Source: Bacteroidota bacterium
Lineage (GTDB): Bacteria; Bacteroidota; Bacteroidia; Sphingobacteriales; Sphingobacteriaceae
DNA: 64,000 nucleotides
Assembly: GCA_040388055.1 (NCBI GenBank)
Contig: JAZKCO010000001.1
Coordinates: forward strand, 160,711-224,710
Reading direction: 5' to 3'
Shown: positions 1-64,000 of the stretch, piece by piece
How positions within the stretch are numbered: the stretch's first letter is position 1
Layout of the letters: every line of letters begins with the position of its first letter
Program-made: the position numbers and the translations under genes
The notes under the pieces: generated by a model
What the model saw: the letters and a program-made list of their open reading frames with translations, nothing else
What the model was told of the DNA's origin: nothing
Database searches by the model: none

Positions 1-950
1 AGAACCTAACCTGGGAGAATTCTAAACAGCTGGATATTGGTATGAATGCTTCATTTTTTAACAGCAGAATAAATGTTGGATTTGATTATTATAAAAAGAG
101 AACAGAGAATTTGCTTTTTAGTATCGATATCCCCTCTACTTCAGGTTATGGAAGCGGTAAAGTCTTATTCAATACTGGGTCTTTATATAACAGAGGAATC
201 GAAGCCGACCTGTCTGCCGCCATTTTTACCAAAGAATTTAAATGGAATGTTATTGCCAATTTTTCAAAAAATAAATCCATTTTAACTTCCCTTGGCGAAT
301 CACCTGGAACAACAACCTTATTTGTTGGCCGTACCCCTGGTGCGAAACTTGGACAAACCTATTTAGGTATTTTCCATAATCAGCAAGAAATTACAGATTA
401 TGGTATTCAGCCGAGTGCAAAGCCTGGCGACATGAAGTTTGCAGATATAAATGGTGATGGAAAATTTACCGGCGCGGATCAGCTTCCAATTGGTTCACCC
501 ATACCAAAATATATTTTTGGCCTTACCAATACCTTTAATTACAAAAGATTTGAATTAACACTTTTTGTAGAATCTTCTGTTGGCCGCAATGGCGATGATA
601 TTGATTTATTAAATGATCCGGTAGACCTTACCAGTAACAAATACCGGAAGTTTATAAACATTTGGACACCTGGGAATACCGAAAACGCAACAGTACCTGG
701 GCCTGGAGTTAGTAATTATTCTTATTCTACATTTGATCTGGTTAACCGTAGTTATTATAAATTGCGTAACGCAAGATTAAGTTACTCGTTTTCTCCAAAG
801 CTGACAAAATTTGCAAGATCGGCATCACTCTATCTTTCTGGCCAAAATTTAATTACTATATCCAAGTATCCGGGATTTGATCCCGAAACGGGTAGCGTTG
901 GTTATCCTACTACAAGAACATTTGTACTAGGAGTAAATGTTGGATTTTAA
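1..950 (+). CDS. susC: SusC/RagA TonB-dependent outer-membrane receptor, C-terminal part (5' end outside window)
   Basis: Frame is open from nt 3 (NLTWENSKQLDIG, SusC 'LxWE' motif). It also has KFADINGDGK and YPGFDPE and ends in YPTTRTFVLGVNVGF with a terminal Phe. A SusD follows. The ORF-track start at 42 is an internal Met. Confidence 0.93.
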   Translation, partial: NLTWENSKQLDIGMNASFFNSRINVGFDYYKKRTENLLFSIDIPSTSGYGSGKVLFNTGSLYNRGIEADLSAAIFTKEFKWNVIANFSKNKSILTSLGESPGTTTLFVGRTPGAKLGQTYLGIFHNQQEITDYGIQPSAKPGDMKFADINGDGKFTGADQLPIGSPIPKYIFGLTNTFNYKRFELTLFVESSVGRNGDDIDLLNDPVDLTSNKYRKFINIWTPGNTENATVPGPGVSNYSYSTFDLVNRSYYKLRNARLSYSFSPKLTKFARSASLYLSGQNLITISKYPGFDPETGSVGYPTTRTFVLGVNVGF

Positions 951-967
951 TTATTAACTCTATTAAA

Positions 968-2452
968 ATGAAAAAAATAACTTGTTTCTCTCTGCTTATG
1001 TTGTGCATGACTTGTTTTTCGTGCAAAAAAATTATAGAAGAAAAACCCTACAGTTTTTTGTCGCCCGAAAATTATTTCGAAAATGGTAACGATGCTTATT
1101 CGGCACTGATAGGTGCCTATAGTGGCTTAGGCGAAAACTCGTATTATTCGAGATTTATGTTCTTAATTCCAACACTGGTTTCAGATGAAAGTGCTAACAT
1201 AACCGGCGATGCAGCATCAAAGCAACAGGATGGCCTTAGTTATTCTTCTACATTAAGCTCATTTCTTACGCTCTGGCGTGCTATTTATGTAGATATTATG
1301 CGAACTAATGTTGTAATTGCCAGATTGCCTGATATTAAAATGGACGAGAAATTAAAACAGCAATACATTGCGGAAGCTAAATTTCTTAGGGCTTTAAACT
1401 ATTTTAACCTGGTTAGATTTTGGGGTGAAGTTCCATTGATGAAAAATGAAATCTTCAAAATGGAAGAGGTATATGTAGAAAAATCGCCCATCAATAATAT
1501 TTATAATTTCATAATCCAGGACCTGAAGGATGCAGCAATGGAATTGCCAAATAAAAACCTAAATGGAAGAGCCGGAAAAGGTTCTGCGCTCGCCCTGCTG
1601 GCTAAAGTTTATTTAACACGGGCATCTTCTACTGTAGCAGAACAAAGCGATTACCAGGATTGCGCATCATTGTGTAAGCAAGTAATTGCACTGCCTGAAT
1701 TTCATTTGATGGCTGATTTTCAAAAAGTCGTAGGTGCTGAGAATGAATTCAGTGCCGAATCTTTGTTCGAATGGAATGCCGACAGAGAAACAGGTGGTGG
1801 TTTTAGTAGTGTCGGGCAATTTGCACTACCAAGTGGGGTATTTGGGTTAGTTCCCGAAAATGCAACTGGCGAGAGTTATTTTGGTGCCGAAAGAACCTTT
1901 TATAATTCTTTTAATGCCAAAGATTATAGAAAAGAATCTACCTTTATTAATAGTGTAACGGATGCTAACGGAAATGTAATCAAATATACCAGCTGGCAAT
2001 TTCCATACCCAAGTCCGGCACCTAAATTCATTAATAAAACCTCTACAACCCGCTCGGGGTATGCTTTTAGCGCAAACTTTATTGTGCTTCGCTTGGCAGA
2101 TGTGTATTTAATGCGTGCCGAGGCACTGAACGAAATTGGCGGACCGGCAACTGAAGATGCTTATGACCTTATTAATGCGATTAGGGCCAGGGCGAGAAAT
2201 CGTAATGGAAATCCGGTCGCTACTTTCCCCGCAAATCTTTCGGGGCTAAATAAAGATACTTTTCGTGATGCGGTGCTCGACGAAAGAAAGGTAGAATTGG
2301 CGTATGAAGGGCATAGGTGGTTCGATTTGATAAGAACAAAACGATTAGTCGGTACAATTTCGAGCGCTAAAACAAAGCATTACTTATTTCCAATACCCAA
2401 TACCGAAATTCTTTTATCCAAAGGGAAACTTACTCAAAATGCCGATTGGTAA
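968..2452 (+). CDS. susD: SusD/RagB nutrient-binding lipoprotein
   Basis: Lipoprotein signal ending FSC-KK; SusD motifs AEAKFLRALNYFNLVRFWG, LRLADVYLMRAEA and ERKVELAYEGHRWFDLIR. Confidence 0.95.
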   Translation: MKKITCFSLLMLCMTCFSCKKIIEEKPYSFLSPENYFENGNDAYSALIGAYSGLGENSYYSRFMFLIPTLVSDESANITGDAASKQQDGLSYSSTLSSFLTLWRAIYVDIMRTNVVIARLPDIKMDEKLKQQYIAEAKFLRALNYFNLVRFWGEVPLMKNEIFKMEEVYVEKSPINNIYNFIIQDLKDAAMELPNKNLNGRAGKGSALALLAKVYLTRASSTVAEQSDYQDCASLCKQVIALPEFHLMADFQKVVGAENEFSAESLFEWNADRETGGGFSSVGQFALPSGVFGLVPENATGESYFGAERTFYNSFNAKDYRKESTFINSVTDANGNVIKYTSWQFPYPSPAPKFINKTSTTRSGYAFSANFIVLRLADVYLMRAEALNEIGGPATEDAYDLINAIRARARNRNGNPVATFPANLSGLNKDTFRDAVLDERKVELAYEGHRWFDLIRTKRLVGTISSAKTKHYLFPIPNTEILLSKGKLTQNADW

Positions 2453-2473
2453 CCTTTTGGAAAATTATATTTT

Positions 2474-3571
2474 ATGAGGAGACTATTGATTTATTGTTTA
2501 TTTGTTCTAGTATTAAACAGCCATATTGTTTATGCTCAAGTTCTTTTTGAAGAGAACACGGTATGGGCATTAGAGGCTGATGCTGGAATAGCTGAACACT
2601 TTGTTTACGGATTGGAGGTAGGCAATAACGGTGTAATTTTGGCCTTTTCGGAAGGACGTATCCGTGCTAACGATACCAGCCCGCATCATATTGTATTAAA
2701 ACGAAGCCTCGACAAAGGAAAGACCTGGCTGCCTTCTCAAATATTGGCCCAGAGTAACAATAACGAATGTTATGCTAACCCAACGCCGGTGAAAGATCCG
2801 GCCACCGGAAATATCACGCTTTTCTATGCACTAAATCTTAATAACGAACGTACAAAAGTCTTTTTCATCATAAGTAAAGATGAAGGATTAACCTGGAGTA
2901 AACCTCTTGAAATTACAGCACTTTTTAATTCAGATCCTCTCCTCAGACCATTTCATCTTCCTGGGCCAGGGCATGGAATTGCATTAAAGAATGGCCGATT
3001 AATCGTACAGGTATGGCATCGATTTTCTGTTAAATTACCTTTAGAGGAAAGAAGGTATGGCGTTTCTGTAATCTATAGCGACGATCAGGGGAAATCCTGG
3101 AAAGCCGGAGGGTATATGCCTTATAATAATTTATATCCGGCAAACGAATCGAGAATAGTAGAAACCAGCGATGGAAAAATAATATTAAATGGTCGCTATG
3201 CTACAGGAAAAGGGAACCAGTATCGTATTCTGACTTATAGTAACGATAATGGCTTAAACTGGTCGGAAGGAACTTATAGTTCATTCAGTACATTTACGCC
3301 TGTAGATGCCGGACTGAATAAGCTTACTATTGGCAGAAAGACTTACCAACTTTTTAGTTATCCTGCCGGACCTGGTAGAAACAACCTCATGATAAGTATA
3401 AGTGAAGATGAGGGGAAGACATGGCTAAAAAGCAAACTCATTGCCAAAGGACCTGTAAATTACTCAGATATAGCCATCCTTCCTGATCAGACAATTCTCG
3501 TTTTATATGGGAAAGGTAACCCTAAATATGTAGTAAATGCCAGATTTAATTTGGAATGGATTCTGAAATAA
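2474..3571 (+). CDS. GH33/BNR-repeat sialidase-fold protein lacking the RIP arginine
   Basis: Signal peptide; Asp boxes SLDKGKTW, SKDEGLTW, SDDQGKSW, SNDNGLNW, SEDEGKTW; PGPG, NE, NGR, GRNNL and NYSD motifs present; HFVYG where (Y/F)RIP is expected. Confidence 0.85.
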   Translation: MRRLLIYCLFVLVLNSHIVYAQVLFEENTVWALEADAGIAEHFVYGLEVGNNGVILAFSEGRIRANDTSPHHIVLKRSLDKGKTWLPSQILAQSNNNECYANPTPVKDPATGNITLFYALNLNNERTKVFFIISKDEGLTWSKPLEITALFNSDPLLRPFHLPGPGHGIALKNGRLIVQVWHRFSVKLPLEERRYGVSVIYSDDQGKSWKAGGYMPYNNLYPANESRIVETSDGKIILNGRYATGKGNQYRILTYSNDNGLNWSEGTYSSFSTFTPVDAGLNKLTIGRKTYQLFSYPAGPGRNNLMISISEDEGKTWLKSKLIAKGPVNYSDIAILPDQTILVLYGKGNPKYVVNARFNLEWILK

Positions 3572-3588
3572 TTTATTAAATAATAGAT

Positions 3589-6171
3589 ATGTTGAGATAT
3601 TTCGTAACCTGTTTTTTTGCATGCTTGTTTTTCAATATGGCTGCTGTAAATGCCCAAAGCGATGCGAATTGGTTCGTTTGGAAAGTACAAAAGAAATTGC
3701 CGGCTAAAAATGGATTGAGCGGAACAATTACCGGTATAAGTAATGGGGCACTTATTGTAGCTGGGGGAAATAATTTTGATAAACGCATCCAGGAAGGAGG
3801 AAAGAAACACATTTATAATGATATATATGTTTGCATAGATCCGGCCGCAGACAGTTTAGTTTGGATCAATGCCGGGAAATTGCCTTATCCCGTGGTCGAT
3901 GCTGCTACTGTATCCTTTAATAATCGATTATTGGTAATTGGTGGCTCGAATGGCAAAAAACCATACCGAAATGTGATCAGTTTAACCTGGAATAGAGACA
4001 CAAAAAAAGTTGATATTAATACAAACTATCCCAAGCTTCCTCAGGCACGTTCGGGGCTCTCTGCGATCATAACAAAAGAAAATAAGCTATATATTGCCGG
4101 AGGGAAATCTGCTGAAGATGCTCCGGGGAATAATTTTTGGTCATCAACATTAAATGCTAGCGGCGAAAAATTATCGACTTGGCAACAACTGCCAGATCTT
4201 CCCGGCGAAGGACGTTTTGGTGCGGCCTTGATCGCTCAGAATGATGGAGAATTTAATAGTATTTATCTTGCTGGTGGAAAATCGACCTCCACTTATTTAA
4301 CTGATGCCTATAAATTTACACCACATTACGGCGAGGTTAGTGTATGGACAAAAATAAAAGACTTGCCAAGACCAGCATTTTTTGCATCAGCAATGGCATA
4401 CGGTCAAAGTCATGCGCTTTTGTTTGGGGGTTCTGTTGGCCCTAGTGCTGAAGCTGCAATTGCTTTGGGAGACAAATATAAAATGGCCGACGATATTCTC
4501 GCTTACCATACCATTACCGATACCTGGATTACTGCCGGCTATTTGCCGCACGGCATTGCTGGTGCAACGGTTATCCAGGATAACGATAGAATAGAACTTA
4601 TAGGTGGTGAATTAAGACCCGGAGTAAAATCTGATTTGATAATGTCTGGCAAACCAGTTATTGCCATTCAGAAGAGCAAGTTTGGGATAATTGACTATGC
4701 TACGGTAATTATATACCTTATTATTCTTGCAGGAATTAGCTTCTATTTTTCAAGAAATAAAAACACCACAGATGATTATTTACGTGGCGGTCAGCGCATT
4801 CCTTATTGGGCAGCAGGGATTAGTGTAATGGCAACACAGGTTAGTGCAATTGGATTTATGAGTATTCCGGCAAAATCGTATGCTACAAACTGGAGCTATT
4901 TTGCGGGAGTTTGGACCTGGTTTCTTGTTGTGCCTATTGTAACCTGGGCATTTATTCCTTTCTTTCGAAAGCTCGACGTTACCAGTGCTTACGAATATTT
5001 AGAAAGGCGTTTTGATAAATGGACCCGTTTATTTTCTGGGGTAATCTACTGTTTATATCAGCTTGGCAGAATGGGTTTGGTTATTTATCTGCCTGCTGTG
5101 GCATTATCTGCTGTTTCACCAATCGACACCTTTACCTGTATATTAATTATGGGTGTTTTAAGCACACTGTACACTATTGTTGGTGGAATTGAAGCGGTAA
5201 TATGGATTGAAGTTATACAAGCAGGGCTACTCATGGGCGGTGCTATTATCTGTGTAATACTTGCAGTAATCGGTATCGATGGGGGGGTGTCAGAATTTGT
5301 AGATGTAGCGGTAACCCATAATAAATTTAGCTTTGGATCTCTGAATCTCGATTTTACTTCTTCAGCATTAGGAGTTATCCTTATCGGCAACATATTTAAC
5401 AGGTTTGGTAATTTAATTTCAGACCAGGCTATCGTACAACGTTACATGACCACTAAAAATGTAAAAGAAGCAAAAAAATCGCTATGGATTGACGTGGCTG
5501 TATCTGTACCCTGGGCCATTGTTATTTATTTACTTGGAACAGCGCTATATGTTTTTTATAAATCTAATCCTCAAATGCTCAATCCTGTAACTCCTACAGA
5601 TGGGATTTTACCACAATTTATTGCACAAAGAGCACCATCTGGATTAAGCGGGCTTATTATTGCTGCAATTTTTGCGGCATCGATGTCGACAGTTGAAAGC
5701 CATATTCACAGTCTCGCAACCATATTTACCACCGATTTTTACGCAAGATTTGCAAAATCAGTTACCGAAAAAAAGAAGCTAAATTTTGCCAGATGGACTA
5801 CAGGTATTTTAGGCCTGGTAGCTACATTGTTAGCTTTATTACTGCTTACGGTTGATATTAAATCTATTCTCGATGTATTTACAGAGCTTACAGGTTTATT
5901 TATCGGCGCTGCTGGCGGTTTGTTCCTTTTAGGCATTTTTACCGAAAAGACAAATAGCACTGGTGCGTTAATAGGCGCTGTTGCAAGTTGTCTCCTCCTT
6001 TACTTTATCCAGACACAAACACATATTAATTTTTGGCTCTACAGCGCGGTAGGTTTTGCCAGTTGCTTTATTGTCGGCTATTTAAGCAGTTTCATGCTGA
6101 AAGGACGCCGGCAACTGCAGGGGCTTACCATTTATACATTAAACGAAAAGATATTTAATAAAGAAAAATAG
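3589..6171 (+). CDS. Fusion of a Kelch-repeat NanM-like mutarotase (about aa 25-360) and a sodium:solute symporter (SiaT-like, about aa 365-860)
   Basis: Signal peptide, then Kelch repeats (LIVAGG, LLVIGG, LYIAGG, IYLAGG, GGELRPG). SSS motifs follow: DYLRGG, FMSIPAKSY, SAYEYLERRF, YTIVGGIEAVIW, DQAIVQRY, GLIIAAIFAASMST. One continuous frame. Confidence 0.9.
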   Translation: MLRYFVTCFFACLFFNMAAVNAQSDANWFVWKVQKKLPAKNGLSGTITGISNGALIVAGGNNFDKRIQEGGKKHIYNDIYVCIDPAADSLVWINAGKLPYPVVDAATVSFNNRLLVIGGSNGKKPYRNVISLTWNRDTKKVDINTNYPKLPQARSGLSAIITKENKLYIAGGKSAEDAPGNNFWSSTLNASGEKLSTWQQLPDLPGEGRFGAALIAQNDGEFNSIYLAGGKSTSTYLTDAYKFTPHYGEVSVWTKIKDLPRPAFFASAMAYGQSHALLFGGSVGPSAEAAIALGDKYKMADDILAYHTITDTWITAGYLPHGIAGATVIQDNDRIELIGGELRPGVKSDLIMSGKPVIAIQKSKFGIIDYATVIIYLIILAGISFYFSRNKNTTDDYLRGGQRIPYWAAGISVMATQVSAIGFMSIPAKSYATNWSYFAGVWTWFLVVPIVTWAFIPFFRKLDVTSAYEYLERRFDKWTRLFSGVIYCLYQLGRMGLVIYLPAVALSAVSPIDTFTCILIMGVLSTLYTIVGGIEAVIWIEVIQAGLLMGGAIICVILAVIGIDGGVSEFVDVAVTHNKFSFGSLNLDFTSSALGVILIGNIFNRFGNLISDQAIVQRYMTTKNVKEAKKSLWIDVAVSVPWAIVIYLLGTALYVFYKSNPQMLNPVTPTDGILPQFIAQRAPSGLSGLIIAAIFAASMSTVESHIHSLATIFTTDFYARFAKSVTEKKKLNFARWTTGILGLVATLLALLLLTVDIKSILDVFTELTGLFIGAAGGLFLLGIFTEKTNSTGALIGAVASCLLLYFIQTQTHINFWLYSAVGFASCFIVGYLSSFMLKGRRQLQGLTIYTLNEKIFNKEK

Positions 6172-6177
6172 AGATAT

Positions 6178-7107
6178 ATGAATAAAGTTATTGCATTAGA
6201 TAGCGGCTTAAGTAAGTTCCGGCCCCTGGATAAAATTATCTGTTATGATGATTTTGATAAAGGAATGAACGGGTGGCTGGACCTGCATCCAAATTATGTA
6301 GGTAAGGATTTTAATACGCTTCGCTATAGCCATGTAGATAAAACACAATGGGGACCAATTATGCTCAGTTCGGCAAGTTTCAGGCTTGTGGGCACGCATG
6401 GTTCTATGGATGGGACCTATTCGCTAAAACTTGCTACCAGGCCTGCAGCAAATTCATATACCGAAGCACCTGCCCCAGGCAGCCTCTCGCATGGAATTAA
6501 AAGGCTTACTACCCATTTACCTAAAGGACAACGACAATTTGAAATGTGGTATGCTTATACACCCGAACAAGACAGGCAGGGTTTAAGCGAACAGGCTATG
6601 CGGGCATTTGGATGTTTTTTTGACATTCAGGATGATGATTACAGGTATTTTATTGGAGCTCGTTACTTAAATGCCGTAAACGGCGAAATGGTTAGAAAAT
6701 GGCAGATTTTTCAAGCAAAAGATACCAGCGATTTAGAATGGGCCTATGGTATTGAAGACGATTGGTGTAAGCATGGAATTGATGCAATGTGGTATGGCGA
6801 ACGTTATAATGACGGTTCGACCGACGGTTTCGCCTGGATCCCAGATGGTTATCAGGATCTTTGTTACAATGAAAGCGATGATAAAATTAATTGGGGATAC
6901 CTGCGGTTGCTGATAGATACAGAAAAAAGAGAATATGTAGAACTTCAATCAGGAAGTAAAACCTTCGATTTAAGAGGGATAAAACCTACCCTTACGGCCC
7001 CTTATGCCAGAATTAAAGGCTTATTTAACCCTAGTATCTGGGTCGAAAATGACACCGACAGGCGTGTGTTTTTGTTTGTTGATTCAATTGTAATTTCAGG
7101 AGAATGA
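6178..7107 (+). CDS. Uncharacterised cytoplasmic protein, DUF6772-like
   Basis: 309-aa ORF inside the operon, no signal peptide. Motifs YDDFDxGxNGW, GTHGSMDGTYSLKLATRP and RVFLFVDSIVIS resemble the DUF6772 family as I recall it (not searched). Confidence 0.7.
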   Translation: MNKVIALDSGLSKFRPLDKIICYDDFDKGMNGWLDLHPNYVGKDFNTLRYSHVDKTQWGPIMLSSASFRLVGTHGSMDGTYSLKLATRPAANSYTEAPAPGSLSHGIKRLTTHLPKGQRQFEMWYAYTPEQDRQGLSEQAMRAFGCFFDIQDDDYRYFIGARYLNAVNGEMVRKWQIFQAKDTSDLEWAYGIEDDWCKHGIDAMWYGERYNDGSTDGFAWIPDGYQDLCYNESDDKINWGYLRLLIDTEKREYVELQSGSKTFDLRGIKPTLTAPYARIKGLFNPSIWVENDTDRRVFLFVDSIVISGE

Positions 7108-7442
7108 GACATTTTTATGCATCGGCCGTAGAGCGCCGGATTACAAAGAGCGGTATCATCCAATCTTACCCTATGGAAGCTGGTTGGGCTTCGGAAGCTA
7201 TTTTTTTTGTAAATGTTGAGAATATAGTGGGCAAAGGTGCGCGATTAACTGCATCTGTTCAGATTTCTCCTGATGGTATAAATTGGATAGATGAAGGAAC
7301 AATTTTTCCGGTTATCGAAAAGGAAGGACATTATTACGTGAAGGTTAATCATTTTGGAAATTGGCTCAGAATAAATGCACAGATGGAAGGTGGAGCTACG
7401 AATACAATAACACTTTCAGTCCATCTACATTTAAAATCATAG
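7104..7442 (+). CDS. Small uncharacterised beta-rich cytoplasmic protein
   Basis: 112 aa; ATGA overlap (7104-7107) with the upstream gene; motifs EAGWASEAIFF, VQISPDGINWIDEG and HFGNWLR. Confidence 0.8.
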   Translation: MRHFYASAVERRITKSGIIQSYPMEAGWASEAIFFVNVENIVGKGARLTASVQISPDGINWIDEGTIFPVIEKEGHYYVKVNHFGNWLRINAQMEGGATNTITLSVHLHLKS

Positions 7443-7476
7443 AATAGATAATTTCAAAACTTTATATTATACAATT

Positions 7477-9435
7477 ATGCGATCATTTAGCAACCAAATT
7501 ATACTCTTCTTTTTCCTGTTAGTTGGCACTCAACTATGTTTTGCACAAAATAAGGCTGAGTTTACCGTTAAGAATAATTGGGTTGAATCCATTTTTGAAA
7601 TCAAAAATACGGATCAACCAGTTGACAAAAATTTATCCAAACAAAAAGACATCGAATTATGGCAATTCTTGAGGAAGAATTTTAATCGTACAAAAGACCT
7701 GCAAGAAATGAGCTGGGAAGAAAGAGATAAAATATGGGATTTTCAGGATGATAGCTTTTCTTTAAAAAAATTAGGTCAAAATTACATGAAGGCCCTCAAT
7801 GTATCGTATAATGAAAGAGGAATAAAACCTGTTGTCTTTCAAAATGAGTTTAAAACTTTAGCTGATGTTTATAAACTGCGGGAAATTTATCTTCAATCCA
7901 GAGCAAAGGAATATGTTATACTTACTCCAAAACCACTTTTATCCCCTAAAATTAACGGGCCTTCTATTTTTGGAGCGCGTCCCGGGCATCCTATTCTATA
8001 TAAAGTCCCCGTTACAGGTCAGCAACCCCTTAAAATTACCATTTCGGGATTACCCGAAGGCTGCAAATTTAATGAGAAGACGGGCATAATTACAGGGGCA
8101 TTGCAAAATGCCGGAACTTATAAGCTTATCATAAACGCAAGTAATATATATGGAAAGGACTTAAAAACATTTATATTAAAGATAGGTAGTGAAATTTCAT
8201 TAACACCCCCGATGGGTTGGAATAGCTGGAATTGTTTTGCGAGCGATGTAACTGCAAAAGATATTCAGGCTGCAGCCGAATCGATGGTTAGCAGTGGCCT
8301 TGCAAACTACGGATGGAGTTATATTAATATCGACGATTGCTGGATGAACAGGCCTGCCGAAGATGATCCGATTTTCAAAATCAATGATATAATTACAGAA
8401 AAATTTGTATCAAAAGAGAATCTAAGAAAACGACTTAGCAGGATCAGGTTTAATGAAAGTAAACTGGTTGGCAATGTAAGAGATAAAAATGGCAACATTT
8501 TGTCGAATATAGATTTTCCCGACATGAAGGGTTTAACTAATAAAATTCACGACCTGGGACTTAAAACAGGTATTTATATTTCGCCGGGGCATGTAACTTG
8601 TCAAAACTATATTGGAAGCTTGTACCACGAAGAGCAAGATGCCAAACAATTTGCCGAATGGGGTTTTGATTACCTTAAATACGATTGGTGTGGTTATAGT
8701 CAAATTGTTTTCGATAATAAACTCGAAACCTTAAAAAAGCCTTATTTAGTAATGAGAGATGCACTTAACAAGGTAGATCGGGATATTATATATAGTATTT
8801 GTCAATATGGTAAAGGAGAGGTATGGGAATGGGGAAAAGAAGTTGGAGGTAATTTGTGGCGAACCACGAGCGATATTCGCGATACTTGGGAGAGCATTAC
8901 AAAGCTTGGGTTTGGCTCGAATGGCAAAGAAGCTTATGCTGGCCCTGGCCATTGGAATGATCCCGATATGCTGGTTGTTGGATACGTAGGCTGGAGTAAA
9001 AATTTGCGGCCGACCTATCTTTCTCCTAACGAACAATATACCCACGTCTCTTTGTGGAGCTTGTTATCAGCTCCCCTTATTATTGGTGCCGATTTGACCA
9101 AATTAGATGATTTTACATTAGGATTATTATCCAATAGCGAGGTTTTGGCTGTCGATCAGGACATGCTTGGGAAGCAAGCCAAAAAAGTACTGGATTCCAA
9201 CAACATCCAGGTGTGGCAAAAAGAATTGGCAGACGGCTCTTTCGCTATAGGGATATTTAATACTGGAGAAGTGCCGGCTGATTATAAACTCGAACTAAAC
9301 GCGATCAATTTAAAAGGAAATTATACGGTACGTGATCTTTGGTTGCAGAAAGATTTAAAAGAAAATGTTTCTCAATTTAGTTCGACCATTAACAGGCATG
9401 GGGTAAAATTATTGAAATTAACTCCGGTATTATGA
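7477..9435 (+). CDS. GH27 alpha-galactosidase-family glycosidase with putative Ig domain and N-terminal extension
   Basis: TPPMGWNSWN, NIDDCW, LKYDWC (nucleophile), WRTTSDI (acid/base), GHWNDPDML; He_PIG-like LPEGCKFNEKTGIITG; signal peptide. Confidence 0.92.
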   Translation: MRSFSNQIILFFFLLVGTQLCFAQNKAEFTVKNNWVESIFEIKNTDQPVDKNLSKQKDIELWQFLRKNFNRTKDLQEMSWEERDKIWDFQDDSFSLKKLGQNYMKALNVSYNERGIKPVVFQNEFKTLADVYKLREIYLQSRAKEYVILTPKPLLSPKINGPSIFGARPGHPILYKVPVTGQQPLKITISGLPEGCKFNEKTGIITGALQNAGTYKLIINASNIYGKDLKTFILKIGSEISLTPPMGWNSWNCFASDVTAKDIQAAAESMVSSGLANYGWSYINIDDCWMNRPAEDDPIFKINDIITEKFVSKENLRKRLSRIRFNESKLVGNVRDKNGNILSNIDFPDMKGLTNKIHDLGLKTGIYISPGHVTCQNYIGSLYHEEQDAKQFAEWGFDYLKYDWCGYSQIVFDNKLETLKKPYLVMRDALNKVDRDIIYSICQYGKGEVWEWGKEVGGNLWRTTSDIRDTWESITKLGFGSNGKEAYAGPGHWNDPDMLVVGYVGWSKNLRPTYLSPNEQYTHVSLWSLLSAPLIIGADLTKLDDFTLGLLSNSEVLAVDQDMLGKQAKKVLDSNNIQVWQKELADGSFAIGIFNTGEVPADYKLELNAINLKGNYTVRDLWLQKDLKENVSQFSSTINRHGVKLLKLTPVL

Positions 9436-11096
9436 GCTTAAAACAGTTATGCCTATTTTTTCTACTTATTGTGGGAAGTAAGGCTTTTGCACAATCAGCC
9501 AGTAAACAAAAAGATACTAGCCTCTTTAATCTTGCCGAAAAAGCAACAGTTTCATCTCCATACGCTCAAAAATTCCCGCAACGAAAGATTACTAATCTAA
9601 TTGATGGAAAGTCAGATAATAACCCTAATAACGGCTGGACCCCAAATATTTCGAACGTAAATAGCAAAAATCCGGTCTTGATTGCTTTAAGTTGGGAAAA
9701 ACCTGTCCGTATTGAACAGATTGATTTGTCGTGGTTAAAGAATTGGTATTTTACTGATTATACATTTGCTACATGGAACGGCCCCGAACCAGTAATTTTA
9801 ACGGCTCCACCAACCCGTTATAAACACACCAATGTTTTTACTTCGGGGCAGGAAGGTTATCATACTTTCCGTATCCCGGCAATGGTTATTTCTCCTAAAG
9901 GAACGATTTTTGCCTTTTGCGAAGGCCGGAAAAACAATAATCGCGATGTTGGTGCTATCGATTTATTGGTTAAACGAAGCACCGACCAGGGGGCAACCTG
10001 GGGGGCAGCTCAGGTAGTTTATGGCGAAAAAAGTGAAGTTACCATCGGGAATCCAGTTCCAATAGCAGATAAAACAGGTAATATTCATGTTGTTTTCTGC
10101 AAAGACAGTAAATCGGTGCTGTATTCGAAAAGTAACGACGATGGTCTCACGTATTCATCTCCAGCAGATATTACTAATGCGATTGATGAGCTTTGTAAAA
10201 ATGCAGGACTTCAATGGGATCAGGTATGGACAGGCCCTGGTCATGGATTAGAAACAAGCAAGGGCCGTTTAATTATCCCGTTAAAAGTTACCAGAAAAGA
10301 AACAGAAGGTATAAAGAGAAGGGTTGGAATTATCTATAGCGATGATGGCGGAAATACCTGGCTTCCAGGCGGGATTGTAACACCATCGATTGGTGAAATG
10401 AGTGAATGTTCGGTATTCGAAAAAGCAGATGGAACTTTATTAATAAATATGCGCTGGCACGATGGACGTTATCGTGCGGTTAGTGAAAGTGCTAACGGTG
10501 GCCTAACCTGGAGTGTTCCAATTGCAGCAAAGCAACTTCCCGACCCTGGTTCGGAAGGAAGTATTATTAGATATTCTTCTGATAAAGATGACCAACGAGT
10601 TTTGTTTTCTAATCTTAATAATCAGGAAGTGGGAACGGTAAACAGAAAAAACCTAACCTTAAGGCTAAGTAAGGATGATGGGAAAACCTGGAATTCGGGT
10701 TTGCAAATTGTTCCGGGTCCGGCTGGATATTCGGATATTGCCATTACCAAAAAAGGTAAAGTTGCAATCCTTTTCGAGAATGGAACCGCAAGTTATTCGG
10801 ATCAACTTACGTTTTGCCTGATTGATCCCAATGAGCTTGAACTACCTAAAAAAGGAGCATTAACAAAAGAAAGCTATGAGGTAAATGTTGCCCGGTCGTT
10901 TATACAAAATAAGAACTGGAATCTTATTGAAAAGATTTCAAATAATGAGGCTAAGCCTAAAATATACACCCTAAAAAAACCTATCGTAACTAATACGCTG
11001 TTTATTTCTGTTTCGGGAACACACCAGCCCGATGGCCTTGCCTACTTTCAGGAAATCAGAGTTCTTGGCCACGAAAATAATGATGAAAAGAAATAA
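9432..11096 (+). CDS. GH33 sialidase flanked by two halves of an F5/8-type (discoidin/CBM32-like) domain
   Basis: FRIP, EGR, Asp boxes (STDQGATW, SNDDGLTY, SDDGGNTW, SKDDGKTW), SE, NMR, RKNL and GYSD all present; ATGA overlap with the GH27 gene. Confidence 0.9.
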   Translation: MSLKQLCLFFLLIVGSKAFAQSASKQKDTSLFNLAEKATVSSPYAQKFPQRKITNLIDGKSDNNPNNGWTPNISNVNSKNPVLIALSWEKPVRIEQIDLSWLKNWYFTDYTFATWNGPEPVILTAPPTRYKHTNVFTSGQEGYHTFRIPAMVISPKGTIFAFCEGRKNNNRDVGAIDLLVKRSTDQGATWGAAQVVYGEKSEVTIGNPVPIADKTGNIHVVFCKDSKSVLYSKSNDDGLTYSSPADITNAIDELCKNAGLQWDQVWTGPGHGLETSKGRLIIPLKVTRKETEGIKRRVGIIYSDDGGNTWLPGGIVTPSIGEMSECSVFEKADGTLLINMRWHDGRYRAVSESANGGLTWSVPIAAKQLPDPGSEGSIIRYSSDKDDQRVLFSNLNNQEVGTVNRKNLTLRLSKDDGKTWNSGLQIVPGPAGYSDIAITKKGKVAILFENGTASYSDQLTFCLIDPNELELPKKGALTKESYEVNVARSFIQNKNWNLIEKISNNEAKPKIYTLKKPIVTNTLFISVSGTHQPDGLAYFQEIRVLGHENNDEKK

Positions 11097-11146
11097 TCAG
11101 TGTAGATTTTTCGATAAAAACCAATTTACCTAAATAAATTAGAAAA

Positions 11147-12085
11147 ATGATGAAAATAGAAGGCCTCATTACTGCGACTTTTTGCCCATTTAATCCAGAT
11201 GGATCCCTAAATATCTCTCTAATACCGATAATTGTAGAAAAAGCAATAGCAGATGGCTTAACCGGCGTGTTTGTTTGTGGTACAAATGGAGAAGGCCCCA
11301 ATCTCACTATTGAAGAAAGAATGTCGATTGCTGAAGAGTATGTTAAAGTAGTCGACAATAGAATTTTAGTTATCGTACACGTTGGTCATAACTCGATAGC
11401 CGAGTCGAGGAAGCTGGCCAAACATGCAGTTGCTATTGGGGCTGATGCCATTTCTTCGGTCGCCTCCTTTTATTTTAAATTAAGTTCTGTTTACAATTTA
11501 GTGGAAAGCATAGCAGCAATAGCTGCTGCAGCACCAGACCTTCCATTTTATTATTATCATATCCCAGCACTTACTGGTGTGGCCATGGATATGGTCGAAT
11601 TTTTAAAACTAGGCGAAGAGTTAATCCCGAATTTAGCTGGAATAAAATATACTGCCTCTACACTTCATGAGTATCAGGCCTGCCTAAATTATAAGAATGG
11701 AAAGTTTGATATCTTATTTGGGTATGATGAGATGCTGCTAAGCGCATTATCGGTTGGCGCAAAGGGTGCAGTAGGGAGTACTTATAATTTTGCTGCTGGG
11801 TTATACCTGCAAATCATGAACCTTTATCGCCAAGATGAGAAAGAAGCTGCAAGAAAACTTCAACTTACTGCAGTAGAAATGGTTCGGTGTTTGGTACAGT
11901 TCCCTTCTCTTCCGGCCCAAAGGGCTATTATGAAAATGATTGGACTTGACCTAGGCACCTGCCGGCTGCCCTTGAAAGAACTTTCAGAAAAGGAATCTAA
12001 CCTATTAAAAGCTGGTTTGGAGGCTATTGATTTTTTTGCGATCGTAGAAAATTGCCGCGGGCCGGTAAAGAAAGTCTTGTTTTAA
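11147..12085 (+). CDS. DHDPS/N-acetylneuraminate lyase-family aldolase
   Basis: GTNGE, YYYHIP (catalytic Tyr), GIKYT (Schiff-base Lys), FGYDE sugar-binding motif, GAVGSTYN. Confidence 0.9.
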   Translation: MMKIEGLITATFCPFNPDGSLNISLIPIIVEKAIADGLTGVFVCGTNGEGPNLTIEERMSIAEEYVKVVDNRILVIVHVGHNSIAESRKLAKHAVAIGADAISSVASFYFKLSSVYNLVESIAAIAAAAPDLPFYYYHIPALTGVAMDMVEFLKLGEELIPNLAGIKYTASTLHEYQACLNYKNGKFDILFGYDEMLLSALSVGAKGAVGSTYNFAAGLYLQIMNLYRQDEKEAARKLQLTAVEMVRCLVQFPSLPAQRAIMKMIGLDLGTCRLPLKELSEKESNLLKAGLEAIDFFAIVENCRGPVKKVLF

Positions 12086-12183
12086 TTTGTAGTTATCGTT
12101 TAATTTAAAGTATCTCTTTGTTTAGCAGGCTTCCGGCTATCGCTAATACTAATTTCATCGAAACTTATCTTCCTCATATTAGA

Positions 12184-12215
12184 TTTGATTTTAAGGTTTA
12201 AATCGTTTAGTTTTG
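12184..12215 (+). promoter_or_regulatory. Bacteroidota housekeeping-sigma promoter (-33 TTTG / -7 TAGTTTTG)
   Basis: TTTG at 12184-12187, 20-nt spacer, TAGTTTTG at 12208-12215; matches the TTTG-N19-21-TAnnTTTG consensus. Confidence 0.8.
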
Positions 12216-12219
12216 CAGA

Positions 12220-12238
12220 AATTAGAATTAGTCTAAAT
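12220..12238. promoter_or_regulatory. Fur-box-like inverted repeat
   Basis: AATTAGAATTAGTCTAAAT, core TTAGA-N5-TCTAA, between the -7 element and the TTG start. It is 17/19 identical to ATTTAGAATTATTCTAAAT, the Fur box I recall for Riemerella anatipestifer. Confidence 0.7.
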
Positions 12239-12243
12239 AAGAT

Positions 12244-14973
12244 TTGATAAAATACATTTATATATTATTCTTTCTGCCTCTCTTTACTTTTGGACAACCA
12301 GGCACCATTACCCTTAAGGGGCAGGTGCTCGATGCAGGTAACAAGCCTATTCAATTTGCGGCGATTAGGATTAAAGAAACTAATGAGGCTACTTATTCTG
12401 ATATTAACGGACGGTATACACTCTTACTAAAACATAATTTTTTTCAAACTCTTACCCTACAGGTATCATTTGTTGGGAAGCAATCGGTTATCCGTACTTT
12501 GCAAACAGCAGCGTTTAGTATTGCACAAACTATTATTTTACTCGAGCAGAGCCTTACCCTTAATGATGTGGTAGTAACGGCACAACGTAAAAGGAGTGAA
12601 GTGTCAAACTCATCTATTGTTTTCGATCGCCAATCGATCGACCAGATACAAGCCTTTAGTCTTGCAGATATATTGAATAATCTGCCTGGTAAAACGATGT
12701 CGCCACCCAACCTGCAGTATAAACAAAATGTTACCCTGCGCTCTGCTGGTGCTATTCAAGACCCTGTACAGCTAACTAATAATGCGATGGGTGTAGCTAT
12801 TTATATAGATGGCATGAGGCAGTCGAACGATGCCAATATGCAAACCAGAAATGTAGGCGCATTTGGTATAACAGGCGGTGCCATAGCGAATACAGCAGAC
12901 CCCGGAATAGGCAATCCCCAATACGATACGCCTTTTAGTGGGCTCGATGTGCGCAACATACCTGCCGATAATATCGAAAGTGTGGAGGTGGTATCGGGCG
13001 TGGCATCGGCCAAATATGGCGAATTAACAGATGGCGCTATTATTATTAACCGGATGGCCGGTAAAACAGATTACCGGGTAAACCTACGTTTAAATGGCAC
13101 TTCAACTAATGCGGCTATTTCGAAAGGTTTTAAATTGCCAGGCAAAGCTGGGGCATTAAATACCAATTTTAATTACCTGAATAGTGTTCAGGATCCACGC
13201 GATAACACCAAAAATTACAGTAGGTTAAGCGGCGGATTGATGTGGTCGATCTTTTTAAATAAAGCTATAAAAAACACATTTTCTGCCGATTATAGCCACA
13301 AGATTGATAATGCTAAATTAGATCCCGACGACGACACGCAGCAAATAACTTACTCGAAAGAACGGCGCCTGGGCTTTACCAACCGCACCTCTATAACGGT
13401 AAACAGTAACTTTTTACAGCGCATTAATCTCGGCCTGAGCTACGATGTGGGCTACCAGGAAAGCTATCGCCAGCGATATAATAATACCTCGGCACAAGGA
13501 GTGGCCGATAAAGATACTACCGGAATTTACGAAGGATATTATGTGCCTGGTAATTTCCTTTCTATCGATCACATTATTGGTAAGCCTTATAATGCAGCAG
13601 TTAACCTCGACCTAATCAATAATTTCAGCACCGGCTCGCTAGAGCATAACCTTTCCTTTGGAAGTAATTTCAGTACATCGGGTAACAGCGGGCAGGGAGT
13701 AATTGCCGATCCGTCGCACCCTTACCTTAATATAGCAGGGAACAAGAGCGTGCGTCCATATAGCTTCGATTTGTTGCGTGATATTTATAATATCGGTTTT
13801 TATGCCGAAGACCGCACACTAGTAAAAGTATTTAATAAGCCCTTATCCGTAACGGCTGGGGTGCGTTACGATTTACAGAACGGTTATCCCAGTGTACAAC
13901 CCCGTATTAATACCAGCTATCAATTAAATAGCCAGTGGGCGGTAAGAGCGGCATTTGGCATCGCAAGTAAGGCACCTTCCATGTCGTACCGTTATCCAGG
14001 GCCAACCTATTTCGATATCACGCTCATTAATGCTTATAATACCTTTGTTAATGAGAGCCTTTATTTGGTTTATACCCGGAAAATCGAGCAAGATAACAGT
14101 CGGTTAAAGCCTTCTAAGGCGAGCCAGATAGAATTAGGGACTAGTTTTGAAAGTAAATGGATCAATTCGTCGCTTTATATTTATCTTAAAAGGAATCGTG
14201 ACGGCTTAAATAGTTCTGGCGTTTTTATGCCTATTTACCTGCCAACTTATACCGTTACGCCAGTACCCGGGGGGAAACCAACATACGCCGAAACTGGGCA
14301 ATACAAGCTTTATGCTAGCCTTAGCGACTTGCGGGTAGGCAACCATGTAAATTCGGATAATTATGGCGCAGAATGGTTTGTGAGTACCCGCAAAATTCCG
14401 GTATTGCAAACCTCCTTCAATCTTAATACTTCTGTTGGCTATAGTTATTTCAATAATACAGGTACCGCCATTACCAAAGTCGACGACAGTTACATCATAC
14501 GTGGTAATACTGCATGGTATGGGATTTATAAAGCCATTCATCGTAAAGAATGGTCGGTAATAAGCAAATTAAGTAGCGACACCCATATCCCGCATCTCGG
14601 CTTTGTAGTAAGCCTAATGGCCGATTTTTATTGGTACAATGTACGGCAAGCACTTGGTAATAGTCAGGTTCCGATTGCTTATATCGATAAAGATGGCAAT
14701 ACCATACCCATACCTGTTTTTGATAATAATAATACCGATTATAATTATTTATTGCTCAGTTCGGTAGCCGGTACCAAGGTACAGGATCCGCCTTTTGTTT
14801 ACGGTAACTTAAGTTTAAGGCTGGCTAAAGAAGTACGAAAGAAATTGAGAATATCCGTTTTTGCCTATAATTTTTTAAATATCCGGGTTAAATATTACAA
14901 CCGCGAACTTAATTCGGCAAAGACTTATAATAGCCCCGTAAATGTAGGGGCGGAGTTAGCTTATAAATTTTAA
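12244..14973 (+). CDS. TonB-dependent outer-membrane receptor (non-SusC type)
   Basis: TTG start, signal peptide, carboxypeptidase-regulatory-like N-domain, TonB-box-like DVVVTAQ, plug IESVEVVSGVASAKYG, C-terminal GAELAYKF. Confidence 0.92.
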   Translation: MIKYIYILFFLPLFTFGQPGTITLKGQVLDAGNKPIQFAAIRIKETNEATYSDINGRYTLLLKHNFFQTLTLQVSFVGKQSVIRTLQTAAFSIAQTIILLEQSLTLNDVVVTAQRKRSEVSNSSIVFDRQSIDQIQAFSLADILNNLPGKTMSPPNLQYKQNVTLRSAGAIQDPVQLTNNAMGVAIYIDGMRQSNDANMQTRNVGAFGITGGAIANTADPGIGNPQYDTPFSGLDVRNIPADNIESVEVVSGVASAKYGELTDGAIIINRMAGKTDYRVNLRLNGTSTNAAISKGFKLPGKAGALNTNFNYLNSVQDPRDNTKNYSRLSGGLMWSIFLNKAIKNTFSADYSHKIDNAKLDPDDDTQQITYSKERRLGFTNRTSITVNSNFLQRINLGLSYDVGYQESYRQRYNNTSAQGVADKDTTGIYEGYYVPGNFLSIDHIIGKPYNAAVNLDLINNFSTGSLEHNLSFGSNFSTSGNSGQGVIADPSHPYLNIAGNKSVRPYSFDLLRDIYNIGFYAEDRTLVKVFNKPLSVTAGVRYDLQNGYPSVQPRINTSYQLNSQWAVRAAFGIASKAPSMSYRYPGPTYFDITLINAYNTFVNESLYLVYTRKIEQDNSRLKPSKASQIELGTSFESKWINSSLYIYLKRNRDGLNSSGVFMPIYLPTYTVTPVPGGKPTYAETGQYKLYASLSDLRVGNHVNSDNYGAEWFVSTRKIPVLQTSFNLNTSVGYSYFNNTGTAITKVDDSYIIRGNTAWYGIYKAIHRKEWSVISKLSSDTHIPHLGFVVSLMADFYWYNVRQALGNSQVPIAYIDKDGNTIPIPVFDNNNTDYNYLLLSSVAGTKVQDPPFVYGNLSLRLAKEVRKKLRISVFAYNFLNIRVKYYNRELNSAKTYNSPVNVGAELAYKF

Positions 14974-15002
14974 CTATTCATAATTAAATTCATTAATCAG
15001 CT

Positions 15003-16352
15003 ATGAAACAGATCAAATATCTATTTTTAATTACCATTTTACTTGGCGCACTTGCATCGTGTAAAAAAGATAAATCGAACGATGTAACATTACTTAAACT
15101 AGATGTAAAAACGACATTTGATGATGAAAATGCAACTTTTGGTTTTGGCTTGGATAAAGCAGAAGTGACCGTAATTAATCTGGTAACCAACCAATCTACA
15201 AAAGCAACTAGCAATGCCTCTGGCACAGCCACTTTTAATAACCTATCACCTGGAAACTATAAAATAACGGTTGTATTAACCGTGGCTGCGGCCGATTATA
15301 ATGCTAAAGCAGGTACAAATGTACAGGAAGATATCATTTACAACGGGACCATCAGCAGCCAAAGTATTACCCAAAATACACAGGCGAATGTAATGCTGAA
15401 AGTTGGTCGTGTTGGCGATTTTGTAATTAAGCAAATCTATTATGCGGGCTCTAATGCTGCTAATGGTGCGATATTTCGTGATCAGTTTTTCGAAATCTAT
15501 AACAACTCGAACGAAACCCTCTATGCCGACAGTCTTTATTTTGCGCAGGTAATGGGCATGAGCGCTGCTTCGTCGGGTATCGATCTTAGCAAAGGCTTTT
15601 ACCAAAGCAATGGTCAATACGATTGGACAAAATCTGTTGGGATGAATAATCCAAAAGCCAACACCGATTATATCTATGCAAAAACGATGTTTATGATTCC
15701 TGGAACAGGTAAGCAATATCCACTGGCACCTGGTAAGAGTATCATTATCGCAGCTACTGCATTAAATCACCAGGCACCCTATATTGGGGCTACTGGTAAT
15801 CCAATTACTGTTAAAGACCCGAGCCTTACCATCGATCTTAGTAAGGCCGATTTTGAAGTTTATCTGGGCGATGTGCCAGGAGTAAACCCATTGGCTTCCG
15901 ATCTCGATATGCCCGCTGTTACGAATGTTAAGGTTATAGATAATGGGAGTGGTCGCGACTTAATTATTGATAACCTGGGCCGGGACGGTTTAGTAATCTT
16001 TAAGACAGCTGCTGATGTTACAAAATGGCCAGCTTATGCTACACCAGATGTTACTACGATAACACCAACAACACGTATAAATACTCAGATCCCTGTAGGC
16101 GTAATTATAGACGGTGTTGGCTTACAGCATGCAGTTACCGCATCGCGTGTGCCTAAAAGACTTATCGATGTAATTGATGCCGGAGAAACCTTTGTGCCAG
16201 GAGGATCTTACTCGTCGCAATCTGTAGTGCGTAAAACAAGTAAAGTTGTAAACGGCCGTATTGTATTAAAGGATACTAATAATTCGACTAACGATTTTGG
16301 CATGCTTACTAAAGCCGATCCGTCGAAACAACCCTCATCGTTTATTAATTAA
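15003..16352 (+). CDS. DUF4876-like surface lipoprotein
   Basis: Lipobox LASC; N-terminal Ig-like part; FVIKQIYYAGS, DQFFEIYNNS, ADFEVY and LKDTNNSTNDF resemble DUF4876 as I recall it. Confidence 0.8.
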   Translation: MKQIKYLFLITILLGALASCKKDKSNDVTLLKLDVKTTFDDENATFGFGLDKAEVTVINLVTNQSTKATSNASGTATFNNLSPGNYKITVVLTVAAADYNAKAGTNVQEDIIYNGTISSQSITQNTQANVMLKVGRVGDFVIKQIYYAGSNAANGAIFRDQFFEIYNNSNETLYADSLYFAQVMGMSAASSGIDLSKGFYQSNGQYDWTKSVGMNNPKANTDYIYAKTMFMIPGTGKQYPLAPGKSIIIAATALNHQAPYIGATGNPITVKDPSLTIDLSKADFEVYLGDVPGVNPLASDLDMPAVTNVKVIDNGSGRDLIIDNLGRDGLVIFKTAADVTKWPAYATPDVTTITPTTRINTQIPVGVIIDGVGLQHAVTASRVPKRLIDVIDAGETFVPGGSYSSQSVVRKTSKVVNGRIVLKDTNNSTNDFGMLTKADPSKQPSSFIN

Positions 16353-16356
16353 TTTA

Positions 16357-17901
16357 ATGAAAGGCATACTTTCAATTATAATAAGTTTAACGCTATCGGT
16401 AACTGTATCTGCTCAGGTACAGCCCGATAGCATCTATTTTTATCGACAGGATAGCCGTGTACTCGATATGGCTTTCAGCAACGCTACCCAATTGATACAT
16501 TCGCCTTTTCAAAAAACAAGCTCGATTTCATTTAATTTTAACAGTAATAACGGACATTACCGGAAATCGCAGGAAGCGGAAAATAATTCGGCCGTTCATT
16601 TTTTTACAGGCGGTATACAAACATTGGGGTCGTTTAAATTTTCGGGTAGTTTCGACTTCGAACGGATGTGGGAGGATAGCCTGGCCTATACCATGAAAGG
16701 TTTGCACAGTGATGTTAGCCCCTTTTATTATATGGCCCAAAAAGCTGGAAACTACCAGCGTTTAAATTATAGGCTTAAGGGCACAGCTGTGTATGCTCTC
16801 GTGCCTAATAAACTTAATTTATCGGCTGGTATCGACTACCTTTTTAACTCGGCATCGCGTGCTGTAGATCCGCGTCCATCGGTCGACACTTATCATATTA
16901 TTATAAAACCAGCGATAATCTATCAATGGCAAAACAAAGCAATTGGTCTAGGCGCCGACTTTGGCTATGGTACGGAAATCAATAGCATTGGATATAGTAA
17001 CCAAAGTTTTGCCACCAGTAATCTATATCCCGACCGGTTCATTTACATGGTTACCGGATATGGGTACAGCGACAGGAAAACTGCTTCGATCGATCGTAGT
17101 TTCAGACGCAAAACAAGCTATACCGGGTTAAATTTAAATTACGCAGCCAATTATAATTCGGGATATCTTAAACTCAATTTGCGATACAATGCCTCGCACG
17201 AGAATAATAGTAACGAGTTAGACCAGTCGATTAACGATAAAAATCTGGGTACTTTCGATCTCGATCGCTATGCTGTGGATGTTTTATCAGCAAAAAACAA
17301 TGGACCATTAAAACATCAGTTCTTCATAAAAGCAACCTATACCAGCGGTATCGATTATAATACTCTTTTAGGTGGCAGTAATTATAAATATCGCCAAACT
17401 ACAGGCGAATTTGGGTATAATTTAATGGTTAACCGTAGACCCTTATCATTATTACCAGAGTTTGGCTTAACTTTAAAATACGAACAGCAATTCGGTCGGG
17501 ATATTAGTGCGGGTACGCTTGCCGACCATAGCTACTTACAGCCGGGTTTAAGCATGGCTGTTTATAAAACCTATAAAGGAATGAACCGGTTTTCGGCAAC
17601 TTTATTACCGGCTTTAAGATTGCCACTAAGCCACAAGGTAAATACGACAGCAGGTCTGTTCGATTATTTTACCAATGGGATTGTTTATCCTGACCATAGC
17701 TACTGGTCGTCTACAGCAGCGGTGTTAAGTGGCAAATTCAGCTACTTTACTCCCGTATTATTTAAGGGTACAAATACCGCATTGAGTATTTCCGGAACGT
17801 ATTTAAGACCATTAAATACTCAAACCGATAACATTATTGCTAATTTTGTGCCAAGTGGATATAGACTGGCTGGTTCGGCCAGTTTAAATTTTTATTTCTG
17901 A
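16357..17901 (+). CDS. DUF6850-like outer-membrane beta-barrel protein
   Basis: The ATG at 16357 gives a clean signal peptide (MKGILSIIISLTLSVTVSAQ). Amphipathic beta strands and a terminal LNFYF. The ORF-track start at 16297 overlaps the upstream gene. Confidence 0.75.
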   Translation: MKGILSIIISLTLSVTVSAQVQPDSIYFYRQDSRVLDMAFSNATQLIHSPFQKTSSISFNFNSNNGHYRKSQEAENNSAVHFFTGGIQTLGSFKFSGSFDFERMWEDSLAYTMKGLHSDVSPFYYMAQKAGNYQRLNYRLKGTAVYALVPNKLNLSAGIDYLFNSASRAVDPRPSVDTYHIIIKPAIIYQWQNKAIGLGADFGYGTEINSIGYSNQSFATSNLYPDRFIYMVTGYGYSDRKTASIDRSFRRKTSYTGLNLNYAANYNSGYLKLNLRYNASHENNSNELDQSINDKNLGTFDLDRYAVDVLSAKNNGPLKHQFFIKATYTSGIDYNTLLGGSNYKYRQTTGEFGYNLMVNRRPLSLLPEFGLTLKYEQQFGRDISAGTLADHSYLQPGLSMAVYKTYKGMNRFSATLLPALRLPLSHKVNTTAGLFDYFTNGIVYPDHSYWSSTAAVLSGKFSYFTPVLFKGTNTALSISGTYLRPLNTQTDNIIANFVPSGYRLAGSASLNFYF

Positions 17902-17907
17902 TAAGAT

Positions 17908-19053
17908 ATGAAGAAAGTGCTTTTTTGCATCGCAGGTGTGTTGTTGAGTTTAGTGTTGTTTTCTTTTTATGGAGACAAAGGGAGTAAATCGGAAAGTTTT
18001 TTGAGTGTAGATTCCCTGCGGGCAATTTATAATGGTGCGCCATCGACCTGGCCAAAACCAACAGTCGACGAAGGAATTAAATGGCAGGAACTTGGCGAAC
18101 TGCCTGGTACACCGATTGCCGGTAAGGAAACTGAACTAAAAAATATAATAGTACTTGGTAAAGTATTATTCTACGACCCACGTTTATCTGGATCTAACCA
18201 GATATCTTGCATAAGTTGCCATGCACCTGATATGAATTGGGCCGACGGCCGGGCAGTATCGATAGGACATAATCAAGCTGCCAATACACGCAATGCACCA
18301 TCGTTAGAAAATGTATGGAATGCTAAAAAACTATTCTGGGATGGTCGTGCCGAAAACCTTGAAGAACAACTTACTGGCCCTATAACCTCGGCTATAGAAA
18401 TGCATCAGGACCTGAAAGCCCTGCCTGCAAAGCTTGCAAAAATTAAAGGCTATGGAGCACTTTTTACGGAAGCTTTTGGGGATCGTAAAATAAACCAGCA
18501 ACGTATTGCAAAAGCCTTGGCTACCTATCAGCTTACATTTACCAGCCGAAAATCAGATTTTGATTACTTTTTGCAAGGCAATACCAAACGTCTTACCGAC
18601 CAGCAAGTAGAGGGCTTACATCTTTTTCGCACCAAAGGACGGTGTATGAACTGCCATTACGGGCCTCTATTTACCGATAACGATTTTCATAACCTTGGCC
18701 TCACTTATTATGGCCGGAATGAATATGAGGACTTAGGCCGCTATAATATTACCCACAAACCCGAAGACGTTGGTAAGTTTAAAACGCCTGGTTTACGCAA
18801 CGTGTTACGTACACGCCCATGGTTTCATAATGGGATATTCGATAATATAGAAGGGGTATTAAACATGTATAGCAATGGTATGCCACAGCCTAAACCCAAA
18901 CCCGAGCAGGTTAACGATCCGCTTTTCCCAAAAACAGATCCGCATATAAAAAGGCTTAACCTTAGTAAAGCAGAAAAAGAAGCCATTATAGCCTTTCTTG
19001 GTGCTATTACGACCGAACCCTGGAAAATTAAACCACCAGTTTTGCCTAATTAG
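17908..19053 (+). CDS. Di-heme cytochrome c peroxidase family protein (bCcP/MauG superfamily)
   Basis: Two CxxCH motifs (CISCH, CMNCH), LGKVLFYDPRLS, LFWDGRA, GKFKTPGLRNV, PWFHNG; signal peptide. Confidence 0.95.
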   Translation: MKKVLFCIAGVLLSLVLFSFYGDKGSKSESFLSVDSLRAIYNGAPSTWPKPTVDEGIKWQELGELPGTPIAGKETELKNIIVLGKVLFYDPRLSGSNQISCISCHAPDMNWADGRAVSIGHNQAANTRNAPSLENVWNAKKLFWDGRAENLEEQLTGPITSAIEMHQDLKALPAKLAKIKGYGALFTEAFGDRKINQQRIAKALATYQLTFTSRKSDFDYFLQGNTKRLTDQQVEGLHLFRTKGRCMNCHYGPLFTDNDFHNLGLTYYGRNEYEDLGRYNITHKPEDVGKFKTPGLRNVLRTRPWFHNGIFDNIEGVLNMYSNGMPQPKPKPEQVNDPLFPKTDPHIKRLNLSKAEKEAIIAFLGAITTEPWKIKPPVLPN

Positions 19054-19078
19054 TTAAGCCGGGTTTTGAAGAATTAAA

Positions 19079-19252
19079 CTATTCCTTAAAATTAAAGGCA
19101 AAAATAACTACAGCGACCATAAAGAGTACTGAGGCTAAAACCATAGTCGCTACACTGGTAGGCTCGCGATAGGTTGCCCAGGCCACTAACGAAAAAAAAC
19201 CTGCCAGTACAATAAGAACGCCTGAAATGATAAAATTCCGCTTTCTTTTCAT
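19079..19252 (-). CDS. Small two-transmembrane hypothetical protein (57 aa, absent from the ORF track)
   Basis: Manual translation: MKRKRNFIISGVLIVLAGFFSLVAWATYREPTSVATMVLASVLFMVAVVIFAFNFKE*. Basic N-terminus followed by two hydrophobic helices. Confidence 0.6.
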   Translation of the reverse strand: MKRKRNFIISGVLIVLAGFFSLVAWATYREPTSVATMVLASVLFMVAVVIFAFNFKE

Positions 19253-19336
19253 GATGTATTCTCTCCTTCCTGAAAAGAAACAAATGGGTATTCCTTTTGT
19301 TTAAATAATAAAACTTTGTTATTTAGCGCAAAAGCA

Positions 19337-19579
19337 ATGAAGAATTATAATCAAGAGTTTACCATTAGCGTGCACTTAAGCGATAAGCTTCGGCATATTA
19401 ACGTGCGGCCCAAAGAGACCACAGACGGGGTTGCTTATTTTGGGTGTTTTTTAGATAAAAAAGAAATAACCCAATTAAGAAAAGAACTATATGGACACTG
19501 GGAACAGCTTTGGGGTAATTTGGATGCCGCAACCATCGAAAGTATAGGGAAGGAAATAGAGAAGAAAGTACTCTCCTAG
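19337..19579 (+). CDS. Hypothetical protein (80 aa)
   Basis: ORF fills the intergenic gap and has protein-like composition (MKNYNQEFTISV...WEQLWG...IGKEIE). ATG at 19337 preferred over the track start at 19316. Confidence 0.65.
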   Translation: MKNYNQEFTISVHLSDKLRHINVRPKETTDGVAYFGCFLDKKEITQLRKELYGHWEQLWGNLDAATIESIGKEIEKKVLS

Positions 19580-19618
19580 AAAAATAATGGCTGATGAAGA
19601 ATAGTAAAATGAAATTCT

Positions 19619-20311
19619 TCAGCGGAAGCTAAAAGCAGTAATATATTTATCGATATATTGTTGCTTATACGCATTTTTATATTGCATAATAAACCTAGGA
19701 TGTTCGAGTGCGATAATCTTCGCGAAAAAGCCATATTCTTCATTTAATTTACTCAGAAACCTTTCATTTTTTCCTGTTCCCAGACAAAAGCAGGTATCGG
19801 TATTAATACCAAGAGCGATAAGCTTAGTAATTTGTTCGACCATAAAACCTTTTACCGCATTAATCAAATCCTTGCTATCGTAATAATTGTAGTTTTTTTC
19901 CCGGCCATTGGCATCGATCGAAGTAAAGCCCAAAGGGCAAGGCGAATTGATATAAAAATCGCTGTAAAACGCTTCGGGACCACCATAAGCTGCTATCATT
20001 TCGTAAATGAAAGTCGAAGAGGGTTCGTGAGTTATTCGGCCCTGGTAACTAATATTGCATATTTTCATGAGTCTCTTAGGGTCGGTAAATGGGATGCCGG
20101 TTAGGCCAGCCCCAAGCCGACTGGGATTAATTCCTAAAATAAGATACCTGGACTTGCGATCGTTATAGTATTTGCGATAAAAATCTTCGGTAATTCTTAG
20201 AGTCTGCTCAAATTCTGTAAAGGGGTTCATAATCCGGATGCCTGATGGTAGTGAGTCGCCTGTATAGGTTAATTGCCTGTTAAACTCGATTGCCCTGGTT
20301 GCAAATGTCAT
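19619..20311 (-). CDS. SMUG2-type uracil-DNA glycosylase (DUF4918)
   Basis: IMNPF, GINPSRLGAGLTGIPFTD, EPSS, NYNYYD and LEHPRFIMQY, characteristic of the SMUG2 family. Confidence 0.9.
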   Translation of the reverse strand: MTFATRAIEFNRQLTYTGDSLPSGIRIMNPFTEFEQTLRITEDFYRKYYNDRKSRYLILGINPSRLGAGLTGIPFTDPKRLMKICNISYQGRITHEPSSTFIYEMIAAYGGPEAFYSDFYINSPCPLGFTSIDANGREKNYNYYDSKDLINAVKGFMVEQITKLIALGINTDTCFCLGTGKNERFLSKLNEEYGFFAKIIALEHPRFIMQYKNAYKQQYIDKYITAFSFR

Positions 20312-20382
20312 TGGTCTAAATTAGAAAATTACAATCAGCTAAAAAAGTTTTGAATACCTTTACTTAACGAATCGGGTACACC

Positions 20383-21075
20383 ATGGAACATATATTAGAT
20401 AATCCCATCTATAACGCTTTACGGACAGGGCACCGTATTTTTGCAGAAGGAAATGAAAATGCTACTTATTATACGGCGACCGTTGCCTCATTTGCAGGTC
20501 TCGCAACCAATAGCGAACAAGATTTCGAAACACTTTATAAAATTAGCCCCGCCGATAGCTTCTTCATTGTTTTTACACCAACTGCAATGGCTATCCCCCG
20601 TAAATGGGAGCTGGTTACCCATATCGATATGTTTCAGCTATGCTATGAACTTAAAGAGCTTCCTGCTGGCAATGATATTGGTTTTAGCGATTTAGCCGAT
20701 CGGCATGTTCCGGAAATGGAAGCATTAGTGAGTTTAACCAAACCCGGCCCATTTCTGCCCCGGACTATCGAACTTGGCAATTATACAGGCGTATTTAAAG
20801 ATAAAGAACTAGTGGCTATGGCTGGGCACCGGTTTAACCCTAGCCCTTATACAGAAATTAGTGCCGTTTGTACCCGCCCGGATCATCTGGGTAATGGATA
20901 TGCTTATGGGCTTTTAAGAGAACAAATTAAAAGGATATTAGCTAAAACCGAAATTCCTTTTCTGCATGTGAGAGACGATAACGAAGGAGCAATTAAACTC
21001 TATCAGAAATTGGGTTTTGAAATAAGGACTCCGATGATTGCCTATGTTATCCGAAAAAAGACAGCGACTTACTGA
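20383..21075 (+). CDS. GNAT acetyltransferase, FR47-like
   Basis: LDNPIYNAL, PGPFLPRTIELG, EISAVCTRPDHLGNGYA, FLHV, AIKLYQKLGF. Confidence 0.9.
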   Translation: MEHILDNPIYNALRTGHRIFAEGNENATYYTATVASFAGLATNSEQDFETLYKISPADSFFIVFTPTAMAIPRKWELVTHIDMFQLCYELKELPAGNDIGFSDLADRHVPEMEALVSLTKPGPFLPRTIELGNYTGVFKDKELVAMAGHRFNPSPYTEISAVCTRPDHLGNGYAYGLLREQIKRILAKTEIPFLHVRDDNEGAIKLYQKLGFEIRTPMIAYVIRKKTATY

Positions 21076-22982
21076 CCATATAATTGATGTTGATAAAGAT
21101 AGGAAGCCAGCTGATAATAGGCGATTGCTTCGTTAGTTAGTGTTGTATCTGGAGCAATAAGACTCGAATTCCCGCTTATAAAATCCGGCAAAAAAGTATC
21201 CGCCTTTTTATTGGGATCGAGTATAATTAATTTGTTGTTTTTAAGGTAACCCAGGCTTTGGTAAGTGCTAATAAATGCTCGCTCACTACCATTCGCCATT
21301 TTAAATACATCCTGTCCGAAAAATTTGCTCTCATAATTAAAATTTAAAAAACCTAAGATCGTTGGTGCAATGTCTATCTGTGCGGTAAGTTTCTCAAATT
21401 TCCCGGGTAAAATATGTCCTGGCGCATAAAATATCATCGGGATATGGTATTTATCGATCGGCAATTCTACCTTTCCTGCACTCGAAGCACAATGGTCGGC
21501 AACAATTACAAAAAGGGTATTCGAAAACCAAGGTTTTGTACTGGCTTCTTTAATAAATTTGCCAATGGCATAATCGGTATATTTTACTGCACCTTCTCTA
21601 CTGGTATGCGAGGGAATATCTATCCGCCCCTCCGGATAGGTATAAGGTCGGTGGTTCGAAACGGTCATAATATGAGCAAAAAAAGGTTTCTTTTGCTGGT
21701 AATCGCCATCCAATTCACGTAACGACAAAGTAAAAAGATCTTCGTCGGCCACACCCCAGATATTAGAATAATGAATTTCCTTGTCGGTCAAAGCACTTCT
21801 ATCAGTAACTTCATAACCATTTTGAGAGAAAAACTCTTTCATGTTATCGAAATAGCTGTAACCCCCATAAATATATCGACTGCTATAACCTTTAGCCTTA
21901 AAAACGCTACCTAAGGTAAAGAGGTTTTTGTTGTCGGGTCGCTTAATAATAGACTGACCGGGTGTTGGTGGAATACTTAACGACAAGGCTTCGAGGCCAC
22001 GAACGGTCCTAGTTCCTGAAGCATAGAGTTTAGTAAACAGCAAGCCTTTTTTGGCTAACGAATCCAATTGTGGCGTAAGGTGTTGTGTGTTGCCAAAGCT
22101 CCCTAAAAAATTAGCACTTAAACTCTCTACACTAATTAATACTACATTCATTTGTTGTTCCGGTCCGGTACCCAAAATGTTTCGCGTAGTATAGAGATCG
22201 GTAGGTTTTTTGGAAGTGGAAGTAGGGGCTAAGATTTGCCTGAAAAGTGCTTTTACCGTGTCGATAGGTAGAGTTTTGTAAAAAGTATTGTAATCTAGTT
22301 CGTTATTCCAGAAGGCAAAGCCAAAATCGTACATGCCATTGCCAGCCAACTCATTTACATACTGATTACTACTCTGATACTTCCACTTATGGTTAAGGCC
22401 AAAGTAGGTAATAAATGGAAGGCAAAGCAGCAATAAGGCGATCTTACTTCGCCCGGTAAACCTTGTTTTACTGGTGGTCGATTGCCATATTAGATTTCTC
22501 AAAGCATAGGTAAATAGCGCGGAAACTACAAATAATAGGCTAAGAATGGTGTTAATAGGATAAGATTGCCGGATATTTCCAATTACTTCGGTTGTATAAA
22601 CCAGGTAATCGACCGCAATAAAATTATACCTTACCGAAAATTCTTCCCAAAAAAACCATTCCGATATGGCATTAAATAGCAGGGTCGCTACGACAACAAA
22701 AAAGTAAAGCAACAGTAATATCCTGTTTAGTTTTTTCGCATACCAACGGTTTGGAAATAGCCACAAATAAAGCACTAATGGAATACAGGCATAAGATGCG
22801 GCCGCCAAATCGAATAAGAGACCCGTAAAGAATACCTTTAAAATATTGACGAAAGACCAATCGAAAACATCGGCCGAGTAAATGAGCAAGGCAATCCTTG
22901 TGAGAAGGGAGATGATACATAAAAGGAGCGTTGCTAGGGCAACCGGAGCAAATCTGTTCTTAAATAGCGCTTTATTCTGCAT
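21069..22982 (-). CDS. LTA synthase family protein (membrane-anchored sulfatase/alkaline-phosphatase fold)
   Basis: N-terminal TM helices with FNFIAVDY-like RYNFIAVDYL; VESLS, TRTVRGLE, TVSNHRPY, VADH. The ATG at 22982 lies just downstream of a minus-strand TAGCTTTG (23005-23012); the track start is 22997. Confidence 0.88.
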   Translation of the reverse strand: MQNKALFKNRFAPVALATLLLCIISLLTRIALLIYSADVFDWSFVNILKVFFTGLLFDLAAASYACIPLVLYLWLFPNRWYAKKLNRILLLLYFFVVVATLLFNAISEWFFWEEFSVRYNFIAVDYLVYTTEVIGNIRQSYPINTILSLLFVVSALFTYALRNLIWQSTTSKTRFTGRSKIALLLLCLPFITYFGLNHKWKYQSSNQYVNELAGNGMYDFGFAFWNNELDYNTFYKTLPIDTVKALFRQILAPTSTSKKPTDLYTTRNILGTGPEQQMNVVLISVESLSANFLGSFGNTQHLTPQLDSLAKKGLLFTKLYASGTRTVRGLEALSLSIPPTPGQSIIKRPDNKNLFTLGSVFKAKGYSSRYIYGGYSYFDNMKEFFSQNGYEVTDRSALTDKEIHYSNIWGVADEDLFTLSLRELDGDYQQKKPFFAHIMTVSNHRPYTYPEGRIDIPSHTSREGAVKYTDYAIGKFIKEASTKPWFSNTLFVIVADHCASSAGKVELPIDKYHIPMIFYAPGHILPGKFEKLTAQIDIAPTILGFLNFNYESKFFGQDVFKMANGSERAFISTYQSLGYLKNNKLIILDPNKKADTFLPDFISGNSSLIAPDTTLTNEAIAYYQLASYLYQHQLYGQ

Positions 22983-23061
22983 AATTTTTGAAAGCAATCA
23001 ATAACAAAGCTATAATTTAATTCTGAAGAAATACTGAACTCCTGTTGCCCAGCGCTTAAAA

Positions 23062-25239
23062 TTACAGTTTAATCTTTAGTCCGCCATTAATTACGAAACC
23101 ATCTACCGGGGCATAGATGTCTCTAAAAACGGGATTAGTAATACTGCCGGTATAAATGGTGTCGAATTTGGTTTGCCGGGTATCGGTAAAATTTTCGAAA
23201 TTAATAAATATAGAAAAGCGTTCCCATAGTTTTTCTACCATAAAGCCTGGCGTCCAATAGCTTTTACCCCTAGCGCCATCGTTTAACTTCTGCGCACTAA
23301 AATAATAGGCTTCTGCCCCAATTTTCCATTTATCCTCAACTTCATACATCAAAACATTGTTAAGACGATGCTTCGAAACCAGAGGGTAAGTAAAAGAAGC
23401 CGCTTCCGTATGCTGATTTACATCGGCAAAGGTATAGCCTACAAAAAGCTTAAAGTCTTTAAAAGTTACTTTTATATTGGTTTCTATTCCCTTTGTATTT
23501 AAATCCCCTTTGGGTTGTATATATTGTAAATATTCTGATCGGATGTCGGCCAAAATGGGATTATTAATTCGTGTATAAAAGAAGAGCTGATTAATACTAA
23601 AGCCAACTTGATCGTTAAAAAGCGGGGTTTTATAATTAACATCAAAGTTGGCACCATAAGAGCGTTCGGCTTTAGTATGGTTTACCTCGATAGGTAATAC
23701 ATTTTTAAACTGAATTCTTTCGGCGTCTTCTGTAAAAATGCTTGGCGCTTTATAACCCAGTCCGCCGCCAAGCCTAAAAGTAAACTGCGCATTCATTTTC
23801 CATAATGCCGATATTTTTGGTAAAAGCATAAATCCATAGTCGTTATGATAGTCGCCACGCAGACCCGATTCGAAAGTGAGTTTTTCTGATGCAGCAAAGG
23901 TATTCTGAATAAATGCACCAAAGGTATGGTTGTTATAATCCCTTAATGGGAAATTACTTCGCAGGTCTTCCTTAAAATTCTCGCTGAGGAAATTTAAGCC
24001 CATTACCCAATCGGTATTTTCGCCGTCTTTAGCATAATTCGCCTCACTATAGGTCGAAACCTGTACGCCAGAAAATAAATAATTTGGCATAGCGATGGAA
24101 CGGTCGTAATAACTTATACTATTCCTAAAAGTAAGTCTTTGCTGGTCGTCTATTTGGTGTTTAAACTCCAGCTGACTGCTATATCGCCAAGTCTTATTTT
24201 CTTCGAAATAAGAATGACTGGCACTTCCATTTCCTTTAATATATTGCATATCCCCACCTATGCGTTTTTCGATCGTTGTATTTAAAGCTGCGGTAAAGAT
24301 GCTGCGATTGCTAAGGTAAAAAAACAGCTTAGGGTTGAATGTAAAACGATCGAATTCGGGAATGGCGCTAAGGCCAATAGGAACGGGATCGTAAGCAGTA
24401 CCATGGTTATAAGCAGCGTAAAGGGTAGCGCCAATTTTTTTAAATTTCTGCGCATAGAACCCGCTGGCATCTAAGCCCAATGCAGAGGTGCCATTGAGCA
24501 AGAAATTAAGCTGCCTTTCGTCGGTAGGGGTTTTGGAAACAAGATTAACTAATCCGGCAATGGCACCACCTCCATATAATGTGGAGGAAGAGCCTTTAAT
24601 TACTTCTACTTGTTTAAGGTCGAGCGGGGCAATCTGCAACAGACCTAATCCGCCAGAGAAGCCCGAATATAAAGGGAATCCATCTCTGATAATTTGTGTG
24701 TACCGACCATCTAAACCTTGTATCCTGATACTGGAGTTACCACTTATGGCCGAAGTTTGTTGGGTTTGTATGCCTGTAGTTTCGGCCAGCATCATTCTAA
24801 TATCTCCAGGTTTCATGTTAGCCTTTTCGTCGATTTCTTCGCCCACTAAAACCTCCACTCTTGTGGGGATATTGGCAATGGTTCTACTGCTTCTGGTAGC
24901 TGAAACGACCACTTCTTCGAGCTCTTCGCCTTCTTTGTCGGGCTGCAAAAGAATAAGCATGCGCGCTGAATCCGATAGCGGGAAGTGGAGCGTATCTGCC
25001 CTTTTCTGATAACCGATATGACTAAAAAGCAATATTTGTTTGCCCGATGGAATATTCGATAGCGTCGCATTTCCACTACTATCTGTCGCCACTGCAATAA
25101 GACTTTGTACTAATTTTATGGAGGTTCCTAAAATGGGTTTTTTGGTTTCGGCATCGCTAACAATAACCTTTAAAGTATGTTGGGCATAGCTAATGGTCGT
25201 ATATAACAGTATAGCCAAAAGCAAGATTGTTTTCTTCAT
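23062..25239 (-). CDS. TonB-dependent receptor
   Basis: Signal peptide, EEVVVSATRSSR, plug IRIQGLDGRYTQ and VEVIKGSSSTLYGGGAIAG, C-terminal barrel strand GGLKIKL. Confidence 0.92.
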   Translation of the reverse strand: MKKTILLLAILLYTTISYAQHTLKVIVSDAETKKPILGTSIKLVQSLIAVATDSSGNATLSNIPSGKQILLFSHIGYQKRADTLHFPLSDSARMLILLQPDKEGEELEEVVVSATRSSRTIANIPTRVEVLVGEEIDEKANMKPGDIRMMLAETTGIQTQQTSAISGNSSIRIQGLDGRYTQIIRDGFPLYSGFSGGLGLLQIAPLDLKQVEVIKGSSSTLYGGGAIAGLVNLVSKTPTDERQLNFLLNGTSALGLDASGFYAQKFKKIGATLYAAYNHGTAYDPVPIGLSAIPEFDRFTFNPKLFFYLSNRSIFTAALNTTIEKRIGGDMQYIKGNGSASHSYFEENKTWRYSSQLEFKHQIDDQQRLTFRNSISYYDRSIAMPNYLFSGVQVSTYSEANYAKDGENTDWVMGLNFLSENFKEDLRSNFPLRDYNNHTFGAFIQNTFAASEKLTFESGLRGDYHNDYGFMLLPKISALWKMNAQFTFRLGGGLGYKAPSIFTEDAERIQFKNVLPIEVNHTKAERSYGANFDVNYKTPLFNDQVGFSINQLFFYTRINNPILADIRSEYLQYIQPKGDLNTKGIETNIKVTFKDFKLFVGYTFADVNQHTEAASFTYPLVSKHRLNNVLMYEVEDKWKIGAEAYYFSAQKLNDGARGKSYWTPGFMVEKLWERFSIFINFENFTDTRQTKFDTIYTGSITNPVFRDIYAPVDGFVINGGLKIKL

Positions 25240-25287
25240 GATTAATTTTAATTAAGTAATTGTAAATGAGCCATACAAGGCTTTCTT

Positions 25288-25614
25288 TTAAATTAACTTA
25301 AGTAATTTTGGTGGCTGCCAGATGTTCCGATCGGCGCCATCTGCATACGGCTGAAAGTAGTCGTTATTGAAAGTTATAGGGGCAATTGAAAGGGTTGGGC
25401 TAGTAACACCAACAAAGAGAATTACGGTAAGGCCACTACAAGTGCCGCAGGTGTAAAAGGGCGAGCAGCCTATAAAACAATTATCGCTAGGGTTTTTTTC
25501 AGTTGCTAATTGTTTTTCTAATCTTGTTTGCTGTAGGTGATCTTCTATAGCACAGCATGGCGTTATGGAAAGTACGACTACCATTAATGACAAGAAAAGT
25601 GCAATTGTTTTCAC
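25288..25614 (-). CDS. DUF6660-like Cys-rich small exported protein
   Basis: GTG start, hydrophobic N-terminus, TPCC, CSPFYTCGTCSG and IWQPPK, which match DUF6660 as I recall it. Confidence 0.75.
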   Translation of the reverse strand: MKTIALFLSLMVVVLSITPCCAIEDHLQQTRLEKQLATEKNPSDNCFIGCSPFYTCGTCSGLTVILFVGVTSPTLSIAPITFNNDYFQPYADGADRNIWQPPKLLKLI

Positions 25615-25635
25615 GCAACAAAACTAGTAATTTTG
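25604..25635. promoter_or_regulatory. Back-to-back overlapping divergent promoters
   Basis: Minus-strand -7 TAGTTTTG (25619-25626) lies 4 nt before the DUF6660-like GTG. Plus-strand -7 TAATTTTG (25628-25635) has ATTG 20 nt upstream (25604-25607). Confidence 0.6.
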
Positions 25636-25700
25636 AGGGTATTTTCGCTGCTAAACCAAAAATTTCAACCTTAAAATATTACAACACTACAACAAAAGAA

Positions 25701-26129
25701 ATGAAGGAACTGGAAGTTAAATTAAACGAGAAAAAAATTACACCAACGGCCATGCGTCTAGTTGTGCTCGATTTTCTTTTAAAACAATCATCAGCTTTAA
25801 GCTTAACCGATTTAGAAGTTGGGTTAGATAAAACAGACCGGGTAACCTTATTTAGAACCATAAGAACTTTTGAAGAGCATGGATTAGTGCATCGCATTGA
25901 AGATGGGAGCGGTACTACTAAATTTGCACTATGCGCTCCTGGTTGCGGTATCGAAGGACATCACGATCTTCATATTCATTTTTATTGCACGCAATGTAAG
26001 GAAACTCATTGCTTGCCTAAAACGCAAATTCCCGAAGTGGATTTACCAGACCTTTATCTTGTCGAAGAGCGGGAACTAATTGTAAAAGGAGTTTGTGCCA
26101 GTTGTAATATACCTAAAGTTAGCCCATAA
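25701..26129 (+). CDS. Fur-family transcriptional regulator
   Basis: From the ATG at 25701: TAMRLVVL, DRVTLFRTI...F...GLVHRI, HHDLHIHFYC, CTQC and CASC motifs. The track start at 25557 overlaps the divergent gene. Confidence 0.9.
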   Translation: MKELEVKLNEKKITPTAMRLVVLDFLLKQSSALSLTDLEVGLDKTDRVTLFRTIRTFEEHGLVHRIEDGSGTTKFALCAPGCGIEGHHDLHIHFYCTQCKETHCLPKTQIPEVDLPDLYLVEERELIVKGVCASCNIPKVSP

Positions 26130-26145
26130 TTTTACCCGGCTATAA

Positions 26146-26182
26146 ATGCAATACCATTGCATCCCATTCGTCTTTATCTTTG
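26146..26182 (+). promoter_or_regulatory. Perfect palindrome ATGCAAT-ACC-ATTGCAT plus -7 element upstream of the P-type ATPase
   Basis: 7-3-7 inverted repeat at 26146-26162; TATCTTTG at 26175-26182. Confidence 0.7.
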
Positions 26183-26209
26183 TCTTATCGCTTCAAATAA
26201 AGACAGAGA

Positions 26210-28162
26210 ATGCAAAAGGAACCCCGTCATACACATCAACATAGTTGCCACGACCACGATCATGATGGCATTTTTGGAAAAAATAGCGAACTTATTTTTA
26301 GTTTACTTTCTGGTGCTTTTTTAGCAATTGGTTTCGGGTTATCCTTTATTGAGGAAACCTCGAGATTAAGTTGGGCCTGTTATCTTATCGCCTATCTTTT
26401 TGGGGGCTTTTATACCACCAGGGAAGCTTACGAGAGTATTAATAAGGGTCATTTCGAGATCGACTTTTTAATGCTGGTCGCAGCTGCCGGGGCTGCAGCC
26501 TTAGGGCGATGGGCAGAGGGGGGCTTACTGTTATTCTTATTTAGCCTGGGGCATTCGTTAGAGCACTTTGCGATGAATAAGGCAAAGAAATCTATTTCGG
26601 CCTTAGCCGATCTGGCTCCCAAGACTGCTATTGTTCGAAGAAATAACGAGGAAATCGAAATAACGGTTGCAGAACTTGCAATTGGAGACCTCATTATTGT
26701 AAAGCCCAATAGTAAGATTCCGGCCGATGGGCTAGTTATTAAAGGCGAAAGTAGCGTAAACCAGGCACCAATAACCGGCGAAAGTATTCCAGTCGATAAA
26801 TGGCCTATTCGAAACGATAACCAAAGAGACGCCGCGCATCAGGTGTTTTCGGGAACTATTAATGGAAGTGGTGTGCTCGAGATTAGCGTAACCCGACTTA
26901 CTGCCGATTCGACTATAGCCCGGTTGGTAAAGTTGATAAATGATACTACTGCCCAAAAATCACCCACTCAGTTATTTACCGATCGGTTGCAAAAATATTA
27001 CGTGCCCGCAGTACTTGGCCTGGTGGTTTTATTACTTTTCGCTTTTCTGGTAATCGACGAGGCTTTTAGTCAGAGTTTTTATCGGGCAATGGCAGTTTTA
27101 GTTGCTGCAAGTCCATGTGCGCTGGCTATTTCGACTCCAAGTGCGGTATTAAGCGCGATTGCAAGAGCTGCAAAAGGCGGAGTTTTAATTAAAGGTGGCC
27201 GCCCACTAGAAGAACTAGGGAATTTAACAGCCATTGCCTTCGACAAAACAGGCACCTTAACCGAAGGTAAGCCCCAGCTAACTGGAGTGTTTGGCCTGGA
27301 AGGTGTTAGCGATAACGAAGTGTTGGAAATTGCGGTTGCAGTCGAAAAAATGAGCGATCATCTGTTGGCAGCAGCTATAGTAAAAGGGGGGTTAATGAAG
27401 TTGAAAAAGGACATCCCACCGGCAACAAATTTAAAAGCCATAAGCGGTCGTGGTGTACATGCTGAACTAAATGGCGAAAAGATAACCATCGGTAATAGCG
27501 CCCTGTTTAAAAACCTTAACGAAGAATTGGATAAACAAATAGTGCAATTAGAAAGAGAAGGAAATACCACCATGCTAGTGCAGCGCAAAGATCAAATTAT
27601 AGGCATTATTTGTTTAATGGATATTCCTAGACCAGAAGCTGCAAGAACCATAGCAAAGCTGAATGCATTGGGTATGCAGGAAATGGTAATGCTAACCGGC
27701 GATAACCAGCAAGTGGCCGATGCGGTAGCGAAACAAGTTGGGATAACCACCGCTTTAGGCAGCTTATTGCCAGAACAAAAGGTTAATGCTATCCAAGAAT
27801 TGATGCAGAAATCGCAAAAAGTAGCGATGGTAGGCGATGGCGTAAACGATGCTCCGGCAATGGCTGGAAGTACGGTGGGTATTGCTATGGGAGCGGCCAG
27901 CTCTAGTGTAGCGCTCGAAACAGCCGATATAGCCTTAATGGCCAATAATTTAAATCATTTACCCTTTGCAATAGGCTTAAGCAGGCAATCGAGCCGCATT
28001 ATTAAACAAAACCTGTGGATGAGTTTAGGGATGGTAGGGCTCTTAATTCCATTAACCATTTTAGGAATTTCGGGTATTGGCCCGGCTGTAATTGGGCACG
28101 AAGGATCGACTTTAATTGTTGTGTTTAATGGATTGAGATTATTGGCGTATCGAGAAGATTAA
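26210..28162 (+). CDS. Heavy-metal P1B-type ATPase, P1B-4 subclass (Co/Zn/Fe/Cd exporter)
   Basis: His-rich N-terminus, TGES, SPC in the TM helix, DKTGTLT, GDGVND, C-terminal HEGST. Confidence 0.95.
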   Translation: MQKEPRHTHQHSCHDHDHDGIFGKNSELIFSLLSGAFLAIGFGLSFIEETSRLSWACYLIAYLFGGFYTTREAYESINKGHFEIDFLMLVAAAGAAALGRWAEGGLLLFLFSLGHSLEHFAMNKAKKSISALADLAPKTAIVRRNNEEIEITVAELAIGDLIIVKPNSKIPADGLVIKGESSVNQAPITGESIPVDKWPIRNDNQRDAAHQVFSGTINGSGVLEISVTRLTADSTIARLVKLINDTTAQKSPTQLFTDRLQKYYVPAVLGLVVLLLFAFLVIDEAFSQSFYRAMAVLVAASPCALAISTPSAVLSAIARAAKGGVLIKGGRPLEELGNLTAIAFDKTGTLTEGKPQLTGVFGLEGVSDNEVLEIAVAVEKMSDHLLAAAIVKGGLMKLKKDIPPATNLKAISGRGVHAELNGEKITIGNSALFKNLNEELDKQIVQLEREGNTTMLVQRKDQIIGIICLMDIPRPEAARTIAKLNALGMQEMVMLTGDNQQVADAVAKQVGITTALGSLLPEQKVNAIQELMQKSQKVAMVGDGVNDAPAMAGSTVGIAMGAASSSVALETADIALMANNLNHLPFAIGLSRQSSRIIKQNLWMSLGMVGLLIPLTILGISGIGPAVIGHEGSTLIVVFNGLRLLAYRED

Positions 28163-28186
28163 ATCCAAAAGCCCAACGAGAAACAA

Positions 28187-28891
28187 TCAACTGTCTGCAA
28201 ACAACCGGCTAAAATGATTTTCTAAGTGATTACGCATCGCATTCCGGAAAAGCTCGGGCGAACCATTTTCCAGGATATCGACCAGGCCTTTATGTGAAAC
28301 GAATTTATGAATCTGTCCTTGCTTTTTTAAAAGGCCACTGTTGTGTACAAAATCGAAAATGGGCAAAAGCATGCCTTGGAACTTGCGCAACGTTTCATTT
28401 CCGGTAATATCATATAGTTTACCATGAAAGCCAATCTCGTGCTCGATATTAAATAAATAGTCCTGAGAAGACTCGGGCTCATTGTCTACTATTTCTTTGA
28501 GCATCTTAATATCTTCGGGTGTTACGCGTTGAAACAGTAAGTCGGCCATCCCAATTTCCAGTACTAATCTAATTTCGAAAATCTCTTTAAGGGTATCCTG
28601 GTCGAGGATATGAGGATTCATGCTCTTGTTTAAAATGCTGAAGATGTCTGGGCTTGTAATAACTGCCCCCTTTTTCTTTTTCGATTCGATGAGCCCCATT
28701 AGCCTTAACCGAAGCAATGCTTCTCTAACTACAGTTCGGCTCACGCCCAATATACTACTTAATTCGAGCTCGGTTGGGATGCTATCTCCAACTTTTAGCT
28801 TGCGTTCCTGAAGTAGTTGTACAAGATTGTCCTCAACCCGGTCGACTAACGAACTGGTATCTACTTGTTTAAAATTGGCAATGTCGTCCAT
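28187..28891 (-). CDS. GntR/FadR-family regulator, divergent from the sialic-acid PUL
   Basis: wHTH GDSIPTELEL...GVSRTVVREAL, FCD-type EIRLVLEIG and FH motif; ATG at 28891 (track start 28933). Confidence 0.92.
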   Translation of the reverse strand: MDDIANFKQVDTSSLVDRVEDNLVQLLQERKLKVGDSIPTELELSSILGVSRTVVREALLRLRLMGLIESKKKKGAVITSPDIFSILNKSMNPHILDQDTLKEIFEIRLVLEIGMADLLFQRVTPEDIKMLKEIVDNEPESSQDYLFNIEHEIGFHGKLYDITGNETLRKFQGMLLPIFDFVHNSGLLKKQGQIHKFVSHKGLVDILENGSPELFRNAMRNHLENHFSRLFADS

Positions 28892-29030
28892 TATTAGGTA
28901 TAATTTATTTGTGGCAAAAAAAAGTGCCCTCAAAGCGTTGGCGCAAATATAATACTTATGATATCAAATTTGTCTAAAATAAAATTTCAGAATTATTTGC
29001 AAATAAATAAAATAATTAAGTACTTAGTGG

Positions 29031-29049
29031 TATTATGTCTGACATAATA
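29031..29049. promoter_or_regulatory. Perfect palindrome TATTATGTC-T-GACATAATA, candidate GntR operator
   Basis: 9-1-9 inverted repeat ending 20 nt upstream of the susC ATG; the GTC-N-GAC core fits GntR/FadR-type operators. Confidence 0.75.
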
Positions 29050-29069
29050 ATCAAATTAAACCCTAAAGT

Positions 29070-32000
29070 ATGAAAAAATTTTACCAAACAAATGTTAGTA
29101 AACTGTTGCTAACAGTAGCTATGAGCTTCATCATGCTTATCGCTAATGCCCAAAGCAAAAATGTTACTGGGCGTGTAACCGACTCGTCGGGAGGTGGCGT
29201 GCCAAGTACAGGCATCATCATTAAAGGAACTAAAGTATCCGCTATCACAGATGCTTCAGGAAAGTATGTAATTCCGGCAAAAAGCGGAGATATCTTAGTT
29301 TTCTCTTTTATTGGTTACATTACACAAGAGGTTACTGTGGGTAACCAGCAAACGATTAATGTACTATTAAAAGAAGACAATACTGCGCTCGACGAAGTTG
29401 TTGTTTTAGGTTATGGTTCGATTAAGAAGTCGAAACTTACAGGCTCAGTATCCAAGCTGGATCCTAAGGTTTTAGAAACAGGTATACGATCTAATCCTGC
29501 ATCGGCCTTAGCCGGAACAATACCTGGGGTAAGAGTACAACAGACTTCTGGTCGCCCCGGCTCGGTACCCAATATTGTTTTGCGTGGGGGTACCAGTTAT
29601 GGCGGCGGTGGTTCACCATTGGTTGTGGTCGACGGTTTATTAAGATCGGGTTTTAGCGATATTAACCAGGACGACATAGAATCTATAGAAGTATTAAAAG
29701 ATGCATCGGCAACGGCTATTTATGGTGCCCGAGCAAGTAATGGAGTAGTTTTAATTACGACTAAAAGAGGTAAAGCTGGGGTATCTAATATCTCTCTTAA
29801 ATCGAAAGTAGGAATCAATAAATTAAATATCCCTTTCGAATTTTTTGGTGCGGAAGAATATCTTTACTGGTCTAGAAAGGCTATCGAAACTTCTGGGTTA
29901 TATGATGCCAGCCGCTTAAGTCAGTTAAATACTACAGGTCCATTTGGTACTGGAAACTTATATAAAGATACCAATGGTGTGCCTTACGATGGAAATGTAA
30001 ATGCCAGTGCCGTATGGAGTCCAATGTTTAGAAATTCGACTAATGAAGAATTGCTAACAAAAGGATGGAAATCTATGCTCGATCCAGTTAAAACCAATGC
30101 AGCTGGTGCTTACGATCCTAATGGAACTAATAAAGAAATTATCTATAAAAGTTTTAACTACCAGGATTATGCCCTTAGGCCCTATAGCTTAACTCAGGAT
30201 TATAACCTCAATGTAACTGGCGGGAATGAAAATGGCAAATATTATGCTGGTTTAGGTAGCTATGAAGAGAAAGGAATGCCAATTAATACCTTTTACAAGC
30301 GTTTAACCTTTGTTTTAAATGGCGATTACAAAGTAAAACCTTGGCTAACCTCTTCTTCGAGCTTAAACTTCGCTAATGCCAAGTGGCGGGATGCCGTTAC
30401 AAACAGTGAAGGAAATTACTTAACCCGTTCTTTGGGTGCGCCACCAACCATGCGCGGTACAAACGAAAAGGGAGATTTATTGGTAGGTAGAGATCTTGCA
30501 GATGGTAATCCAGCGGTAAATGATGATAAATTTCTGCGCGACAATAGTACCGATAAATTTACTTTGTCTCAGGCGTTTGTAATAGATTTCCTTAAAAATC
30601 TGAACTTAAAAGTAAGTGGTAACCTATTCTACGACGAAGGTTATTACGAGTCGTTTAATAAAGATTATTTATCGAGCCCTAATAATATTAATAGAACCCG
30701 TAGTTCAAGTGCTTCATCAGATAAAGACTTAAGTCAGACTTATAATGCGGTTTTAAATTATAATACTAATATCGCTTCAAAACACAGCATCAATGTAATG
30801 GTCGCTTCCGAATATTACGATATTTATCAAAAGGGGCTTTCGGCATCGGGTTCTGGTGCACCAACAGACGATTTTATGGATCTCCAATACACAAGTTCTG
30901 ATAAGGACAGAAGAAGCATTGACACCTATCACCAACGTCAACGTATTCTGTCGTTCTTTGGTCGTGCTACCTACGATTACGATGAAAAATACTTATTAAC
31001 AGCTACTTTCAGACGCGATGGTTATTCGAGATTGTTAAATAACCGCTGGGGTAATTTCCCAGGTATTTCGATAGGTTGGAATATTCATAACGAAGACTTC
31101 TTTAAACCATTTACTAATGTAGTTAATACCTTAAAATTAAGAGCTAGTTATGGTGCAAATGGTAACGTAGGGGGTGTAGGTGCCTATACTTTACAAGGTA
31201 ACTATAGTTCAAATAAATATAATGGCAGCATCGGCTATTTAGCGGGCAACCCTTATACACCTAACTTATTATGGGAAAGTTTAATTACAAAAGAAGTTGG
31301 CTTAGATGCCCGCTTGTTTAATAAATTGGATGTCTCATTAGCCTATTATTACAGAACAACAAGCGATAAAATTGCCTCCCTAACATTTCCTGTAACTGCA
31401 GGTATTTCTTCAATAAGTACTAACAATGGTAATATGCAGAATAAAGGGGTAGAGATAGATTTGAATTATAATGCTTTCAGAAATAAAGATTGGGCGGTAA
31501 ACATTAACTACAATATGGCCTATAATGCTAATAAAGTATTAAAATTACCATCTAATGGCCTTCTTAATAACAGACAAGGTGGCTTCCAGGTTTACGATCC
31601 GAACACAAAAGAACTGATTTGGGTAGGCGGAATACAGGAAGGACAAGATCCAAATGTGGCTTATGCTTACCAAGCTGATGGAATTATTAGAAATAAGGCC
31701 GACTTAGATTCTTATGCATTACAGTTAAGAGATTTATTGGGTGCTAAAACTTTAGTGCATCCCGATGTATATAATGCATTGCCAGCTTCGCAAAAAAACT
31801 TGTATTATCCAATCGCCCTTGGTGATGTGAAATGGAAAGATGTGAATGGAGATGGTATTATTAATAGTTTTGATAGAGTTTACCAAGGACGCACAATACC
31901 ACGTTTTACAGGTGGTTTTGGCGCCAATGTGAAATGGAAAGATTTCTCTTTAAGTACTCGTCTAGATTATGCACTTGGGTTTGTACAATATGATGGTGCA

Positions 32001-32390
32001 ACTGCCTGGTTTGTAAGTAATGCACAAGGAACATTTAATACCACTACTGCAATTCGCGATACCTGGTCGCCAACTAACCCAAATGCCAAATATCCAACCT
32101 ATTATTGGGCAGATCAATTATACAAAAATAATACCTTCCGCGAGTCGAGTATGTTTTATCAAAAAGGAGATTATCTGGCATTAAGAGAGGTTAATTTAAC
32201 CTATTCTTTGCCTGCTAAAATTGCCAGCAGACTAAAAAGCCAGGGGGTAAATTTATCGGTAAGCGGTCAGAACCTTACTTATTTCAGCAAATCTACTTTA
32301 TACTCTCCAGAGAGCGGAAGTACTCCAATAGGTGCTGGTGGTTATCCATTACCACGTACGATCATTTTTGGAGCTCAATTTATATTTTAA
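29070..32390 (+). CDS. susC: SusC/RagA TonB-dependent receptor, NanO-like
   Basis: Full-length SusC: EVVVLGYG, IESIEVLKDASATAIYGARASNGVVLITTKRG, terminal PRTIIFGAQFIF; paired with a NanU-like SusD in a nan cluster. Confidence 0.95.
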   Translation: MKKFYQTNVSKLLLTVAMSFIMLIANAQSKNVTGRVTDSSGGGVPSTGIIIKGTKVSAITDASGKYVIPAKSGDILVFSFIGYITQEVTVGNQQTINVLLKEDNTALDEVVVLGYGSIKKSKLTGSVSKLDPKVLETGIRSNPASALAGTIPGVRVQQTSGRPGSVPNIVLRGGTSYGGGGSPLVVVDGLLRSGFSDINQDDIESIEVLKDASATAIYGARASNGVVLITTKRGKAGVSNISLKSKVGINKLNIPFEFFGAEEYLYWSRKAIETSGLYDASRLSQLNTTGPFGTGNLYKDTNGVPYDGNVNASAVWSPMFRNSTNEELLTKGWKSMLDPVKTNAAGAYDPNGTNKEIIYKSFNYQDYALRPYSLTQDYNLNVTGGNENGKYYAGLGSYEEKGMPINTFYKRLTFVLNGDYKVKPWLTSSSSLNFANAKWRDAVTNSEGNYLTRSLGAPPTMRGTNEKGDLLVGRDLADGNPAVNDDKFLRDNSTDKFTLSQAFVIDFLKNLNLKVSGNLFYDEGYYESFNKDYLSSPNNINRTRSSSASSDKDLSQTYNAVLNYNTNIASKHSINVMVASEYYDIYQKGLSASGSGAPTDDFMDLQYTSSDKDRRSIDTYHQRQRILSFFGRATYDYDEKYLLTATFRRDGYSRLLNNRWGNFPGISIGWNIHNEDFFKPFTNVVNTLKLRASYGANGNVGGVGAYTLQGNYSSNKYNGSIGYLAGNPYTPNLLWESLITKEVGLDARLFNKLDVSLAYYYRTTSDKIASLTFPVTAGISSISTNNGNMQNKGVEIDLNYNAFRNKDWAVNINYNMAYNANKVLKLPSNGLLNNRQGGFQVYDPNTKELIWVGGIQEGQDPNVAYAYQADGIIRNKADLDSYALQLRDLLGAKTLVHPDVYNALPASQKNLYYPIALGDVKWKDVNGDGIINSFDRVYQGRTIPRFTGGFGANVKWKDFSLSTRLDYALGFVQYDGATAWFVSNAQGTFNTTTAIRDTWSPTNPNAKYPTYYWADQLYKNNTFRESSMFYQKGDYLALREVNLTYSLPAKIASRLKSQGVNLSVSGQNLTYFSKSTLYSPESGSTPIGAGGYPLPRTIIFGAQFIF

Positions 32391-32400
32391 GAAGACAGAC

Positions 32401-33975
32401 ATGAAAAAAATAATAATCGGCTTTGCCGCACTAGCATTAAGCGTAACGTTTACGGCTTGTAATAAATTACAATTAGCACCCGAAGACTATTTTGCGAGCG
32501 AAAGTTTTTGGAAAAATGCAGCTCAGGTAGATGGTGCAATGATTGGCATCCACAGCCAACTTAGAGGGAACCAGTTTTTGCTATTTTCTTTAGGAGAGCT
32601 AAGAGGGGGAACTTTAAAAACCGGGACAAGTTTTACAGGAACGGCTTCCTTAAACTCGGCTGGCTATATTAATCAGGATGTTAGAGAATCGAGCCCGGGC
32701 TTTAGTTCGTGGGGCGGTCTTTATAACACCTCTATATTCCAGGTTAACAATTTTATTTATCAGGTAGAAAAAGCAGACTATTTATCGGCTGCCGATAAAG
32801 GCTACTACCTAGGTCAGGCTTATGGTTTAAGAGCATATTATTACTTTTACCTTTACCGTACTTACGGAAGAGTACCATTAGCTAAAGAGCCTACCGTATT
32901 ACTTACCGATCCTAAATCGGCAAAAGATATGTACCTGCCAAGAGCCAAAACCGATAAAGAAACCTTAGACTTTATCAAATCTGATATCGATAAATCGGTA
33001 ACCAATTTTGGTGGAAATTATACGACTAAATTTCAAAAAGCACAGTGGTCATTAGCCGCCACTCAAATGCTAAAAGCCGAAGTTTATTTATGGTCGGCAA
33101 AAGTGAAAATTGATGGCGCCGCACCTACAACTACAGCTGCCGACTTAGGCGTTGCAAGAGCTGCCTTGGAAGATGTTATCCCGAAATATAGCTTGCAAGC
33201 TAATTTTGCAAATGTATTTAAATCGGCCAGTGTGCCAGCAAGCAAAGGCAATAGCGAAATTATCTTTGCATTAAGATACCAGCAGGGCGAGGCTACTAAC
33301 TCATTTAGCCAGTTCATTTATGCAATTACCGACCCGTTAAGTGGTTATGTTGATGATAAAGGTGTGGCCATTCCGGCCGACCCATTGCAAGTAAACGGTG
33401 GAGGTACCATTATCCGTTACGAGTATAAAATAGAGGCTTACGATCAATACGAAACGGCCGATACCCGGGCGAATGCTACTTTCTTAAATTTTAATAAAGG
33501 AACTATTCATGCCACCAACCTACGTAAATTTATGGGTACTGTTGTAGATGGAGCACGCAGCTTTTCAGACGACTATCCTATTTACCGTTTAGCCGATGCC
33601 TATTTATTATTGGCAGAGGTAAAAAACAAACAAGGTCAGGACCCAACTGCAGAAATTATGATGGTGCGTAACCGTGCCTATGCACCAAGTGCAGCCCCTC
33701 AATTTGTAAATGGAACTTTTGAAGCTAATGAACTAGCAATTTTTACCGAAAGAAGCAAAGAATTTGTTGCCGAAGGAAAACGCTGGTGGGATTTACGCCG
33801 TATGCAAGATGCCTCAGGAAATCCATTGGTATTTAGAAGAGATCTCCCTTTAGTAGGTGTTTTAGATAATGTTGCAGGTCAGAATCATAAAATTATCCTG
33901 CCAATAGATTTAAATACGCTTACACAAGACGAAAGTTTAGAAGGCGATCAAAATCCTGGTTACCCTGGTACTTAA
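32401..33975 (+). CDS. nanU: SusD-family lipoprotein, NanU-like sialic-acid binding protein
   Basis: The ATG at 32401 gives lipobox FTAC. LAPEDY...FW...IHSQLRG...LGELRGG resembles Bacteroides NanU as I recall it. Also YRLADAYLLLAE and EFVAEGKRWWDLRR. Confidence 0.8.
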   Translation: MKKIIIGFAALALSVTFTACNKLQLAPEDYFASESFWKNAAQVDGAMIGIHSQLRGNQFLLFSLGELRGGTLKTGTSFTGTASLNSAGYINQDVRESSPGFSSWGGLYNTSIFQVNNFIYQVEKADYLSAADKGYYLGQAYGLRAYYYFYLYRTYGRVPLAKEPTVLLTDPKSAKDMYLPRAKTDKETLDFIKSDIDKSVTNFGGNYTTKFQKAQWSLAATQMLKAEVYLWSAKVKIDGAAPTTTAADLGVARAALEDVIPKYSLQANFANVFKSASVPASKGNSEIIFALRYQQGEATNSFSQFIYAITDPLSGYVDDKGVAIPADPLQVNGGGTIIRYEYKIEAYDQYETADTRANATFLNFNKGTIHATNLRKFMGTVVDGARSFSDDYPIYRLADAYLLLAEVKNKQGQDPTAEIMMVRNRAYAPSAAPQFVNGTFEANELAIFTERSKEFVAEGKRWWDLRRMQDASGNPLVFRRDLPLVGVLDNVAGQNHKIILPIDLNTLTQDESLEGDQNPGYPGT

Positions 33976-33986
33976 TACCTTACTTA

Positions 33987-34030
33987 AAAAAGAGTGAGCA
34001 GTAGCATTTTACTGCTTGCTCTTTTATTTT
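33987..34030 (+). terminator. Intra-operon stem-loop / intrinsic terminator after susCD
   Basis: AAAAGAGTGAGCAGTA-gcattt-TACTGCTTGCTCTTTT with two G:U pairs, followed by a T-rich run. Confidence 0.7.
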
Positions 34031-34051
34031 TCTTATTATAAATTAGCGAAA

Positions 34052-34981
34052 ATGAATTTCGAACCAATCCAGGGGTTAATTTCTGCTCCCTTTACACCCA
34101 TGAACGAAAATGGTAATGTAAACTTAGCGATTATACCTACTTATTATCAATTTTTAAAGAGTAACAAAATTACAGGCGCATTTATTTGTGGTTCAACCGG
34201 CGAAGGCGTATCCATGTCTACGCCCGAGAAAAAAGCAGTGGCTAAGGCTTGGGCCGATTGTACCAAAGGCGACAATGATTTTAAAGTAATGTTGTTTTTG
34301 GGCGGTACCAGTATTACAGATTGTAAAGAATTAGCATTGTATGCTAAAGAAATAGGCATATATGCCGTCTCTTTTACTACCCCATTTTATTTTAAGCCTG
34401 CCAATGTTGAAATGTTAGCCAAATCTTGTGCAGAAATCGCTGCTGTAGTTCCGGATATGCCTTTTTATTATTACCATATTCCAGTATTAACAGGCGGTAA
34501 TTTTGCGATGTACGATTTATTGCAAGCTGTTGATGGTAAAATCCCAAATTTTGCAGGGATTAAATACACGCATGAAGATTTTATGGACTTCTTTACCTGC
34601 ATGAATTACCAAAATGGTAAATATGATATGCTTTGGGGTAGAGATGAGAATATACTTTCGGCCTTGGTGTTAGGTGCTAAAGGTTCTGTTGGAAGTACTT
34701 TTAACTATGCCGCTCCTTTATATTATGATTTAATTGATGCATTCGATCAGGGCAATTTAAAAAAGGCTCAAGAACTACAACAAAAAGCCATCGATATGAT
34801 CCGGTTGTTAGGTAAATACGGAGGCATTGCAACGGGTAAAGCTTATATGAAACTCGTTGGCATTAATTGTGGCGAGTTTAGACTCCCTGTAAAAAATATG
34901 AGCGCCGAGCAATTTGAATTATTTAAAAAAGATGTAATTGCCTTAAATTTTGATAATTTTAAATCTAATGCACTGGCATAG
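34052..34981 (+). CDS. nanA: N-acetylneuraminate lyase
   Basis: Canonical GSTGE, YYYHIP, GIKYT and GRDE motifs; nan cluster context; ATG at 34052. Confidence 0.9.
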   Translation: MNFEPIQGLISAPFTPMNENGNVNLAIIPTYYQFLKSNKITGAFICGSTGEGVSMSTPEKKAVAKAWADCTKGDNDFKVMLFLGGTSITDCKELALYAKEIGIYAVSFTTPFYFKPANVEMLAKSCAEIAAVVPDMPFYYYHIPVLTGGNFAMYDLLQAVDGKIPNFAGIKYTHEDFMDFFTCMNYQNGKYDMLWGRDENILSALVLGAKGSVGSTFNYAAPLYYDLIDAFDQGNLKKAQELQQKAIDMIRLLGKYGGIATGKAYMKLVGINCGEFRLPVKNMSAEQFELFKKDVIALNFDNFKSNALA

Positions 34982-35000
34982 GTTATTTATTAAAATTAGA

Positions 35001-36176
35001 ATGAACAAATCTCTTTTCTATCTCTTATTTTTTACTTCCTGCATGCTGATCACAGAAAATGTTTTTTCTCAAAAAAAAAGCATACCTCAATTAAAATGGA
35101 CTGCCATTGCTAAGCTTCCTAATGCCAAAGGTAGGCCTTCTTTAGGTTTTGCTGGTGCTATAAATGGATTTTCGAATCAGGCTTTAATCGTGGCTGGAGG
35201 AGCAAACTTTCCGGATAAAATGCCTTGGGAACAAGGCAAAAAGTACTATAGTAAAGAAATTCAGGTTTTGCAAAAACAAGGCGAGAGCTGGCAATGGGAT
35301 AAATCTTTTAAAGGCGAACTCCCCGAACCCATTGCTTATTGTGGAAATACAGTAACCCCCTTTGGAATAGTGTACGCTGGCGGGGAAAATGAAAACGGAT
35401 TGTCTGATAAAGCTTATCTCTTGAAATGGAATGCGAATACACATACAATTGAAATTAAATCGTTACCCAACTTGCCGCGTGCTGCTAGTAATATTACTTT
35501 AACTAATATTGGTAATGTGGTATATGCTGCTGGTGGCGATGATTCCAACAAATCGTCGAGTCAGTTTTTAAGTATTGATTTAGATCTGCCAGTATGGAAA
35601 TGGAAGGCCTTACCCAATTTGCCAATTGCTTTAGCGAATGCAGTAACCGTAGCGCAGCAAAATCATGTTTATGTAATTGGTGGAAGGAGTAAAAATAGAA
35701 ACGGGATTAGCGATTTACATCATAGCACTTTTGCATTCGATCTTAAACTTCATGTCTGGAAAACCTTAGCGCCTATTTCGGACGGTAAAAATACAACCAA
35801 CCTGTCGGCAGCAACAGGGGTTGCCATAGGCAAAAATTATATTTTAATTCCTGGAGGTGATAATGGGAAAGTGTTTCATCAGATCGAGGTTTATATGAGC
35901 CAGATTTTGGCTGCAAAAACCGATGCCGAAAAGGCAAGATTAACTGCCGAAAAGAATGAACTCGTTATACATCATGATGGTTTTTATAGAGGAGTGTTAT
36001 TGTATAATACTCTAACTAATCGCTGGCGTAAAGTAAATGAATTACCATTTTTAACCCCAGTAACAACAACCGCAACTAAGCATGGCAATTATATTATTTT
36101 ATCGAATGGCGAAGTAAAACCTGGAATAAGAACGCCTAATATTATGCTCGGCGATTTTAAATTCATTAAATTTTAA
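35001..36176 (+). CDS. nanM: Kelch-repeat N-acetylneuraminate mutarotase
   Basis: Signal peptide from the ATG at 35001; LIVAGGANFP, Kelch repeats, catalytic GEVKPGIR motif. Confidence 0.85.
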   Translation: MNKSLFYLLFFTSCMLITENVFSQKKSIPQLKWTAIAKLPNAKGRPSLGFAGAINGFSNQALIVAGGANFPDKMPWEQGKKYYSKEIQVLQKQGESWQWDKSFKGELPEPIAYCGNTVTPFGIVYAGGENENGLSDKAYLLKWNANTHTIEIKSLPNLPRAASNITLTNIGNVVYAAGGDDSNKSSSQFLSIDLDLPVWKWKALPNLPIALANAVTVAQQNHVYVIGGRSKNRNGISDLHHSTFAFDLKLHVWKTLAPISDGKNTTNLSAATGVAIGKNYILIPGGDNGKVFHQIEVYMSQILAAKTDAEKARLTAEKNELVIHHDGFYRGVLLYNTLTNRWRKVNELPFLTPVTTTATKHGNYIILSNGEVKPGIRTPNIMLGDFKFIKF

Positions 36177-36180
36177 GCTA

Positions 36181-37422
36181 ATGAAGACTTCAAAATATTA
36201 CCCCTGGGTATTAGTAGGCTTATTATGGGTGGTAGCCCTGCTCAATTATATGGATCGGCAAATGCTTTCGACCATGAAGCCTGCCATGCAGGTCGATATT
36301 GCAGAATTACAAACCGCTGCAAACTTTGGCTATTTAATGGCTATATTTTTATGGATTTATGGTTTTATGAGCCCGGTTTCGGGTATTATAGCCGATAAAT
36401 TTAATCGAAAATGGCTTATCGTAGGCAGCCTTTTCGTGTGGAGTGCAGTAACCTTTGCTATGGGTTATGCGACCACCTTTAATCAGCTTTACATGTTAAG
36501 AGCAATAATGGGTGTTAGCGAAGCCTTGTATATTCCTGCGGGCCTATCGTTAATTGCCGACTTTCATAGTCCTAAAACCCGATCGTTGGCTATAGGAATC
36601 CACATGACGGGCCTATATATGGGGCAGGCCTTAGGGGGCTTCGGGGCAACTGTAGCAAAAACATATACCTGGCAATCTACTTTTCATACCTTTGGTTTCA
36701 TCGGTATTGTTTATGCCTTGGTGTTAATTTTCTTTTTAAGAGAGAAAAAGGAGCATACGCTCGAAGATACAGCCGATCGAATAGCAATTGCACCAAAACT
36801 ATCGATTTTTAAAGGCTTAGCTTTATTATTTAGTAATATCTCATTTTGGGTAATCTTATTTTATTTCGCCATTCCAAGTTTACCAGGTTGGGGCGTAAAA
36901 AACTGGTTGCCGACCCTATTTGCACAGAATTTAAACCTACCAATGGAACAGGCAGGGCCTTTGTCGACCATTACTATAGCGGCGTCATCGTTTATAGGTG
37001 TTATTTTTGGTGGCATTTTATCCGATAAATGGGTGCAAAAAAACTTGAAAGGCCGCATATATACCAGCGCTATTGGTCTGGGGTTAACTATTCCATCTTT
37101 ATTACTCATTGGCTTCGGTCATTCTTTATTTCATGTAGTTGGTGCCGCACTTTGTTTCGGAATAGGCTTTGGGATGTTCGATGCGAACAATATGCCCATT
37201 CTTTGCCAATTTGTTTCGGCTAAATACAGGGCAACAGCTTATGGATTAATGAATATGACCGGCGTGTTTTTTGGTGCCTTTATTACCGATTTATTAGGGA
37301 AATCATCAGATGAAGGTAATTTGGGTAAAGACTTCGCCATGCTGGCTGGTATTGTCCTTTTAGCATTGCTGGTACAACTTTATATGCTGAGGCCGAAAGT
37401 AAACGATTTTGTGGAATCCTAA
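36181..37422 (+). CDS. MFS transporter, probable sialic-acid permease (Bacteroides NanT-like)
   Basis: LLNYMDRQML, GIIADKFNRK, multiple TM helices; located between nanM and nanH. Confidence 0.9.
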   Translation: MKTSKYYPWVLVGLLWVVALLNYMDRQMLSTMKPAMQVDIAELQTAANFGYLMAIFLWIYGFMSPVSGIIADKFNRKWLIVGSLFVWSAVTFAMGYATTFNQLYMLRAIMGVSEALYIPAGLSLIADFHSPKTRSLAIGIHMTGLYMGQALGGFGATVAKTYTWQSTFHTFGFIGIVYALVLIFFLREKKEHTLEDTADRIAIAPKLSIFKGLALLFSNISFWVILFYFAIPSLPGWGVKNWLPTLFAQNLNLPMEQAGPLSTITIAASSFIGVIFGGILSDKWVQKNLKGRIYTSAIGLGLTIPSLLLIGFGHSLFHVVGAALCFGIGFGMFDANNMPILCQFVSAKYRATAYGLMNMTGVFFGAFITDLLGKSSDEGNLGKDFAMLAGIVLLALLVQLYMLRPKVNDFVES

Positions 37423-37437
37423 AACGATAACGCACGC

Positions 37438-39033
37438 ATGAAGCAAAAACATCAATCGACCCTGTTTTATCTGCTAACGATCTTCTTCCTATCGAGCAGT
37501 CTGAGCTGTAGCAAGAAAACAACGACAAAAGTAACTGTCCCCCTAAAACCAGCCGTTCTTACCGCACAGGTAAACACAACCTATACACTGCCAGTGCTAA
37601 CCAACCAGTCGGCTAATCCCTATACCCTTATTACCATTCAGGTTCCACAGCAAGCAGGGATAAAGAAAATTACACGAATCGTGTGCTCGCTAAATAATGA
37701 GGTTACCAACGATGTTGAAAAAATTCAGGTTTACCAGGGCGGTCCGGTTTTTACAGAAGAATTACCTTTAATGGCCACACAAACAGCTATTACTGCCACT
37801 ATCGAAATTCCTGTTAACCTTAGCTTACAAGCAGGAACGAACTATATTTGGTTAAATATACGACTAAAGGAAAACCCATCGCTGGCTTCGAAATTGAACT
37901 TAAAGGTTAACCAGCTAATTGATGAACTTGGCAATGGAATAACGATTGATTTAAATACCAATCCGACTTCAAAATATCAGGGTATTACCTTGCGAAAAGC
38001 AGGCGAAGATGGTATTAATACTTACCGGATCCCCGGGATAATTACGACAGATAAAGGGACTTTAATTGCCGTATACGATAACCGGTATGTAAATAGTGCC
38101 GATTTGCCAGCTAATATTGATGTTGCAATGAGCCGTAGCAACGATGGCGGTAAAACATGGCAAGCCATGAAAGTGATTATGGATATGGGAATTCCCAACG
38201 ATCAAAATGGGATAGGTGACCCCTCGATATTGTTCGATCCAGTTACCCATAAAATTTGGGTTGCTGCATTATGGAGTAAGGGTAACCATTCTATTGCCGG
38301 GTCTGGCCCTGGTTTATTACCCGACGAAACCGGTCAACTCATTTTGGTCAATAGTAGCGACGATGGTTTAACCTGGTCGGCGCCTATTAATATTACCACT
38401 CAGGTAAAAAATCCGCTATGGAAGATCTTATTTCAGGGCCCTGGTAATGGTATAGCGATGCAGGATGGTACGCTTGTTTTTCCGGCCCAATATTGGGATG
38501 CTTTAAACATGCCCTATTCGACCTTTATTTATAGCAAAGACCAAGGGCTAACCTGGAAAAGAGCCAGCGCACAAGGGCCAAAATCGAATACCACAGAAAG
38601 TCAGGTCGTAGAAACCACTGCTGGAACTTTGATGTTAAACATGAGAGATAACCGGGGTGGTTTTAGAAGTGTAGCCACTACGAACGATTTGGGCGATAAC
38701 TGGGTCATACACCCAACGTCTTATCAAGCACTTGTCGACCCGGTTTGTATGGGAAGTTTAATTAAAGCTCGGGTAAAAGTAAACGGTGCCCTGAAAGATG
38801 TTTTATTTTTCAGCAATCCCAATTCGAATTCGAGCCGGAGCAATATAACCATTAAGGCCAGCTTAGATATGGGCTTAACCTGGCAAGCTACAAATCAATT
38901 GTTAATAGACAGCAGAAGCACTTATGGTTATTCTTCATTAACAAAAATCGATGATCAGACCATTGGGATTTTATATGAAGGAACCCGCGACTTATACTTT
39001 TTAAGGATACCAGTTAACGATATAATAAAATAA
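37438..39033 (+). CDS. nanH: GH33 sialidase (lipoprotein) with N-terminal accessory domain
   Basis: Lipobox LSC; YRIPG, DNR...DLPANID, Asp boxes, TE, NMR, RSNI, GYSS; full catalytic set. Confidence 0.93.
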   Translation: MKQKHQSTLFYLLTIFFLSSSLSCSKKTTTKVTVPLKPAVLTAQVNTTYTLPVLTNQSANPYTLITIQVPQQAGIKKITRIVCSLNNEVTNDVEKIQVYQGGPVFTEELPLMATQTAITATIEIPVNLSLQAGTNYIWLNIRLKENPSLASKLNLKVNQLIDELGNGITIDLNTNPTSKYQGITLRKAGEDGINTYRIPGIITTDKGTLIAVYDNRYVNSADLPANIDVAMSRSNDGGKTWQAMKVIMDMGIPNDQNGIGDPSILFDPVTHKIWVAALWSKGNHSIAGSGPGLLPDETGQLILVNSSDDGLTWSAPINITTQVKNPLWKILFQGPGNGIAMQDGTLVFPAQYWDALNMPYSTFIYSKDQGLTWKRASAQGPKSNTTESQVVETTAGTLMLNMRDNRGGFRSVATTNDLGDNWVIHPTSYQALVDPVCMGSLIKARVKVNGALKDVLFFSNPNSNSSRSNITIKASLDMGLTWQATNQLLIDSRSTYGYSSLTKIDDQTIGILYEGTRDLYFLRIPVNDIIK

Positions 39034-39045
39034 GGTTTTAAAGAA

Positions 39046-41130
39046 ATGACGTTAAACACTAGGAAAGTAGCGATCCTATTCTTTTTTTTATTTAGCTTTC
39101 TGTTGGCAAGTGCCCAACCCATTAAAATTGCCTGTATTGGCAATTCAGTTACTTATGGTTATGGGTTGAAAAATCCAGGTACAGAATCCTATCCGGCGCA
39201 ATTACAAAAAATGTTGGGTAGCGGGTATGAAGTGGGTAATTTTGGGCATAGTGGTGCTACTTTGTTAAAAAAAGGCCATAACCCTTATTATAAAACGAAA
39301 GAATTTGCTGATGCCCTAAATTTTAAGGCCGATATAGCCATTATTCATCTGGGTTTAAACGATACCGACCCCCGAAACTGGCCAAATTATAAAGACAGCT
39401 TTGCAAGCGATTATCATTGGTTAATCGATACTTTAAAAAAGCAAAATCCAGTAATTAAACTGTTTATTTGCGATCTTAGCCCTATATTTTCGGGGCATCC
39501 CCGCTTTAAATCCGGTACGAGAACCTGGTACGACCAAATTCGACAGCTCATTCCGCAAATCGCTACAGCCAACGAAACCCGGCTCATTAACCTAAATGCT
39601 GCATTAGCTAACCGGCCAAACCTGTTTGCCGATAACCTGCATCCTAATATAGTGGGGGCAACAATTATTGCTCAGACTGTTTTTCGAAGTTTAACCGGAC
39701 AATTTGGAGCGTTAAAATTAGCGCCAGTTTTTACCGACCAGATGGTATTGCAACGCTTAAAACCAATTCCGGTATACGGTACTGCCAATGCCGGCGATAA
39801 AATTGAAATCCAATTCCAAAATATAAAGCTCCACACCATTGCCGACTTAAATGGAAAATGGAAAGTGAGTTTTCCGGCTTCGAAACACGGGGGCCCCTTT
39901 ACTTTATCGGTTAAAACCAATCAAACTCAAATTCTGCTTAAGGATATATTAATTGGCGATGTTTGGCTTTGTTCGGGGCAATCGAATATGGATTTTAAGT
40001 TAAGAGACCCTAAAGAAATCAAGCAAAAAGGAGGAAACCCTTTACTAAGATTGCTGAAATTTAATGCCATAGCAGAAACCGATAATAGTACTTGGGATTC
40101 GCTAACGCTGGAGAAAACCAATCGGCTAGACTTTTTCTCGGGGAAATGGGCAATAGCCGATTCGGCTGCTTTGCAAAACTTTTCGGCCGTTGCTTATTAT
40201 TTTGGGAAAGCGATCACTAATGCCGAACAAATTCCGATTGGATTGGTACAGGTTGCTGTTGGCGGCTCTGGCACCGAATCGTGGATCGATCGTTATACGA
40301 TGGAACACGACGATTTACTGGTCGATATGCTTAACAACTGGCGTAAAAGTGATTTTATCGACGAGTGGTGCCGGGAACGGGCTACCCTAAACCTAAAGAA
40401 TGCAAACTCGCCATTGCAAAGGCACCCTTATCAGCCTTGCTATAATTTTGAAGCTGGCATAGCGCCTTTAACCGGGTCGCCAATAACTGGTGTAATCTGG
40501 TATCAGGGCGAAAGCAATGCGAACCGTGTCGAACTCCACGAACACCTTTTTAAAACCTTGGTTAAAAGCTGGAGAAGCCAATGGAGCAGCAACTTACCTT
40601 TTTATTATGTCCAGCTGTCGAGTTTAAACCGCCCTTCGTGGCCAGCATTTAGAAATTCGCAACGCCTGCTGCAACAAGAAATTGCAAATGTATATATGGC
40701 GGTAAGCTCGGATGTCGGCGATTCGTTAAATGTGCATCCCATTAACAAGCGGCCTGTAGGCAAAAGATTAGCAAAGCTTGCTTTAAAATATACTTATCAA
40801 AAAGCTATCCAGGCCGAAGGACCGGCGGCCACAAAGGCAATAATAACAGCCGGACATGTTGTGCTTAGTTTTACGCAGGCTAAAAAATTATTAACGGCCG
40901 ACCAAAAAGAACTGCGAGGCTTCGAGCTGGTAACAACTCAAGGGATGGTGCTAAAAGCAAGTGCCACTATTCGTAACCAGCAGGTTTGGCTTAAAATTCC
41001 CGTTGGAGAAAAAATAAAAAGAGTTTTATATGCATGGCAGCCATTTACCAGAGCCAACCTTGTTAACGAAGCCCTTTTGCCGGCAAGCACCTTTAGTATA
41101 AATACCATAAATTTGGACTCAAGAAAATGA
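39046..41130 (+). CDS. Sialate O-acetylesterase with two SGNH domains
   Basis: Domain 1: CIGNSVTYG, LGLND, DNLHP. Domain 2: CSGQSNM, WYQGESN, DSLNVHP. Confidence 0.9.
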   Translation: MTLNTRKVAILFFFLFSFLLASAQPIKIACIGNSVTYGYGLKNPGTESYPAQLQKMLGSGYEVGNFGHSGATLLKKGHNPYYKTKEFADALNFKADIAIIHLGLNDTDPRNWPNYKDSFASDYHWLIDTLKKQNPVIKLFICDLSPIFSGHPRFKSGTRTWYDQIRQLIPQIATANETRLINLNAALANRPNLFADNLHPNIVGATIIAQTVFRSLTGQFGALKLAPVFTDQMVLQRLKPIPVYGTANAGDKIEIQFQNIKLHTIADLNGKWKVSFPASKHGGPFTLSVKTNQTQILLKDILIGDVWLCSGQSNMDFKLRDPKEIKQKGGNPLLRLLKFNAIAETDNSTWDSLTLEKTNRLDFFSGKWAIADSAALQNFSAVAYYFGKAITNAEQIPIGLVQVAVGGSGTESWIDRYTMEHDDLLVDMLNNWRKSDFIDEWCRERATLNLKNANSPLQRHPYQPCYNFEAGIAPLTGSPITGVIWYQGESNANRVELHEHLFKTLVKSWRSQWSSNLPFYYVQLSSLNRPSWPAFRNSQRLLQQEIANVYMAVSSDVGDSLNVHPINKRPVGKRLAKLALKYTYQKAIQAEGPAATKAIITAGHVVLSFTQAKKLLTADQKELRGFELVTTQGMVLKASATIRNQQVWLKIPVGEKIKRVLYAWQPFTRANLVNEALLPASTFSINTINLDSRK

Positions 41131-42317
41131 AATTAGCAATAAACTATTTGGAAGAACAATTGGCTTTTTACCAGAATCAATTGTTAAATGATACTGTTCC
41201 TTTTTGGTTTCCACGGTCGATCGATACCGAATACGGCGGCTTTTTATTAATGCGGGATGCCGATGGTAGCTTAATCGACGACGATAAGGCGGTTTGGATA
41301 CAGGGTCGTGCGGCCTGGTTATTGGCTACCCTTTACCACACGATCTCGCCGAAACAAGAATGGCTGGATGGCGCTAAATCGGGTATTGATTTCCTCAATA
41401 AATATTGTTTCGATACCGACGGACAGATGTTTTTTCATGTTGCCCGCAATGGTAAGCCCATTAGAAAACGACGCTATTATTTTTCGGAAACTTTTGCGGT
41501 AATTGCTAATGCAGCCTATGCTAAAGCTAGTGGAGACGAAAGCGCAGCCGAAAAAGCCCGGTTCTTATTTGGTAAATGCATCGAATATGCGACAACTCCT
41601 GGCTTATTGCCAGCTAAATATACCTCCACACGCCAGGCAAAGGGAATTGGCGTGCCTATGATTATGATGAACACGGCGCAACAATTGCGGGAAACTATTG
41701 GCGACCCCCGTTGCGACGAATGGATCGATAGATGGATTGCCGAGATCGAGCGAGATTTTGTAAAAGACGATATTCGTTGCGTTATGGAACAAGTAGCGCC
41801 CGATGGCAGTATTATCGACCATATAGATGGAAGAACCCTTAACCCAGGGCATGCCATAGAAGGCGCCTGGTTTATCTTACATGAAGCCAAATACCGCAAT
41901 AACGACCCACGTTTAATAGCCTTAGGCTGCAAAATGCTCGATTACATGTGGGAGCGTGGCTGGGATAAGGAGCATGGTGGCATTTTTTATTTTAAGGATG
42001 TTTACGATAAACCGGTACAGGAATATTGGCAGGATATGAAATTCTGGTGGCCACATAACGAAGTTATTATTGCGACCTTATTAGCTTACCTCTTAACAGG
42101 CGAAGAGAAATACCGGCAATGGCATCAAATGGTGCACGACTATGCTTACTCAAAGTTTCACGATAAAGAAAATGGCGAATGGTATGGTTATTTACATCGT
42201 GATGGTACCTTAGCACAAACTGCTAAAGGAAATTTATATAAAGGGCCTTTCCATTTACCAAGACAGGAGTGGTATTGCCAGCAAATTATAAACGAATATT
42301 TGGCTCAGCTTAAATGA
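41127..42317 (+). CDS. nanE: AGE-family N-acylglucosamine 2-epimerase
   Basis: DKAVWIQGR, NPGHAIEGAWF, KFWWPHNE, EWYGYL, KGPFHLPR. Confidence 0.92.
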   Translation: MKLAINYLEEQLAFYQNQLLNDTVPFWFPRSIDTEYGGFLLMRDADGSLIDDDKAVWIQGRAAWLLATLYHTISPKQEWLDGAKSGIDFLNKYCFDTDGQMFFHVARNGKPIRKRRYYFSETFAVIANAAYAKASGDESAAEKARFLFGKCIEYATTPGLLPAKYTSTRQAKGIGVPMIMMNTAQQLRETIGDPRCDEWIDRWIAEIERDFVKDDIRCVMEQVAPDGSIIDHIDGRTLNPGHAIEGAWFILHEAKYRNNDPRLIALGCKMLDYMWERGWDKEHGGIFYFKDVYDKPVQEYWQDMKFWWPHNEVIIATLLAYLLTGEEKYRQWHQMVHDYAYSKFHDKENGEWYGYLHRDGTLAQTAKGNLYKGPFHLPRQEWYCQQIINEYLAQLK

Positions 42318-43198
42318 TCAAAATACTAAATAAACAATATGGATGGATACTGGCAGGCTTGGTTTTTGCCATGTTTTGGGCTTCGGCCTCGACCGCAACT
42401 AAAATAGGCCTGGCTGTTGCGCAACCTTTGGTTATTGCCATTACCCGCTTTGCGGTGGCGGCCTCCATTATGTTATTTATTGCACACTTTATTCAGAAAA
42501 GTAGACTGCCAAAAGGAAGAGAATGGCTACAGATTAGTATTTACGGGCTCTTAAATATTAGTATTTATTTAGGGCTTTATGTGGTTGCAATGCAAGAAGT
42601 AACTGCCGGAATAGGGTCGCTAGCCATTGCAGTTAATCCGGTATTTATTAGCTTTTTTGCCGTCTTCTTTTTGAATAAAAAGTTAACATGGCCCATTATT
42701 CTGGCTTTAATTATCTGTACGTTAGGGGTAATTTGTGCGGCATGGCCCTTGTTTAATAATGCCGCAGTAACCACCAAAGGCTTATTACTGCTTTTACTAA
42801 GCATGCTTTCTTATGCTTTGTCGGCTATTTATTTTTCGGCAAAAAAATGGCAGGGCTTAAGCTTGCTTACCATTAATGGCTGGCAAACTTGTATTGGCGG
42901 ACTGTTATTATTGCCCTTTGTTGCTTTTTTTTATAACGGTCCCCTCAATCATTTCGACTTCAAATTCTGGTCGGCTGTTTTATGGTTAGCGATTCCTGTT
43001 TCTATTGTTGCCGTACAATTATGGCTTTGGCTCTTAAAAACGAATGCTGTTAAGGCTGGAATGTGGCTGTTCTTATGCCCATTGTTTGGCTATATTATTG
43101 CTGCTTTACTGGCCGATGAAGCCATTAGTGGCTATACTTTTATCGGAGTTATTTTAGTGTTAATGGGCTTGTTCATTGCTAAAAAGGTAAATAATTAA
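42314..43198 (+). CDS. EamA/DMT-family transporter
   Basis: About ten TM helices, FWASA...K, RFAVA; ATGA overlap with nanE. Confidence 0.88.
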   Translation: MIKILNKQYGWILAGLVFAMFWASASTATKIGLAVAQPLVIAITRFAVAASIMLFIAHFIQKSRLPKGREWLQISIYGLLNISIYLGLYVVAMQEVTAGIGSLAIAVNPVFISFFAVFFLNKKLTWPIILALIICTLGVICAAWPLFNNAAVTTKGLLLLLLSMLSYALSAIYFSAKKWQGLSLLTINGWQTCIGGLLLLPFVAFFYNGPLNHFDFKFWSAVLWLAIPVSIVAVQLWLWLLKTNAVKAGMWLFLCPLFGYIIAALLADEAISGYTFIGVILVLMGLFIAKKVNN

Positions 43199-43204
43199 GA
43201 CCAC

Positions 43205-43307
43205 TCGTCATTGCAAACCGAAGCAAAGGTTGAGCGTTGACGTGAAGTAACCTTTAAGGAAATACGGCTTAGCTAGAAAGATTGCTTCGCTTCGCTCGCA
43301 ATGACGA
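43205..43307. repeat. CGTC-tagged REP doublet / MITE-like element
   Basis: Perfect 10-bp terminal inverted repeats TCGTCATTGC...GCAATGACGA; the right arm reads GATTGCTTCGCTTCGCTCGCAATGACG. Confidence 0.7.
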
Positions 43308-43380
43308 TAAAGTGCTTACAATGATAAAACCACGACAATAATAAACCTACAATAATGATTAAAATATAATTTAACACACG

Positions 43381-44544
43381 ATGAAAACAATTTTAAACAC
43401 TTTTATTTGCCTTTTCCTTACGCTTAGTGGTTTTGCGCAAACCTACACACCGGTTTTTGTTTCCGGACAAGAAGGTCATCAAAGTTATCGCATACCAGCT
43501 ATCGTTACGCTAAAGAACGGCGACCTATTGGCTTTTGCCGAGGGTAGGGTACACGATGCCGGCGATTTTGGCGATATTAATATCGTGTTAAAGCGCAGCC
43601 GGGACAAAGGAAAAACCTGGTCGGCTTTACAAACTGTAGTCGATTACGATCAACTTCAGGCAGGAAACCCAGCGCCAGTATTGGATCTTACCGATCCGAA
43701 ATACCCTAAGGGACGCTTATTCTTATTCTATAATACTGGAAACAACCACGAAAGTGAGGTAAGAAAAGGAAACGGATTAAGAGAGGTCTGGTATAAAACT
43801 TCGACTGATGGTGGCCTAAGCTGGTCGGAGCCCGTAAATATAACAACACAGGTGCATAAGCCAAAAATGCCGCAACTAAATCCCAACTACAATTTTGCAG
43901 AAGATTGGCGGAGCTATGCCAATACCCCCGGACATGCCATGCAATTTGATGAAGGTTTATATAAAGGACGGATTTTTGTAGCAGCCAACCATTCGGCCGG
44001 AGCACCACAACCGGCAGGTAAAGATTATGTAGCCCATGGGTATTTTACCGACGACCATGGGGTTACTTTTAAGCTTTCCGAAAATGTAAGTTTTGCAGGT
44101 GGCAATGAAGCGATGGCCGCCCAGCTTTCTGGTAATGGCATGGTCATGAACATCAGGAATCAACAAGGAAATGTGAAGCAAAGAATTATCGCCATTAGTA
44201 ATAATGGCGGACAAACCTGGGACCAAACTTATTTCGATGCCAATTTGCCCGATCCGGTTTGCCAGGGAAGTACACTTTCTTATGTCGCTAAAAATGGAAA
44301 ACGTATCCTGGCATTCTGTAATGCAGCCGACACTAAAAAAAGAGATAACCTTACCCTTCGCATAAGTACCGACGATGGAAAAAACTGGACGAAGCAGAAG
44401 GTCATCGCTAAGAGCCCCGAATCTTATAAAGGCAATAGTTATTCGGCCTATTCTGATATGGTTAGGTTAAATGATAAAACAATTGGGGTGTTGTTCGAAT
44501 ATGATGGTTATAAATCGATCGTTTTTGCAGTTCAAAAATGGTAG
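43381..44544 (+). CDS. GH33 sialidase
   Basis: Signal peptide; YRIPA, EGR...DFGDIN, Asp boxes, NE, NIR, RDNL, AYSD. Confidence 0.93.
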   Translation: MKTILNTFICLFLTLSGFAQTYTPVFVSGQEGHQSYRIPAIVTLKNGDLLAFAEGRVHDAGDFGDINIVLKRSRDKGKTWSALQTVVDYDQLQAGNPAPVLDLTDPKYPKGRLFLFYNTGNNHESEVRKGNGLREVWYKTSTDGGLSWSEPVNITTQVHKPKMPQLNPNYNFAEDWRSYANTPGHAMQFDEGLYKGRIFVAANHSAGAPQPAGKDYVAHGYFTDDHGVTFKLSENVSFAGGNEAMAAQLSGNGMVMNIRNQQGNVKQRIIAISNNGGQTWDQTYFDANLPDPVCQGSTLSYVAKNGKRILAFCNAADTKKRDNLTLRISTDDGKNWTKQKVIAKSPESYKGNSYSAYSDMVRLNDKTIGVLFEYDGYKSIVFAVQKW

Positions 44545-46544
44545 GGATGAAACAACTGATAAGGCTTTTTATAGGTTTAATGGCACTTGCCGGGACAACG
44601 CAGGCGCAAAAGTTGTCTAACAACACACCGCCGGTTGCACTCATTCCACAACCAAGAGAACTTGCACTAAAAAGGGGAACCTTCGATCTTTACAGGGTCG
44701 AAACCATTTTTATATCGACACCTTCCTTAAAAAAAGAAGCACATTTTTTACAGGAAATTTTAAAAACGAAGGGGATTCCAGTAAGCGTTAAAACCGGAAA
44801 GATAAAGAGCGATAAGCCTTATGTTACCCTGGAACTCCTTAAAAATGGAGCGGATGGAGAATCTTATCAACTGAGTATCGATAAAAATCGCATTTCGATT
44901 ACGGCTACCGAAGGTACAGGTGTTTTTTATGGGCTTCAAACCCTAAGACAATACCTAGGTGCCAAGTCTTTCCTGAAAAACATCGAAATTAAAGATTCTC
45001 CAGCCTTTAAGTGGCGGGGTTATATGGTCGATGTGGGGCGTAATTATCAGTCATTAGCCTTGCTGAAACAACAGATTGAGGTAATGGCAGCCTATAAACT
45101 CAATGTTTTTCATTTTCATTTTACCGAAGATATTGCCTGGCGTCTGGCTATTAAATCATACCCGCAATTAACAGACTCTAACTATATGCTCCGAAATAAA
45201 GGGAAATATTATAGCGAGGCCGAATTTAAAGAGCTCATTAATTATTGTAAAGACCGGCACATTACACTTGTTCCGGAAATCGACATGCCGGGCCATAGTG
45301 CCGCTTTTAAGCGCGCAATGGGGGTCGATATGCAAAGTGACTCGGGAATACGGGTGCTTAAAAATATCTTGAAAGAGTTTTGTGCTACATACGATTTACC
45401 TTATTTCCATATTGGTGCCGACGAAGTAAAGATTACCAATAAAGATTTTGTGCCCGAAATGAGTAGGTTTCTAGAGTCGATGGGGAAAAAAGTAATTGGC
45501 TGGGAACCGGGGGGTAATTTTGATAAATCGACCATTCGCCAACTTTGGATGGACGACGCTGGATTGACTGCCGGAAATAACGAAATTAAATACATCGATT
45601 CGAGACACCTGTATCTTAACCATATCGATCCACTCGAAAGTGTGGTTACCCTGTTTAATCGTCAGCTTTGCGATACCGATCGGGGTAACGAACAGGCGCT
45701 TGGCGCAACGCTATGTCTTTGGCCCGACCGGCGAATCGCCAAAGAAGAAGATGCTATTAAAATGAATGGCGTTTATCCGGCAATGCTTGCTTTTGCCGAA
45801 CGTGCCTGGCTGGGCGGTGGTTATGCAGGTTGGGTGGCCGGTATAGGGCTAAATGGAACCGCCGCTTTTACTGCATTCGAAGATTTCGAATCCCGGTTAA
45901 TGGTTCATCAAAAGAAATACTTTCAAGATAAACCTTTCCCCTATAACTTGCAAAGTAATATCAATTGGCAGCTTTATGGCCCATTTTCCAATGGAGGAAA
46001 ACTGGATAAAAAGTTCGAACCTGAACGTCCTAATTTTAATTTGGCGCTAGAGAAACCAGCGTTATCGGCCCGAGGTGGAACGATCATTTTAAGGCATTGG
46101 TGGGCGCCTAAAATTAAAGGCGTGCTAACTGCACCGGCAGAAAATACGACCTGGTATGCCTTTACCAAGCTCTGGGTAAAAAGCGATACCGTTAAAGCCT
46201 TTTGGATAGGGTTTAATAACCTTTCGCGTTCGCCAGCTACCGACAGCCCGTTGGCCGGAACCTGGGATAACCATGCGAGCGAAATTTGGCTAAACAACGA
46301 AATTATATCCCCTCCAAATTGGAAGCAAGCTGGACAAAAAGGCGATTCGGAAATACCTTTAATCGACGAAGGTTATGAATATAGAAAACCGGTATCTTTA
46401 GCTTTAAAAAAGGGTTGGAATACCATTCGTGTAAAGGCACCTATTGGCAGTTTTCGAGCTAAGAATTGGCAGAATCCGGAAAAATGGATGTTTACCTTTA
46501 TCGAATCACCAAGTACCGAAACTATAAAAAATGAAAACCATTAA
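44538..46544 (+). CDS. GH20 beta-N-acetylhexosaminidase
   Basis: [27 protein letters not shown], catalytic HIGADE; extra C-terminal domain; the start could be 44547. Confidence 0.93.
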
Positions 46545-48975
46545 AATTGATCAGCTGAAGTTTTTTCTGCTCCTTTATTTGGTGTTAAATAGCCTCATTT
46601 CTTTTGGACAAACAGATCAGGAAGTTAAATTCGATGCTCCAGCTCAACGTTTTACAGAATCAGCGCTCCTCGGAAATGGCCGCCTGGGTGCCATGGTTTT
46701 CGGTAATCCTGTTCGGGAACGTATTATTTTAAACGAAATTTCGATGTGGTCTGGCGGGGTAGACCAGCCTAACCGCTTCGATGCTCATGTTTATTTGCCT
46801 GCTATCCAGGAATTGCTAAAACAAGGAAAAAATAAAGAGGCACAACAGCTGCTGCAACAGCATTTTACGAGTGCCGGGCAAGGTTCGGCTGAAGGGAGTG
46901 GAGCAAATGCAAAATATGGATGCTACCAATTACTTTCCGATTTATTTATTACTTGGAGCGACACCAGCGCCAATTTTAGCCATTATAAAAGAACCCTAAA
47001 ACTAGATCAGGCGCTGGCCGTTACCGAATGGCAAAAAGCGGATGTTAATTTTAAAGAAGAAGTTTTAGTTAGCGCCCCACAACAGGTTATCGCAATTCGC
47101 TTAACCTCGAGTAAACCTGGCGGGCTTAATTTCAAGCTTCAACTTAGCAGAAAAGAAAATGCCGAATTCTTAGCTGCAGTGAATACTTTAACCATGCAAG
47201 GACAGTTGCCCGGAGGAAATGGCGATAAGGGTATCCGTTTTGCAGCTTTTACAAAAGTAATAACTGCAACCGGTAAAATAACCGCAACAGGCCATCAACT
47301 GGCAGTAAACGGAGCAACAGATTGCCTTATCCTAATCGGTGCTGCTACCGATATGAACTGGCCTAATATTACCCAACGTGGAGCTGCACCCTTGCCTCTC
47401 GCTAAAGATAAAGTGAATGAGGCGGCTAAATTAACTTGGACGAACCTTTTAAGCCAGCATGTCCGAGATTTCAAGACTTATTATAACCGCAATATCGTTA
47501 AGTTTACCAGCCCGCAAGTAGGGGATATTTCGAAACTATCCACTCCAGCCCGGCTTGTGCGTTATGCGAAGGGCGAGCCTGATGTAACGCTTCCACTGTT
47601 GTATTTTAATTTTGGCAGGTATTTGCTTATTTCCAGCTCCCGTCCTAATGGCCTGCCAGCTAACTTACAAGGGCTCTGGGCCGATAGCTATCAGACTCCT
47701 TGGAATGGGGATTATCATTTAAATATTAATCTACAAATGAATTATTGGCCAGCAGAGGTAACTAATCTGGCGGCTATGCACGAACCCTTGATCGAATTTA
47801 CCAAACAATTGGTCGAGCCGGGAAAACTAACAGCAAAAGCTTATTATAATAGCAATGGCTGGGTAGCACATACAATTGCTAACCCCTGGAAATTTACTGC
47901 ACCTGGAGAAGATGCTTCCTGGGGCTCGACCTTATCGGGAGGTGCCTGGTTATGCGAAAACCTGTGGCAACATTATTTATTTAACCCTGATGTTAAGACA
48001 TTAGCAGCTATATATCCGGTTTTAAAGGGTGCTGCCAGATTTTATCTCGATATTTTAATCGAAGATCCGGTAACGAAGTGGTTGGTAACTGCTCCCTCCA
48101 ACTCGCCAGAAAATTCGTATAAAACCGATAAAGGTTTTGTCGGGCAAACCACCATGGGGCCTACCATGGATATGCAGATTGGAAGGGAACTATTTAGCAA
48201 TACTATTGCAGCGGCGAAATTGCTTCAGGTCGATAAAGTATGGAGCGACAGCCTGCAACTCGCCATGGATCGTTTTGCACCTAATCAGATTAGCAAAAAA
48301 ACGGGCGGTGTACAGGAGTGGATTAGGGATTACGACGAAACAGAAATAAAGCACCGTCATGTTTCCCATTTATATGGATTATATCCCTTCGACGAAATTA
48401 CTACTTTAGGCACTCCATTATTAGCCGAAGCAGCCCGGAAAACCTTGTTAAGAAGAGGCGACGATGGAACAGGATGGTCTAGAGCTTGGAAAATTAATTT
48501 TTGGGCAAGGCTGGGCGATGGCGACCATGCCTTAAAAGTGTTTAAGGCATTGCTAACCCCCGCAGCTACCTCGGGAGCCGGTACCTATCCTAATTTGCTT
48601 TGTGCACATCCACCATTTCAGATCGATGGAAACTTTGGCGGCACAGCAGCCATTGCAGAAATGCTATTACAAAGCCAAGGCAAAAACTCCGTCATCCGAC
48701 TGCTTCCGGCATTGCCTTCAAGTCCCGATTGGAGCAGTGGCGAAGTAAAAGGTATGCGGGCCAGGAATGGATTTGAAGTAAGTTTCGACTGGAAAAATGC
48801 GAAGCTAACCACAGCAAAAATTTTATCAACTGCCGGCCAGGATTGTTACCTCGAATTACCGACAGGAACCCAGGTATATGATTACAATGGGAAAAAAATA
48901 ACCTTAACTAAACTGGATAATCAAGTGGTTAAATTTAATACAGTTAAGGGCAATAGTTATTTGTTAGCTCAATAG
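46531..48975 (+). CDS. GH95 alpha-L-fucosidase
   Basis: [58 protein letters not shown]. Confidence 0.95.
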
Positions 48976-49003
48976 AATTAATAAACATCATTATCAAAAA
49001 TAA

Positions 49004-51025
49004 ATGAAACACACTTTGCTTATTATTTTCGCTTTATGTTTTAGTAAATTAAGCTACGCTCAACGCGATACTATTGGAATAAATTCGGACTGGCAATTTG
49101 CGGTCGATAAACAAAACATGGGCGTCGATAAACAATGGTATATGGGTACTTTGGCTAATGCAAAAACAGTCGGGCTTCCACATACCTGGAATGTCGAAAA
49201 AGAAACAGAAAATTATTATGGCTGGGGCTGGTATCAGAAAAAAATCAATATCCCTGCAAATTGGAAAAATAAAAATATAAGCTTACAGTTTGGTGCGATT
49301 AACCATACTGCATTTATTTATATCAATGGGGTTAAAATTGGCGAGCATATTGGCGATGGCTTCAATAAGTTTGCGCTTAACCTTAATGGAAAAGTGCTTT
49401 ATGGTAAGGAAAATGTAATTACCATTGCTTGTAATAACGATTTCGGAAAGAATAAAGTGCCTTATGGAAGTTCGTTCGATTGGCCAAACGATGGTGGGCT
49501 GATCAGGAAGGTTGCCCTTATTGTATCGGGTAGGCCTACGGCAAACTACCTCCATGCCGAACCGAAGCTAGTTTTAGCAAACAATACCGGGCAGCTTAAA
49601 CTTAAACTGGGTTTTACCAAAGTCGATCAAACCATAAAATTATTAGTCTCGGTTACTGAAGAAAATCAGGCTACTAAAAAAGAAGTGCTTAACATAAGTG
49701 CAAAACCAAGCTGGGAAAATAAGGAGGCAGTACTCGATTTTAAAATAGCCGATGTTCATCCTTGGCATTTCGATTTTCCGAATTTATATAGGGTTTCGGT
49801 TACGGTGCTCAAAGGAAATAAGGCGGTCGACCGGATAACGACCAATGTGGGTTTTAGGGAAATTGGTTTTGTAAACGGGCAAACTTACCTTAATGGCGAA
49901 CGGGTTAAGCTTATGGGTATAGAATGGACAGCAGGTTCTAATCCTAATTTTGGTTTTGCCGAACCCGATGCCGAAATTATCAGGCATGGGAAACTGATGA
50001 AAGATGTAAATGCCATTTTTACCCGGCAACATTTTCAGCAAGACGATTTGTTCTACGATTTTTGCGATAGGAACGGTATCATCGTTCAACAGGAAATCCC
50101 ACTTTGGGGTCCAGAAACCCCTGCTAATGAGGTCATCAGAGATATCTCTATGAAGCAACTGGAGCAAATGATTGGGAATTATTATAATCATCCTTCTATT
50201 TTTGCTTGGGGGGTGGGCAATGAGCTTAGAGGGCGTGATGCCGCAATGAAAAAAATGATCGCCGAGATGATTGCCAGGGTTAAAGTCTTAGATCCAACCC
50301 GGTCGGTGGCCTATGTAAGCAATACATTAACCAGTAGCTTTTATAATGATCCGAAGTTTGTTCCCGATGCCGCCAACGATGGCGATTATTTAATGATGAA
50401 CGAATATGGTGGAAGCTGGTGGAAAATTCCTAGTGCAAAAATTAGCAATTACCTCGATAGTGTACATCTTTCTTATCCCAATAAACCTTTTTTTATTTCA
50501 GAGTTTGGTTTGTGCGAACCTAACTTTAAAGGTGGCGACGAGCGCCGTATCGAAGACCTGATTTATCATATCGCAGTTTTCGAAACAAAACCTTATATCG
50601 AAGGCGCAATTTATTTCGACCTTACCGATTACAGAACGCACTATCCGGGGACAAACGACAATGATAAATTTAGAAGACGGATACATGGGGTTTACGACAT
50701 GTATGGAAAACCTAAGCCATCAATGCGGGTGCTGCGTGAGCTGAGTTCGCCACTGGAAGTTCAAGCCCTAAGCCAGGGTAAAAAGAATAAACTCAATGTC
50801 AGCATGTTTGGAAGCATTGGCCTGCCACAGCATATTGTTAAAGGCTATAAGCTTTATTTATCTGACCGGGAAGATAATTTTGCGACAACGAAAGCTTACA
50901 ATTTACCAGAAATAAAGCCGGGACAACTATTGGACTTTGAAATCGACGATCTTTATAATGGAAAGGGAATTATTACGATTGTAAGACCAACCGGGTTTAT
51001 CGCCAGTCAGAAATCTTTTAATTAA
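49004..51025 (+). CDS. GH2 glycosidase (beta-galactosidase/beta-glucuronidase family)
   Basis: Sugar-binding N-domain, VGFRE, HPSIFAWGVGNE (acid/base), ISEFG (nucleophile). Confidence 0.92.
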   Translation: MKHTLLIIFALCFSKLSYAQRDTIGINSDWQFAVDKQNMGVDKQWYMGTLANAKTVGLPHTWNVEKETENYYGWGWYQKKINIPANWKNKNISLQFGAINHTAFIYINGVKIGEHIGDGFNKFALNLNGKVLYGKENVITIACNNDFGKNKVPYGSSFDWPNDGGLIRKVALIVSGRPTANYLHAEPKLVLANNTGQLKLKLGFTKVDQTIKLLVSVTEENQATKKEVLNISAKPSWENKEAVLDFKIADVHPWHFDFPNLYRVSVTVLKGNKAVDRITTNVGFREIGFVNGQTYLNGERVKLMGIEWTAGSNPNFGFAEPDAEIIRHGKLMKDVNAIFTRQHFQQDDLFYDFCDRNGIIVQQEIPLWGPETPANEVIRDISMKQLEQMIGNYYNHPSIFAWGVGNELRGRDAAMKKMIAEMIARVKVLDPTRSVAYVSNTLTSSFYNDPKFVPDAANDGDYLMMNEYGGSWWKIPSAKISNYLDSVHLSYPNKPFFISEFGLCEPNFKGGDERRIEDLIYHIAVFETKPYIEGAIYFDLTDYRTHYPGTNDNDKFRRRIHGVYDMYGKPKPSMRVLRELSSPLEVQALSQGKKNKLNVSMFGSIGLPQHIVKGYKLYLSDREDNFATTKAYNLPEIKPGQLLDFEIDDLYNGKGIITIVRPTGFIASQKSFN

Positions 51026-51134
51026 GGATATTTCCTTGCGCTAGATAAATATTTTTCGTCTTTAGGTATGGCGGCTAGTTAACCAGTTAAATAAACGAAC
51101 AACGAACAATGGTCAAACGGGTTTAATCAAATAA

Positions 51135-51174
51135 TTTAATCATTTGATTAAATACTAGATTATTTTTATATTTG
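51135..51174 (+). promoter_or_regulatory. TetR operator palindrome overlapping the -33 element of a consensus promoter
   Basis: TTTAATCA-TT-TGATTAAA (51135-51152); TTTG 51143-51146, 20-nt spacer, TATATTTG 51167-51174. Confidence 0.8.
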
Positions 51175-51195
51175 CTTTGTCATCAGCCTTTTCAA

Positions 51196-51804
51196 ATGAG
51201 CAAGCAATCTAAAATAGAAGTCAATCTGAGTACCGAAGAAAAGTTTAAAGCTGCGGCACGCATTGTTTTTACCAAAAAGGGGTATGCGGCCACAAAGACC
51301 AGGGATATTGCAGCAGAGGCAGGCCTCAACCTTGCTTTGTTAAACTATTATTTCCGCAGTAAAGAGAAACTTTTCGAACTTATTATGATCGAAAAGGTGG
51401 AGCAGCTTTTTACCCATATCGCGCCCATTATTAATGATTCGACAAGCACGCTAAACGAAAAGATTGATCAGATTGCTATCAATTATATTGATATGTTACT
51501 TGAAAATCCGGATTTGCCACTTTTTGTACTCAGCGAAATGAATAGAAACCCCGAGCGATTTGGGAAAATTATCCGATTAGATACTCATATTCTTAACTCT
51601 CGCTTTATAGCGCAGCTCGCCGAAGTAAAAAAGGAAATTAATCCTATCCAGCTTTTTATTACTTTTTTAGGGATGCTTATATTTCCATTTATTAGCAAAC
51701 CTGTTTTCCAGTCGTCGGGCACATTAAGCGAAGCGCTGTTCTGTAAATTAATGGAAGAACGAAAAGAATTAACCGCAAAGTGGATGAAAATGATATTAGA
51801 ATGA
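51196..51804 (+). CDS. TetR/AcrR-family regulator
   Basis: AARIVFTKKGYAATKTRDIAAEAGLNLALLNYYFRSKEKLF; ATG at 51196. Confidence 0.95.
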   Translation: MSKQSKIEVNLSTEEKFKAAARIVFTKKGYAATKTRDIAAEAGLNLALLNYYFRSKEKLFELIMIEKVEQLFTHIAPIINDSTSTLNEKIDQIAINYIDMLLENPDLPLFVLSEMNRNPERFGKIIRLDTHILNSRFIAQLAEVKKEINPIQLFITFLGMLIFPFISKPVFQSSGTLSEALFCKLMEERKELTAKWMKMILE

Positions 51805-53069
51805 AAAAGTTATTCGTCGTCTTGCTATTTCAACTTTTTACTTTAGGAGTAATAGCCCAAAAACCGGCCCTGTTAAGTCTTAGCGAATGTTACCGGCTCG
51901 CCGAACAAAATTATCCTTTAAGCAAGCAACGCGATTTACTAACTAAAGCTGCGGCTTATACCATCGAAAATATACAGAAGGGATACCTGCCTCAGTTTAA
52001 CCTTAATGGCCTGGCAAGCTATCAATCTGAGGTTACACAACTACCGATCCAGCTTCCAGGTATGGTTGTTCCGGCCATGAGCAAGGATCAATATAAACTA
52101 TACGGCGAAATTAATCAGCTCATTTACGATGGAGGTGTCCTTAAACAACAAAAGGAATTACAACAGGCTAACACTTTAATTGAGCAACGAAAACTGGAAA
52201 CGACTCTTTACCAGTTAAGAGAACGCATTAATCAGCTTTTCTTTGGCGCCTTGTTAATTGGCGAGCAGCTTAAACAAAATGAATTGATGGCTGGAGATAT
52301 CCAATTGGGGCTTCGTAGGGTACAGGCTGCTATCGATAATGGAACTGCCCTTAAAAGTAATGCCGATGTGTTAAAAGCCGATTTATTAAAAAACAAGCAA
52401 CGACGGGCCGAATTACTTGCTATTCAAAAATCGTATCACACCATGCTTGGCTTGTTTATAGGTAAAGCTATGGCACCCGAAATAAACCTACTTAAGCCCG
52501 CACCTATAATAACAAGTGTATGGCCACAAATTAAGCGCCCCGAATTACTGGTTTACGAGAGCCAAAATAAAAATCTGGACGTACAAAATAATTTACTAAC
52601 CACAAAGGCAAGGCCTAAATTTTCTTTCTTTTTGCAAGGTGGCTATGGTCGACCGGCGCTTAATTTTTTAAATAATAATTTCGAAACCTATTACCTAAGT
52701 GGTTTTCGTTTAAGCTGGTCGCCCACTGTATTTTATACCCTCAAAAAAGATCGCCAACTGCTTAACCTTAATCGTAATACTATCGAAGTGCAGAAAGAAA
52801 CCTTTCTGTTTAATACCAATTTAACGTTAAGGCAGCAGCGTGCAGAAATCGACAAATATTTAGAATTACTAAGCACCGACGAGGAAATCATTGCCTTACG
52901 TTCTAAAATAAAAGCGACGGCGATGGTACAGTTAGAAAATGGAGTAATTAATGGAAATGATTACCTGCGCGAAGTGAATGCCGAGAATGAAGCCCGGCAA
53001 AATAAAATACTGCACGAAACACAATTGCTGTTAGCACAATACAACGAACAAACTACCAGCGGTAACTAA
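51801..53069 (+). CDS. TolC-family outer-membrane efflux protein
   Basis: The ATG at 51801 (ATGA overlap) gives a signal peptide; LSECYRLAEQNYP, YLPQF, coiled-coil helices. Confidence 0.9.
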   Translation: MKKLFVVLLFQLFTLGVIAQKPALLSLSECYRLAEQNYPLSKQRDLLTKAAAYTIENIQKGYLPQFNLNGLASYQSEVTQLPIQLPGMVVPAMSKDQYKLYGEINQLIYDGGVLKQQKELQQANTLIEQRKLETTLYQLRERINQLFFGALLIGEQLKQNELMAGDIQLGLRRVQAAIDNGTALKSNADVLKADLLKNKQRRAELLAIQKSYHTMLGLFIGKAMAPEINLLKPAPIITSVWPQIKRPELLVYESQNKNLDVQNNLLTTKARPKFSFFLQGGYGRPALNFLNNNFETYYLSGFRLSWSPTVFYTLKKDRQLLNLNRNTIEVQKETFLFNTNLTLRQQRAEIDKYLELLSTDEEIIALRSKIKATAMVQLENGVINGNDYLREVNAENEARQNKILHETQLLLAQYNEQTTSGN

Positions 53070-53080
53070 TAAATAACCAG

Positions 53081-53971
53081 ATGAATAAAATTAAAGTTTT
53101 GCTTATAGCTGTTTTAGGTCTGGCCGCCTGTAAAAATAAAGTTGCATTATACGATGCTTCGGGCACTTTCGAGGCGGTAGAGACCCTGGTCTCGGCCGAA
53201 GCCACCGGAGCTATTAAAATGCTGAACCTGCAAGAAGGTCAGACATTGCAGGCTGGTCAGGTGCTGGGTTACATCGATAGTACCCAACTTTATTTAAAAA
53301 AGAAACAGCTGCTTGCTCAAGTTGCGGCAATTTTGGGTAAAAAGCCAGATATAGTGGCACAAACGGCAGCCTTATACGAGCAATTGCAACAGGCGGCGCG
53401 CGAACAAAAGCGTACAGCTAACTTATACAAAGCCGATGCCGCTACGCGGAAACAACTGGACGATGCAACTTCACAAATTGCCATCATTAAGAAGCAGATC
53501 GAAGCTCAGCAGTCGGCACTACATATTAATACCGCAAGCCTTCGTAACGAAACGGCTCCTTTAACCATACAAATTCAGCAAATTAACGACCAGCTCGAAA
53601 AATGTAAGTTGATTAATCCTGTTAACGGAACCGTACTTACCAAATACGCGGAAGTAAATGAAGTAACCAGTATAGGTAAGCCTATTTACAAAATAGCCGA
53701 GCTAAATGTTATTATTCTACGTACTTACCTTACCAATGATCTTATGGGTAAAGTTAAATTGGGGCAACAGGTAAAGGTTTTAGTCGACGATACAAAAGAG
53801 GCTTACAAAACTTATCCTGGCACAATAGAATGGATAAGCAGCAAGGCAGAATTTACACCCAAGACCATTCAGACTAAAGAAGAAAGGGCCAATTTGGTAT
53901 ATGCAGTTAAGATCAGGGTTAAAAACGACGGCTATCTTAAAATTGGGATGTATGGAGAGGTAAAGCTATAA
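53081..53971 (+). CDS. HlyD-family periplasmic adaptor (YbhG-like lipoprotein)
   Basis: Lipobox LAAC, ASGTFEA, coiled coil, AEFTPKTIQT...LVYAVKI, GMYGEV. Confidence 0.92.
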   Translation: MNKIKVLLIAVLGLAACKNKVALYDASGTFEAVETLVSAEATGAIKMLNLQEGQTLQAGQVLGYIDSTQLYLKKKQLLAQVAAILGKKPDIVAQTAALYEQLQQAAREQKRTANLYKADAATRKQLDDATSQIAIIKKQIEAQQSALHINTASLRNETAPLTIQIQQINDQLEKCKLINPVNGTVLTKYAEVNEVTSIGKPIYKIAELNVIILRTYLTNDLMGKVKLGQQVKVLVDDTKEAYKTYPGTIEWISSKAEFTPKTIQTKEERANLVYAVKIRVKNDGYLKIGMYGEVKL

Positions 53972-53974
53972 ACG

Positions 53975-54886
53975 ATGGATGCGGTAGTGGTACATGGCCT
54001 TAGTAAAATTTACGATAAGGATAAAACTGCAGTCGATGGTGTTTCTTTCTCCATAAAACAAGGGGAGATCTTTGGACTTATCGGGCCCGATGGCGCCGGG
54101 AAAACCAGCATTTTTAGAATGTTAACCACTTTGTTGCTTCCCGATGGCGGATCGGCCACGGTCGATGGTTTCGATGTCGTGAAAGATTATAAGCAGATAA
54201 GAAACCGGGTTGGTTATATGCCAGGAAAATTCTCGCTTTATCCGGACCTTAGTGTTGCAGAAAACCTTAATTTTTTTGCTACGGTATTTAATACCACCGT
54301 AACCGAAAATTACCATCTTATTAAAGATATTTACCTTCAGATCGAGCCTTTTAAAAACCGCCGCGCCGGACAATTGTCGGGCGGAATGAAGCAAAAGCTG
54401 GCTTTATGCTGTGCTTTAATTCATAAACCTACCGTATTGTTTTTAGACGAACCCACTACAGGTGTGGATCCGGTTTCGAGGAAAGAATTCTGGGAGATGC
54501 TTAAAAAACTGAAAGCCCAAACCATTACCATAGTGGTTTCTACGCCTTATATGGACGAAGCTAATTTATGCGACCGGATTGCTTTAATCCAGAATGGGAA
54601 AGTTTTGTCGGTCGATACCCCAGCAAATATAAAAGCAGCCTATCCCGAACCGCTTTATGCAATTCGAGCCGACGATATGCACCGCCTGTTAAAACTATTG
54701 CAAGGGTACGACAAGGTGCTTAGCAGTTATGCTTTTGGAGCCGATGTTCATGTATCGTTTAAAGCTCGAAATACGAACGAAAGCCAGGTGCTCGACTATT
54801 TAAAGCAACAAGGACTAGGAAATATACACTTACAACAAATAGAGGCCACAATTGAAGATAGTTTTATAAAACTTTTAAAAAACTAA
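53975..54886 (+). CDS. ABC-2 exporter ATP-binding protein
   Basis: GPDGAGKT, LSGGMKQK, LDEPTTG, TPYMDEA. Confidence 0.95.
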   Translation: MDAVVVHGLSKIYDKDKTAVDGVSFSIKQGEIFGLIGPDGAGKTSIFRMLTTLLLPDGGSATVDGFDVVKDYKQIRNRVGYMPGKFSLYPDLSVAENLNFFATVFNTTVTENYHLIKDIYLQIEPFKNRRAGQLSGGMKQKLALCCALIHKPTVLFLDEPTTGVDPVSRKEFWEMLKKLKAQTITIVVSTPYMDEANLCDRIALIQNGKVLSVDTPANIKAAYPEPLYAIRADDMHRLLKLLQGYDKVLSSYAFGADVHVSFKARNTNESQVLDYLKQQGLGNIHLQQIEATIEDSFIKLLKN

Positions 54887-54887
54887 G

Positions 54888-55628
54888 ATGAGCGAATCTG
54901 TAATTAGAACGGATAAATTAACCAAACGTTTTGGCAACTTTATTGCAACCAACGAAATTACGTTCGAAGTAAATAAGGGCGAGATCTTTGGTTTTTTGGG
55001 CGCAAATGGGGCTGGAAAAACAACGGCAATGCGGATGTTGTGTGGCCTGTCGACCCCATCTTCGGGCCAGGCTACAATTGCAGGCTTCGACATCTATAAA
55101 CAAACCGAACAAATTAAAAAGAATATCGGCTACATGAGTCAGCGATTTTCGCTGTACGAAGACCTTACCATAATTGAGAATATTCGTTTTTTTGGGGGGA
55201 TTTATGGGTTGAGCAATAAACAGATTGGCCTTAAAACAACTCAACTTATCGAACAATTGGGTCTGGAGGCCGAAGCTAAGAAATTGGTGGCCTCCCTTCC
55301 ATTAGGATGGAAACAGAAATTGGCTTTCTCGGTAGCCATTTTGCACGAACCTCAAATTGTTTTTTTAGACGAACCTACGGGTGGAGTAGACCCGCTTACC
55401 CGAAGGCAATTTTGGGAAATGATTTACGATGCTGCCGACCAGGGGATTACCATTTTCGTAACAACACACTATATGGACGAAGCCGAATATTGCCATCGCA
55501 TTTCGTTAATGGTCGATGGAAGGATCAAGGCTATGGATACTCCCCAAAATTTGAAAATGCAATTTAAAGTAAACACGATGGACGAAGTGTTTTACGAACT
55601 GGCACGTGGTGCGAAACGAACTGAATAA
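54888..55628 (+). CDS. ABC-2 exporter ATP-binding protein
   Basis: GANGAGKT, LPLGWKQK, LDEPTGG, THYMDEA. Confidence 0.95.
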   Translation: MSESVIRTDKLTKRFGNFIATNEITFEVNKGEIFGFLGANGAGKTTAMRMLCGLSTPSSGQATIAGFDIYKQTEQIKKNIGYMSQRFSLYEDLTIIENIRFFGGIYGLSNKQIGLKTTQLIEQLGLEAEAKKLVASLPLGWKQKLAFSVAILHEPQIVFLDEPTGGVDPLTRRQFWEMIYDAADQGITIFVTTHYMDEAEYCHRISLMVDGRIKAMDTPQNLKMQFKVNTMDEVFYELARGAKRTE

Positions 55629-55633
55629 CCTGG

Positions 55634-56740
55634 ATGAAACAGTTTTTTACATTTATAAAAAAGGAATTTGCTCACGTATTGCGCGATAGAAAAACGCTGT
55701 TAATCTTATTTGGGATGCCAATTGTCCAGGTACTGATTTTTGGCTTTGCCCTTACCAATGAAGTGAAAAATGCTAAAATAATTATTGTAAACCAGGCTAA
55801 CGATGTGGTTTCGCAAAGTTTAATCACTAAAATTGCCGCCAGTCGTTATTTCCAGATCGAGCGCACAACCTCAGCACACCAGGAAATGGAAGCTGCTTTT
55901 AAAAAGGGAACGATAAAACTTGCCCTGGTATTTCCTGCTCATTTTGGGAACGATCTTTTACACCAGAAAAAGGCGCAATTACAAATTATTACCGACGCTT
56001 CCGACCCTAATTATGCGACCACACTTACTAATTATATCGGTGCAATAGTTCGCGAAGAGGTCGACCAAATTAATGCGGGGGCTAAAAATCCTTATCAAAT
56101 TACCACCGAAGTGCGCATGTTGTATAACCCGCAGCTTAAAGGGGCACCTAATTTTGTGCCCGGGGTAATGGCTCTGGTGCTGATGTTGGTTTGTGTAATG
56201 ATGACCGCCGTTTCTATTGTAAAAGAAAAGGAAACCGGTACCATGGAGGTTTTATTGGTATCGCCCTTTAGCCCTTTAATGGTTATTGTGTCCAAAGCAG
56301 TCCCATACTTATTGTTGTCACTTATCAATGTCACTTCTATTTTATTACTGAGCATATTTGTGCTCGATGTACCTGTAAATGGGAGCATTTTGTTGCTATT
56401 TATAGAAAGCATTTTGTTTATCATTACCTGTCTCTCGTTGGGCATTTTTATTTCTATAAAAACAAGTTCCCAACAAGTAGCTATGTTAATTTCGCTAATG
56501 GGGATGATGCTCCCTGCCATTTTGTTTAGCGGCTTTATGTTCCCCATCGAAAATATGCCGTTGCCATTGCAGGTTATTTCCAATATTGTGCCTTCTAAAT
56601 GGTATTACATTATTGTAAAATCGATTATGATTAAAGGACTTGGCTTTAGTTCGATCTGGAAAGAAACCTTAATTCTATTAGGAATAACAGTGTTGCTGAT
56701 ATCGATTAGTTTAAAGAGTTTTAAAATACGCTTGTCATGA
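55634..56740 (+). CDS. ABC-2 exporter permease (YbhS-like)
   Basis: KEFAHVLRD, YNP, SIVKEKETGTMEVL, LSGFMFPIENMP. Confidence 0.93.
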   Translation: MKQFFTFIKKEFAHVLRDRKTLLILFGMPIVQVLIFGFALTNEVKNAKIIIVNQANDVVSQSLITKIAASRYFQIERTTSAHQEMEAAFKKGTIKLALVFPAHFGNDLLHQKKAQLQIITDASDPNYATTLTNYIGAIVREEVDQINAGAKNPYQITTEVRMLYNPQLKGAPNFVPGVMALVLMLVCVMMTAVSIVKEKETGTMEVLLVSPFSPLMVIVSKAVPYLLLSLINVTSILLLSIFVLDVPVNGSILLLFIESILFIITCLSLGIFISIKTSSQQVAMLISLMGMMLPAILFSGFMFPIENMPLPLQVISNIVPSKWYYIIVKSIMIKGLGFSSIWKETLILLGITVLLISISLKSFKIRLS

Positions 56741-57855
56741 GGACCATCAGATTTTTACTGCAAAAAGAATTCAGGCAGATTTTTCGCAATAAATCTATTT
56801 TGGCAATGGTTATCGTAATGCCGGTAATGCAACTGCTCATTTTGCCGATGGCTGCAAACTACGAAGTAAAAAACATCAACATTGCGGTAATCGATAACGA
56901 CCATTCCACTTATTCGCAGCAGCTGATTACAAAAATTACTGCATCGGGTTATTTTAAATTAATTGCAGCCAGCTCTTCCTATAAGCAGGCACTCGCATTA
57001 ATCGAAACAGACCAGGCCGATCTAATTCTGGAAATTCCGCAGGGTTTTGAACGAAACCTGGTTAGAGAAAATGAACAAAAATTGTTTATCGCTGTAAATG
57101 CCATTAATGGAACCAAAGCTAATTTGGGCGGTGCTTATTTAAATCAGATTATTGGCGATCATAATGGGGAGCTTCGGCTGCAACTCTTAGCCCCCGACAA
57201 ATTTACCCCAAGGCCGGTAATCGATATGGCTCCGGTTAATTGGTTTAACCCTTATCTTAATTATAAAGTGTATATGGTGCCCGGCATATTAGCTATTCTG
57301 GTAACCATGGTTGGCGGGTTTTTAGCGGCGCTTAATATTGTAAAGGAAAAAGAAGTGGGCACCATCGAACAAATTAATGTTACCCCTATTAAAAAGCATC
57401 ATTTTATCTTAGGTAAACTCATTCCTTTCTGGATATTAGGTAATGTTGTATTTAGCCTGGGTTTGGTGGTAGCCTGGCTCTTTTATGGCATTATCCCATT
57501 GGGAAGCTTTATTTTGTTGTATAGTTTCGTAGGGGTTTATTTGCTGGCGGTATTGGGCTTTGGTTTGCTTATTTCTACATTTTGCGACACCCAGCAACAA
57601 GCCATGTTTATTATGTTTTTCTTTATGATGATATTTATTTTAATGGGTGGCCTGTTTACGCCCATAGATAGTATGCCCGATTGGGCTCGCATTACAACCA
57701 AACTGAATCCGGTAAGCTATCTTATCGACGTAATGCGGGCTATTATTTTAAAGGGGAGTGGTTTTAAAGACGTGATATCAAAATTGGGTACTGTTGCTTT
57801 ATTTGCAGTAATCTTAAATGGATGGGCAATTTTGAATTATAAGAAAACGAATTAA
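56737..57855 (+). CDS. ABC-2 exporter permease (YbhR-like)
   Basis: KEFRQIFR, WFNP, NIVKEKEVGTIEQINVTP, GLFTPIDSMP. Confidence 0.93.
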   Translation: MRTIRFLLQKEFRQIFRNKSILAMVIVMPVMQLLILPMAANYEVKNINIAVIDNDHSTYSQQLITKITASGYFKLIAASSSYKQALALIETDQADLILEIPQGFERNLVRENEQKLFIAVNAINGTKANLGGAYLNQIIGDHNGELRLQLLAPDKFTPRPVIDMAPVNWFNPYLNYKVYMVPGILAILVTMVGGFLAALNIVKEKEVGTIEQINVTPIKKHHFILGKLIPFWILGNVVFSLGLVVAWLFYGIIPLGSFILLYSFVGVYLLAVLGFGLLISTFCDTQQQAMFIMFFFMMIFILMGGLFTPIDSMPDWARITTKLNPVSYLIDVMRAIILKGSGFKDVISKLGTVALFAVILNGWAILNYKKTN

Positions 57856-58000
57856 TAGGGGTAAATCCAAATCCAGATTAAATAAGTAAGAATGAAACCA
57901 TAAACTCTTATCAATAATTGTATACTGATGAAAAAAATGACTAAATTTAGATCATTACCAAAACAACAATAAATTCTTAGTTTAAACTTAAAGTTTAATA

Positions 58001-59533
58001 ATGAAGCTTCTTGGATTATTTATACTATCCCAGTTAATTTCAGTTACTGGTGGTTTTTCGCAATCAGCTCAAAGGCCAAATATTATTATCATTATCTCAG
58101 ACGATCATGCCTTATCGACTATCGGGGCTTATGGCGCAAAATATGGAGCAACACCAAATATAGACCGGATTGCAAAAGAAGGGGCTGTTTTTAAAAATGC
58201 CTTTGTAAATAATTCCATTTGTGCACCCAGCCGGGCAAGCTTACTTACCGGCAAGTACAGCCATTTAAATGGTTTAAAAGATAATCACGACGAGTTCGAT
58301 GCTACTCAGGATGTTTTTCCAAGACGAATGCAACAATCGGGTTTTCAAACGGCATGGATAGGTAAATGGCATTTAAAAACTTATCCGCAAGGCTTCGATT
58401 ATTGGAATATACTACCCGGACAGGGGCAATACTACAATCCTTCATTTATAAGTATGAAAGGAGATACCAGTAAAATAAGTGGCTATTGTACCGACATCAC
58501 TACAGATATTGCATTAGAGTGGCTAAACAAGCGCGATACAACTAAGCCCTTTTGTATGGTTGTAGGTGAGAAAGCGCCACATCGTACCTGGATGCCAGAT
58601 ACGCAGGATCTCGGCAAATTTGATCAGGTAACTTTTCCACTTCCGGCAAATTTTTACGACTCATATACGGATCGCATTGCCGCTAAAAATCAGGATATGA
58701 ATATCGCCCATACCCTAAAGCTGGGCTACGATCTTAAAATGAAGAGCGATACCGATAAGATAAATACAGCAACCATGTTTACTACAAGGATGAACCCCGT
58801 ACAACGAAAAGCATGGAATGCTTATTACGATCGTGTGGAAGAAGATTTTTTAAGTAAAAAGCCAACAGGGAATGCCTTAATAGAATGGAAGTATCAACGA
58901 TATATGCGCGATTATTTAAGCACCACACTTTCGCTGGATAGGAATATAGGTAAGATTTTAACGTACCTCGATAAAAATAACCTTGCTAAAAACACCATCG
59001 TAATTTATACCTCCGATCAAGGCTTTTATATGGGCGAGCATGGTTGGTTCGATAAACGCTTTATGTACGAAGAGTCGATGCATGCGCCCTTTATTGTGCG
59101 TTACCCTGGCGTGGTTAAACCTGGTACTATTATGCCGCAGTTAGTATCGAATGTAGATTTTGCCCCCACATTTTTACAATTGGCAGGAATTGAGGTTCCG
59201 ACGGCGATGCAAGGTAAATCGTTCGATCGTATACTGAAAAACCCAGCCGAAAAATTTAGAGAATCGGTATATTATCATTATTACGAGTATCCTGGCGAAC
59301 ACAGTGTGATGAAACATTTCGGTATTCGTACCGATCGCTATAAATTGATCCGGTTTTATGGAGCGCAGAATTTTTGGGAGCTTTACGATTTAAAAACAGA
59401 CCCGCACGAGACGATAAACCTGTTTAATAAAAAAGGACAAGAAGCACTAATCAGTAGTTTAAAGAAAAAACTTCTCGACCTGGTAACAGAAAACAAAGAC
59501 GACGTTGCCTTAAAAGCACTGGAAGGGCATTAA
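58001..59533 (+). CDS. Cys-type (formylglycine-dependent) sulfatase
   Basis: RPNIIIIISDDH, CAPSRASLLTG (CxPxR), GKWHL, YTSDQG, HGWFDKRFMYEES; signal peptide. Confidence 0.95.
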   Translation: MKLLGLFILSQLISVTGGFSQSAQRPNIIIIISDDHALSTIGAYGAKYGATPNIDRIAKEGAVFKNAFVNNSICAPSRASLLTGKYSHLNGLKDNHDEFDATQDVFPRRMQQSGFQTAWIGKWHLKTYPQGFDYWNILPGQGQYYNPSFISMKGDTSKISGYCTDITTDIALEWLNKRDTTKPFCMVVGEKAPHRTWMPDTQDLGKFDQVTFPLPANFYDSYTDRIAAKNQDMNIAHTLKLGYDLKMKSDTDKINTATMFTTRMNPVQRKAWNAYYDRVEEDFLSKKPTGNALIEWKYQRYMRDYLSTTLSLDRNIGKILTYLDKNNLAKNTIVIYTSDQGFYMGEHGWFDKRFMYEESMHAPFIVRYPGVVKPGTIMPQLVSNVDFAPTFLQLAGIEVPTAMQGKSFDRILKNPAEKFRESVYYHYYEYPGEHSVMKHFGIRTDRYKLIRFYGAQNFWELYDLKTDPHETINLFNKKGQEALISSLKKKLLDLVTENKDDVALKALEGH

Positions 59534-59543
59534 GAACTTAATT

Positions 59544-59843
59544 ATGAACGAACCTAAATTAACTTTAGACGAAAAGGGACAAGGGGCCTTTACTATCGTG
59601 GCAGAGGGTGAGCAGCTTGGCGAAATGGTTGTTGCTGTTTCAGACTCTAATTTAACAGTTTACCATACCGAGGTAATGCCAAAAGCTGAAGGACAGGGGC
59701 TGGCCAAAACATTGCTCAATGCTATGGTTACCTATGCTCGTAGCCAGAATTTAAAAGTAATTCCACTATGCCCCTATGTTCATGCCCAATTTAAAAGGCA
59801 TCCAGAAGCTTATGAAGATATTTGGAATAAAGCAGAACAGTAA
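59544..59843 (+). CDS. Small GNAT-like protein (YjdJ-like)
   Basis: YHTEV...EGQGLA, IPLCPY. Confidence 0.88.
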   Translation: MNEPKLTLDEKGQGAFTIVAEGEQLGEMVVAVSDSNLTVYHTEVMPKAEGQGLAKTLLNAMVTYARSQNLKVIPLCPYVHAQFKRHPEAYEDIWNKAEQ

Positions 59844-59859
59844 TTAAGAATAATAACTC

Positions 59860-60948
59860 ATGGCAAATAGCGGAAATCCCAAATCCTCATTTATCGATTA
59901 TAAAACGGAGTTTTTTTTCGATCTGTCTTTCGATCTCTTGTGCATTGCCGGATATGATGGTTATTTTAAAAAGATAAATCCAGCTGTCGTTAAAATATTA
60001 GGTTATACTGAAGAAGAATTATTCTCGAAACCAATTAACGAGTTTGTTTATAAAGACGACCGGGATATTACCCAGCAAAATCGCGAAAACTTAAGGAATA
60101 GTATCCCGTTATTAAATTTCGAAAACCGGTATTTAACTAAATCGGGAGAGATTGTATGGCTATTCTGGACATCTGTACCCATCGATAGCGAACAACTAGT
60201 TTATGCAATAGCTAAAGATATTACCTATAAAAAGAAACTGGAAGAAGAGCGGAATTTACTATTGGCCAACCTAACTAAGGTAAATAACGACCTAAAATTA
60301 GTAAGCTATACGGCTTCACATAACTTACGATCGCCTGTAAATAACCTGATTTCCGTATTTGAACTCTTAGCCGAATCTAAAATCGAGAACGAAGAAGTGC
60401 TCGAACTCATTGCCGCCTTAAAGGCAACCACTTATAGCTTAAAAGAAAGTTTAAATAATTATGTCGAGGTGCTAAATAAACACGATCGCTTAAGTGTAGA
60501 GACAGAAGAAGTAAATCTTAAAGAAACATTAACTCACGTAAAACAAGCAATTAATTCGTTAATATACGACTCGAAAACCATATTTAGGATAGATTTTTCG
60601 GCATTCGAAACCATTAGTTTTAACGCGGGCTATCTGGAAAGTATCTTTCTTAATCTCATCACCAATGCTATAAAATATGCAGTTCCCAACCAACAATCGG
60701 TAATTACCATTTTTACCAGAGAATTTGAAGGGGTAAAACAATTGGTTTTTGCCGATAATGGCCTGGGATTTGATATGGATAAAGTAGGTGACAAAGTTTT
60801 TGGTTTAAATCAAAAGTTTAATCAGCATAAAGATAGTATGGGAATTGGCTTGTACTTGGTGCATAACCATATTACCAGTATGGGTGGCAATATTGTTTTG
60901 GAAAGCAAAAAGAATGAAGGCGCAAAATTTATCTTATCATTCCATTAA
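59860..60948 (+). CDS. PAS-domain sensor histidine kinase (soluble)
   Basis: PAS DGYFKKINP...LGY...FENRY; H-box SHNLRSP, N-box NLITNAIKY, DNGLG, GIGLY; no TM segment. Confidence 0.9.
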   Translation: MANSGNPKSSFIDYKTEFFFDLSFDLLCIAGYDGYFKKINPAVVKILGYTEEELFSKPINEFVYKDDRDITQQNRENLRNSIPLLNFENRYLTKSGEIVWLFWTSVPIDSEQLVYAIAKDITYKKKLEEERNLLLANLTKVNNDLKLVSYTASHNLRSPVNNLISVFELLAESKIENEEVLELIAALKATTYSLKESLNNYVEVLNKHDRLSVETEEVNLKETLTHVKQAINSLIYDSKTIFRIDFSAFETISFNAGYLESIFLNLITNAIKYAVPNQQSVITIFTREFEGVKQLVFADNGLGFDMDKVGDKVFGLNQKFNQHKDSMGIGLYLVHNHITSMGGNIVLESKKNEGAKFILSFH

Positions 60949-61027
60949 TCCTTCTTGTTTTTCTTTTGTCATAGCATTATAATCTTGATCAAACCATTAT
61001 CAAAAAACAATTATATACTACTGAAAA

Positions 61028-63013
61028 ATGAAAAGAAGTATTCACGGTTTTTATGTATGCATAATTAGCTTAAGCTTTTTATTGTTATTTTCTTCATTCG
61101 TTAGAAATGCAGGCCTTTCTTTACCCTATAAAAAAGCAGGCCTTACCGAACAGCAGGCAGCAGCACATTTATTAGGGCGTTTTACTTATGGCGCAAAACC
61201 CGGCGACGTAGACTTTGTTGTTAAAATGGGTTTAGAAAAATGGTTAAAACAACAACTCGACGGAAATATTGAAGACAGGGAGTTAAACAATGCACTCGAT
61301 AAATTCGACGATATTAATTTAACAAATACCGAAGTAGAAAATATTTTCCCCAGAAATGCGCAACTGATAAGGTTTGCCATTAAAGATGGTTATATCCATA
61401 AAGACTCTGTAAATAAGGCGAATAGCAAGGAGTATAGGTCTACTCTTTTAAGTTATATGAAAGAAAAGGGTTATAAACCTCAGCAGGAACTCTACCGGGA
61501 ATTTATTAACCAGAAAATAATTAGAGCTATCTATACCAATAATCAGTTCAAAGAATTGATGACGGATTTTTGGTTCAATCATTTTAATGTTTCTTTAAGT
61601 AAAAATCAGTGTGCGGCTTATATTCCTGCTTACGAAAGAGATGTAATTAGGCCAAATGTGTTTGGTAAATTCGAAAACCTGGTGTTAAATACTGCTAAAT
61701 CGCCAGCAATGCTGATGTATCTCGATAATTTTAGCAGTGCCGGAAATAATGCAGCCCCTGTAAATAATAATACCGAAATGACTCCAATGGTTATGCGTCG
61801 TGCCGGACAAGGTAAAGGTAAAGCAAAGTTACAGCAGCTAAAAGCCAAAAACCAGCAAAATAATAAAAAACCACTAACCGCCGCTAAGAAACCGGGCCTC
61901 AACGAAAATTATGCCCGCGAAGTAATGGAATTACATACGCTAGGCGTCGATGGTGGTTATACACAGAATGATGTTACCCAGGCAGCCCGTATTTTAACCG
62001 GATGGACCATAGCACCCATGAGCGATAATGGCTATGGCGCGGGTATGAAAAAGGTTTTGGAAAAGGTTGGTAACGACAACCTGAGTAAACGTGGCTTTGT
62101 GCACGAAGGTGATTTCCTTTTTGCTATGAATAGGCACGATAATGGAGAGAAAACAGTATTGGGTAAAAAATTTGCTGCTGGTGGTGGTTACGAAGAAGGA
62201 GTAACTTTGTTAAAAATGTTGGCTCACCACGCTTCGACTGCTAAGTTTATATCGAAAAAGCTAGCTATTCGTTTTGTAAGCGATAATCCACCACAAAGTT
62301 TAATCGATAAAATGGCTAAAACTTTTCTTTCGTCTGATGGAGATATTAAAAGTGTGCTAATTACGATGGTTTCTGCTCCCGAATTTTGGTCGGCAGATGC
62401 CCTTAGAGAAAAAACAAAATCTCCTTTCGAATTGGCAATAAGTGCAGTAAGAAGCTTAGATGCAACAGTAAAACAACCTTATCAGCTTTATACCTGGATT
62501 AATAAAATGGGCCAGCAAATGTATTACTATCAAGCACCAACAGGCTTTCCGGATAGAGGGCAATATTGGATCAATACCGGGTCGTTATTAAATAGAATGA
62601 ATTTTGGCCTGGCATTAGCCTCACAGCGCATTCCAGGAATTACCTTCAATTTAACAGCTTTAAACAATAACCACGAACCAGAAAGTGCCGAAGCAGCACT
62701 TCAAACCTATAGTAAATTAATAATGCCCGAGCGAGATCTCGACGCTACTATAAAGCGGCTAAAGCCCATGGTTACCGATCCTAATTTTGAGGCAAATGTT
62801 GCTCAGGCAGCCGAAAAAAATATGCCCCCTAAGCCGATGAACAGCATGGTAAATGAAGATGCCAATTTAATGAACGAGGTGCCTGAAGGACAGAAATTAA
62901 AAGGGAAAAAGGCCCTAAATAGTAGCATAACAGTACAAAAGGCAGGAAACAATACCATGCTTGCACAGGTTGTGGGCGTAATTATTGGTTCTCCAGAATT
63001 TCAACGTAAATAG
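61028..63013 (+). CDS. DUF1800 family protein
   Basis: HLLGRFTYG, FWFNHFNVS, AMLMYLDN, NENYAREVMELHTLG, P..G+P, SPEFQ; N-terminal signal/TM segment. Confidence 0.92.
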   Translation: MKRSIHGFYVCIISLSFLLLFSSFVRNAGLSLPYKKAGLTEQQAAAHLLGRFTYGAKPGDVDFVVKMGLEKWLKQQLDGNIEDRELNNALDKFDDINLTNTEVENIFPRNAQLIRFAIKDGYIHKDSVNKANSKEYRSTLLSYMKEKGYKPQQELYREFINQKIIRAIYTNNQFKELMTDFWFNHFNVSLSKNQCAAYIPAYERDVIRPNVFGKFENLVLNTAKSPAMLMYLDNFSSAGNNAAPVNNNTEMTPMVMRRAGQGKGKAKLQQLKAKNQQNNKKPLTAAKKPGLNENYAREVMELHTLGVDGGYTQNDVTQAARILTGWTIAPMSDNGYGAGMKKVLEKVGNDNLSKRGFVHEGDFLFAMNRHDNGEKTVLGKKFAAGGGYEEGVTLLKMLAHHASTAKFISKKLAIRFVSDNPPQSLIDKMAKTFLSSDGDIKSVLITMVSAPEFWSADALREKTKSPFELAISAVRSLDATVKQPYQLYTWINKMGQQMYYYQAPTGFPDRGQYWINTGSLLNRMNFGLALASQRIPGITFNLTALNNNHEPESAEAALQTYSKLIMPERDLDATIKRLKPMVTDPNFEANVAQAAEKNMPPKPMNSMVNEDANLMNEVPEGQKLKGKKALNSSITVQKAGNNTMLAQVVGVIIGSPEFQRK

Positions 63014-63021
63014 CATTTATC

Positions 63022-64000
63022 ATGACATCAAGAAGAGGATTTATCAAAGCCGGCGGACTAGCATTATTTGGGATTGGTTTAGGGGGGATACCCGGGTTTT
63101 TAGCTGATGCAGTAGCAAGCACTACTCCATTAGGATTATTTAAAAAACGTAAAATCATGGTTTGTATCTTTCAGCGAGGTGCGATGGATGGTTTAATGGC
63201 TGTTACTCCATTTACTGATCAATATTTAAAAGCAGTAAGACCAACTTTATTTATGTCGGCTGCGGCCAATGGAAAAGGAAATCCCTTAATCGATTTGGAT
63301 GGCCGTTTCGGGTTACATCCATCTATGTCGGCATTCGAACCCATGTTTCGCGAAAAACGAATGGCTATTGTACATGGCATCGGTTCGCCAAATAATACCA
63401 GGTCGCATTTCGATGCACAGGATTTTATGGAATCGGGTACTCCATTTAATAAGGGCACGGCAAGCGGGTGGTTAAATCGCGCAGTTGGCCTGTTAGGCCA
63501 CGATGCGGCTACCCCTTTTCAGGGTGTAAGTTTAACTTCGTCGTTGCCAAGATCTTTTTATGGGGATAATCCTGCTGTTGCCATTAGTAACCTGGCCGAT
63601 TTTAATATCCAGTTAAAAGGTAATCAGGCTGGTGCAAATAGCGCCTCAAAAAGCTTTGAAGATCTTTACGATCAGACCTCTTCTGGCTTGCTAAAAAATA
63701 CAGGTAAAGAAAGCTTCGAAGCCATTAAAATGTTGCAAAAAACAAACCCTAAAACTTATCAGCCAGAATATAATGTAGTTTACCCTACCTCACCATTGGG
63801 GAATGCCCTTAAACAGATTGCGCAACTCATTAAAATGGATGTGGGTATGGAGGTTGCTTTTGCCGAATCGGGTGGTTGGGATACCCATTTTAACCAGGGT
63901 GCCGAAACCGGAATTTTTGCTCGTAATGTAAACGATTTAAGTAATTGTATTATGGCATTTTGGAACGACCTGGCTAAATACCAGGACGATGTTACCGTAA
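63022..64000 (+). CDS. DUF1501 family protein with Tat signal (3' end outside window; absent from ORF track)
   Basis: Manual translation: MTSRRGFIKAGGLALFG..., IFQRGAMDGL, FGLHP, RSHFDAQ, GGWDTH; 8 nt downstream of DUF1800. Confidence 0.9.
   Translation, partial: MTSRRGFIKAGGLALFGIGLGGIPGFLADAVASTTPLGLFKKRKIMVCIFQRGAMDGLMAVTPFTDQYLKAVRPTLFMSAAANGKGNPLIDLDGRFGLHPSMSAFEPMFREKRMAIVHGIGSPNNTRSHFDAQDFMESGTPFNKGTASGWLNRAVGLLGHDAATPFQGVSLTSSLPRSFYGDNPAVAISNLADFNIQLKGNQAGANSASKSFEDLYDQTSSGLLKNTGKESFEAIKMLQKTNPKTYQPEYNVVYPTSPLGNALKQIAQLIKMDVGMEVAFAESGGWDTHFNQGAETGIFARNVNDLSNCIMAFWNDLAKYQDDVTV

Follow-up and report, generated by a model that had tools for sequence, protein, structure and literature searches.

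Sialidase-type enzymes acting on a non-N-acylated nonulosonic acid have been described as AfKdnase and as KDNase Sm of Sphingobacterium multivorum, the latter an inducible periplasmic enzyme of a soil bacterium of the Sphingobacteriaceae. The phage GH58 endosialidase endoNF is a sialic-acid-cleaving propeller that keeps two of the three arginines of the sialidase triad, and the C-terminal Kdo hydrolase of BT1013 from Bacteroides thetaiotaomicron, which is PUL-borne and related to the sialidases, acts on a non-sialic ulosonate of chain C of RG-II. The arginine triad is regarded as defining and essential in sialidases; in T. forsythia NanH, mutation of the arginine of the FRIP motif (R212, the Arg1 position in what follows) renders the enzyme inactive, and R231 contacts O4 (PMC9472817). 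Fungal GH33 Kdnases keep this triad (PMC11727334), and a Kdn-specific aldolase has been reported from Sphingobacterium (PMC10017367). In the searchable literature we found no characterised GH33 lacking Arg1, and likewise no assayed member of the clade described here.

The protein under study, P0001, is encoded in a stretch of 64,000 nucleotides from a member of the Sphingobacteriaceae (the window), whose relevant features are given in Table 1. It matches Pfam BNR_2 with a score of 114.9 bits (cut-off 31.4; 5.8e-33), and phmmer matched it to solved sialidases at 2e-23 and, weakly, to the fungal Kdnase structures 2xcy and 7p1b (1e-7 over about 60 residues). The AF2 model (pLDDT 94.7, pTM 0.91) is a six-bladed beta-propeller, which Foldseek aligned with GH33 sialidases (TM 0.82, E 1e-24), among them the M. 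viridifaciens sialidase 1eur (TM 0.82). Five Asp-boxes were read from the sequence (SLDKGKTW, SKDEGLTW, SDDQGKSW, SNDNGLNW and SEDEGKTW). The propeller and the five Asp-boxes are common to M. viridifaciens NedA (1eur/1eus) and T. forsythia NanH, and the catalytic Asp, the Tyr/Glu pair, the second and third arginines of the triad and the O4-contacting Arg (EGR) of these enzymes are also found in P0001. By its sequence, P0001 is a member of a distinct and widespread sub-clade of GH33, here named HFVYG/WHR after its motifs.

Table 1. Coordinates in the window of P0001, of its active-site positions and of the genes around it.
Feature	Position	Strand	Size, basis or reference
SusC-like TonB-dependent transporter, C-terminal part	3..950	+	
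SusD-like protein	968..2452	+	
P0001, GH33-fold propeller protein of the Arg1-less HFVYG/WHR clade	2474..3571	+	365 aa
Type I signal peptide (MRRLLIYCLFVLVLNSHIVYA/Q)	2474..2536	+	read from sequence
H42-F43-V44-Y45-G46, replacing (Y/F)-R-I-P-(A/G)	2597..2611	+	MAFFT, phmmer, homologues
R62 (EGR), D67 (acid/base equivalent), clade-specific H71-H72	2657..2689	+	alignments
Clade-specific W181-H182-R183 and R193	3014..3052	+	invariant in alignment A2
Glu225 (NES), partner of the Tyr nucleophile	3146..3148	+	alignments
Arg241 (NGR), second triad arginine	3194..3196	+	alignments
Arg302 (GRNN), third triad arginine	3377..3379	+	alignments
Tyr330 (NYSD), nucleophile equivalent	3461..3463	+	alignments
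Gly346, where Arg1-bearing GH33s carry the Glu of the 'YE' motif	3509..3511	+	alignments
NanM-like mutarotase::SSS transporter fusion (SiaF-type), altered substrate-site signature	3589..6171	+	PMC8461474, PMC5931594
DUF6772 protein	6178..7107	+	in 18/57 loci
DUF6385 protein	7104..7442	+	in 16/57 loci
GH27-type alpha-galactosidase-like enzyme with He_PIG domain	7477..9435	+	
Second GH33, complete Arg triad (FRIPA)	9432..11096	+	
N-acetylneuraminate-lyase-like aldolase (DHDPS family), GTNGEG for GSTGEG	11147..12085	+	

Unlike NedA and NanH, P0001 lacks the FRIP motif. An earlier note on this DNA had placed Phe43 at the Arg1 position and was borne out: when P0001 was aligned by MAFFT with the three remaining BNR_2 proteins that the window encodes (9432-11096, 37438-39033 and 43381-44544), HFVYG lay under FRIPA, YRIPG and YRIPA, and the register was confirmed with PDB 1eur, whose YRIP stood over HFVY in the phmmer alignment. 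Phe43 is encoded by a TTT codon at nt 2600-2602. The MAFFT alignment agreed with the note in that DTSPHH occupies the DxxDI(D/N) stretch, written D..(x)ID(L/V)/DIN in the other BNR_2 proteins of the window, and in that the arginines of NGR and GRNN, the Glu of NE and the Tyr of NYSD are kept, all of them in invariant columns. At the C-terminal 'YE' motif, all three Arg-bearing paralogues of the window have a Glu, which we take to be the partner of Arg1, and P0001 has Gly346. Compared with a canonical exo-alpha-sialidase (EC 3.2.1.18), P0001 has the Tyr/Glu/Asp catalytic set as Y330, E225 and D67 and, of the complete triad that includes the (F/Y)RIP arginine, R241 and R302 only; R62 is the equivalent of NanH R231. 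The two-arginine endoNF differs from P0001 in belonging to another family, in being inverting and endo-acting, and in lacking the Tyr nucleophile and the Asp, both of which P0001 has.

A further difference from NedA and NanH lies in the residues private to the clade, namely H42, H71-H72, H161, W181-H182-R183 and R193. As read from the DSSP strands of the AF2 model, W181-H182-R183 would stand at the top of strand B of blade 3 and R193 in the next loop. The idea that R183 or R193 is a 'moved' triad arginine was rejected, as blade 3 is by topology opposite the carboxylate site and both residues are also present together with Arg1.

As the earlier note had proposed, the conservation of the change at position 43 was followed among homologues. 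In the 120 closest ones (41-68% identity, five phyla) this position was non-Arg in 119 cases (F 99, Y 12, H 7, N 1 and a single R), while R62, D67, E225, R241, R302 and Y330 were invariant in 120 of 120 sequences whose average column identity was about 35%. In an alignment of 76 rows, W181-H182-R183 and R193 occurred in 48 of the 54 Arg1-less rows as against 4 of the 22 that bear Arg1. Arg1 and its Glu partner vanish together (47 of the 76 rows had neither and 20 had both); on the tree this co-loss amounts to two or three independent changes, a number for which a sign test is powerless, and hence the counts are given. A clade of 53 rows (SH-aLRT 100) contained 49 sequences without Arg1 and 4 with it. 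In this tree the Arg1-less forms are nested inside the clade defined by the private residues, a few members of which retain Arg1 and the Glu, and the locus type of the four Arg1-keeping members is like that of the Arg1-less ones. The R to F replacement is not by itself the specificity switch, because WHR, PHH and R193 are also found in relatives that retain both Arg1 and the Glu and whose loci are of this kind. A large and strictly conserved clade devoid of Arg1 and its Glu, in which all the remaining catalytic residues are retained, implies either another way of holding the carboxylate or another substrate.

No lipobox was found on reading the signal peptide of P0001; since this peptide is of type I and lacks a lipobox, the protein is predicted to be soluble and periplasmic and not a surface lipoprotein. 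The 'xAQ' ending of the peptide also occurs in Bacteroidota homologues. Placed beside susC and susD, predicted to be secreted and non-lipoprotein, P0001 has the setting of a PUL-type exo-glycosidase. Its start lies 21 nt after the stop of susD, in keeping with the position directly after this gene reported in the earlier note, and the remainder of susC and a gene for a GntR/FCD regulator are found just upstream of the window.

In 57 loci surveyed, we found the NanM::SSS fusion in 19, the DHDPS-family protein in 19, the GntR/FCD regulator in 21 and SusC in 24. The recurring gene set comprises GntR, SusC, SusD, a P0001-type gene, NanM::SSS, DUF6772, DUF6385 and a NanA-like lyase, and the operon GntR-(BNR-like)-SusC-SusD-HFVYG-NanM::SSS-DUF6772-DUF6385 was seen again in Chitinophaga, Pedobacter and Parapedobacter. 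The GH27-type gene is also present at the locus of the closest relative. Unlike canonical GH33s, P0001 is linked to this non-canonical set of transporter, lyase and DUF proteins and not to NanE, NanK or esterase genes; a search for literature on DUF6772 returned nothing. A canonical Neu5Ac locus, with two Arg-bearing GH33s, lies separately at 29-46 kb of the window. Genes for FAD_oxidored proteins were detected in about 12 of the 57 loci and sulfatases in 15, and a simple Kdn pathway accounts for neither. All 12 HFVYG-operon genomes (12/12) contained AGE-family epimerases and their NanE matches were weak, so that the ManNAc-processing content is not discriminating.

The linked transporter and lyase bear on the nature of the sugar. 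The SSS domain of the fusion matched SiaT (5nv9) at 1e-106. When compared at the SiaT ligand residues (PMC5931594), it retains S60 and R135, the carboxylate ligands of SiaT, and carries F78Y and F243N in the N-acetyl pocket as well as the changes Q82V, T63G and N247R. All 12 orthologues adjoining HFVYG genes showed an identical pattern; judged from these residues, the binding site has a non-Neu5Ac signature in which the N-acetyl pocket is polar. The lyase matched solved Neu5Ac lyases at 1e-66 and retains the Schiff-base Lys and the GYDE motif, which touches the C7-C9 tail and would be expected where this is a glycerol tail. This motif would fit Kdn or Neu5Ac-like acids, and a modified Neu5Ac would also be compatible. 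Equating the linked lyases with the Kdn-specific aldolase of Sphingobacterium by way of its 'Asp50' was discarded, as they have no Asp near position 50, where Asn47 of GTNGEG is found.

From the computed fold, residue pattern, conservation, gene linkage and transporter and lyase signatures, we infer activity, location, sugar and pocket geometry as follows. P0001, taken with the surrounding pathway, is probably an active, soluble periplasmic exo-glycosidase of the sialidase type that releases a 2-keto-3-deoxy sugar acid other than Neu5Ac, for which Kdn is our leading guess; the polar N-acetyl pocket of the linked transporter and the occurrence of the clade in Sphingobacteriaceae and soil actinomycetes hint at a Kdnase indirectly. 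That it would be active with two arginines is suggested by its conservation, and the inactivation of NanH on mutation of R212 speaks against it. Oligosaccharides would be imported via the adjoining SusCD pair, and P0001 would then free the sugar acid by retaining hydrolysis, the nucleophile pair being Tyr330/Glu225 and the acid/base Asp67. The C1 carboxylate would be gripped by Arg241 and Arg302 only, the places of Arg1 and its Glu partner being taken in most members of the sub-clade by Phe, Tyr or His and by Gly, and the rest of the pocket would be lined by the His/Arg-rich surface of the clade (H71, H72, H161, W181-H182-R183 and R193). The free sugar would be mutarotated and taken up by the SiaF-like NanM::SSS fusion and cleaved by the NanA-like lyase, with DUF6772 and DUF6385 acting somewhere in the cytoplasmic part. 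Of the readings offered in the earlier note, that of a pocket remodelled for a different ulosonate is thereby favoured, given the clade-wide change, the invariant catalytic set with two arginines, the non-Neu5Ac signature of the transporter and the sugar-acid module.

The sugar might instead be an 8- or 7-carbon ulosonate (Kdo or Dha), or one with an extra anionic group such as a sulfate or a second carboxylate. In that case the different ring geometry or charge would remove the need for Arg1, and the additional Arg and His residues would bind the second charge. We consider this unlikely, even if several observations suit it: the active-site face has two clade-invariant Arg and four or five His, the transporter has gained an Arg at SiaT position 247, sulfatases are present in some of the surveyed loci, and some loci contain enolase-superfamily dehydratase, 2-hydroxyacid dehydrogenase and RraA-like genes, as would be expected for the catabolism of acid sugars. 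BT1013 is also a reported sialidase-type Kdo hydrolase (PMC13501991), to which P0001 can be likened by description only; unlike P0001, it is fused to a GH78 and lies within a very large RG-II locus. Against this reading, the loci studied here are small and do not contain the many enzymes required for RG-II, R183 and R193 also occur in clade members with Arg1, the lyase and the SSS domain are close to genuine Neu5Ac proteins, and the lyase retains GYDE.

It is still less probable that P0001 is an ordinary Neu5Ac exo-sialidase in which a neighbouring residue replaces Arg1 and specificity is unaffected. Every other sialidase residue is present, the protein shares 29-32% identity with the genuine-looking GH33s of its own genome, and its homologues are named 'sialidase family protein' at NCBI. 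However, a full Neu5Ac locus that includes two Arg-bearing GH33s is already present in this genome, the hydrophobic N-acetyl pocket of SiaT is gone from the linked transporter, the Glu partner of Arg1 has been lost as well and aromatic residues fill the site, and the FRIP arginine is needed in NanH (PMC9472817).

The earlier note had also considered a non-catalytic binding partner, that is, a glycan-binding pseudo-enzyme, which would be a helper of either the SusCD pair or the additional GH33 enzyme. Loss of an essential Arg is a frequent path to pseudo-enzymes, and a few distant members of the clade (P0164, P0178, P0182, P0185, P0217 and P0233) are also devoid of the Tyr nucleophile. This idea fared badly and appears very improbable to us, as the Asp, Glu, Tyr and two Arg are strictly conserved in the 120 homologues and a lipoprotein signal is absent. 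In addition, an Arg-bearing GH33 was found within 10 kb in only about 13 of the 57 loci and was absent from about three quarters of them, and in most loci the complete Asp/Glu/Tyr set is found in no other GH33-type protein.

Just as improbable is a reuse of the sialidase scaffold for an intramolecular trans-reaction or an elimination that yields an anhydro or dehydro compound, or for the hydration of such a compound. In Gram-positive loci, genes for an FAD-dependent oxidoreductase (PF12831) and for an ABC transporter of the Opp type are linked to this one, which loosely recalls the 2,7-anhydro-Neu5Ac route, where an oxidoreductase regenerates Neu5Ac (nanOx, PMC8461474). However, the mutarotase domain fused to the adjoining transporter requires a free anomeric centre, with which the lactone or anhydro form suggested in the earlier note is also a poor fit. 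The known IT-sialidases, to our knowledge, retain the full triad. A pyruvate-ketal hydrolase was dropped, the linked transporter and lyase being close kin of genuine sialic-acid proteins.

Returning to the release of a non-Neu5Ac sugar acid by P0001, we tentatively propose, as a possibility that falls short of being probable, that a so far undescribed and widely distributed pathway for a non-Neu5Ac ulosonate, most likely Kdn from the cell-wall polymers of soil microbes, has its missing bacterial glycosidase in the HFVYG/WHR clade. If this were true, the components of the pathway would be a sialidase variant with two arginines, a transporter of the SiaF type and an aldolase, each dedicated to it, and DUF6772 and DUF6385; the active site of GH33 would be able to function without the FRIP arginine, and the clade could include the never-cloned KDNase of Sphingobacterium, with which P0001 can be compared by description only. 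The clade, with its divergent transporter and lyase and two proteins of unknown function, would represent a complete candidate pathway by which a 'soil sialic acid' is handled, and provides gene candidates for bacterial Kdn-type (or Kdo-type) hydrolases, which would be useful tools in glycan analysis. The clade is distributed in the Sphingobacteriaceae, where HFVYG genes are many, and in soil actinomycetes.

By sequence and predicted fold, P0001, the protein encoded after susD, is a member of GH33. Solved bacterial sialidases matched it at about 2e-23 (phmmer against the PDB), and an AF2 model built on 45 homologues (pLDDT 94.7, pTM 0.91) superposed on GH33 structures with a TM of 0.82. The 3.56-Mb genome encodes four BNR_2 proteins, every one inside the window, and in their alignment HFVYG of P0001 falls under FRIPA, YRIPG and YRIPA; the phmmer alignment to the M. 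viridifaciens sialidase (1eur) gave the same register. Together with a TTT at codon 43, this bears out the earlier note's claim that Phe43 replaces the first arginine of the carboxylate triad (Arg1). The other two arginines, the Glu and the nucleophilic Tyr were indeed kept, as it had also stated: with T. forsythia NanH as reference (PMC9472817), the alignment matched Arg241 and Arg302 to R423 and R487 (second and third triad arginines), Glu225 to E407 (Glu partner), Tyr330 to Y518 (nucleophile), Asp67 to D237 (acid/base) and Arg62 to R231 (O4-contacting), each of these six residues being present in 120/120 of the best homologues. A complete triad with the FRIP motif is a defining feature of canonical sialidases, and it is the one that P0001 lacks. 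The end of a blade-6 strand reads (F/Y)E in the three Arg-bearing paralogues but Y345-G346 in P0001; in sialidases, the Glu of this motif salt-bridges the FRIP arginine.

Judged from the sequences compared, the loss of Arg1 is a family trait rather than an accident. The 120 best homologues (41-68% identity) belong to Niabella, Pedobacter, Chitinophaga, Olivibacter and actinomycetes, and position 43, whose conservation among orthologues the earlier note had left to be checked, is not Arg in 119 of them (F 99, Y 12, H 7, N 1, R 1). In a genome scan, relatives turned up in Bacteroidota, Actinomycetota, Bacillota, Acidobacteriota and Chloroflexota. Among 76 GH33-type proteins drawn from related loci for alignment and tree, Arg1 and the Glu are both missing in 47 and both present in 20; seven keep the Glu without Arg1 (five from a very divergent side family, one a frameshifted copy) and two have Arg1 without the Glu. 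The Arg-less proteins group in a single clade of 53 rows (SH-aLRT 100), with H42, (P/A)-H71-H72, H161, W181-H182-R183 and R193 as private residues. Arg at position 43 persists in four clade members, from loci L018 and L039 (with the Glu) and L045 and L048 (without it), and a profile search covering 1.84 billion representatives yielded 'WHR' clusters of which many read YRIPG...YE and many HFVYG, YHVFG or HHVYG...YG. Since WHR-type residues occur in Arg1-bearing members and clusters, the private residues arose before the Arg1-Glu pair was lost. The tree resolves only two to three independent transitions, and for this reason we make no statistical claim of correlated Arg1/Glu evolution. Literature searches found no characterised member of the clade, and no description of an Arg1-less GH33 clade or of DUF6772.

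The pocket was laid out from the DSSP strands of the AF2 model and the rule that Asp-boxes are located in C-D loops, on the face opposite the active site. In blade 1, the predicted strand tops carry F43 and Y45 (strand A), R62 (strand B) and H71-H72 (strand C), and D67 is placed in the B-C loop. G346, predicted to top strand B of blade 6, would adjoin position 43; Phe43 and Tyr45 appear to fill the vacated Arg1/Glu site. In blade 3, the tops of strands A and B would carry H161 and W181-H182-R183, respectively, and R193 would fall in the loop that follows strand B. Both extra arginines (R183 and R193) would thus lie across the pocket from the carboxylate, on the side that in sialidases faces C5-C9 of the sugar. 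That R183 or R193 is the triad arginine moved elsewhere is unlikely, given the predicted topology, which puts them opposite the carboxylate side.

The gene order SusC - SusD - P0001 agreed with the placement made from the sequence alone. The unit reads GntR - SusC - SusD - P0001 - NanM::SSS (a mutarotase fused to a transporter) - DUF6772 - DUF6385 - GH27-like alpha-galactosidase - Arg-bearing GH33 - NanA-like lyase, and the closest relative (68% identity) shares this arrangement except that the transporter is missing. When the ORFs of 57 loci with an HFVYG-type gene were clustered by all-against-all BLASTP, the families found were SusC (24/57 loci), GntR/FCD (21/57, heading related operons), NanM::SSS and DHDPS (19/57 each), DUF6772 (18/57), SusD and DUF6385 (16/57 each), Sulfatase (15/57) and FAD_oxidored (PF12831; about 12/57). 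In Chitinophaga, Pedobacter and Parapedobacter the recurrent operon is GntR - (weak BNR_2 protein) - SusC - SusD - HFVYG - NanM::SSS - DUF6772 - DUF6385, with no Arg-bearing GH33 nearby. Actinomycetes carry an HFVYG-type gene of about 577 aa with LacI, FAD_oxidored, an Opp-type ABC transporter and DHDPS, and in Niabella its neighbours are SusCD, sulfatases and two more GH33-like proteins. The signal peptides are of type I ('xAQ') with no lipobox, which in Bacteroidota fits a soluble periplasmic enzyme for imported oligosaccharides.

Positions of the features discussed (window coordinates unless a locus is named)
Feature	Position	Strand	Remarks
P0001	2474-3571	+	365 aa; Pfam BNR_2 5.8e-33
P0001 codon 43	2600-2602	+	
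NanM::SSS (SiaF-type) transporter	3589-6171		
NanA-like lyase	11147-12085		Asn47 codon 11285-11287
Canonical sialic-acid PUL	29070-46544		SusCD, NanA, NanM, MFS, GH33s, esterase, epimerase, GH20
Canonical NanA	34016-34981		
GntR/FCD regulator	L059:12711-13394		G000 (window's genome) contig 1, ~2.3 kb upstream of window start
Full-length susC	L059:13662-16661		begins upstream of window, directly after GntR/FCD gene
Weak BNR_2 family member	L046:4252-5382		between GntR gene and susC
PF12831 oxidoreductase	L001:13920-15251		beside HFVYG-type gene

Fusions of NanM with SSS have been described as a sialic acid transporter clade, 'SiaF' (PMC8461474), and the SSS domain of the window matched P. mirabilis SiaT at 1e-106. 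At the SiaT ligand residues T58, S60, T63, F78, G81, Q82, R135, F243, N247 and Q250 (PMC5931594), the window protein has Q, S, G, Y, G, V, R, N, R and N. It shares the identical signature T58Q, T63G, F78Y, Q82V, F243N, N247R, Q250N with 12/12 orthologues adjoining HFVYG genes, and all of them retain S60 and R135, which bind the carboxylate. The hydrophobic patch that F78 and F243 provide for the N-acetyl methyl has become polar, and an arginine is gained at position 247. In the NanM part, the window protein has the motif GELRPGVK and most orthologues GELRPGVR. The lyase matched solved Neu5Ac lyases at 1e-66 and retains GYDE and the lysine that forms the Schiff base (GIKYT), but GTNGEG stands where canonical NanA has GSTGEG; the Asn also occurs in HFVYG-linked actinobacterial DHDPS lyases (GSNGEG). 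Because the same window holds a complete canonical Neu5Ac locus, with one GH33 bearing a NanH-type N-domain, a second GH33, a GDSL/SASA sialate esterase, an AGE epimerase, EamA and GH20, the P0001 locus very probably serves an acid sugar other than Neu5Ac.

Three features argue for an active enzyme: the strictly conserved catalytic set, the periplasmic targeting and the frequent status of the HFVYG-type protein as the sole GH33-type protein of its locus with a full Asp/Glu/Tyr set. Loss of the FRIP arginine inactivates a canonical GH33 (PMC9472817), so that activity with two arginines is a prediction. The mutarotase-transporter and the lyase suggest that P0001 would release a free 2-keto-3-deoxy sugar acid bearing a carboxylate and a polyol tail, and the polar N-acetyl pocket of the transporter disfavours Neu5Ac. 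Kdn is our leading guess, since it has no N-acyl group and is found in cell-wall polymers of soil actinomycetes. A possible further link to Kdn is the Kdn-specific sialidase and aldolase reported from Sphingobacterium (PMC10017367), a genus with HFVYG genes (L033, L035); the 'Asp50' said to be decisive in that aldolase has no counterpart in the HFVYG-linked lyases. Alternatively, the substrate may be Kdo, Dha or an ulosonate with an anionic substituent, which the extra Arg and His residues of the clade, the added arginine in the transporter and the frequent sulfatases would fit.

Seven Niabella loci (L004, L007, L010, L017, L038, L041, L051) contain one to four sulfatases and two further GH33-like families, one of about 636 aa with RIQAPA replacing RIP, and no GH families beyond these and the HFVYG gene; this content is suggestive of a sulfated, ulosonic-acid-rich glycan. 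The weak BNR_2 family, which is sialidase-like (about 376 aa, 34.6 bits), is also present in L019, L021, L024, L025, L032, L036, L040, L007 and L008 but missing from the window's genome; it lacks a RIP motif and shows LYNGQPT, CEPE, GDRH and DCGYSG. PF12831 FAD-dependent oxidoreductases lie beside the HFVYG-type gene in L012, L015, L022, L028, L031, L045 and L048 as well, mainly in actinomycetes and accompanied by the Opp-type ABC transporter.

A sub-branch of the P0001 clade reading FHQFG ... HGT (proteins P0164, P0178, P0182, P0185, P0217, P0233) has Ala at the Tyr-nucleophile position and no Arg1, making its members candidate true pseudo-enzymes or mechanistic variants. Among the best profile matches rank giants with two to four GH33-like propellers per chain: P0121 (1547 aa), P0122 (2155 aa), P0161, P0172, P0188 and P0203.

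Follow-up and report, generated by a model that had tools for sequence, protein, structure and literature searches.

A conserved DUF6772/DUF6385-like gene pair in a second sialic-acid-type locus and its possible role as a two-subunit sugar-acid enzyme

To our knowledge, sialic-acid catabolism is regarded as fully mapped, with a sialidase, a transporter, NanM and NanQ, a lyase, an epimerase and a kinase accounting for its steps. A further set of sugar-processing proteins, the two-subunit C-glycoside deglycosidases CarB/CarC and DgpB/DgpC and the DUF1080 '3-keto-disaccharide hydrolase' family, are non-Koshland sugar-cleaving or sugar-hydrating enzymes acting downstream of sugar oxidoreductases; in CarBC, a large catalytic subunit is joined by a small one with a beta-sandwich, and the fold of DUF1080 is ConA-like. 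The primary paper on the Kdn-specific aldolase of Sphingobacterium is said to be Nakagawa 2022. The conserved, highly constrained two-protein component described here matches none of the mapped roles and recurs in eight phyla, including gut Alistipes.

The host operon and its canonical paralogue

The window, that is, the whole stretch of 64,000 nucleotides analysed, opens within the host operon of the pair, in the C-terminal part of a SusC/RagA outer-membrane transporter (1..950, + strand; TIGR04056, E 3.8e-63) whose gene starts upstream. A GntR/FCD regulator is encoded just before SusC, outside the window (9711-10394 of the upstream piece of the same contig). Next come a SusD-family lipoprotein (968..2452, +; PF07980, PF14322), which has a lipoprotein-type signal peptide and weak NanU-like similarity (NF033072, E 1.9e-22, under the cut-off of that model), and GH33a (2474..3571, +), an exported homologue of GH33-fold sialidases (BNR_2, E 5.8e-33; PDB sialidases 7lbu and 1eur, ~E 2e-23). 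GH33a is devoid of the first Arg of the carboxylate-binding triad, displaying HFVYG where relatives have (F/Y)RIP, and this Arg-to-Phe change is conserved among orthologues in pair-linked PULs. The gene preceding the pair (3589..6171, +; NANM and SSF domains) encodes a NanM-like (Kelch) periplasmic mutarotase fused to a SiaT-type Na+/sialic-acid symporter. Its SSS domain matches SiaT of Proteus mirabilis (5nv9) at E 1.9e-106; in the pocket, Arg135 is kept and positions 58, 63 and 82 differ (Q, G and V). Downstream of the pair are an exported GH27 alpha-galactosidase-type enzyme with a signal peptide and an Ig-like (He_PIG) N-terminal region (7477..9435, +; Melibiase_2, E 1.6e-50; PDB matches 4ogz and 4nzj at E 3.4e-93) and a second exported GH33 sialidase homologue, GH33b (9432..11096, +; BNR_2, E 4.6e-34; PDB sialidases, E 1.8e-29), which retains the FRIP motif (TFRIP in the alignment).

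The last enzyme considered is a cytoplasmic NanA-like sialic-acid lyase of the DHDPS family (11147..12085, +; PF00701, E 7.3e-60), the nearest solved proteins being N-acetylneuraminate lyases (5afd, E 1e-66). It carries the motif CGTNGEGPN, whereas the paralogue at 34016-34981 has the canonical GSTGE. Orthologues with 57-70% identity are present in other pair-carrying soil Bacteroidota genomes, and five out of six have the motif; a pattern search for the GTNGE-type motif in Niabella aurantiaca did not find it. In the pair-linked lyases the Asn falls within the GTNGE-GPN loop at positions 46-52, and in the Kdn-specific aldolase reported in Sphingobacterium the specificity residue is at position 50 (PMC10017367). 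By its two GH33 enzymes, its SiaT homologue fused to NanM and its N-acetylneuraminate-type lyase, the host operon qualifies as a sialic-acid utilisation locus. It is one of two paralogous sialic-acid-type PULs in the window, the other being the canonical one.

The canonical Neu5Ac PUL (28187..51025) lies 17 kb downstream and comprises a GntR/FCD regulator, SusCD, the GSTGE lyase, a stand-alone NanM, an MFS transporter, a GH33 with BNR_assoc_N, a sialate O-acetylesterase, an AGE-type epimerase (41127-42317), GH20 and GH95. Regulator, SusCD, GH33, mutarotase, importer and lyase are roles that the host operon shares with a canonical nan locus (NanLET-type: SusCD/NanOU, GH33, NanM, NanT, lyase, AGE). 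However, it has an SSS-NanM fusion in place of the MFS transporter plus NanM, a GTNGE lyase, one GH33 minus the triad Arg and a GH27; it is without esterase and AGE, and it additionally contains the DUF6772/DUF6385 pair.

The DUF6772 protein and its small partner

The pair consists of a 309-aa DUF6772 protein, P0001 (6178..7107, +; PF20562, E 7.4e-101), and a 112-aa DUF6385-like small jelly-roll protein, P0002 (7104..7442, +), the proposed large (catalytic) and small subunits, respectively. As an earlier note on this DNA had claimed, the two ORFs overlap by an ATGA stop/start (7104-7107) and directly follow the symporter, the first beginning 6 nt past its stop codon. Both genes are real, having hundreds of homologues with identities of 50-89% (P0001) and 41-72% (P0002) among the matches listed. 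The ATGA overlap itself is not conserved (overlap in 6 of 75 loci); the conserved trait is tight spacing, with gaps of 0-20 nt in 42 of these loci and 21-60 nt in 18. Also in agreement with the note, neither protein has a signal peptide: the maximum Kyte-Doolittle 12-mer value is only 0.63 for P0001 and 0.88 for P0002, whereas values of 2.2-2.7 and clear signal peptides mark the exported neighbours (SusD, GH33a, NanM-SSS, GH27 and GH33b). With no N-terminal hydrophobic segment, P0001 and P0002 are both predicted to reside in the cytoplasm. Every glycosidase encoded in the operon is exported, and the pair and the lyase are by prediction the operon's sole cytoplasmic enzymes. P0001 had further been described as rich in Trp, Tyr, Asp and His; Asp (9.7%), Tyr (5.8%) and Trp (3.2%) are indeed enriched, but 'rich in His' is wrong, since His makes up just 1.9%.

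The resemblance of P0001 to DUF6772, which the note had proposed, is borne out by the profile match (PF20562, 337.6 bits where the cut-off is 27, with the alignment running from position 3 to position 283 of a 284-position profile), and the family is represented by a single copy in the own genome. By contrast, the association of the family with clusters outside Bacteroidota is not supported: of the 78 loci in the DUF6772 tree, 52 belong to Bacteroidota. No second Pfam family was detected for P0001 at E <= 10, an NCBIfam profile search gave no match, and PDB sequence/profile searches with P0001, P0002 and the P0001-family alignment (E <= 10) returned nothing useful and no solved relative of the pair. 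Full-text literature searches found no published description of DUF6772 and, for DUF6385, a description of the jelly-roll only. P0001 is a full-length high scorer of its Pfam family and P0002 is predicted to share the single jelly-roll fold of DUF6385; neither family has a described function.

The AF2 model of P0001 (pLDDT 84, pTM 0.86) is an all-beta, ConA-like beta-jelly-roll, in which an invariant GTHGSMxGxY loop has a pLDDT of less than 50. In a structural search, its nearest PDB folds were alginate lyases of PL36, PL14 and PL7 (Aly36B, vAL-1, AlyC3) and L-type lectins, with E values of ~1e-5 but loose superposition (TM 0.35-0.48) and lectins as numerous as lyases. Across the whole DUF6772 family, K84, K108, R109, E122, D149, R156, Y163, N165, Q226, N231, K236, Y241, R243, D247 and D302 are invariant; the family-wide invariants include three Lys, three Arg and three Tyr in addition to Asn/Gln and acidic residues. 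Two Trp are invariant family-wide and nine inside the subfamily of the window protein, and the family alignment contains no invariant His.

P0002 is a borderline member of DUF6385, because it scores 27.1 bits against PF19912, whose cut-off is 26.8, and aligns with profile positions 18-74 of 82 only; most of its homologues fall below the threshold and have no precomputed PF19912 match. Typical DUF6385 proteins are heads of fibre/capsid-like proteins, whereas P0002 is a stand-alone protein of ~110 aa. Its AF2 model (pLDDT 89.7) is an eight-stranded sandwich (jelly-roll), for which a structural search of the PDB gave generic jelly-roll matches only. Comparison of the two family alignments with hhalign revealed no homology between P0001 and P0002 (probability 2.5%).

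Pairing, distribution and neighbourhood across bacteria

Linkage was analysed in 80 related loci from eight phyla, 78 of them evaluable for the partner; neighbours were counted in the 52 full-length loci. The partner gene is located directly downstream of DUF6772 in 75 of the 78 evaluable loci. It is also present in all seven sampled loci of a second DUF6772 subfamily (~38% identical), although gene order is altered there and the partner is often upstream or 1-2 genes apart. Such retention despite changed order points to a functional two-protein unit. The obligate gene linkage is compatible with a heteromer, synteny being what suggests that the two proteins bind each other. In each of the 80 loci, the P0001 relative is 51% or more identical to the window protein, indicating strong constraint, and the DUF6772 tree largely tracks phyla, since it requires 9 label changes where 7 would be the fewest possible. 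No natural fusion of the pair was found among 280 representative clusters; long hits considered as candidate fusions were rejected as frameshift or low-complexity artefacts.

Consistent with the expectation of the earlier note that the pair sits with sugar-acid genes, 43 of the 52 full-length loci have an SSS importer within 10 kb, 25 have GH33-like genes and 17 have a member of the DHDPS family. The homologues are thus linked both to each other and to sugar-acid genes, and they belong to no characterised unrelated family. In the subfamily of the window protein, flavin or 2OG oxidoreductases are found near the pair in half of the full loci (26/52), other recurrent neighbours being GntR/FCD regulators, DHDPS-family lyases and MR_MLE. 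The second subfamily is accompanied by HpcH aldolase, Gfo/Idh/MocA, SDR, Ldh_2 and MR_MLE. A PF12831 oxidoreductase was considered as an obligatory partner and rejected: the own genome has Rossmann-motif matches only, and neither it nor the operon encodes such an enzyme. The importers beside the pair are of unrelated classes, some belonging to one of four SSS subtypes and others being ABC systems that use SBP_bac_1 or SBP_bac_5.

Individual lineages differ in what surrounds the pair. Compact Parapedobacter operons have the order GntR-GH33-SusCD-pair-SSS-NanM-lyase, a layout in which the pair is the only unexplained step. In Chitinophaga PULs, the pair is found without a lyase, which is encoded ~0.4 Mb away, and a DUF1080 gene follows the pair. 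Alistipes and Chloroflexota loci contain neither GH33 nor a NanA-like lyase, and the whole genome of Alistipes sp. CAG:435 is without a NanA-like lyase; the sialic-acid link is therefore lineage-specific. The hut genes upstream of the pair in Alistipes were treated as lineage-specific synteny.

Possible function and comparison with known systems

We tentatively regard the pair as the large and small subunits of one cytoplasmic, cofactor-independent carbohydrate-processing enzyme that would convert a sugar acid between uptake and aldol cleavage, a reading to which we give somewhat less than an even chance. In the operon, the pair is placed between the SiaT homologue and the NanA-like lyase. The analysis shows how the genes are linked, which residues are invariant, what the neighbouring genes are, and the predicted fold and location of the proteins; complex formation, catalysis, substrate and reaction are all inferred from these. 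In the proposed route, the exported GH33 enzymes would release an ulosonic acid of the sialic-acid family, the NanM-SiaT fusion would anomerise and import it, the pair would convert the imported sugar and the NanA-like lyase would then cleave the product. The substrate is most likely not Neu5Ac, the leading candidate being Kdn or a substituted relative; the operon differs from its canonical paralogue in the lyase motif (GTNGE versus GSTGE), in the SiaT pocket residues and in the GH33 minus one triad Arg. The chemistry would be of the acid/base kind (enolate, E1cB-type) and would need no cofactor, resembling that of jelly-roll polysaccharide lyases. The carboxylate might be held by Lys, Arg and Asn/Gln residues, a Tyr/Lys base might take the acidic proton beside the carboxylate or keto group, and a substituent or hydroxyl might be eliminated or rehydrated, yielding a plain open-chain 2-keto-3-deoxy acid accepted by the lyase. 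Among the activities suggested at the outset (epimerase, de-acylase, lyase or anhydro-sugar handling), only lyase-like chemistry is backed to some extent, by the fold and by the invariant residues. Any substituent or modification is hypothetical, since a plain 3-deoxy-ulosonic acid needs the lyase alone. Further points against the proposal are that a SiaT-type carrier (R135 kept) together with a NanM domain suggests a free monosaccharide whose carboxylate is intact, that operon and genome are devoid of a PF12831 oxidoreductase, and that only some lineages show the link to sialic acid.

Alternatively, the pair could be a ring-opening or anomerase-type isomerase, a non-homologous analogue of the sialic-acid anomerase NanQ/YhcH or of KdgF/KduI (KdgF belonging to uronate catabolism), which would turn a cyclic sugar acid, or a lactone from a neighbouring dehydrogenase, into the open chain used by a lyase, dehydrogenase or dehydratase. 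No other reaction class would match every context seen for the pair: importers, a position before NanA-like or HpcH aldolases, and the interval between SDR and MR_MLE dehydratase. Moreover, YhcH is absent from the own genome and from 8 of 12 pair-carrying genomes tested, and NanQ supplies the linear substrate to the aldolase according to a review (PMC10017367). However, Chitinophaga sp. SYP-B3965 has a true YhcH in the same PUL as the pair, ~2 kb upstream of the regulator, which weakens the idea of NanQ replacement because the role would be duplicated. Furthermore, two subunits totalling ~420 residues, conserved at the level described above across phyla, are far more constrained than known mutarotases, and the family has no invariant His. 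Overall, we consider an anomerase unlikely, though worth keeping in view.

The earlier note had assigned the pair to the NanE slot. On such a reading, the lyase would set free an aldose, either mannose or some unusual sugar of six carbons, and the pair would turn this into a common hexose by isomerisation or epimerisation. Indeed, profile searches show the host operon to be without an epimerase, kinase or isomerase of its own, and the pair and the lyase are its only cytoplasmic enzymes. Nevertheless, the pair is not simply a NanE replacement, because the adjacent canonical PUL has its own AGE epimerase; another is encoded elsewhere in the genome, and neither P0001 nor P0002 shows homology to NanE/AGE (PF04131, PF07221). 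The DHDPS-family gene is also a far less regular neighbour than the SSS importer, and the pair occurs without a nearby or any NanA-like lyase in the Chitinophaga PULs, Alistipes sp. CAG:435 and Chloroflexota. In other sugar-acid operons, relatives are placed between dehydrogenases and dehydratases or aldolases, and they accompany aldolases releasing quite different aldehydes. Action on the sugar acid ahead of the lyase agrees better with these contexts, and a post-lyase role is very improbable. About as improbable is a non-catalytic, sugar-binding protein, such as a lectin-like cytoplasmic sensor, a chaperone or an accessory to the importer or regulator. In its favour, the top fold matches include L-type lectins, calreticulin and CBMs, importers adjoin the gene in the majority of loci, and GntR regulators often occur nearby. 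However, the unrelated importer classes beside the pair speak against a role dedicated to one transporter, regulators of the FCD-type GntR group are themselves the ligand binders, and invariant charged residues at alternating strand positions resemble an active site.

Returning to the two-subunit enzyme, DUF6772 and its partner could, in a broader and still more tentative claim, be the first members of a carbohydrate-active enzyme family that has two subunits, needs no cofactor and uses a lectin-like scaffold for lyase, hydratase or isomerase activity. Such enzymes would carry out an unrecognised cytoplasmic step for Kdn-type or substituted ulosonic acids, and for other keto-deoxy sugar acids in sister clades. 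Knowing the reaction would give a function to two DUF families, would probably show bacterial use of non-Neu5Ac sialic acids (Kdn, substituted or oxidised forms) and might reveal a new enzyme class on the ConA-like fold. If the proposal is true, it would define a second sialic-acid route besides the canonical one, common among bacteria of soil, sea and gut.

Among the described systems, NanQ/YhcH, a small beta-sandwich cytoplasmic protein of sialic-acid operons, acts between uptake and aldolase, and the proposed slot of the pair is alike. The pair is not homologous to it, since neither protein matches PF04074 (DUF386), a family absent from the own genome; in the Chitinophaga PUL the two coexist. 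The likeness to CarBC and DUF1080 lies in the neighbourhood, as flavin, GMC and Gfo/Idh/MocA oxidoreductases frequently adjoin the DUF6772 pair and a DUF1080 gene follows the Chitinophaga pair; the host operon, in contrast, has no oxidoreductase, and Pfam searches at E <= 10 detected no homology of the pair to CarBC/DgpBC or DUF1080. PL36 Aly36B, PL14 vAL-1 and PL7 are the best structural matches of P0001, which is predicted to have a ConA-like beta-jelly-roll as they do, but with TM values of only 0.35-0.43, and PDB sequence/profile and Pfam searches (E <= 10) detected no sequence homology to these families. The jelly-roll polysaccharide lyases and P0001 appear to have in common a Lys/Arg/Tyr/Asn-Gln palette that would suit carboxylate binding and beta-elimination. 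However, the polysaccharide lyases are single chains that are secreted and attack polymers; the pair, in contrast, is predicted to be cytoplasmic, is encoded by two genes and follows a monosaccharide importer.

Gene pair, location and linkage

P0001, a 309-aa protein encoded on the forward strand at 6178–7107, is a full-length member of Pfam DUF6772 (E 7.4e-101), the family named in the earlier note. It is followed on the same strand by P0002 (7104–7442), a 112-aa protein whose match to DUF6385 lies just above the Pfam threshold (27.1 versus 26.8 bits). Both families are catalogued as DUFs; a literature search found no publication on DUF6772, PDB sequence and profile searches found no solved relative of the pair, NCBIfam yielded no model for P0001 or P0002, and no homology between the two proteins was detected. 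As originally described, the P0001 stop and the P0002 start share ATGA, and the pair lacks signal peptides: neither N-terminus has a hydrophobic stretch and neither protein has a membrane segment, unlike the neighbouring hydrolases GH33a, GH33b and GH27, which carry clear signal peptides, as do SusD and the NanM-SSS mutarotase-symporter. The reported richness of P0001 in Asp (9.7%), Tyr (5.8%) and Trp (3.2%) holds, but not that in His, which makes up only 1.9%. The stretch TCAGGAGAATGA (7093–7107) encodes the conserved C-terminal Ser-Gly-Glu of DUF6772, and it is this coding sequence that places an AGGAG-like stretch directly before the P0002 ATG. The genome holds a single DUF6772 copy, and no genuine PF12831 or YhcH was found in it.

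A scan of representative genomes yielded 80 loci with DUF6772 proteins 51–88% identical to P0001. A P0002 homologue lies directly downstream in 75 of them, two stop at a contig edge, and in three no partner stands beside the main copy, two of these holding extra copies with partners. Intergenic gaps are mostly 0–30 nt and the genes overlap in only six loci, so the ATGA overlap is a local detail. A second subfamily, with about 38% identity and 1265 proteins at E ≤ 1e-10, includes Caldilineae and other lineages; the partner is present in all seven of its sampled loci (E 1e-32 to 1e-39), often upstream of DUF6772 with one or two genes between them. In three Caldilineae loci (L094, L097, L100) it lies upstream, right after a Gfo/Idh/MocA gene, with unrelated genes (PMSR, GSDH-like, cytochrome c) between it and DUF6772; in L094 and L100 Ldh_2 follows and an HpcH aldolase is nearby. 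Since the linkage is kept through rearrangement, a functional two-protein unit, possibly a heteromer, is favoured over a translational accident. With 280 representative clusters at E ≤ 1e-3 out of 1.8 billion, the family is small, and no natural DUF6772–partner fusion was found in these clusters. Bacteroidota account for 52 of the loci placed in the DUF6772 tree, and pair-type loci also occur in Planctomycetota, Verrucomicrobiota, Chloroflexota, Spirochaetota, Acidobacteriota, Deinococcota and Ca. Sysuimicrobiota. The tree roughly tracks phyla (9 label changes, minimum 7); within Bacteroidota, Chitinophagaceae and Sphingobacteriaceae are interleaved, and Parapedobacter has two distinct clades. 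Because the tree mostly follows phyla, the high cross-phylum identity points to strong constraint more than to recent transfer.

Genomic context

The host operon comprises ten genes: a GntR/FCD regulator, which directly precedes SusC in the upstream part of the contig, SusC (truncated by the window start), SusD, GH33a (2474–3571), the NanM-SSS fusion (3589–6171), the pair, GH27 (7477–9435), GH33b (9432–11096) and a DHDPS-family lyase (11147–12085). From SusC to the lyase end at 12085, genes are separated by 6–50 nt or overlap by 4 nt. The neighbours of the pair are sialic-acid enzymes: the SSS domain is closely homologous to SiaT, the sialic-acid symporter of Proteus mirabilis (5nv9, E 1.9e-106, about 38% identity), the lyase finds its closest solved relatives among N-acetylneuraminate lyases (5afd, E 1e-66) and both BNR proteins, GH33a and GH33b, match bacterial sialidases, while GH27 matches alpha-galactosidases. 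Among the known and putative enzymes of the operon, only the pair and the lyase are predicted to act in the cytoplasm. We infer a locus for sialic-acid use that is centred on an uncharacterised component of two putative subunits. An unrelated four-gene cluster (12244–19053: TonB-dependent receptor, DUF4876, DUF6850, di-haem MauG/CCP peroxidase) follows.

Among 52 loci with full flanks, genes within 10 kb of the pair include an SSS importer in 43, of at least four subtypes, a flavin or 2OG oxidoreductase in 26 (PF12831 in 22, GMC plus its Gluconate_2-dh3 small subunit in 3, PhyH in 3), a GH33-like gene in 25, a GntR/FCD regulator in 22, a DHDPS-family gene in 17 and sulfatases in nine. In compact Parapedobacter operons the order is GntR-GH33-SusCD-pair-SSS-NanM-lyase, and in Planctomycete loci GntR, pair, NanM-SSS, PF12831, GH33. 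In Chitinophaga PULs it is YhcH, two unknown genes, GntR, GH33, SusCD, GH33a, NanM-SSS, pair, DUF1080, their GTNGE lyase being unlinked, about 0.4 Mb off. Alistipes loci keep just SSS, PF12831 and the pair, and no NanA-like lyase was found in Alistipes sp. CAG:435 at E ≤ 1e-30. In Chloroflexota loci the pair stands alongside sulfatases and an SBP_bac_5 ABC importer, and recurring neighbours of the second subfamily are HpcH/HpaI aldolase, Gfo/Idh/MocA, Ldh_2, SDR and MR_MLE dehydratase. What these contexts share is the import and conversion of sugar acids, in many cases keto-deoxy acids, rather than sialic acid as such.

Several lineage-specific neighbours were also observed. In Chitinophaga, the gene right after the DUF6385-like one encodes a DUF1080 '3-keto-disaccharide hydrolase' (PF06439, E 2e-56; L004:11293–11970; also L001, L009). 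Just upstream of the PUL GntR of Chitinophaga sp. SYP-B3965, and in the same orientation, are genes for a YhcH/NanQ homologue (E 1e-46) and for two proteins, 211 and 220 aa long, without Pfam match (L101:2521–4355). In three Sphingobacteriaceae loci (L003:11209–13578, L005, L006) a GMC oxidoreductase gene, preceded in L003 and L006 by a Gluconate_2-dh3 small subunit, lies between the pair and SSS, hinting at oxidation of a sugar in some lineages; judging by the enzyme type, we assume that these GMC enzymes are periplasmic. In one locus of a Bacteroidales MAG (L058, 1–20918) the pair and an SSS gene are surrounded by four paralogous PF12831 FAD-oxidoreductases and two MBL-fold genes. Several more families without Pfam match accompany the pair (L021:4043–5530; L026:4770–6845, 13298–14884 and 15233–16828), among them a protein of 495 aa upstream of SSS, mainly in Cytophagales loci, and one of 528 aa common to Chloroflexota and Alistipes loci.

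Predicted fold and possible chemistry

The AF2 model of P0001 is all-beta (pLDDT 84, pTM 0.86), with low confidence in the invariant loop 67–75. Its top PDB matches are all ConA-like jelly-rolls (E about 1e-5, TM 0.35–0.5): alginate lyases Aly36B, vAL-1, AlyC3 and PyAly, L-type lectins (Emp46/47, ERGIC-53, legume lectins), calreticulin and GH43 C-terminal domains. P0002 is predicted as an eight-stranded sandwich (pLDDT 89.7) with generic jelly-roll matches only; DUF6385 has been described as a single jelly-roll in one paper. Invariant over both DUF6772 subfamilies are D24, W33, S64, Y81, K84, K108, R109, E122, D149, R156, Y163, N165, W175, Q226, N231, K236, Y241, R243, D247, D302 and S303, and nearly so C229, Y230, E232, N238, W239, N284 and E290; no His invariant across both was found. 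Judged from the alignment, this set would offer basic residues for an anion, Tyr and Lys for proton transfer, and many aromatics. The same palette is found in metal-independent jelly-roll lyases and in sugar-binding sites.

The earlier note placed the pair after the lyase, in the slot of the epimerase NanE. Importers outnumber lyases as its company and the pair occurs without any NanA-like lyase, so action on the imported sugar acid, before the lyase, fits better. The fold and residue palette, together with how often oxidoreductases and keto-deoxy-acid aldolases occur nearby, lead us tentatively to favour a cofactor-free enzyme of enolate-type acid/base chemistry, which would act on the imported acid in the cytoplasm and, by beta-elimination or rehydration, remove a substituent or rearrange the acid so that the lyase can act. 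The main rival, an isomerase that would open the ring or act as an anomerase or lactonase, in analogy to NanQ or KdgF, is compatible with all contexts but weakened by the YhcH gene inside the Chitinophaga PUL and by the size and constraint of the pair, and appears rather unlikely. Conversion of the aldose after the lyase is improbable, and a non-catalytic, lectin-like role about equally so.

Comparison with the canonical Neu5Ac PUL

A complete textbook Bacteroidota Neu5Ac PUL lies 17 kb downstream of the operon (28187 to about 51025), with GntR/FCD, SusCD, a GSTGE lyase, stand-alone NanM, an MFS transporter, GH33 with BNR_assoc_N, a GDSL+SASA sialate esterase, an AGE-type GlcNAc 2-epimerase (41127–42317), EamA, a second BNR_2 protein, GH20 and GH95. 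The pair's operon duplicates its roles with four systematic differences. First, the lyase loop is CGTNGEGPN, whereas the canonical paralogue has CGSTGEG. Second, in SiaT numbering, the symporter domain retains Arg135, which binds the carboxylate, but positions 58, 63 and 82 are Q, G and V. Third, GH33a has HFVYG where sialidases have (F/Y)RIP and hence lacks the first Arg of the carboxylate triad, a change conserved among its orthologues in pair-linked PULs (e.g. L001:6395–7468). Fourth, AGE and the esterase are absent. A second BNR family of pair-linked PULs, GH33c (about 385 aa), also lacks the (F/Y)RIP motif.

Pair-linked lyases have Asn residues in loop 46–52 that canonical NanA lacks, and those of soil Bacteroidota carry CG(T/S)NGEGPN, not GSTGE (11147–12085 here; L005:17045–17974, L029:13779–14672, L103–L106). 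According to a review (PMC10017367), Sphingobacterium possesses KDNases and a Kdn-specific aldolase that owes its specificity to residue 50; the CG(T/S)NGEGPN loop may be the signature of this aldolase, orthology of the operon lyase to it being only a lead. The Asn loop, the differences from the canonical PUL and the Sphingobacterium report together lead us to read the operon as a PUL for a sialic-acid-family member other than Neu5Ac, with Kdn or a substituted relative as the leading candidate, at somewhat short of an even chance. The window adds to the picture of the pair its setting among SiaT, NanM and NanA, the GTNGE signature of the lyase, a GH33 partner that lacks the Arg and, in Chitinophaga, the DUF1080 and YhcH neighbours; carrying both a canonical and a non-canonical sialic-acid PUL, it also provides a clean natural control.

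Follow-up and report, generated by a model that had tools for sequence, protein, structure and literature searches.

A Fur-box-preceded outer-membrane operon of a soil Pedobacter combines a TonB-dependent transporter, a DUF4876 lipoprotein and a DUF6850 barrel with a MauG/MbnH-type di-haem enzyme

A Compact Operon behind a Predicted Fur Operator

In a 64,000-nucleotide stretch of DNA from a soil Pedobacter (the window), an operon at positions 12244 to 19053 joins a TonB-dependent transporter (TBDT), a putative surface lipoprotein "lid", a DUF6850 β-barrel and an enzyme with two haems. Its function is likely to be iron uptake under iron starvation; the full account, in which Fur represses an outer-membrane iron-acquisition operon whose enzyme acts on the imported cargo, is offered tentatively. 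The open reading frame (ORF) coordinates and Pfam assignments agree with the initial annotation that the four genes are co-directional (plus strand) and separated by gaps of 29, 4 and 6 nt, and the sequence supports their forming one compact unit behind a Fur-type operator. An inner-membrane transporter gene is absent from the four (ORF and Pfam). The unit occurs in dozens of soil Bacteroidota and is uncharacterised so far. Induction of published relatives of the transporter-lid pair by iron starvation is already known; the variant with the di-haem enzyme is new.

A promoter of the Bacteroidota type can be read directly from the sequence: a −33 element (TTTG, 12184 to 12187, plus strand) is followed, after a 20-nt spacer, by a −7 element (TAGTTTTG, 12208 to 12215, plus strand), and TAnnTTTG elements recur at the equivalent position in orthologous loci. 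A scan for sigma-70 promoters and terminators gave counts equal to the shuffled expectation and was uninformative, because Bacteroidota use other promoter elements and the sigma-70 consensus does not apply to this phylum. An upstream two-component regulator was considered and ruled out, the genes of 210 and 455 aa being those of a Schlafen/AlbA_2 protein and a MATE transporter. Both genes recur upstream in some Pedobacter loci.

Just past the −7 element lies a predicted Fur box (AATTAGAATTAGTCTAAAT, 12220 to 12238, plus strand) that covers the expected transcription start and ends 5 nt before the start codon; its 7-1-7 core, TTAGAAT-T-AGTCTAA, occupies 12222 to 12236. The box is identical at 17 of 19 positions to the 19-bp Fur box of Riemerella anatipestifer, ATTTAGAATTATTCTAAAT, which is supported by EMSA (PMC5609570), and de novo motif derivation from the sequences upstream of 59 orthologous operons gave the same consensus. 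With a position weight matrix (PWM) it scores 25.3 bits, the second best site genome-wide; the genome holds 14 sites of at least 18 bits where first-order Markov simulations predict 1.3, a roughly 10-fold excess. This required a 23-bp PWM: a simple mismatch search of the genome with the 15-bp core showed no enrichment, because the core is too short and AT-rich. The motif is also found upstream of feoA-feoB, a 697-aa TBDT (double box), hemA, sdhC and nuoB, and it precedes genes for a ferredoxin, a multihaem cytochrome, ApbE-DUF2271, DUF6607 and DUF4920. A 19-bp box within ~100 bp of the start and common to iron-uptake genes is the pattern of the Bacteroidota Fur regulon, to which the operon would belong; the "Fur-like box" noted initially is borne out by the Riemerella match, the de novo consensus and the company of feoAB and a TBDT. 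Single or double Fur boxes are conserved in front of the loci examined from Sphingobacteriaceae and Hymenobacter, and most of the Chitinophagaceae loci have no match there.

Two Fur-family genes are present in the genome, and PerR was considered as the regulator instead. The reason was that hemA and peroxidase genes are classic PerR targets. The box itself matches the Riemerella Fur box, and feoAB and a TBDT share it; for these reasons Fur is favoured over PerR.

Transporter, Lid and Barrel Form the Conserved Core

The first gene (12244 to 14973, plus strand; 909 aa, TTG start) encodes a TBDT with CarbopepD_reg_2, Plug and TonB_dep_Rec_b-barrel domains (Pfam) and no close relative in the Protein Data Bank (PDB) by sequence. 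It scores 49.8 bits with the SusC model TIGR04056 (cut-off 368.25) and so is not SusC-type; its neighbour is DUF4876, not SusD, which sets the locus apart from SusC/SusD polysaccharide utilisation loci. That neighbour (15003 to 16352, plus strand; 449 aa, Pfam 1e-28) is a putative surface lipoprotein with the lipobox LASC, whose Cys20 is conserved in relatives. In the arrangement expected of an "alternative lid", a lipobox lipoprotein of this family comes next after a non-SusC TBDT with the same orientation, as it does here, and TBDT-DUF4876 pairs have been predicted to form lid complexes (Price et al. 2023, bioRxiv 2023.03.17.533168). The AF2 model of the putative lid (pLDDT 92.4) has BT_1938 (PDB 4Q1Z; 3e-25 by sequence) as its top fold match, and beyond this the fold search returned only generic Ig-like adhesin and pilin domains. 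The possibility that the lipoprotein is an MbnP-like copper protein was ruled out, since it has no sequence similarity to the genome's MbnP and its fold is that of BT_1938 only. Haem had been suggested as a cargo, and nothing in the analysis points to it; likewise no link to the Hmu, Xus or Ics systems emerged in the Pfam scan, where the lipoprotein matched DUF4876 and Ig-like domains only, and neither HmuY nor DUF4374, the lipoprotein partners that mark Hmu (HmuY/HmuR) and Xus (XusA/XusB).

The third gene (16357 to 17901, plus strand; 514 aa, ATG start, Pfam 9e-78) encodes a DUF6850 outer-membrane β-barrel; a longer TTG frame from 16297 is an alternative. In the AF2 model (pLDDT 93.2, pTM 0.89), two short helices (residues 30 to 47) precede ~18 long strands, and a plug domain is absent. 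DUF6850 has no sequence relative in the PDB. Membership of the known porin, FadL, Slam or cytochrome-conduit barrels was considered, and the PDB fold search gave generic barrel matches only (TM 0.26 to 0.43).

Of 29 other genomes in which DUF6850 was matched, 27 place it directly after DUF4876 and a TBDT, and the transporter-lid-barrel core is present in ~7% of the Bacteroidota species genomes sampled. These three genes are the conserved core, and the fourth varies by lineage: elsewhere the slot holds HEAT-repeat proteins, a T9SS-sorted BNR protein, an ABC ATPase with DUF4857 or unknown lipoproteins, and 16 of the 29 genomes have no CCP_MauG gene anywhere. The proposal of a four-gene unit stands insofar as it is syntenic in many genomes, but it is not the basic unit; most lineages have the triad without the di-haem enzyme (CCP), which implies that the core mechanism does not require this enzyme. 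Where the enzyme is present the arrangement holds. At least 57 of the 80 closest CCP-orthologue loci keep the four-gene order; the carriers are Sphingobacteriaceae, Chitinophagaceae and Cytophagales, and a quick tree places this order as the ancestral context of the CCP clade. The di-haem version is a stable unit despite the variable fourth gene.

Iron depletion induces the homologous loci of two anaerobes strongly, PG1019-22 of Porphyromonas gingivalis 20- to 214-fold and, in Bacteroides thetaiotaomicron, BT3625-33 38- to 128-fold and BT1933-39 3.5- to 7.4-fold (PMC10434189). This induction, the Fur box shared with feoAB and another TBDT, and the conservation of Fur boxes in Sphingobacteriaceae and Hymenobacter all speak against a general nutrient importer, for instance of peptides or small proteins, whose Fur box ties it only loosely to iron status, with the enzyme in an unrelated periplasmic role. 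Such a reading would account for the lack of a fitness phenotype of the B. thetaiotaomicron homologues in 519 conditions and for Fur-box matches upstream of respiratory genes; we consider it very improbable.

The Fourth Gene Encodes a MauG/MbnH-Type Enzyme

The last gene (17908 to 19053, plus strand; 381 aa, Pfam 6e-50) encodes a CCP_MauG di-haem enzyme. Both CxxCH motifs (C101ISCH and C246MNCH), an inter-haem Trp (Trp144, in FWDGRA) and Tyr321, 14 residues after His307, are the same in all 83 clade members compared. Y41 and W48, inside a clade-specific N-terminal extension, are likewise invariant. The spacing of Tyr321 is that of MauG Tyr294 after His280 (3L4M index), and MbnH has an aligned Tyr; in classical enzymes the axial position of MauG Tyr294 is occupied by Met or His (PMC11892367, PMC7567364). 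Met320, one residue before Tyr321, is conserved in only 60 of the 83. The Geobacter CcpA Met at the position equivalent to Tyr321 is presumably the ligand, judging from residue spacing, not a structure. We infer His/Tyr ligation of the electron-transfer haem, as in MauG. With Tyr321 at the ligand position the protein departs from the classical His/Met CCPs and is classified from its sequence as a MauG/MbnH-type enzyme, not a classical peroxidase; the invariant Tyr321 confirms the class named at the outset.

The NCBIfam models for MauG (TIGR03791, 207.3 bits; cut-off 443.85) and MbnH (TIGR04039, 192.7 bits; cut-off 362.85) score best, despite falling below their cut-offs, and Pfam finds no MbnP or MADH domain in the operon or the flanking genes scanned. 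The best PDB match of the C-terminal half is MbnH (6E1C), and the N-terminal, peroxidatic half is closest to the CcpA proteins of Geobacter, Shewanella and Paracoccus (~1e-44). Conservation extends to Gln154, Pro158 (80/83), Glu164 and Met165, and 74/83 retain the SIGH histidine. An N-terminal hydrophobic segment is probably an inner-membrane anchor that leaves the enzyme facing the periplasm, a reading based solely on the lack of a recognisable cleavage site. The only other CCP of the genome belongs to a genuine MbnP-MbnH pair on another contig (36% identical); a canonical His/Met CCP is absent from the genome.

The CcpA-like half with its retained residues, and the lack of a canonical enzyme in the genome, could also mean that the protein is a periplasmic H2O2 reductase that limits Fenton damage during iron influx. 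BthA sets a precedent, as it reduces H2O2 catalytically despite His/Tyr ligation (PMC6405878); the same SSN paper on the bCcP/MauG superfamily mentions neither Bacteroidota nor TonB contexts. Against this, MauG-type enzymes are generally poor peroxidases, and a fixed gene order in three families together with a 6-nt gap is odd for a general detoxifier. The enzyme is also absent from most triads, and a haem protein is expensive for an iron-starved cell. We consider peroxide protection as the main role improbable.

A Model for Iron Acquisition

In the model that we propose, Fur would occupy the box over the transcription start and repress the operon when iron is plentiful, and iron shortage would lead to transcription of the four genes together. 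The TBDT and its lid would capture an iron-bearing cargo and deliver it to the periplasm, a role suggested by the predicted lid complexes and by the fact that iron starvation induces the homologues in Bacteroides and Porphyromonas. The plugless, 18-strand DUF6850 barrel, given its observed co-occurrence, would be an obligate third partner in the outer membrane, possibly as a channel or as an assembly partner of the lid. From the variable "accessory slot", the enzyme, tethered to the inner membrane and facing the periplasm, would free iron from the imported cargo by a redox step, either destroying the ligand oxidatively with H2O2 or passing electrons to Fe(III). The released iron could then enter through FeoAB, whose genes lie behind a Fur box of this type.

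That the cargo is the substrate of the enzyme, rather than a partner protein or peroxide alone, is possible, although we would stop short of calling it probable. Close CCP relatives also stand at the end of other uptake operons, such as SusCD with peptidases, and others adjoin a MATE transporter or DUF4920; with such varied operons, action on cargo fits better than action on one fixed partner. The cost of two haems to an iron-starved cell and the many triads that do without the enzyme weigh against it, and we know of no MauG-type enzyme with a small molecule or metal cargo as its substrate.

MauG-type enzymes with known substrates, MauG and MbnH among them, oxidise a Trp in the product of a neighbouring gene. 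The enzyme might similarly mature a partner: H2O2 would generate a bis-Fe(IV) state, which would then oxidise a Trp of an operon-encoded protein. The invariant Tyr321, Trp144 and CxxCH motifs and the MbnH-like C-terminal half would suit this reaction. The most likely target would be Trp208 of the lid, modified before the lipoprotein leaves the inner membrane, giving a kynurenine-type or hydroxylated residue in its metal- or ligand-binding site; kynurenine formed from Trp occurs in MbnP, MopE and CorA. Asp207-Trp208 lies in a clade-specific inserted loop that is found in 89% of CCP-linked DUF4876 proteins (n = 62) and missing from 16 of 16 CCP-less homologues among the loci surveyed. The loop also occurs in a different class (L013) and in Cyclobacteriaceae (L102), and seven CCP-linked loci are without it (L010, L011, L094, L096, L097, L101 and L104). 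Its association with the enzyme may reflect few evolutionary events; moreover, some members of the CCP clade have no DUF4876 nearby, the transporter and barrel have no CCP-specific conserved Trp, and the lid model resembles BT_1938 alone, not MbnP. On balance partner maturation is rather unlikely, and its specific form, in which oxidation of Trp208 by a dedicated MauG-type enzyme creates the iron-cargo site of the lid, is doubtful. If true, the latter would provide the first transporter lid that needs a protein-derived cofactor to function, as well as the first link between a MauG-type enzyme and iron instead of copper or amine metabolism.

Comparison with Known Systems

A haem peroxidase induced by iron starvation has a precedent in the Fur-regulated uptake system EfeUOB. 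Its peroxidase, EfeB, is a DyP-type single-haem enzyme that works with an inner-membrane permease; it has no homology to the enzyme described here, and the system has no outer-membrane parts. FusA-FusC of Pectobacterium offers a parallel for the proposed division of labour, as a TBDT imports ferredoxin and a dedicated periplasmic enzyme, FusC, must free the iron. FusC, however, is an M16 protease, and the Fus system is without a lid lipoprotein, a second barrel or a di-haem enzyme.

The closest enzymatic parallels are MbnH-MbnP (with MbnT, in methanobactin operons of methanotrophs) and MauG-preMADH, which share the His/Tyr electron-transfer haem, the intervening Trp and a metal-handling neighbour in the envelope. 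Here, in contrast, family scores are far below the cut-offs, the N-terminal half is closer to classical peroxidases, the operon has no MbnP or MADH gene, and the predicted control is by Fur (iron), not copper.

In genetic organization the nearest relatives are BT1939/BT1938, BT3633/BT3632 and PG1020/PG1019, where transporter and lipoprotein are paired as they are here and fall into the same Pfam families; the lid has no structural relative besides BT_1938. The statement in the initial annotation that no characterised system matches still holds: PG1019/PG1020 still figured as an "uncharacterized transport system" in a 2026 paper (PMC13096392), and DUF6850 does not appear in the literature searched. 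In Bacteroides and Porphyromonas, TBDTs with non-SusD lids nevertheless belong to the genes with the strongest iron-dependent induction. Those loci belong to anaerobes and carry HEAT-repeat or ABC/DUF4857 genes in place of the di-haem enzyme, whereas the operon described here belongs to a soil bacterium. It supplies a clean predicted Fur operator, which would place the unit in a defined iron regulon with feoAB, and adds an enzyme from a class with few known reactions (MauG, MbnH and BthA). The substrate of this enzyme, once known, would reveal how the whole transporter family obtains iron and would broaden the chemistry known for bis-Fe(IV) di-haem enzymes.

Organization of the Four-Gene Operon

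The initial annotation described four codirectional genes, and four ORFs lie where it placed them, all on the + strand. Pfam assigns the first to a TonB-dependent transporter (TBDT) with CarbopepD_reg_2, Plug, and TonB barrel domains (12244 through 14973, TTG start), the second to DUF4876 (15003 through 16352; herein the lid), the third to DUF6850 (16357 through 17901; herein the barrel), and the fourth to CCP_MauG (17908 through 19053; herein the enzyme or CCP, 381 residues). A TTG at 16297 would open a longer DUF6850 frame; with the ATG at 16357, the protein has a normal signal peptide and the gap to the lid gene is the reported 4 nt. Within the last DUF6850 codons, just 5′ of the di-haem gene, an 11-bp GC-rich hairpin is followed by a T-rich run (17862 through 17896) and could reduce transcriptional read-through into that gene; sites of this kind are as numerous as expected by chance.

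The nearest loci to this operon come from Mucilaginibacter and Pedobacter. Genes flanking the operon vary from locus to locus, and those found here are unrelated to it: a sialidase and a NanA-like lyase, members of a sugar locus, on the 5′ side, and a UDG-family gene on the opposite strand on the 3′ side. A 58-residue ORF with two hydrophobic segments (19080 through 19253, minus strand) converges on the operon end.

A Fur-Type Box and a Predicted Iron Regulon

The intergenic region 5′ of the transporter gene contains a Bacteroidota-type promoter (TTTG-N20-TAGTTTTG) and, immediately after it, a Fur-type box (AATTAGAATTAGTCTAAAT; 12220 through 12238). When the regions 5′ of the transporter gene were compared across 59 orthologous operons, nearly all Sphingobacteriaceae loci and one Hymenobacter locus shared a palindrome in single or double copy (consensus TTATTTAGAATAATTCTAAATAA; 7-1-7 core TTAGAATnATTCTAA); most Chitinophagaceae loci in the same set have no match to it. 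This ortholog-derived sequence matches exactly the Fur box of Riemerella anatipestifer (ATTTAGAATTATTCTAAAT; PMC5609570), a species in which promoter fragments containing the box are bound by purified Fur in EMSA (PMC5609570). The site in the window differs from that box at 2 of 19 positions, which bears out the earlier description of it as Fur-like.

A weight matrix was derived from the sites of the orthologous operons, with the window's own site left out; in this genome, 14 sites reach 18 bits or more, against 1.3 in first-order Markov simulations. The site at feoA-feoB is among the best (C1:96738; C numbers denote contigs of this genome). Other top sites precede a DUF4920 gene, described below, and genes for a 697-residue TonB receptor (two boxes, C5:27099 and 27139), DUF6607/FAD oxidoreductase (C2:564861 and 564919), hemA (C1:498104), the succinate dehydrogenase cytochrome b sdhC (C2:989598), nuoB (C2:406293), a multihaem cytochrome (C2:251345), a ferredoxin (C13:28317), and ApbE-DUF2271 (C2:698423). 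Double boxes, 40 to 58 nt apart, occur at two promoters. The gene set sharing the box is predicted to be an iron regulon, comprising both uptake genes and respiratory genes that use iron, and we infer that the operon is induced by iron starvation; an importer unrelated to iron is very improbable in our estimation. Because the genome has two Fur-family genes, the identity of the paralogue that would bind the box can only be inferred.

A Conserved Triad with a Variable Accessory Slot

Among 401 species-representative Bacteroidota genomes from 178 genera, DUF6850 is present in 30 genomes and 24 genera. Its gene lies directly 3′ of a DUF4876 gene in 27 of the 29 other genomes that have it, and a TBDT precedes it in 20 of 20 fetched regions; transporter, lid, and barrel therefore form a conserved core (herein the triad). 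In the fetched regions the gene after the triad varies by lineage. In some lineages this accessory slot holds the di-haem enzyme, in others a HEAT-repeat protein or a T9SS-sorted BNR protein, and in others again an ABC ATPase accompanied by a membrane protein and DUF4857 or an unknown 280-residue lipoprotein with a small membrane protein. A CCP gene adjoins the barrel in only 4 of the 29 other DUF6850 genomes, and 16 of the 29 lack a CCP_MauG gene altogether. The DUF6850 frame seems to be split or short in Pedobacter survey loci L050, L055, and L068 (two ORFs or a 94- to 95-residue fragment), which could reflect barrel-gene decay or assembly error.

The AlphaFold model of DUF6850 (pLDDT 93, pTM 0.89) has two short helices followed by ∼18 long strands, and a plug is absent. 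A Foldseek search with this model returned nothing beyond generic barrels, and DUF6850 is not mentioned in the literature searched. The DUF4876 model (pLDDT 92) has BT_1938 (4Q1Z) as its sole match.

Genomic Contexts of the Di-Haem Enzyme

Synteny, for which the initial annotation proposed a survey, was also examined from the enzyme, using its 80 closest relatives in GTDB species genomes (48 to 73% identity). The enzyme gene proves syntenic elsewhere, contrary to the refuting outcome named in that annotation: the order TBDT-DUF4876-DUF6850-CCP is kept at at least 57 of the 80 loci, and several of the others are interrupted by contig ends. The tractable Pedobacter heparinus (L096) has the operon. 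Genera represented include Pedobacter, Mucilaginibacter, Nubsella, Albibacterium, Flavihumibacter, Sediminibacterium, Terrimonas, Niastella, Chitinophaga, Niabella, Gynurincola, Hymenobacter, and Belliella; the Parapedobacter gene for the enzyme adjoins the triad but is transcribed divergently. Associations of CCP with MATE, with SusCD and peptidases, and with DUF4920 nest within the four-gene clade in a quick maximum-likelihood tree, so the four-gene unit is the home context of the enzyme clade.

Operons of SusC, SusD, Peptidase_Mx1, DUF4302-like, and clostripain-family (C11) genes end with enzyme relatives of 48 to 53% identity (L085, L092, L095, L100, and L105) and are a second recurring uptake context of the clade. 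In Pedobacter, a MATE-family gene, often with a Schlafen/AlbA_2 gene, adjoins the operon or stand-alone CCP relatives, lying 5′ of the transporter gene (L030, L032, L059, L061, L066, L068, L071, and L073) or directly 5′ of the CCP gene (L080, L087, and L093); this putative exporter might release a compound that the system later re-imports. At 10 Chitinophagaceae loci, some without the triad (L069, L070, L074, L076, L077, L081, L082, L086, L089, and L091), a small secreted DUF4920 protein with a CxxxxC motif is encoded adjacent to the triad or immediately alongside the gene for the di-haem enzyme. The DUF4920 gene of the present genome (C2:878977 through 879441, minus strand) lies away from the operon, yet has the same Fur box (18.2 bits). 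The protein is a candidate enzyme partner or fifth component.

Classification and Possible Role of the Enzyme

Compared with the PDB, the whole enzyme matches classical peroxidases best (∼1e-44), then MbnH (6E1C; 1e-35) and MauG (1e-24); its C-terminal half matches MbnH first and MauG second and has in common with both an insertion after the haem ligand. Tyr321 lies 14 residues past the conserved PWFHNG His; in MauG, an equal distance from His280 leads to the axial ligand Tyr294, and the aligned position in MbnH is also Tyr. Geobacter CcpA has a Met here, which we take from its spacing to be the ligand Met. The axial-ligand residue divides MauG-type from classical enzymes (PMC11892367; PMC7567364). 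Against the equivalog models of MauG and MbnH, the enzyme scores far under the cut-offs; it is therefore MauG-type, yet neither MauG nor MbnH. A function in peroxide protection appears unlikely to us. Tyr321, Trp144, Gln154, Glu164, Met165, and both CxxCH motifs are invariant in 83 of 83 clade members, as are two residues of an N-terminal extension specific to the clade, Tyr41 and Trp48. The N terminus is a hydrophobic helix with no recognizable signal-peptidase site, probably an inner-membrane anchor.

The sole other CCP_MauG gene in the genome belongs to a genuine MbnP-MbnH pair, so a canonical His/Met peroxidase is lacking. This pair of MbnP (Pfam 3e-60) and an MbnH-type di-haem lipoprotein is followed by a 335-residue barrel-like protein that carries CDICGC as an N-terminal motif (C9, ∼129.3 to 132.1 kb; L004, 2111 through 2884, 1063 through 2109, and 93 through 1100, minus strand).

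We compared 62 lids from loci with a CCP gene (linked) with 16 DUF4876 homologues from loci without one (unlinked). An inserted loop with a conserved Asp207-Trp208 is present in 89% of the linked lids and missing from all 16 unlinked ones; seven linked loci also lack it, which counts against a partner-modifying enzyme. The same comparison for transporter and barrel found no comparable CCP-linked Trp. The Trp208 loop is a specific if only moderately supported candidate substrate, and of all the readings, modification of the lid at Trp208 has the firmest basis in what this enzyme class is known to catalyze. We consider it a doubtful but serious possibility, nearly as likely as redox action on the cargo.

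That cargo step is the reading we tentatively favor. The transporter-lid pair would import an iron-bearing cargo, and the enzyme, acting in the periplasm, would carry out a redox step on it that frees iron for FeoAB. Our reasons are that varied genes occupy the accessory slot in other lineages, that the operon encodes no transporter for the inner membrane, that feoAB has the same Fur box, and that enzyme relatives close other uptake operons. Direct observations are which genes the operon contains, the Fur-type box with the regulon sharing it, the triad, the recurrent four-gene order, and the enzyme's His/Tyr signature. The operon as first observed is confirmed; its interpretation as a metal or haem uptake machine in which the enzyme releases metal, protects against Fenton chemistry, or modifies a partner is supported in part, with the enzyme's role divided among the readings weighed here.

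Relation to Known Transporter-Lid Systems

AlphaFold-Multimer and conserved gene proximity led to the proposal that pairs of TBDT and DUF4876 proteins are lid complexes; the pairs had no fitness phenotype (bioRxiv 2023.03.17.533168). In P. gingivalis and B. thetaiotaomicron, iron depletion strongly induces such loci (PMC10434189), and as late as 2026 PG1019/PG1020 were termed an “uncharacterized transport system” (PMC13096392). The operon represents a further form of this known kind of iron-regulated TonB system; the present analysis assigns its regulation concretely and names candidate roles for the enzyme that can be put to the test.
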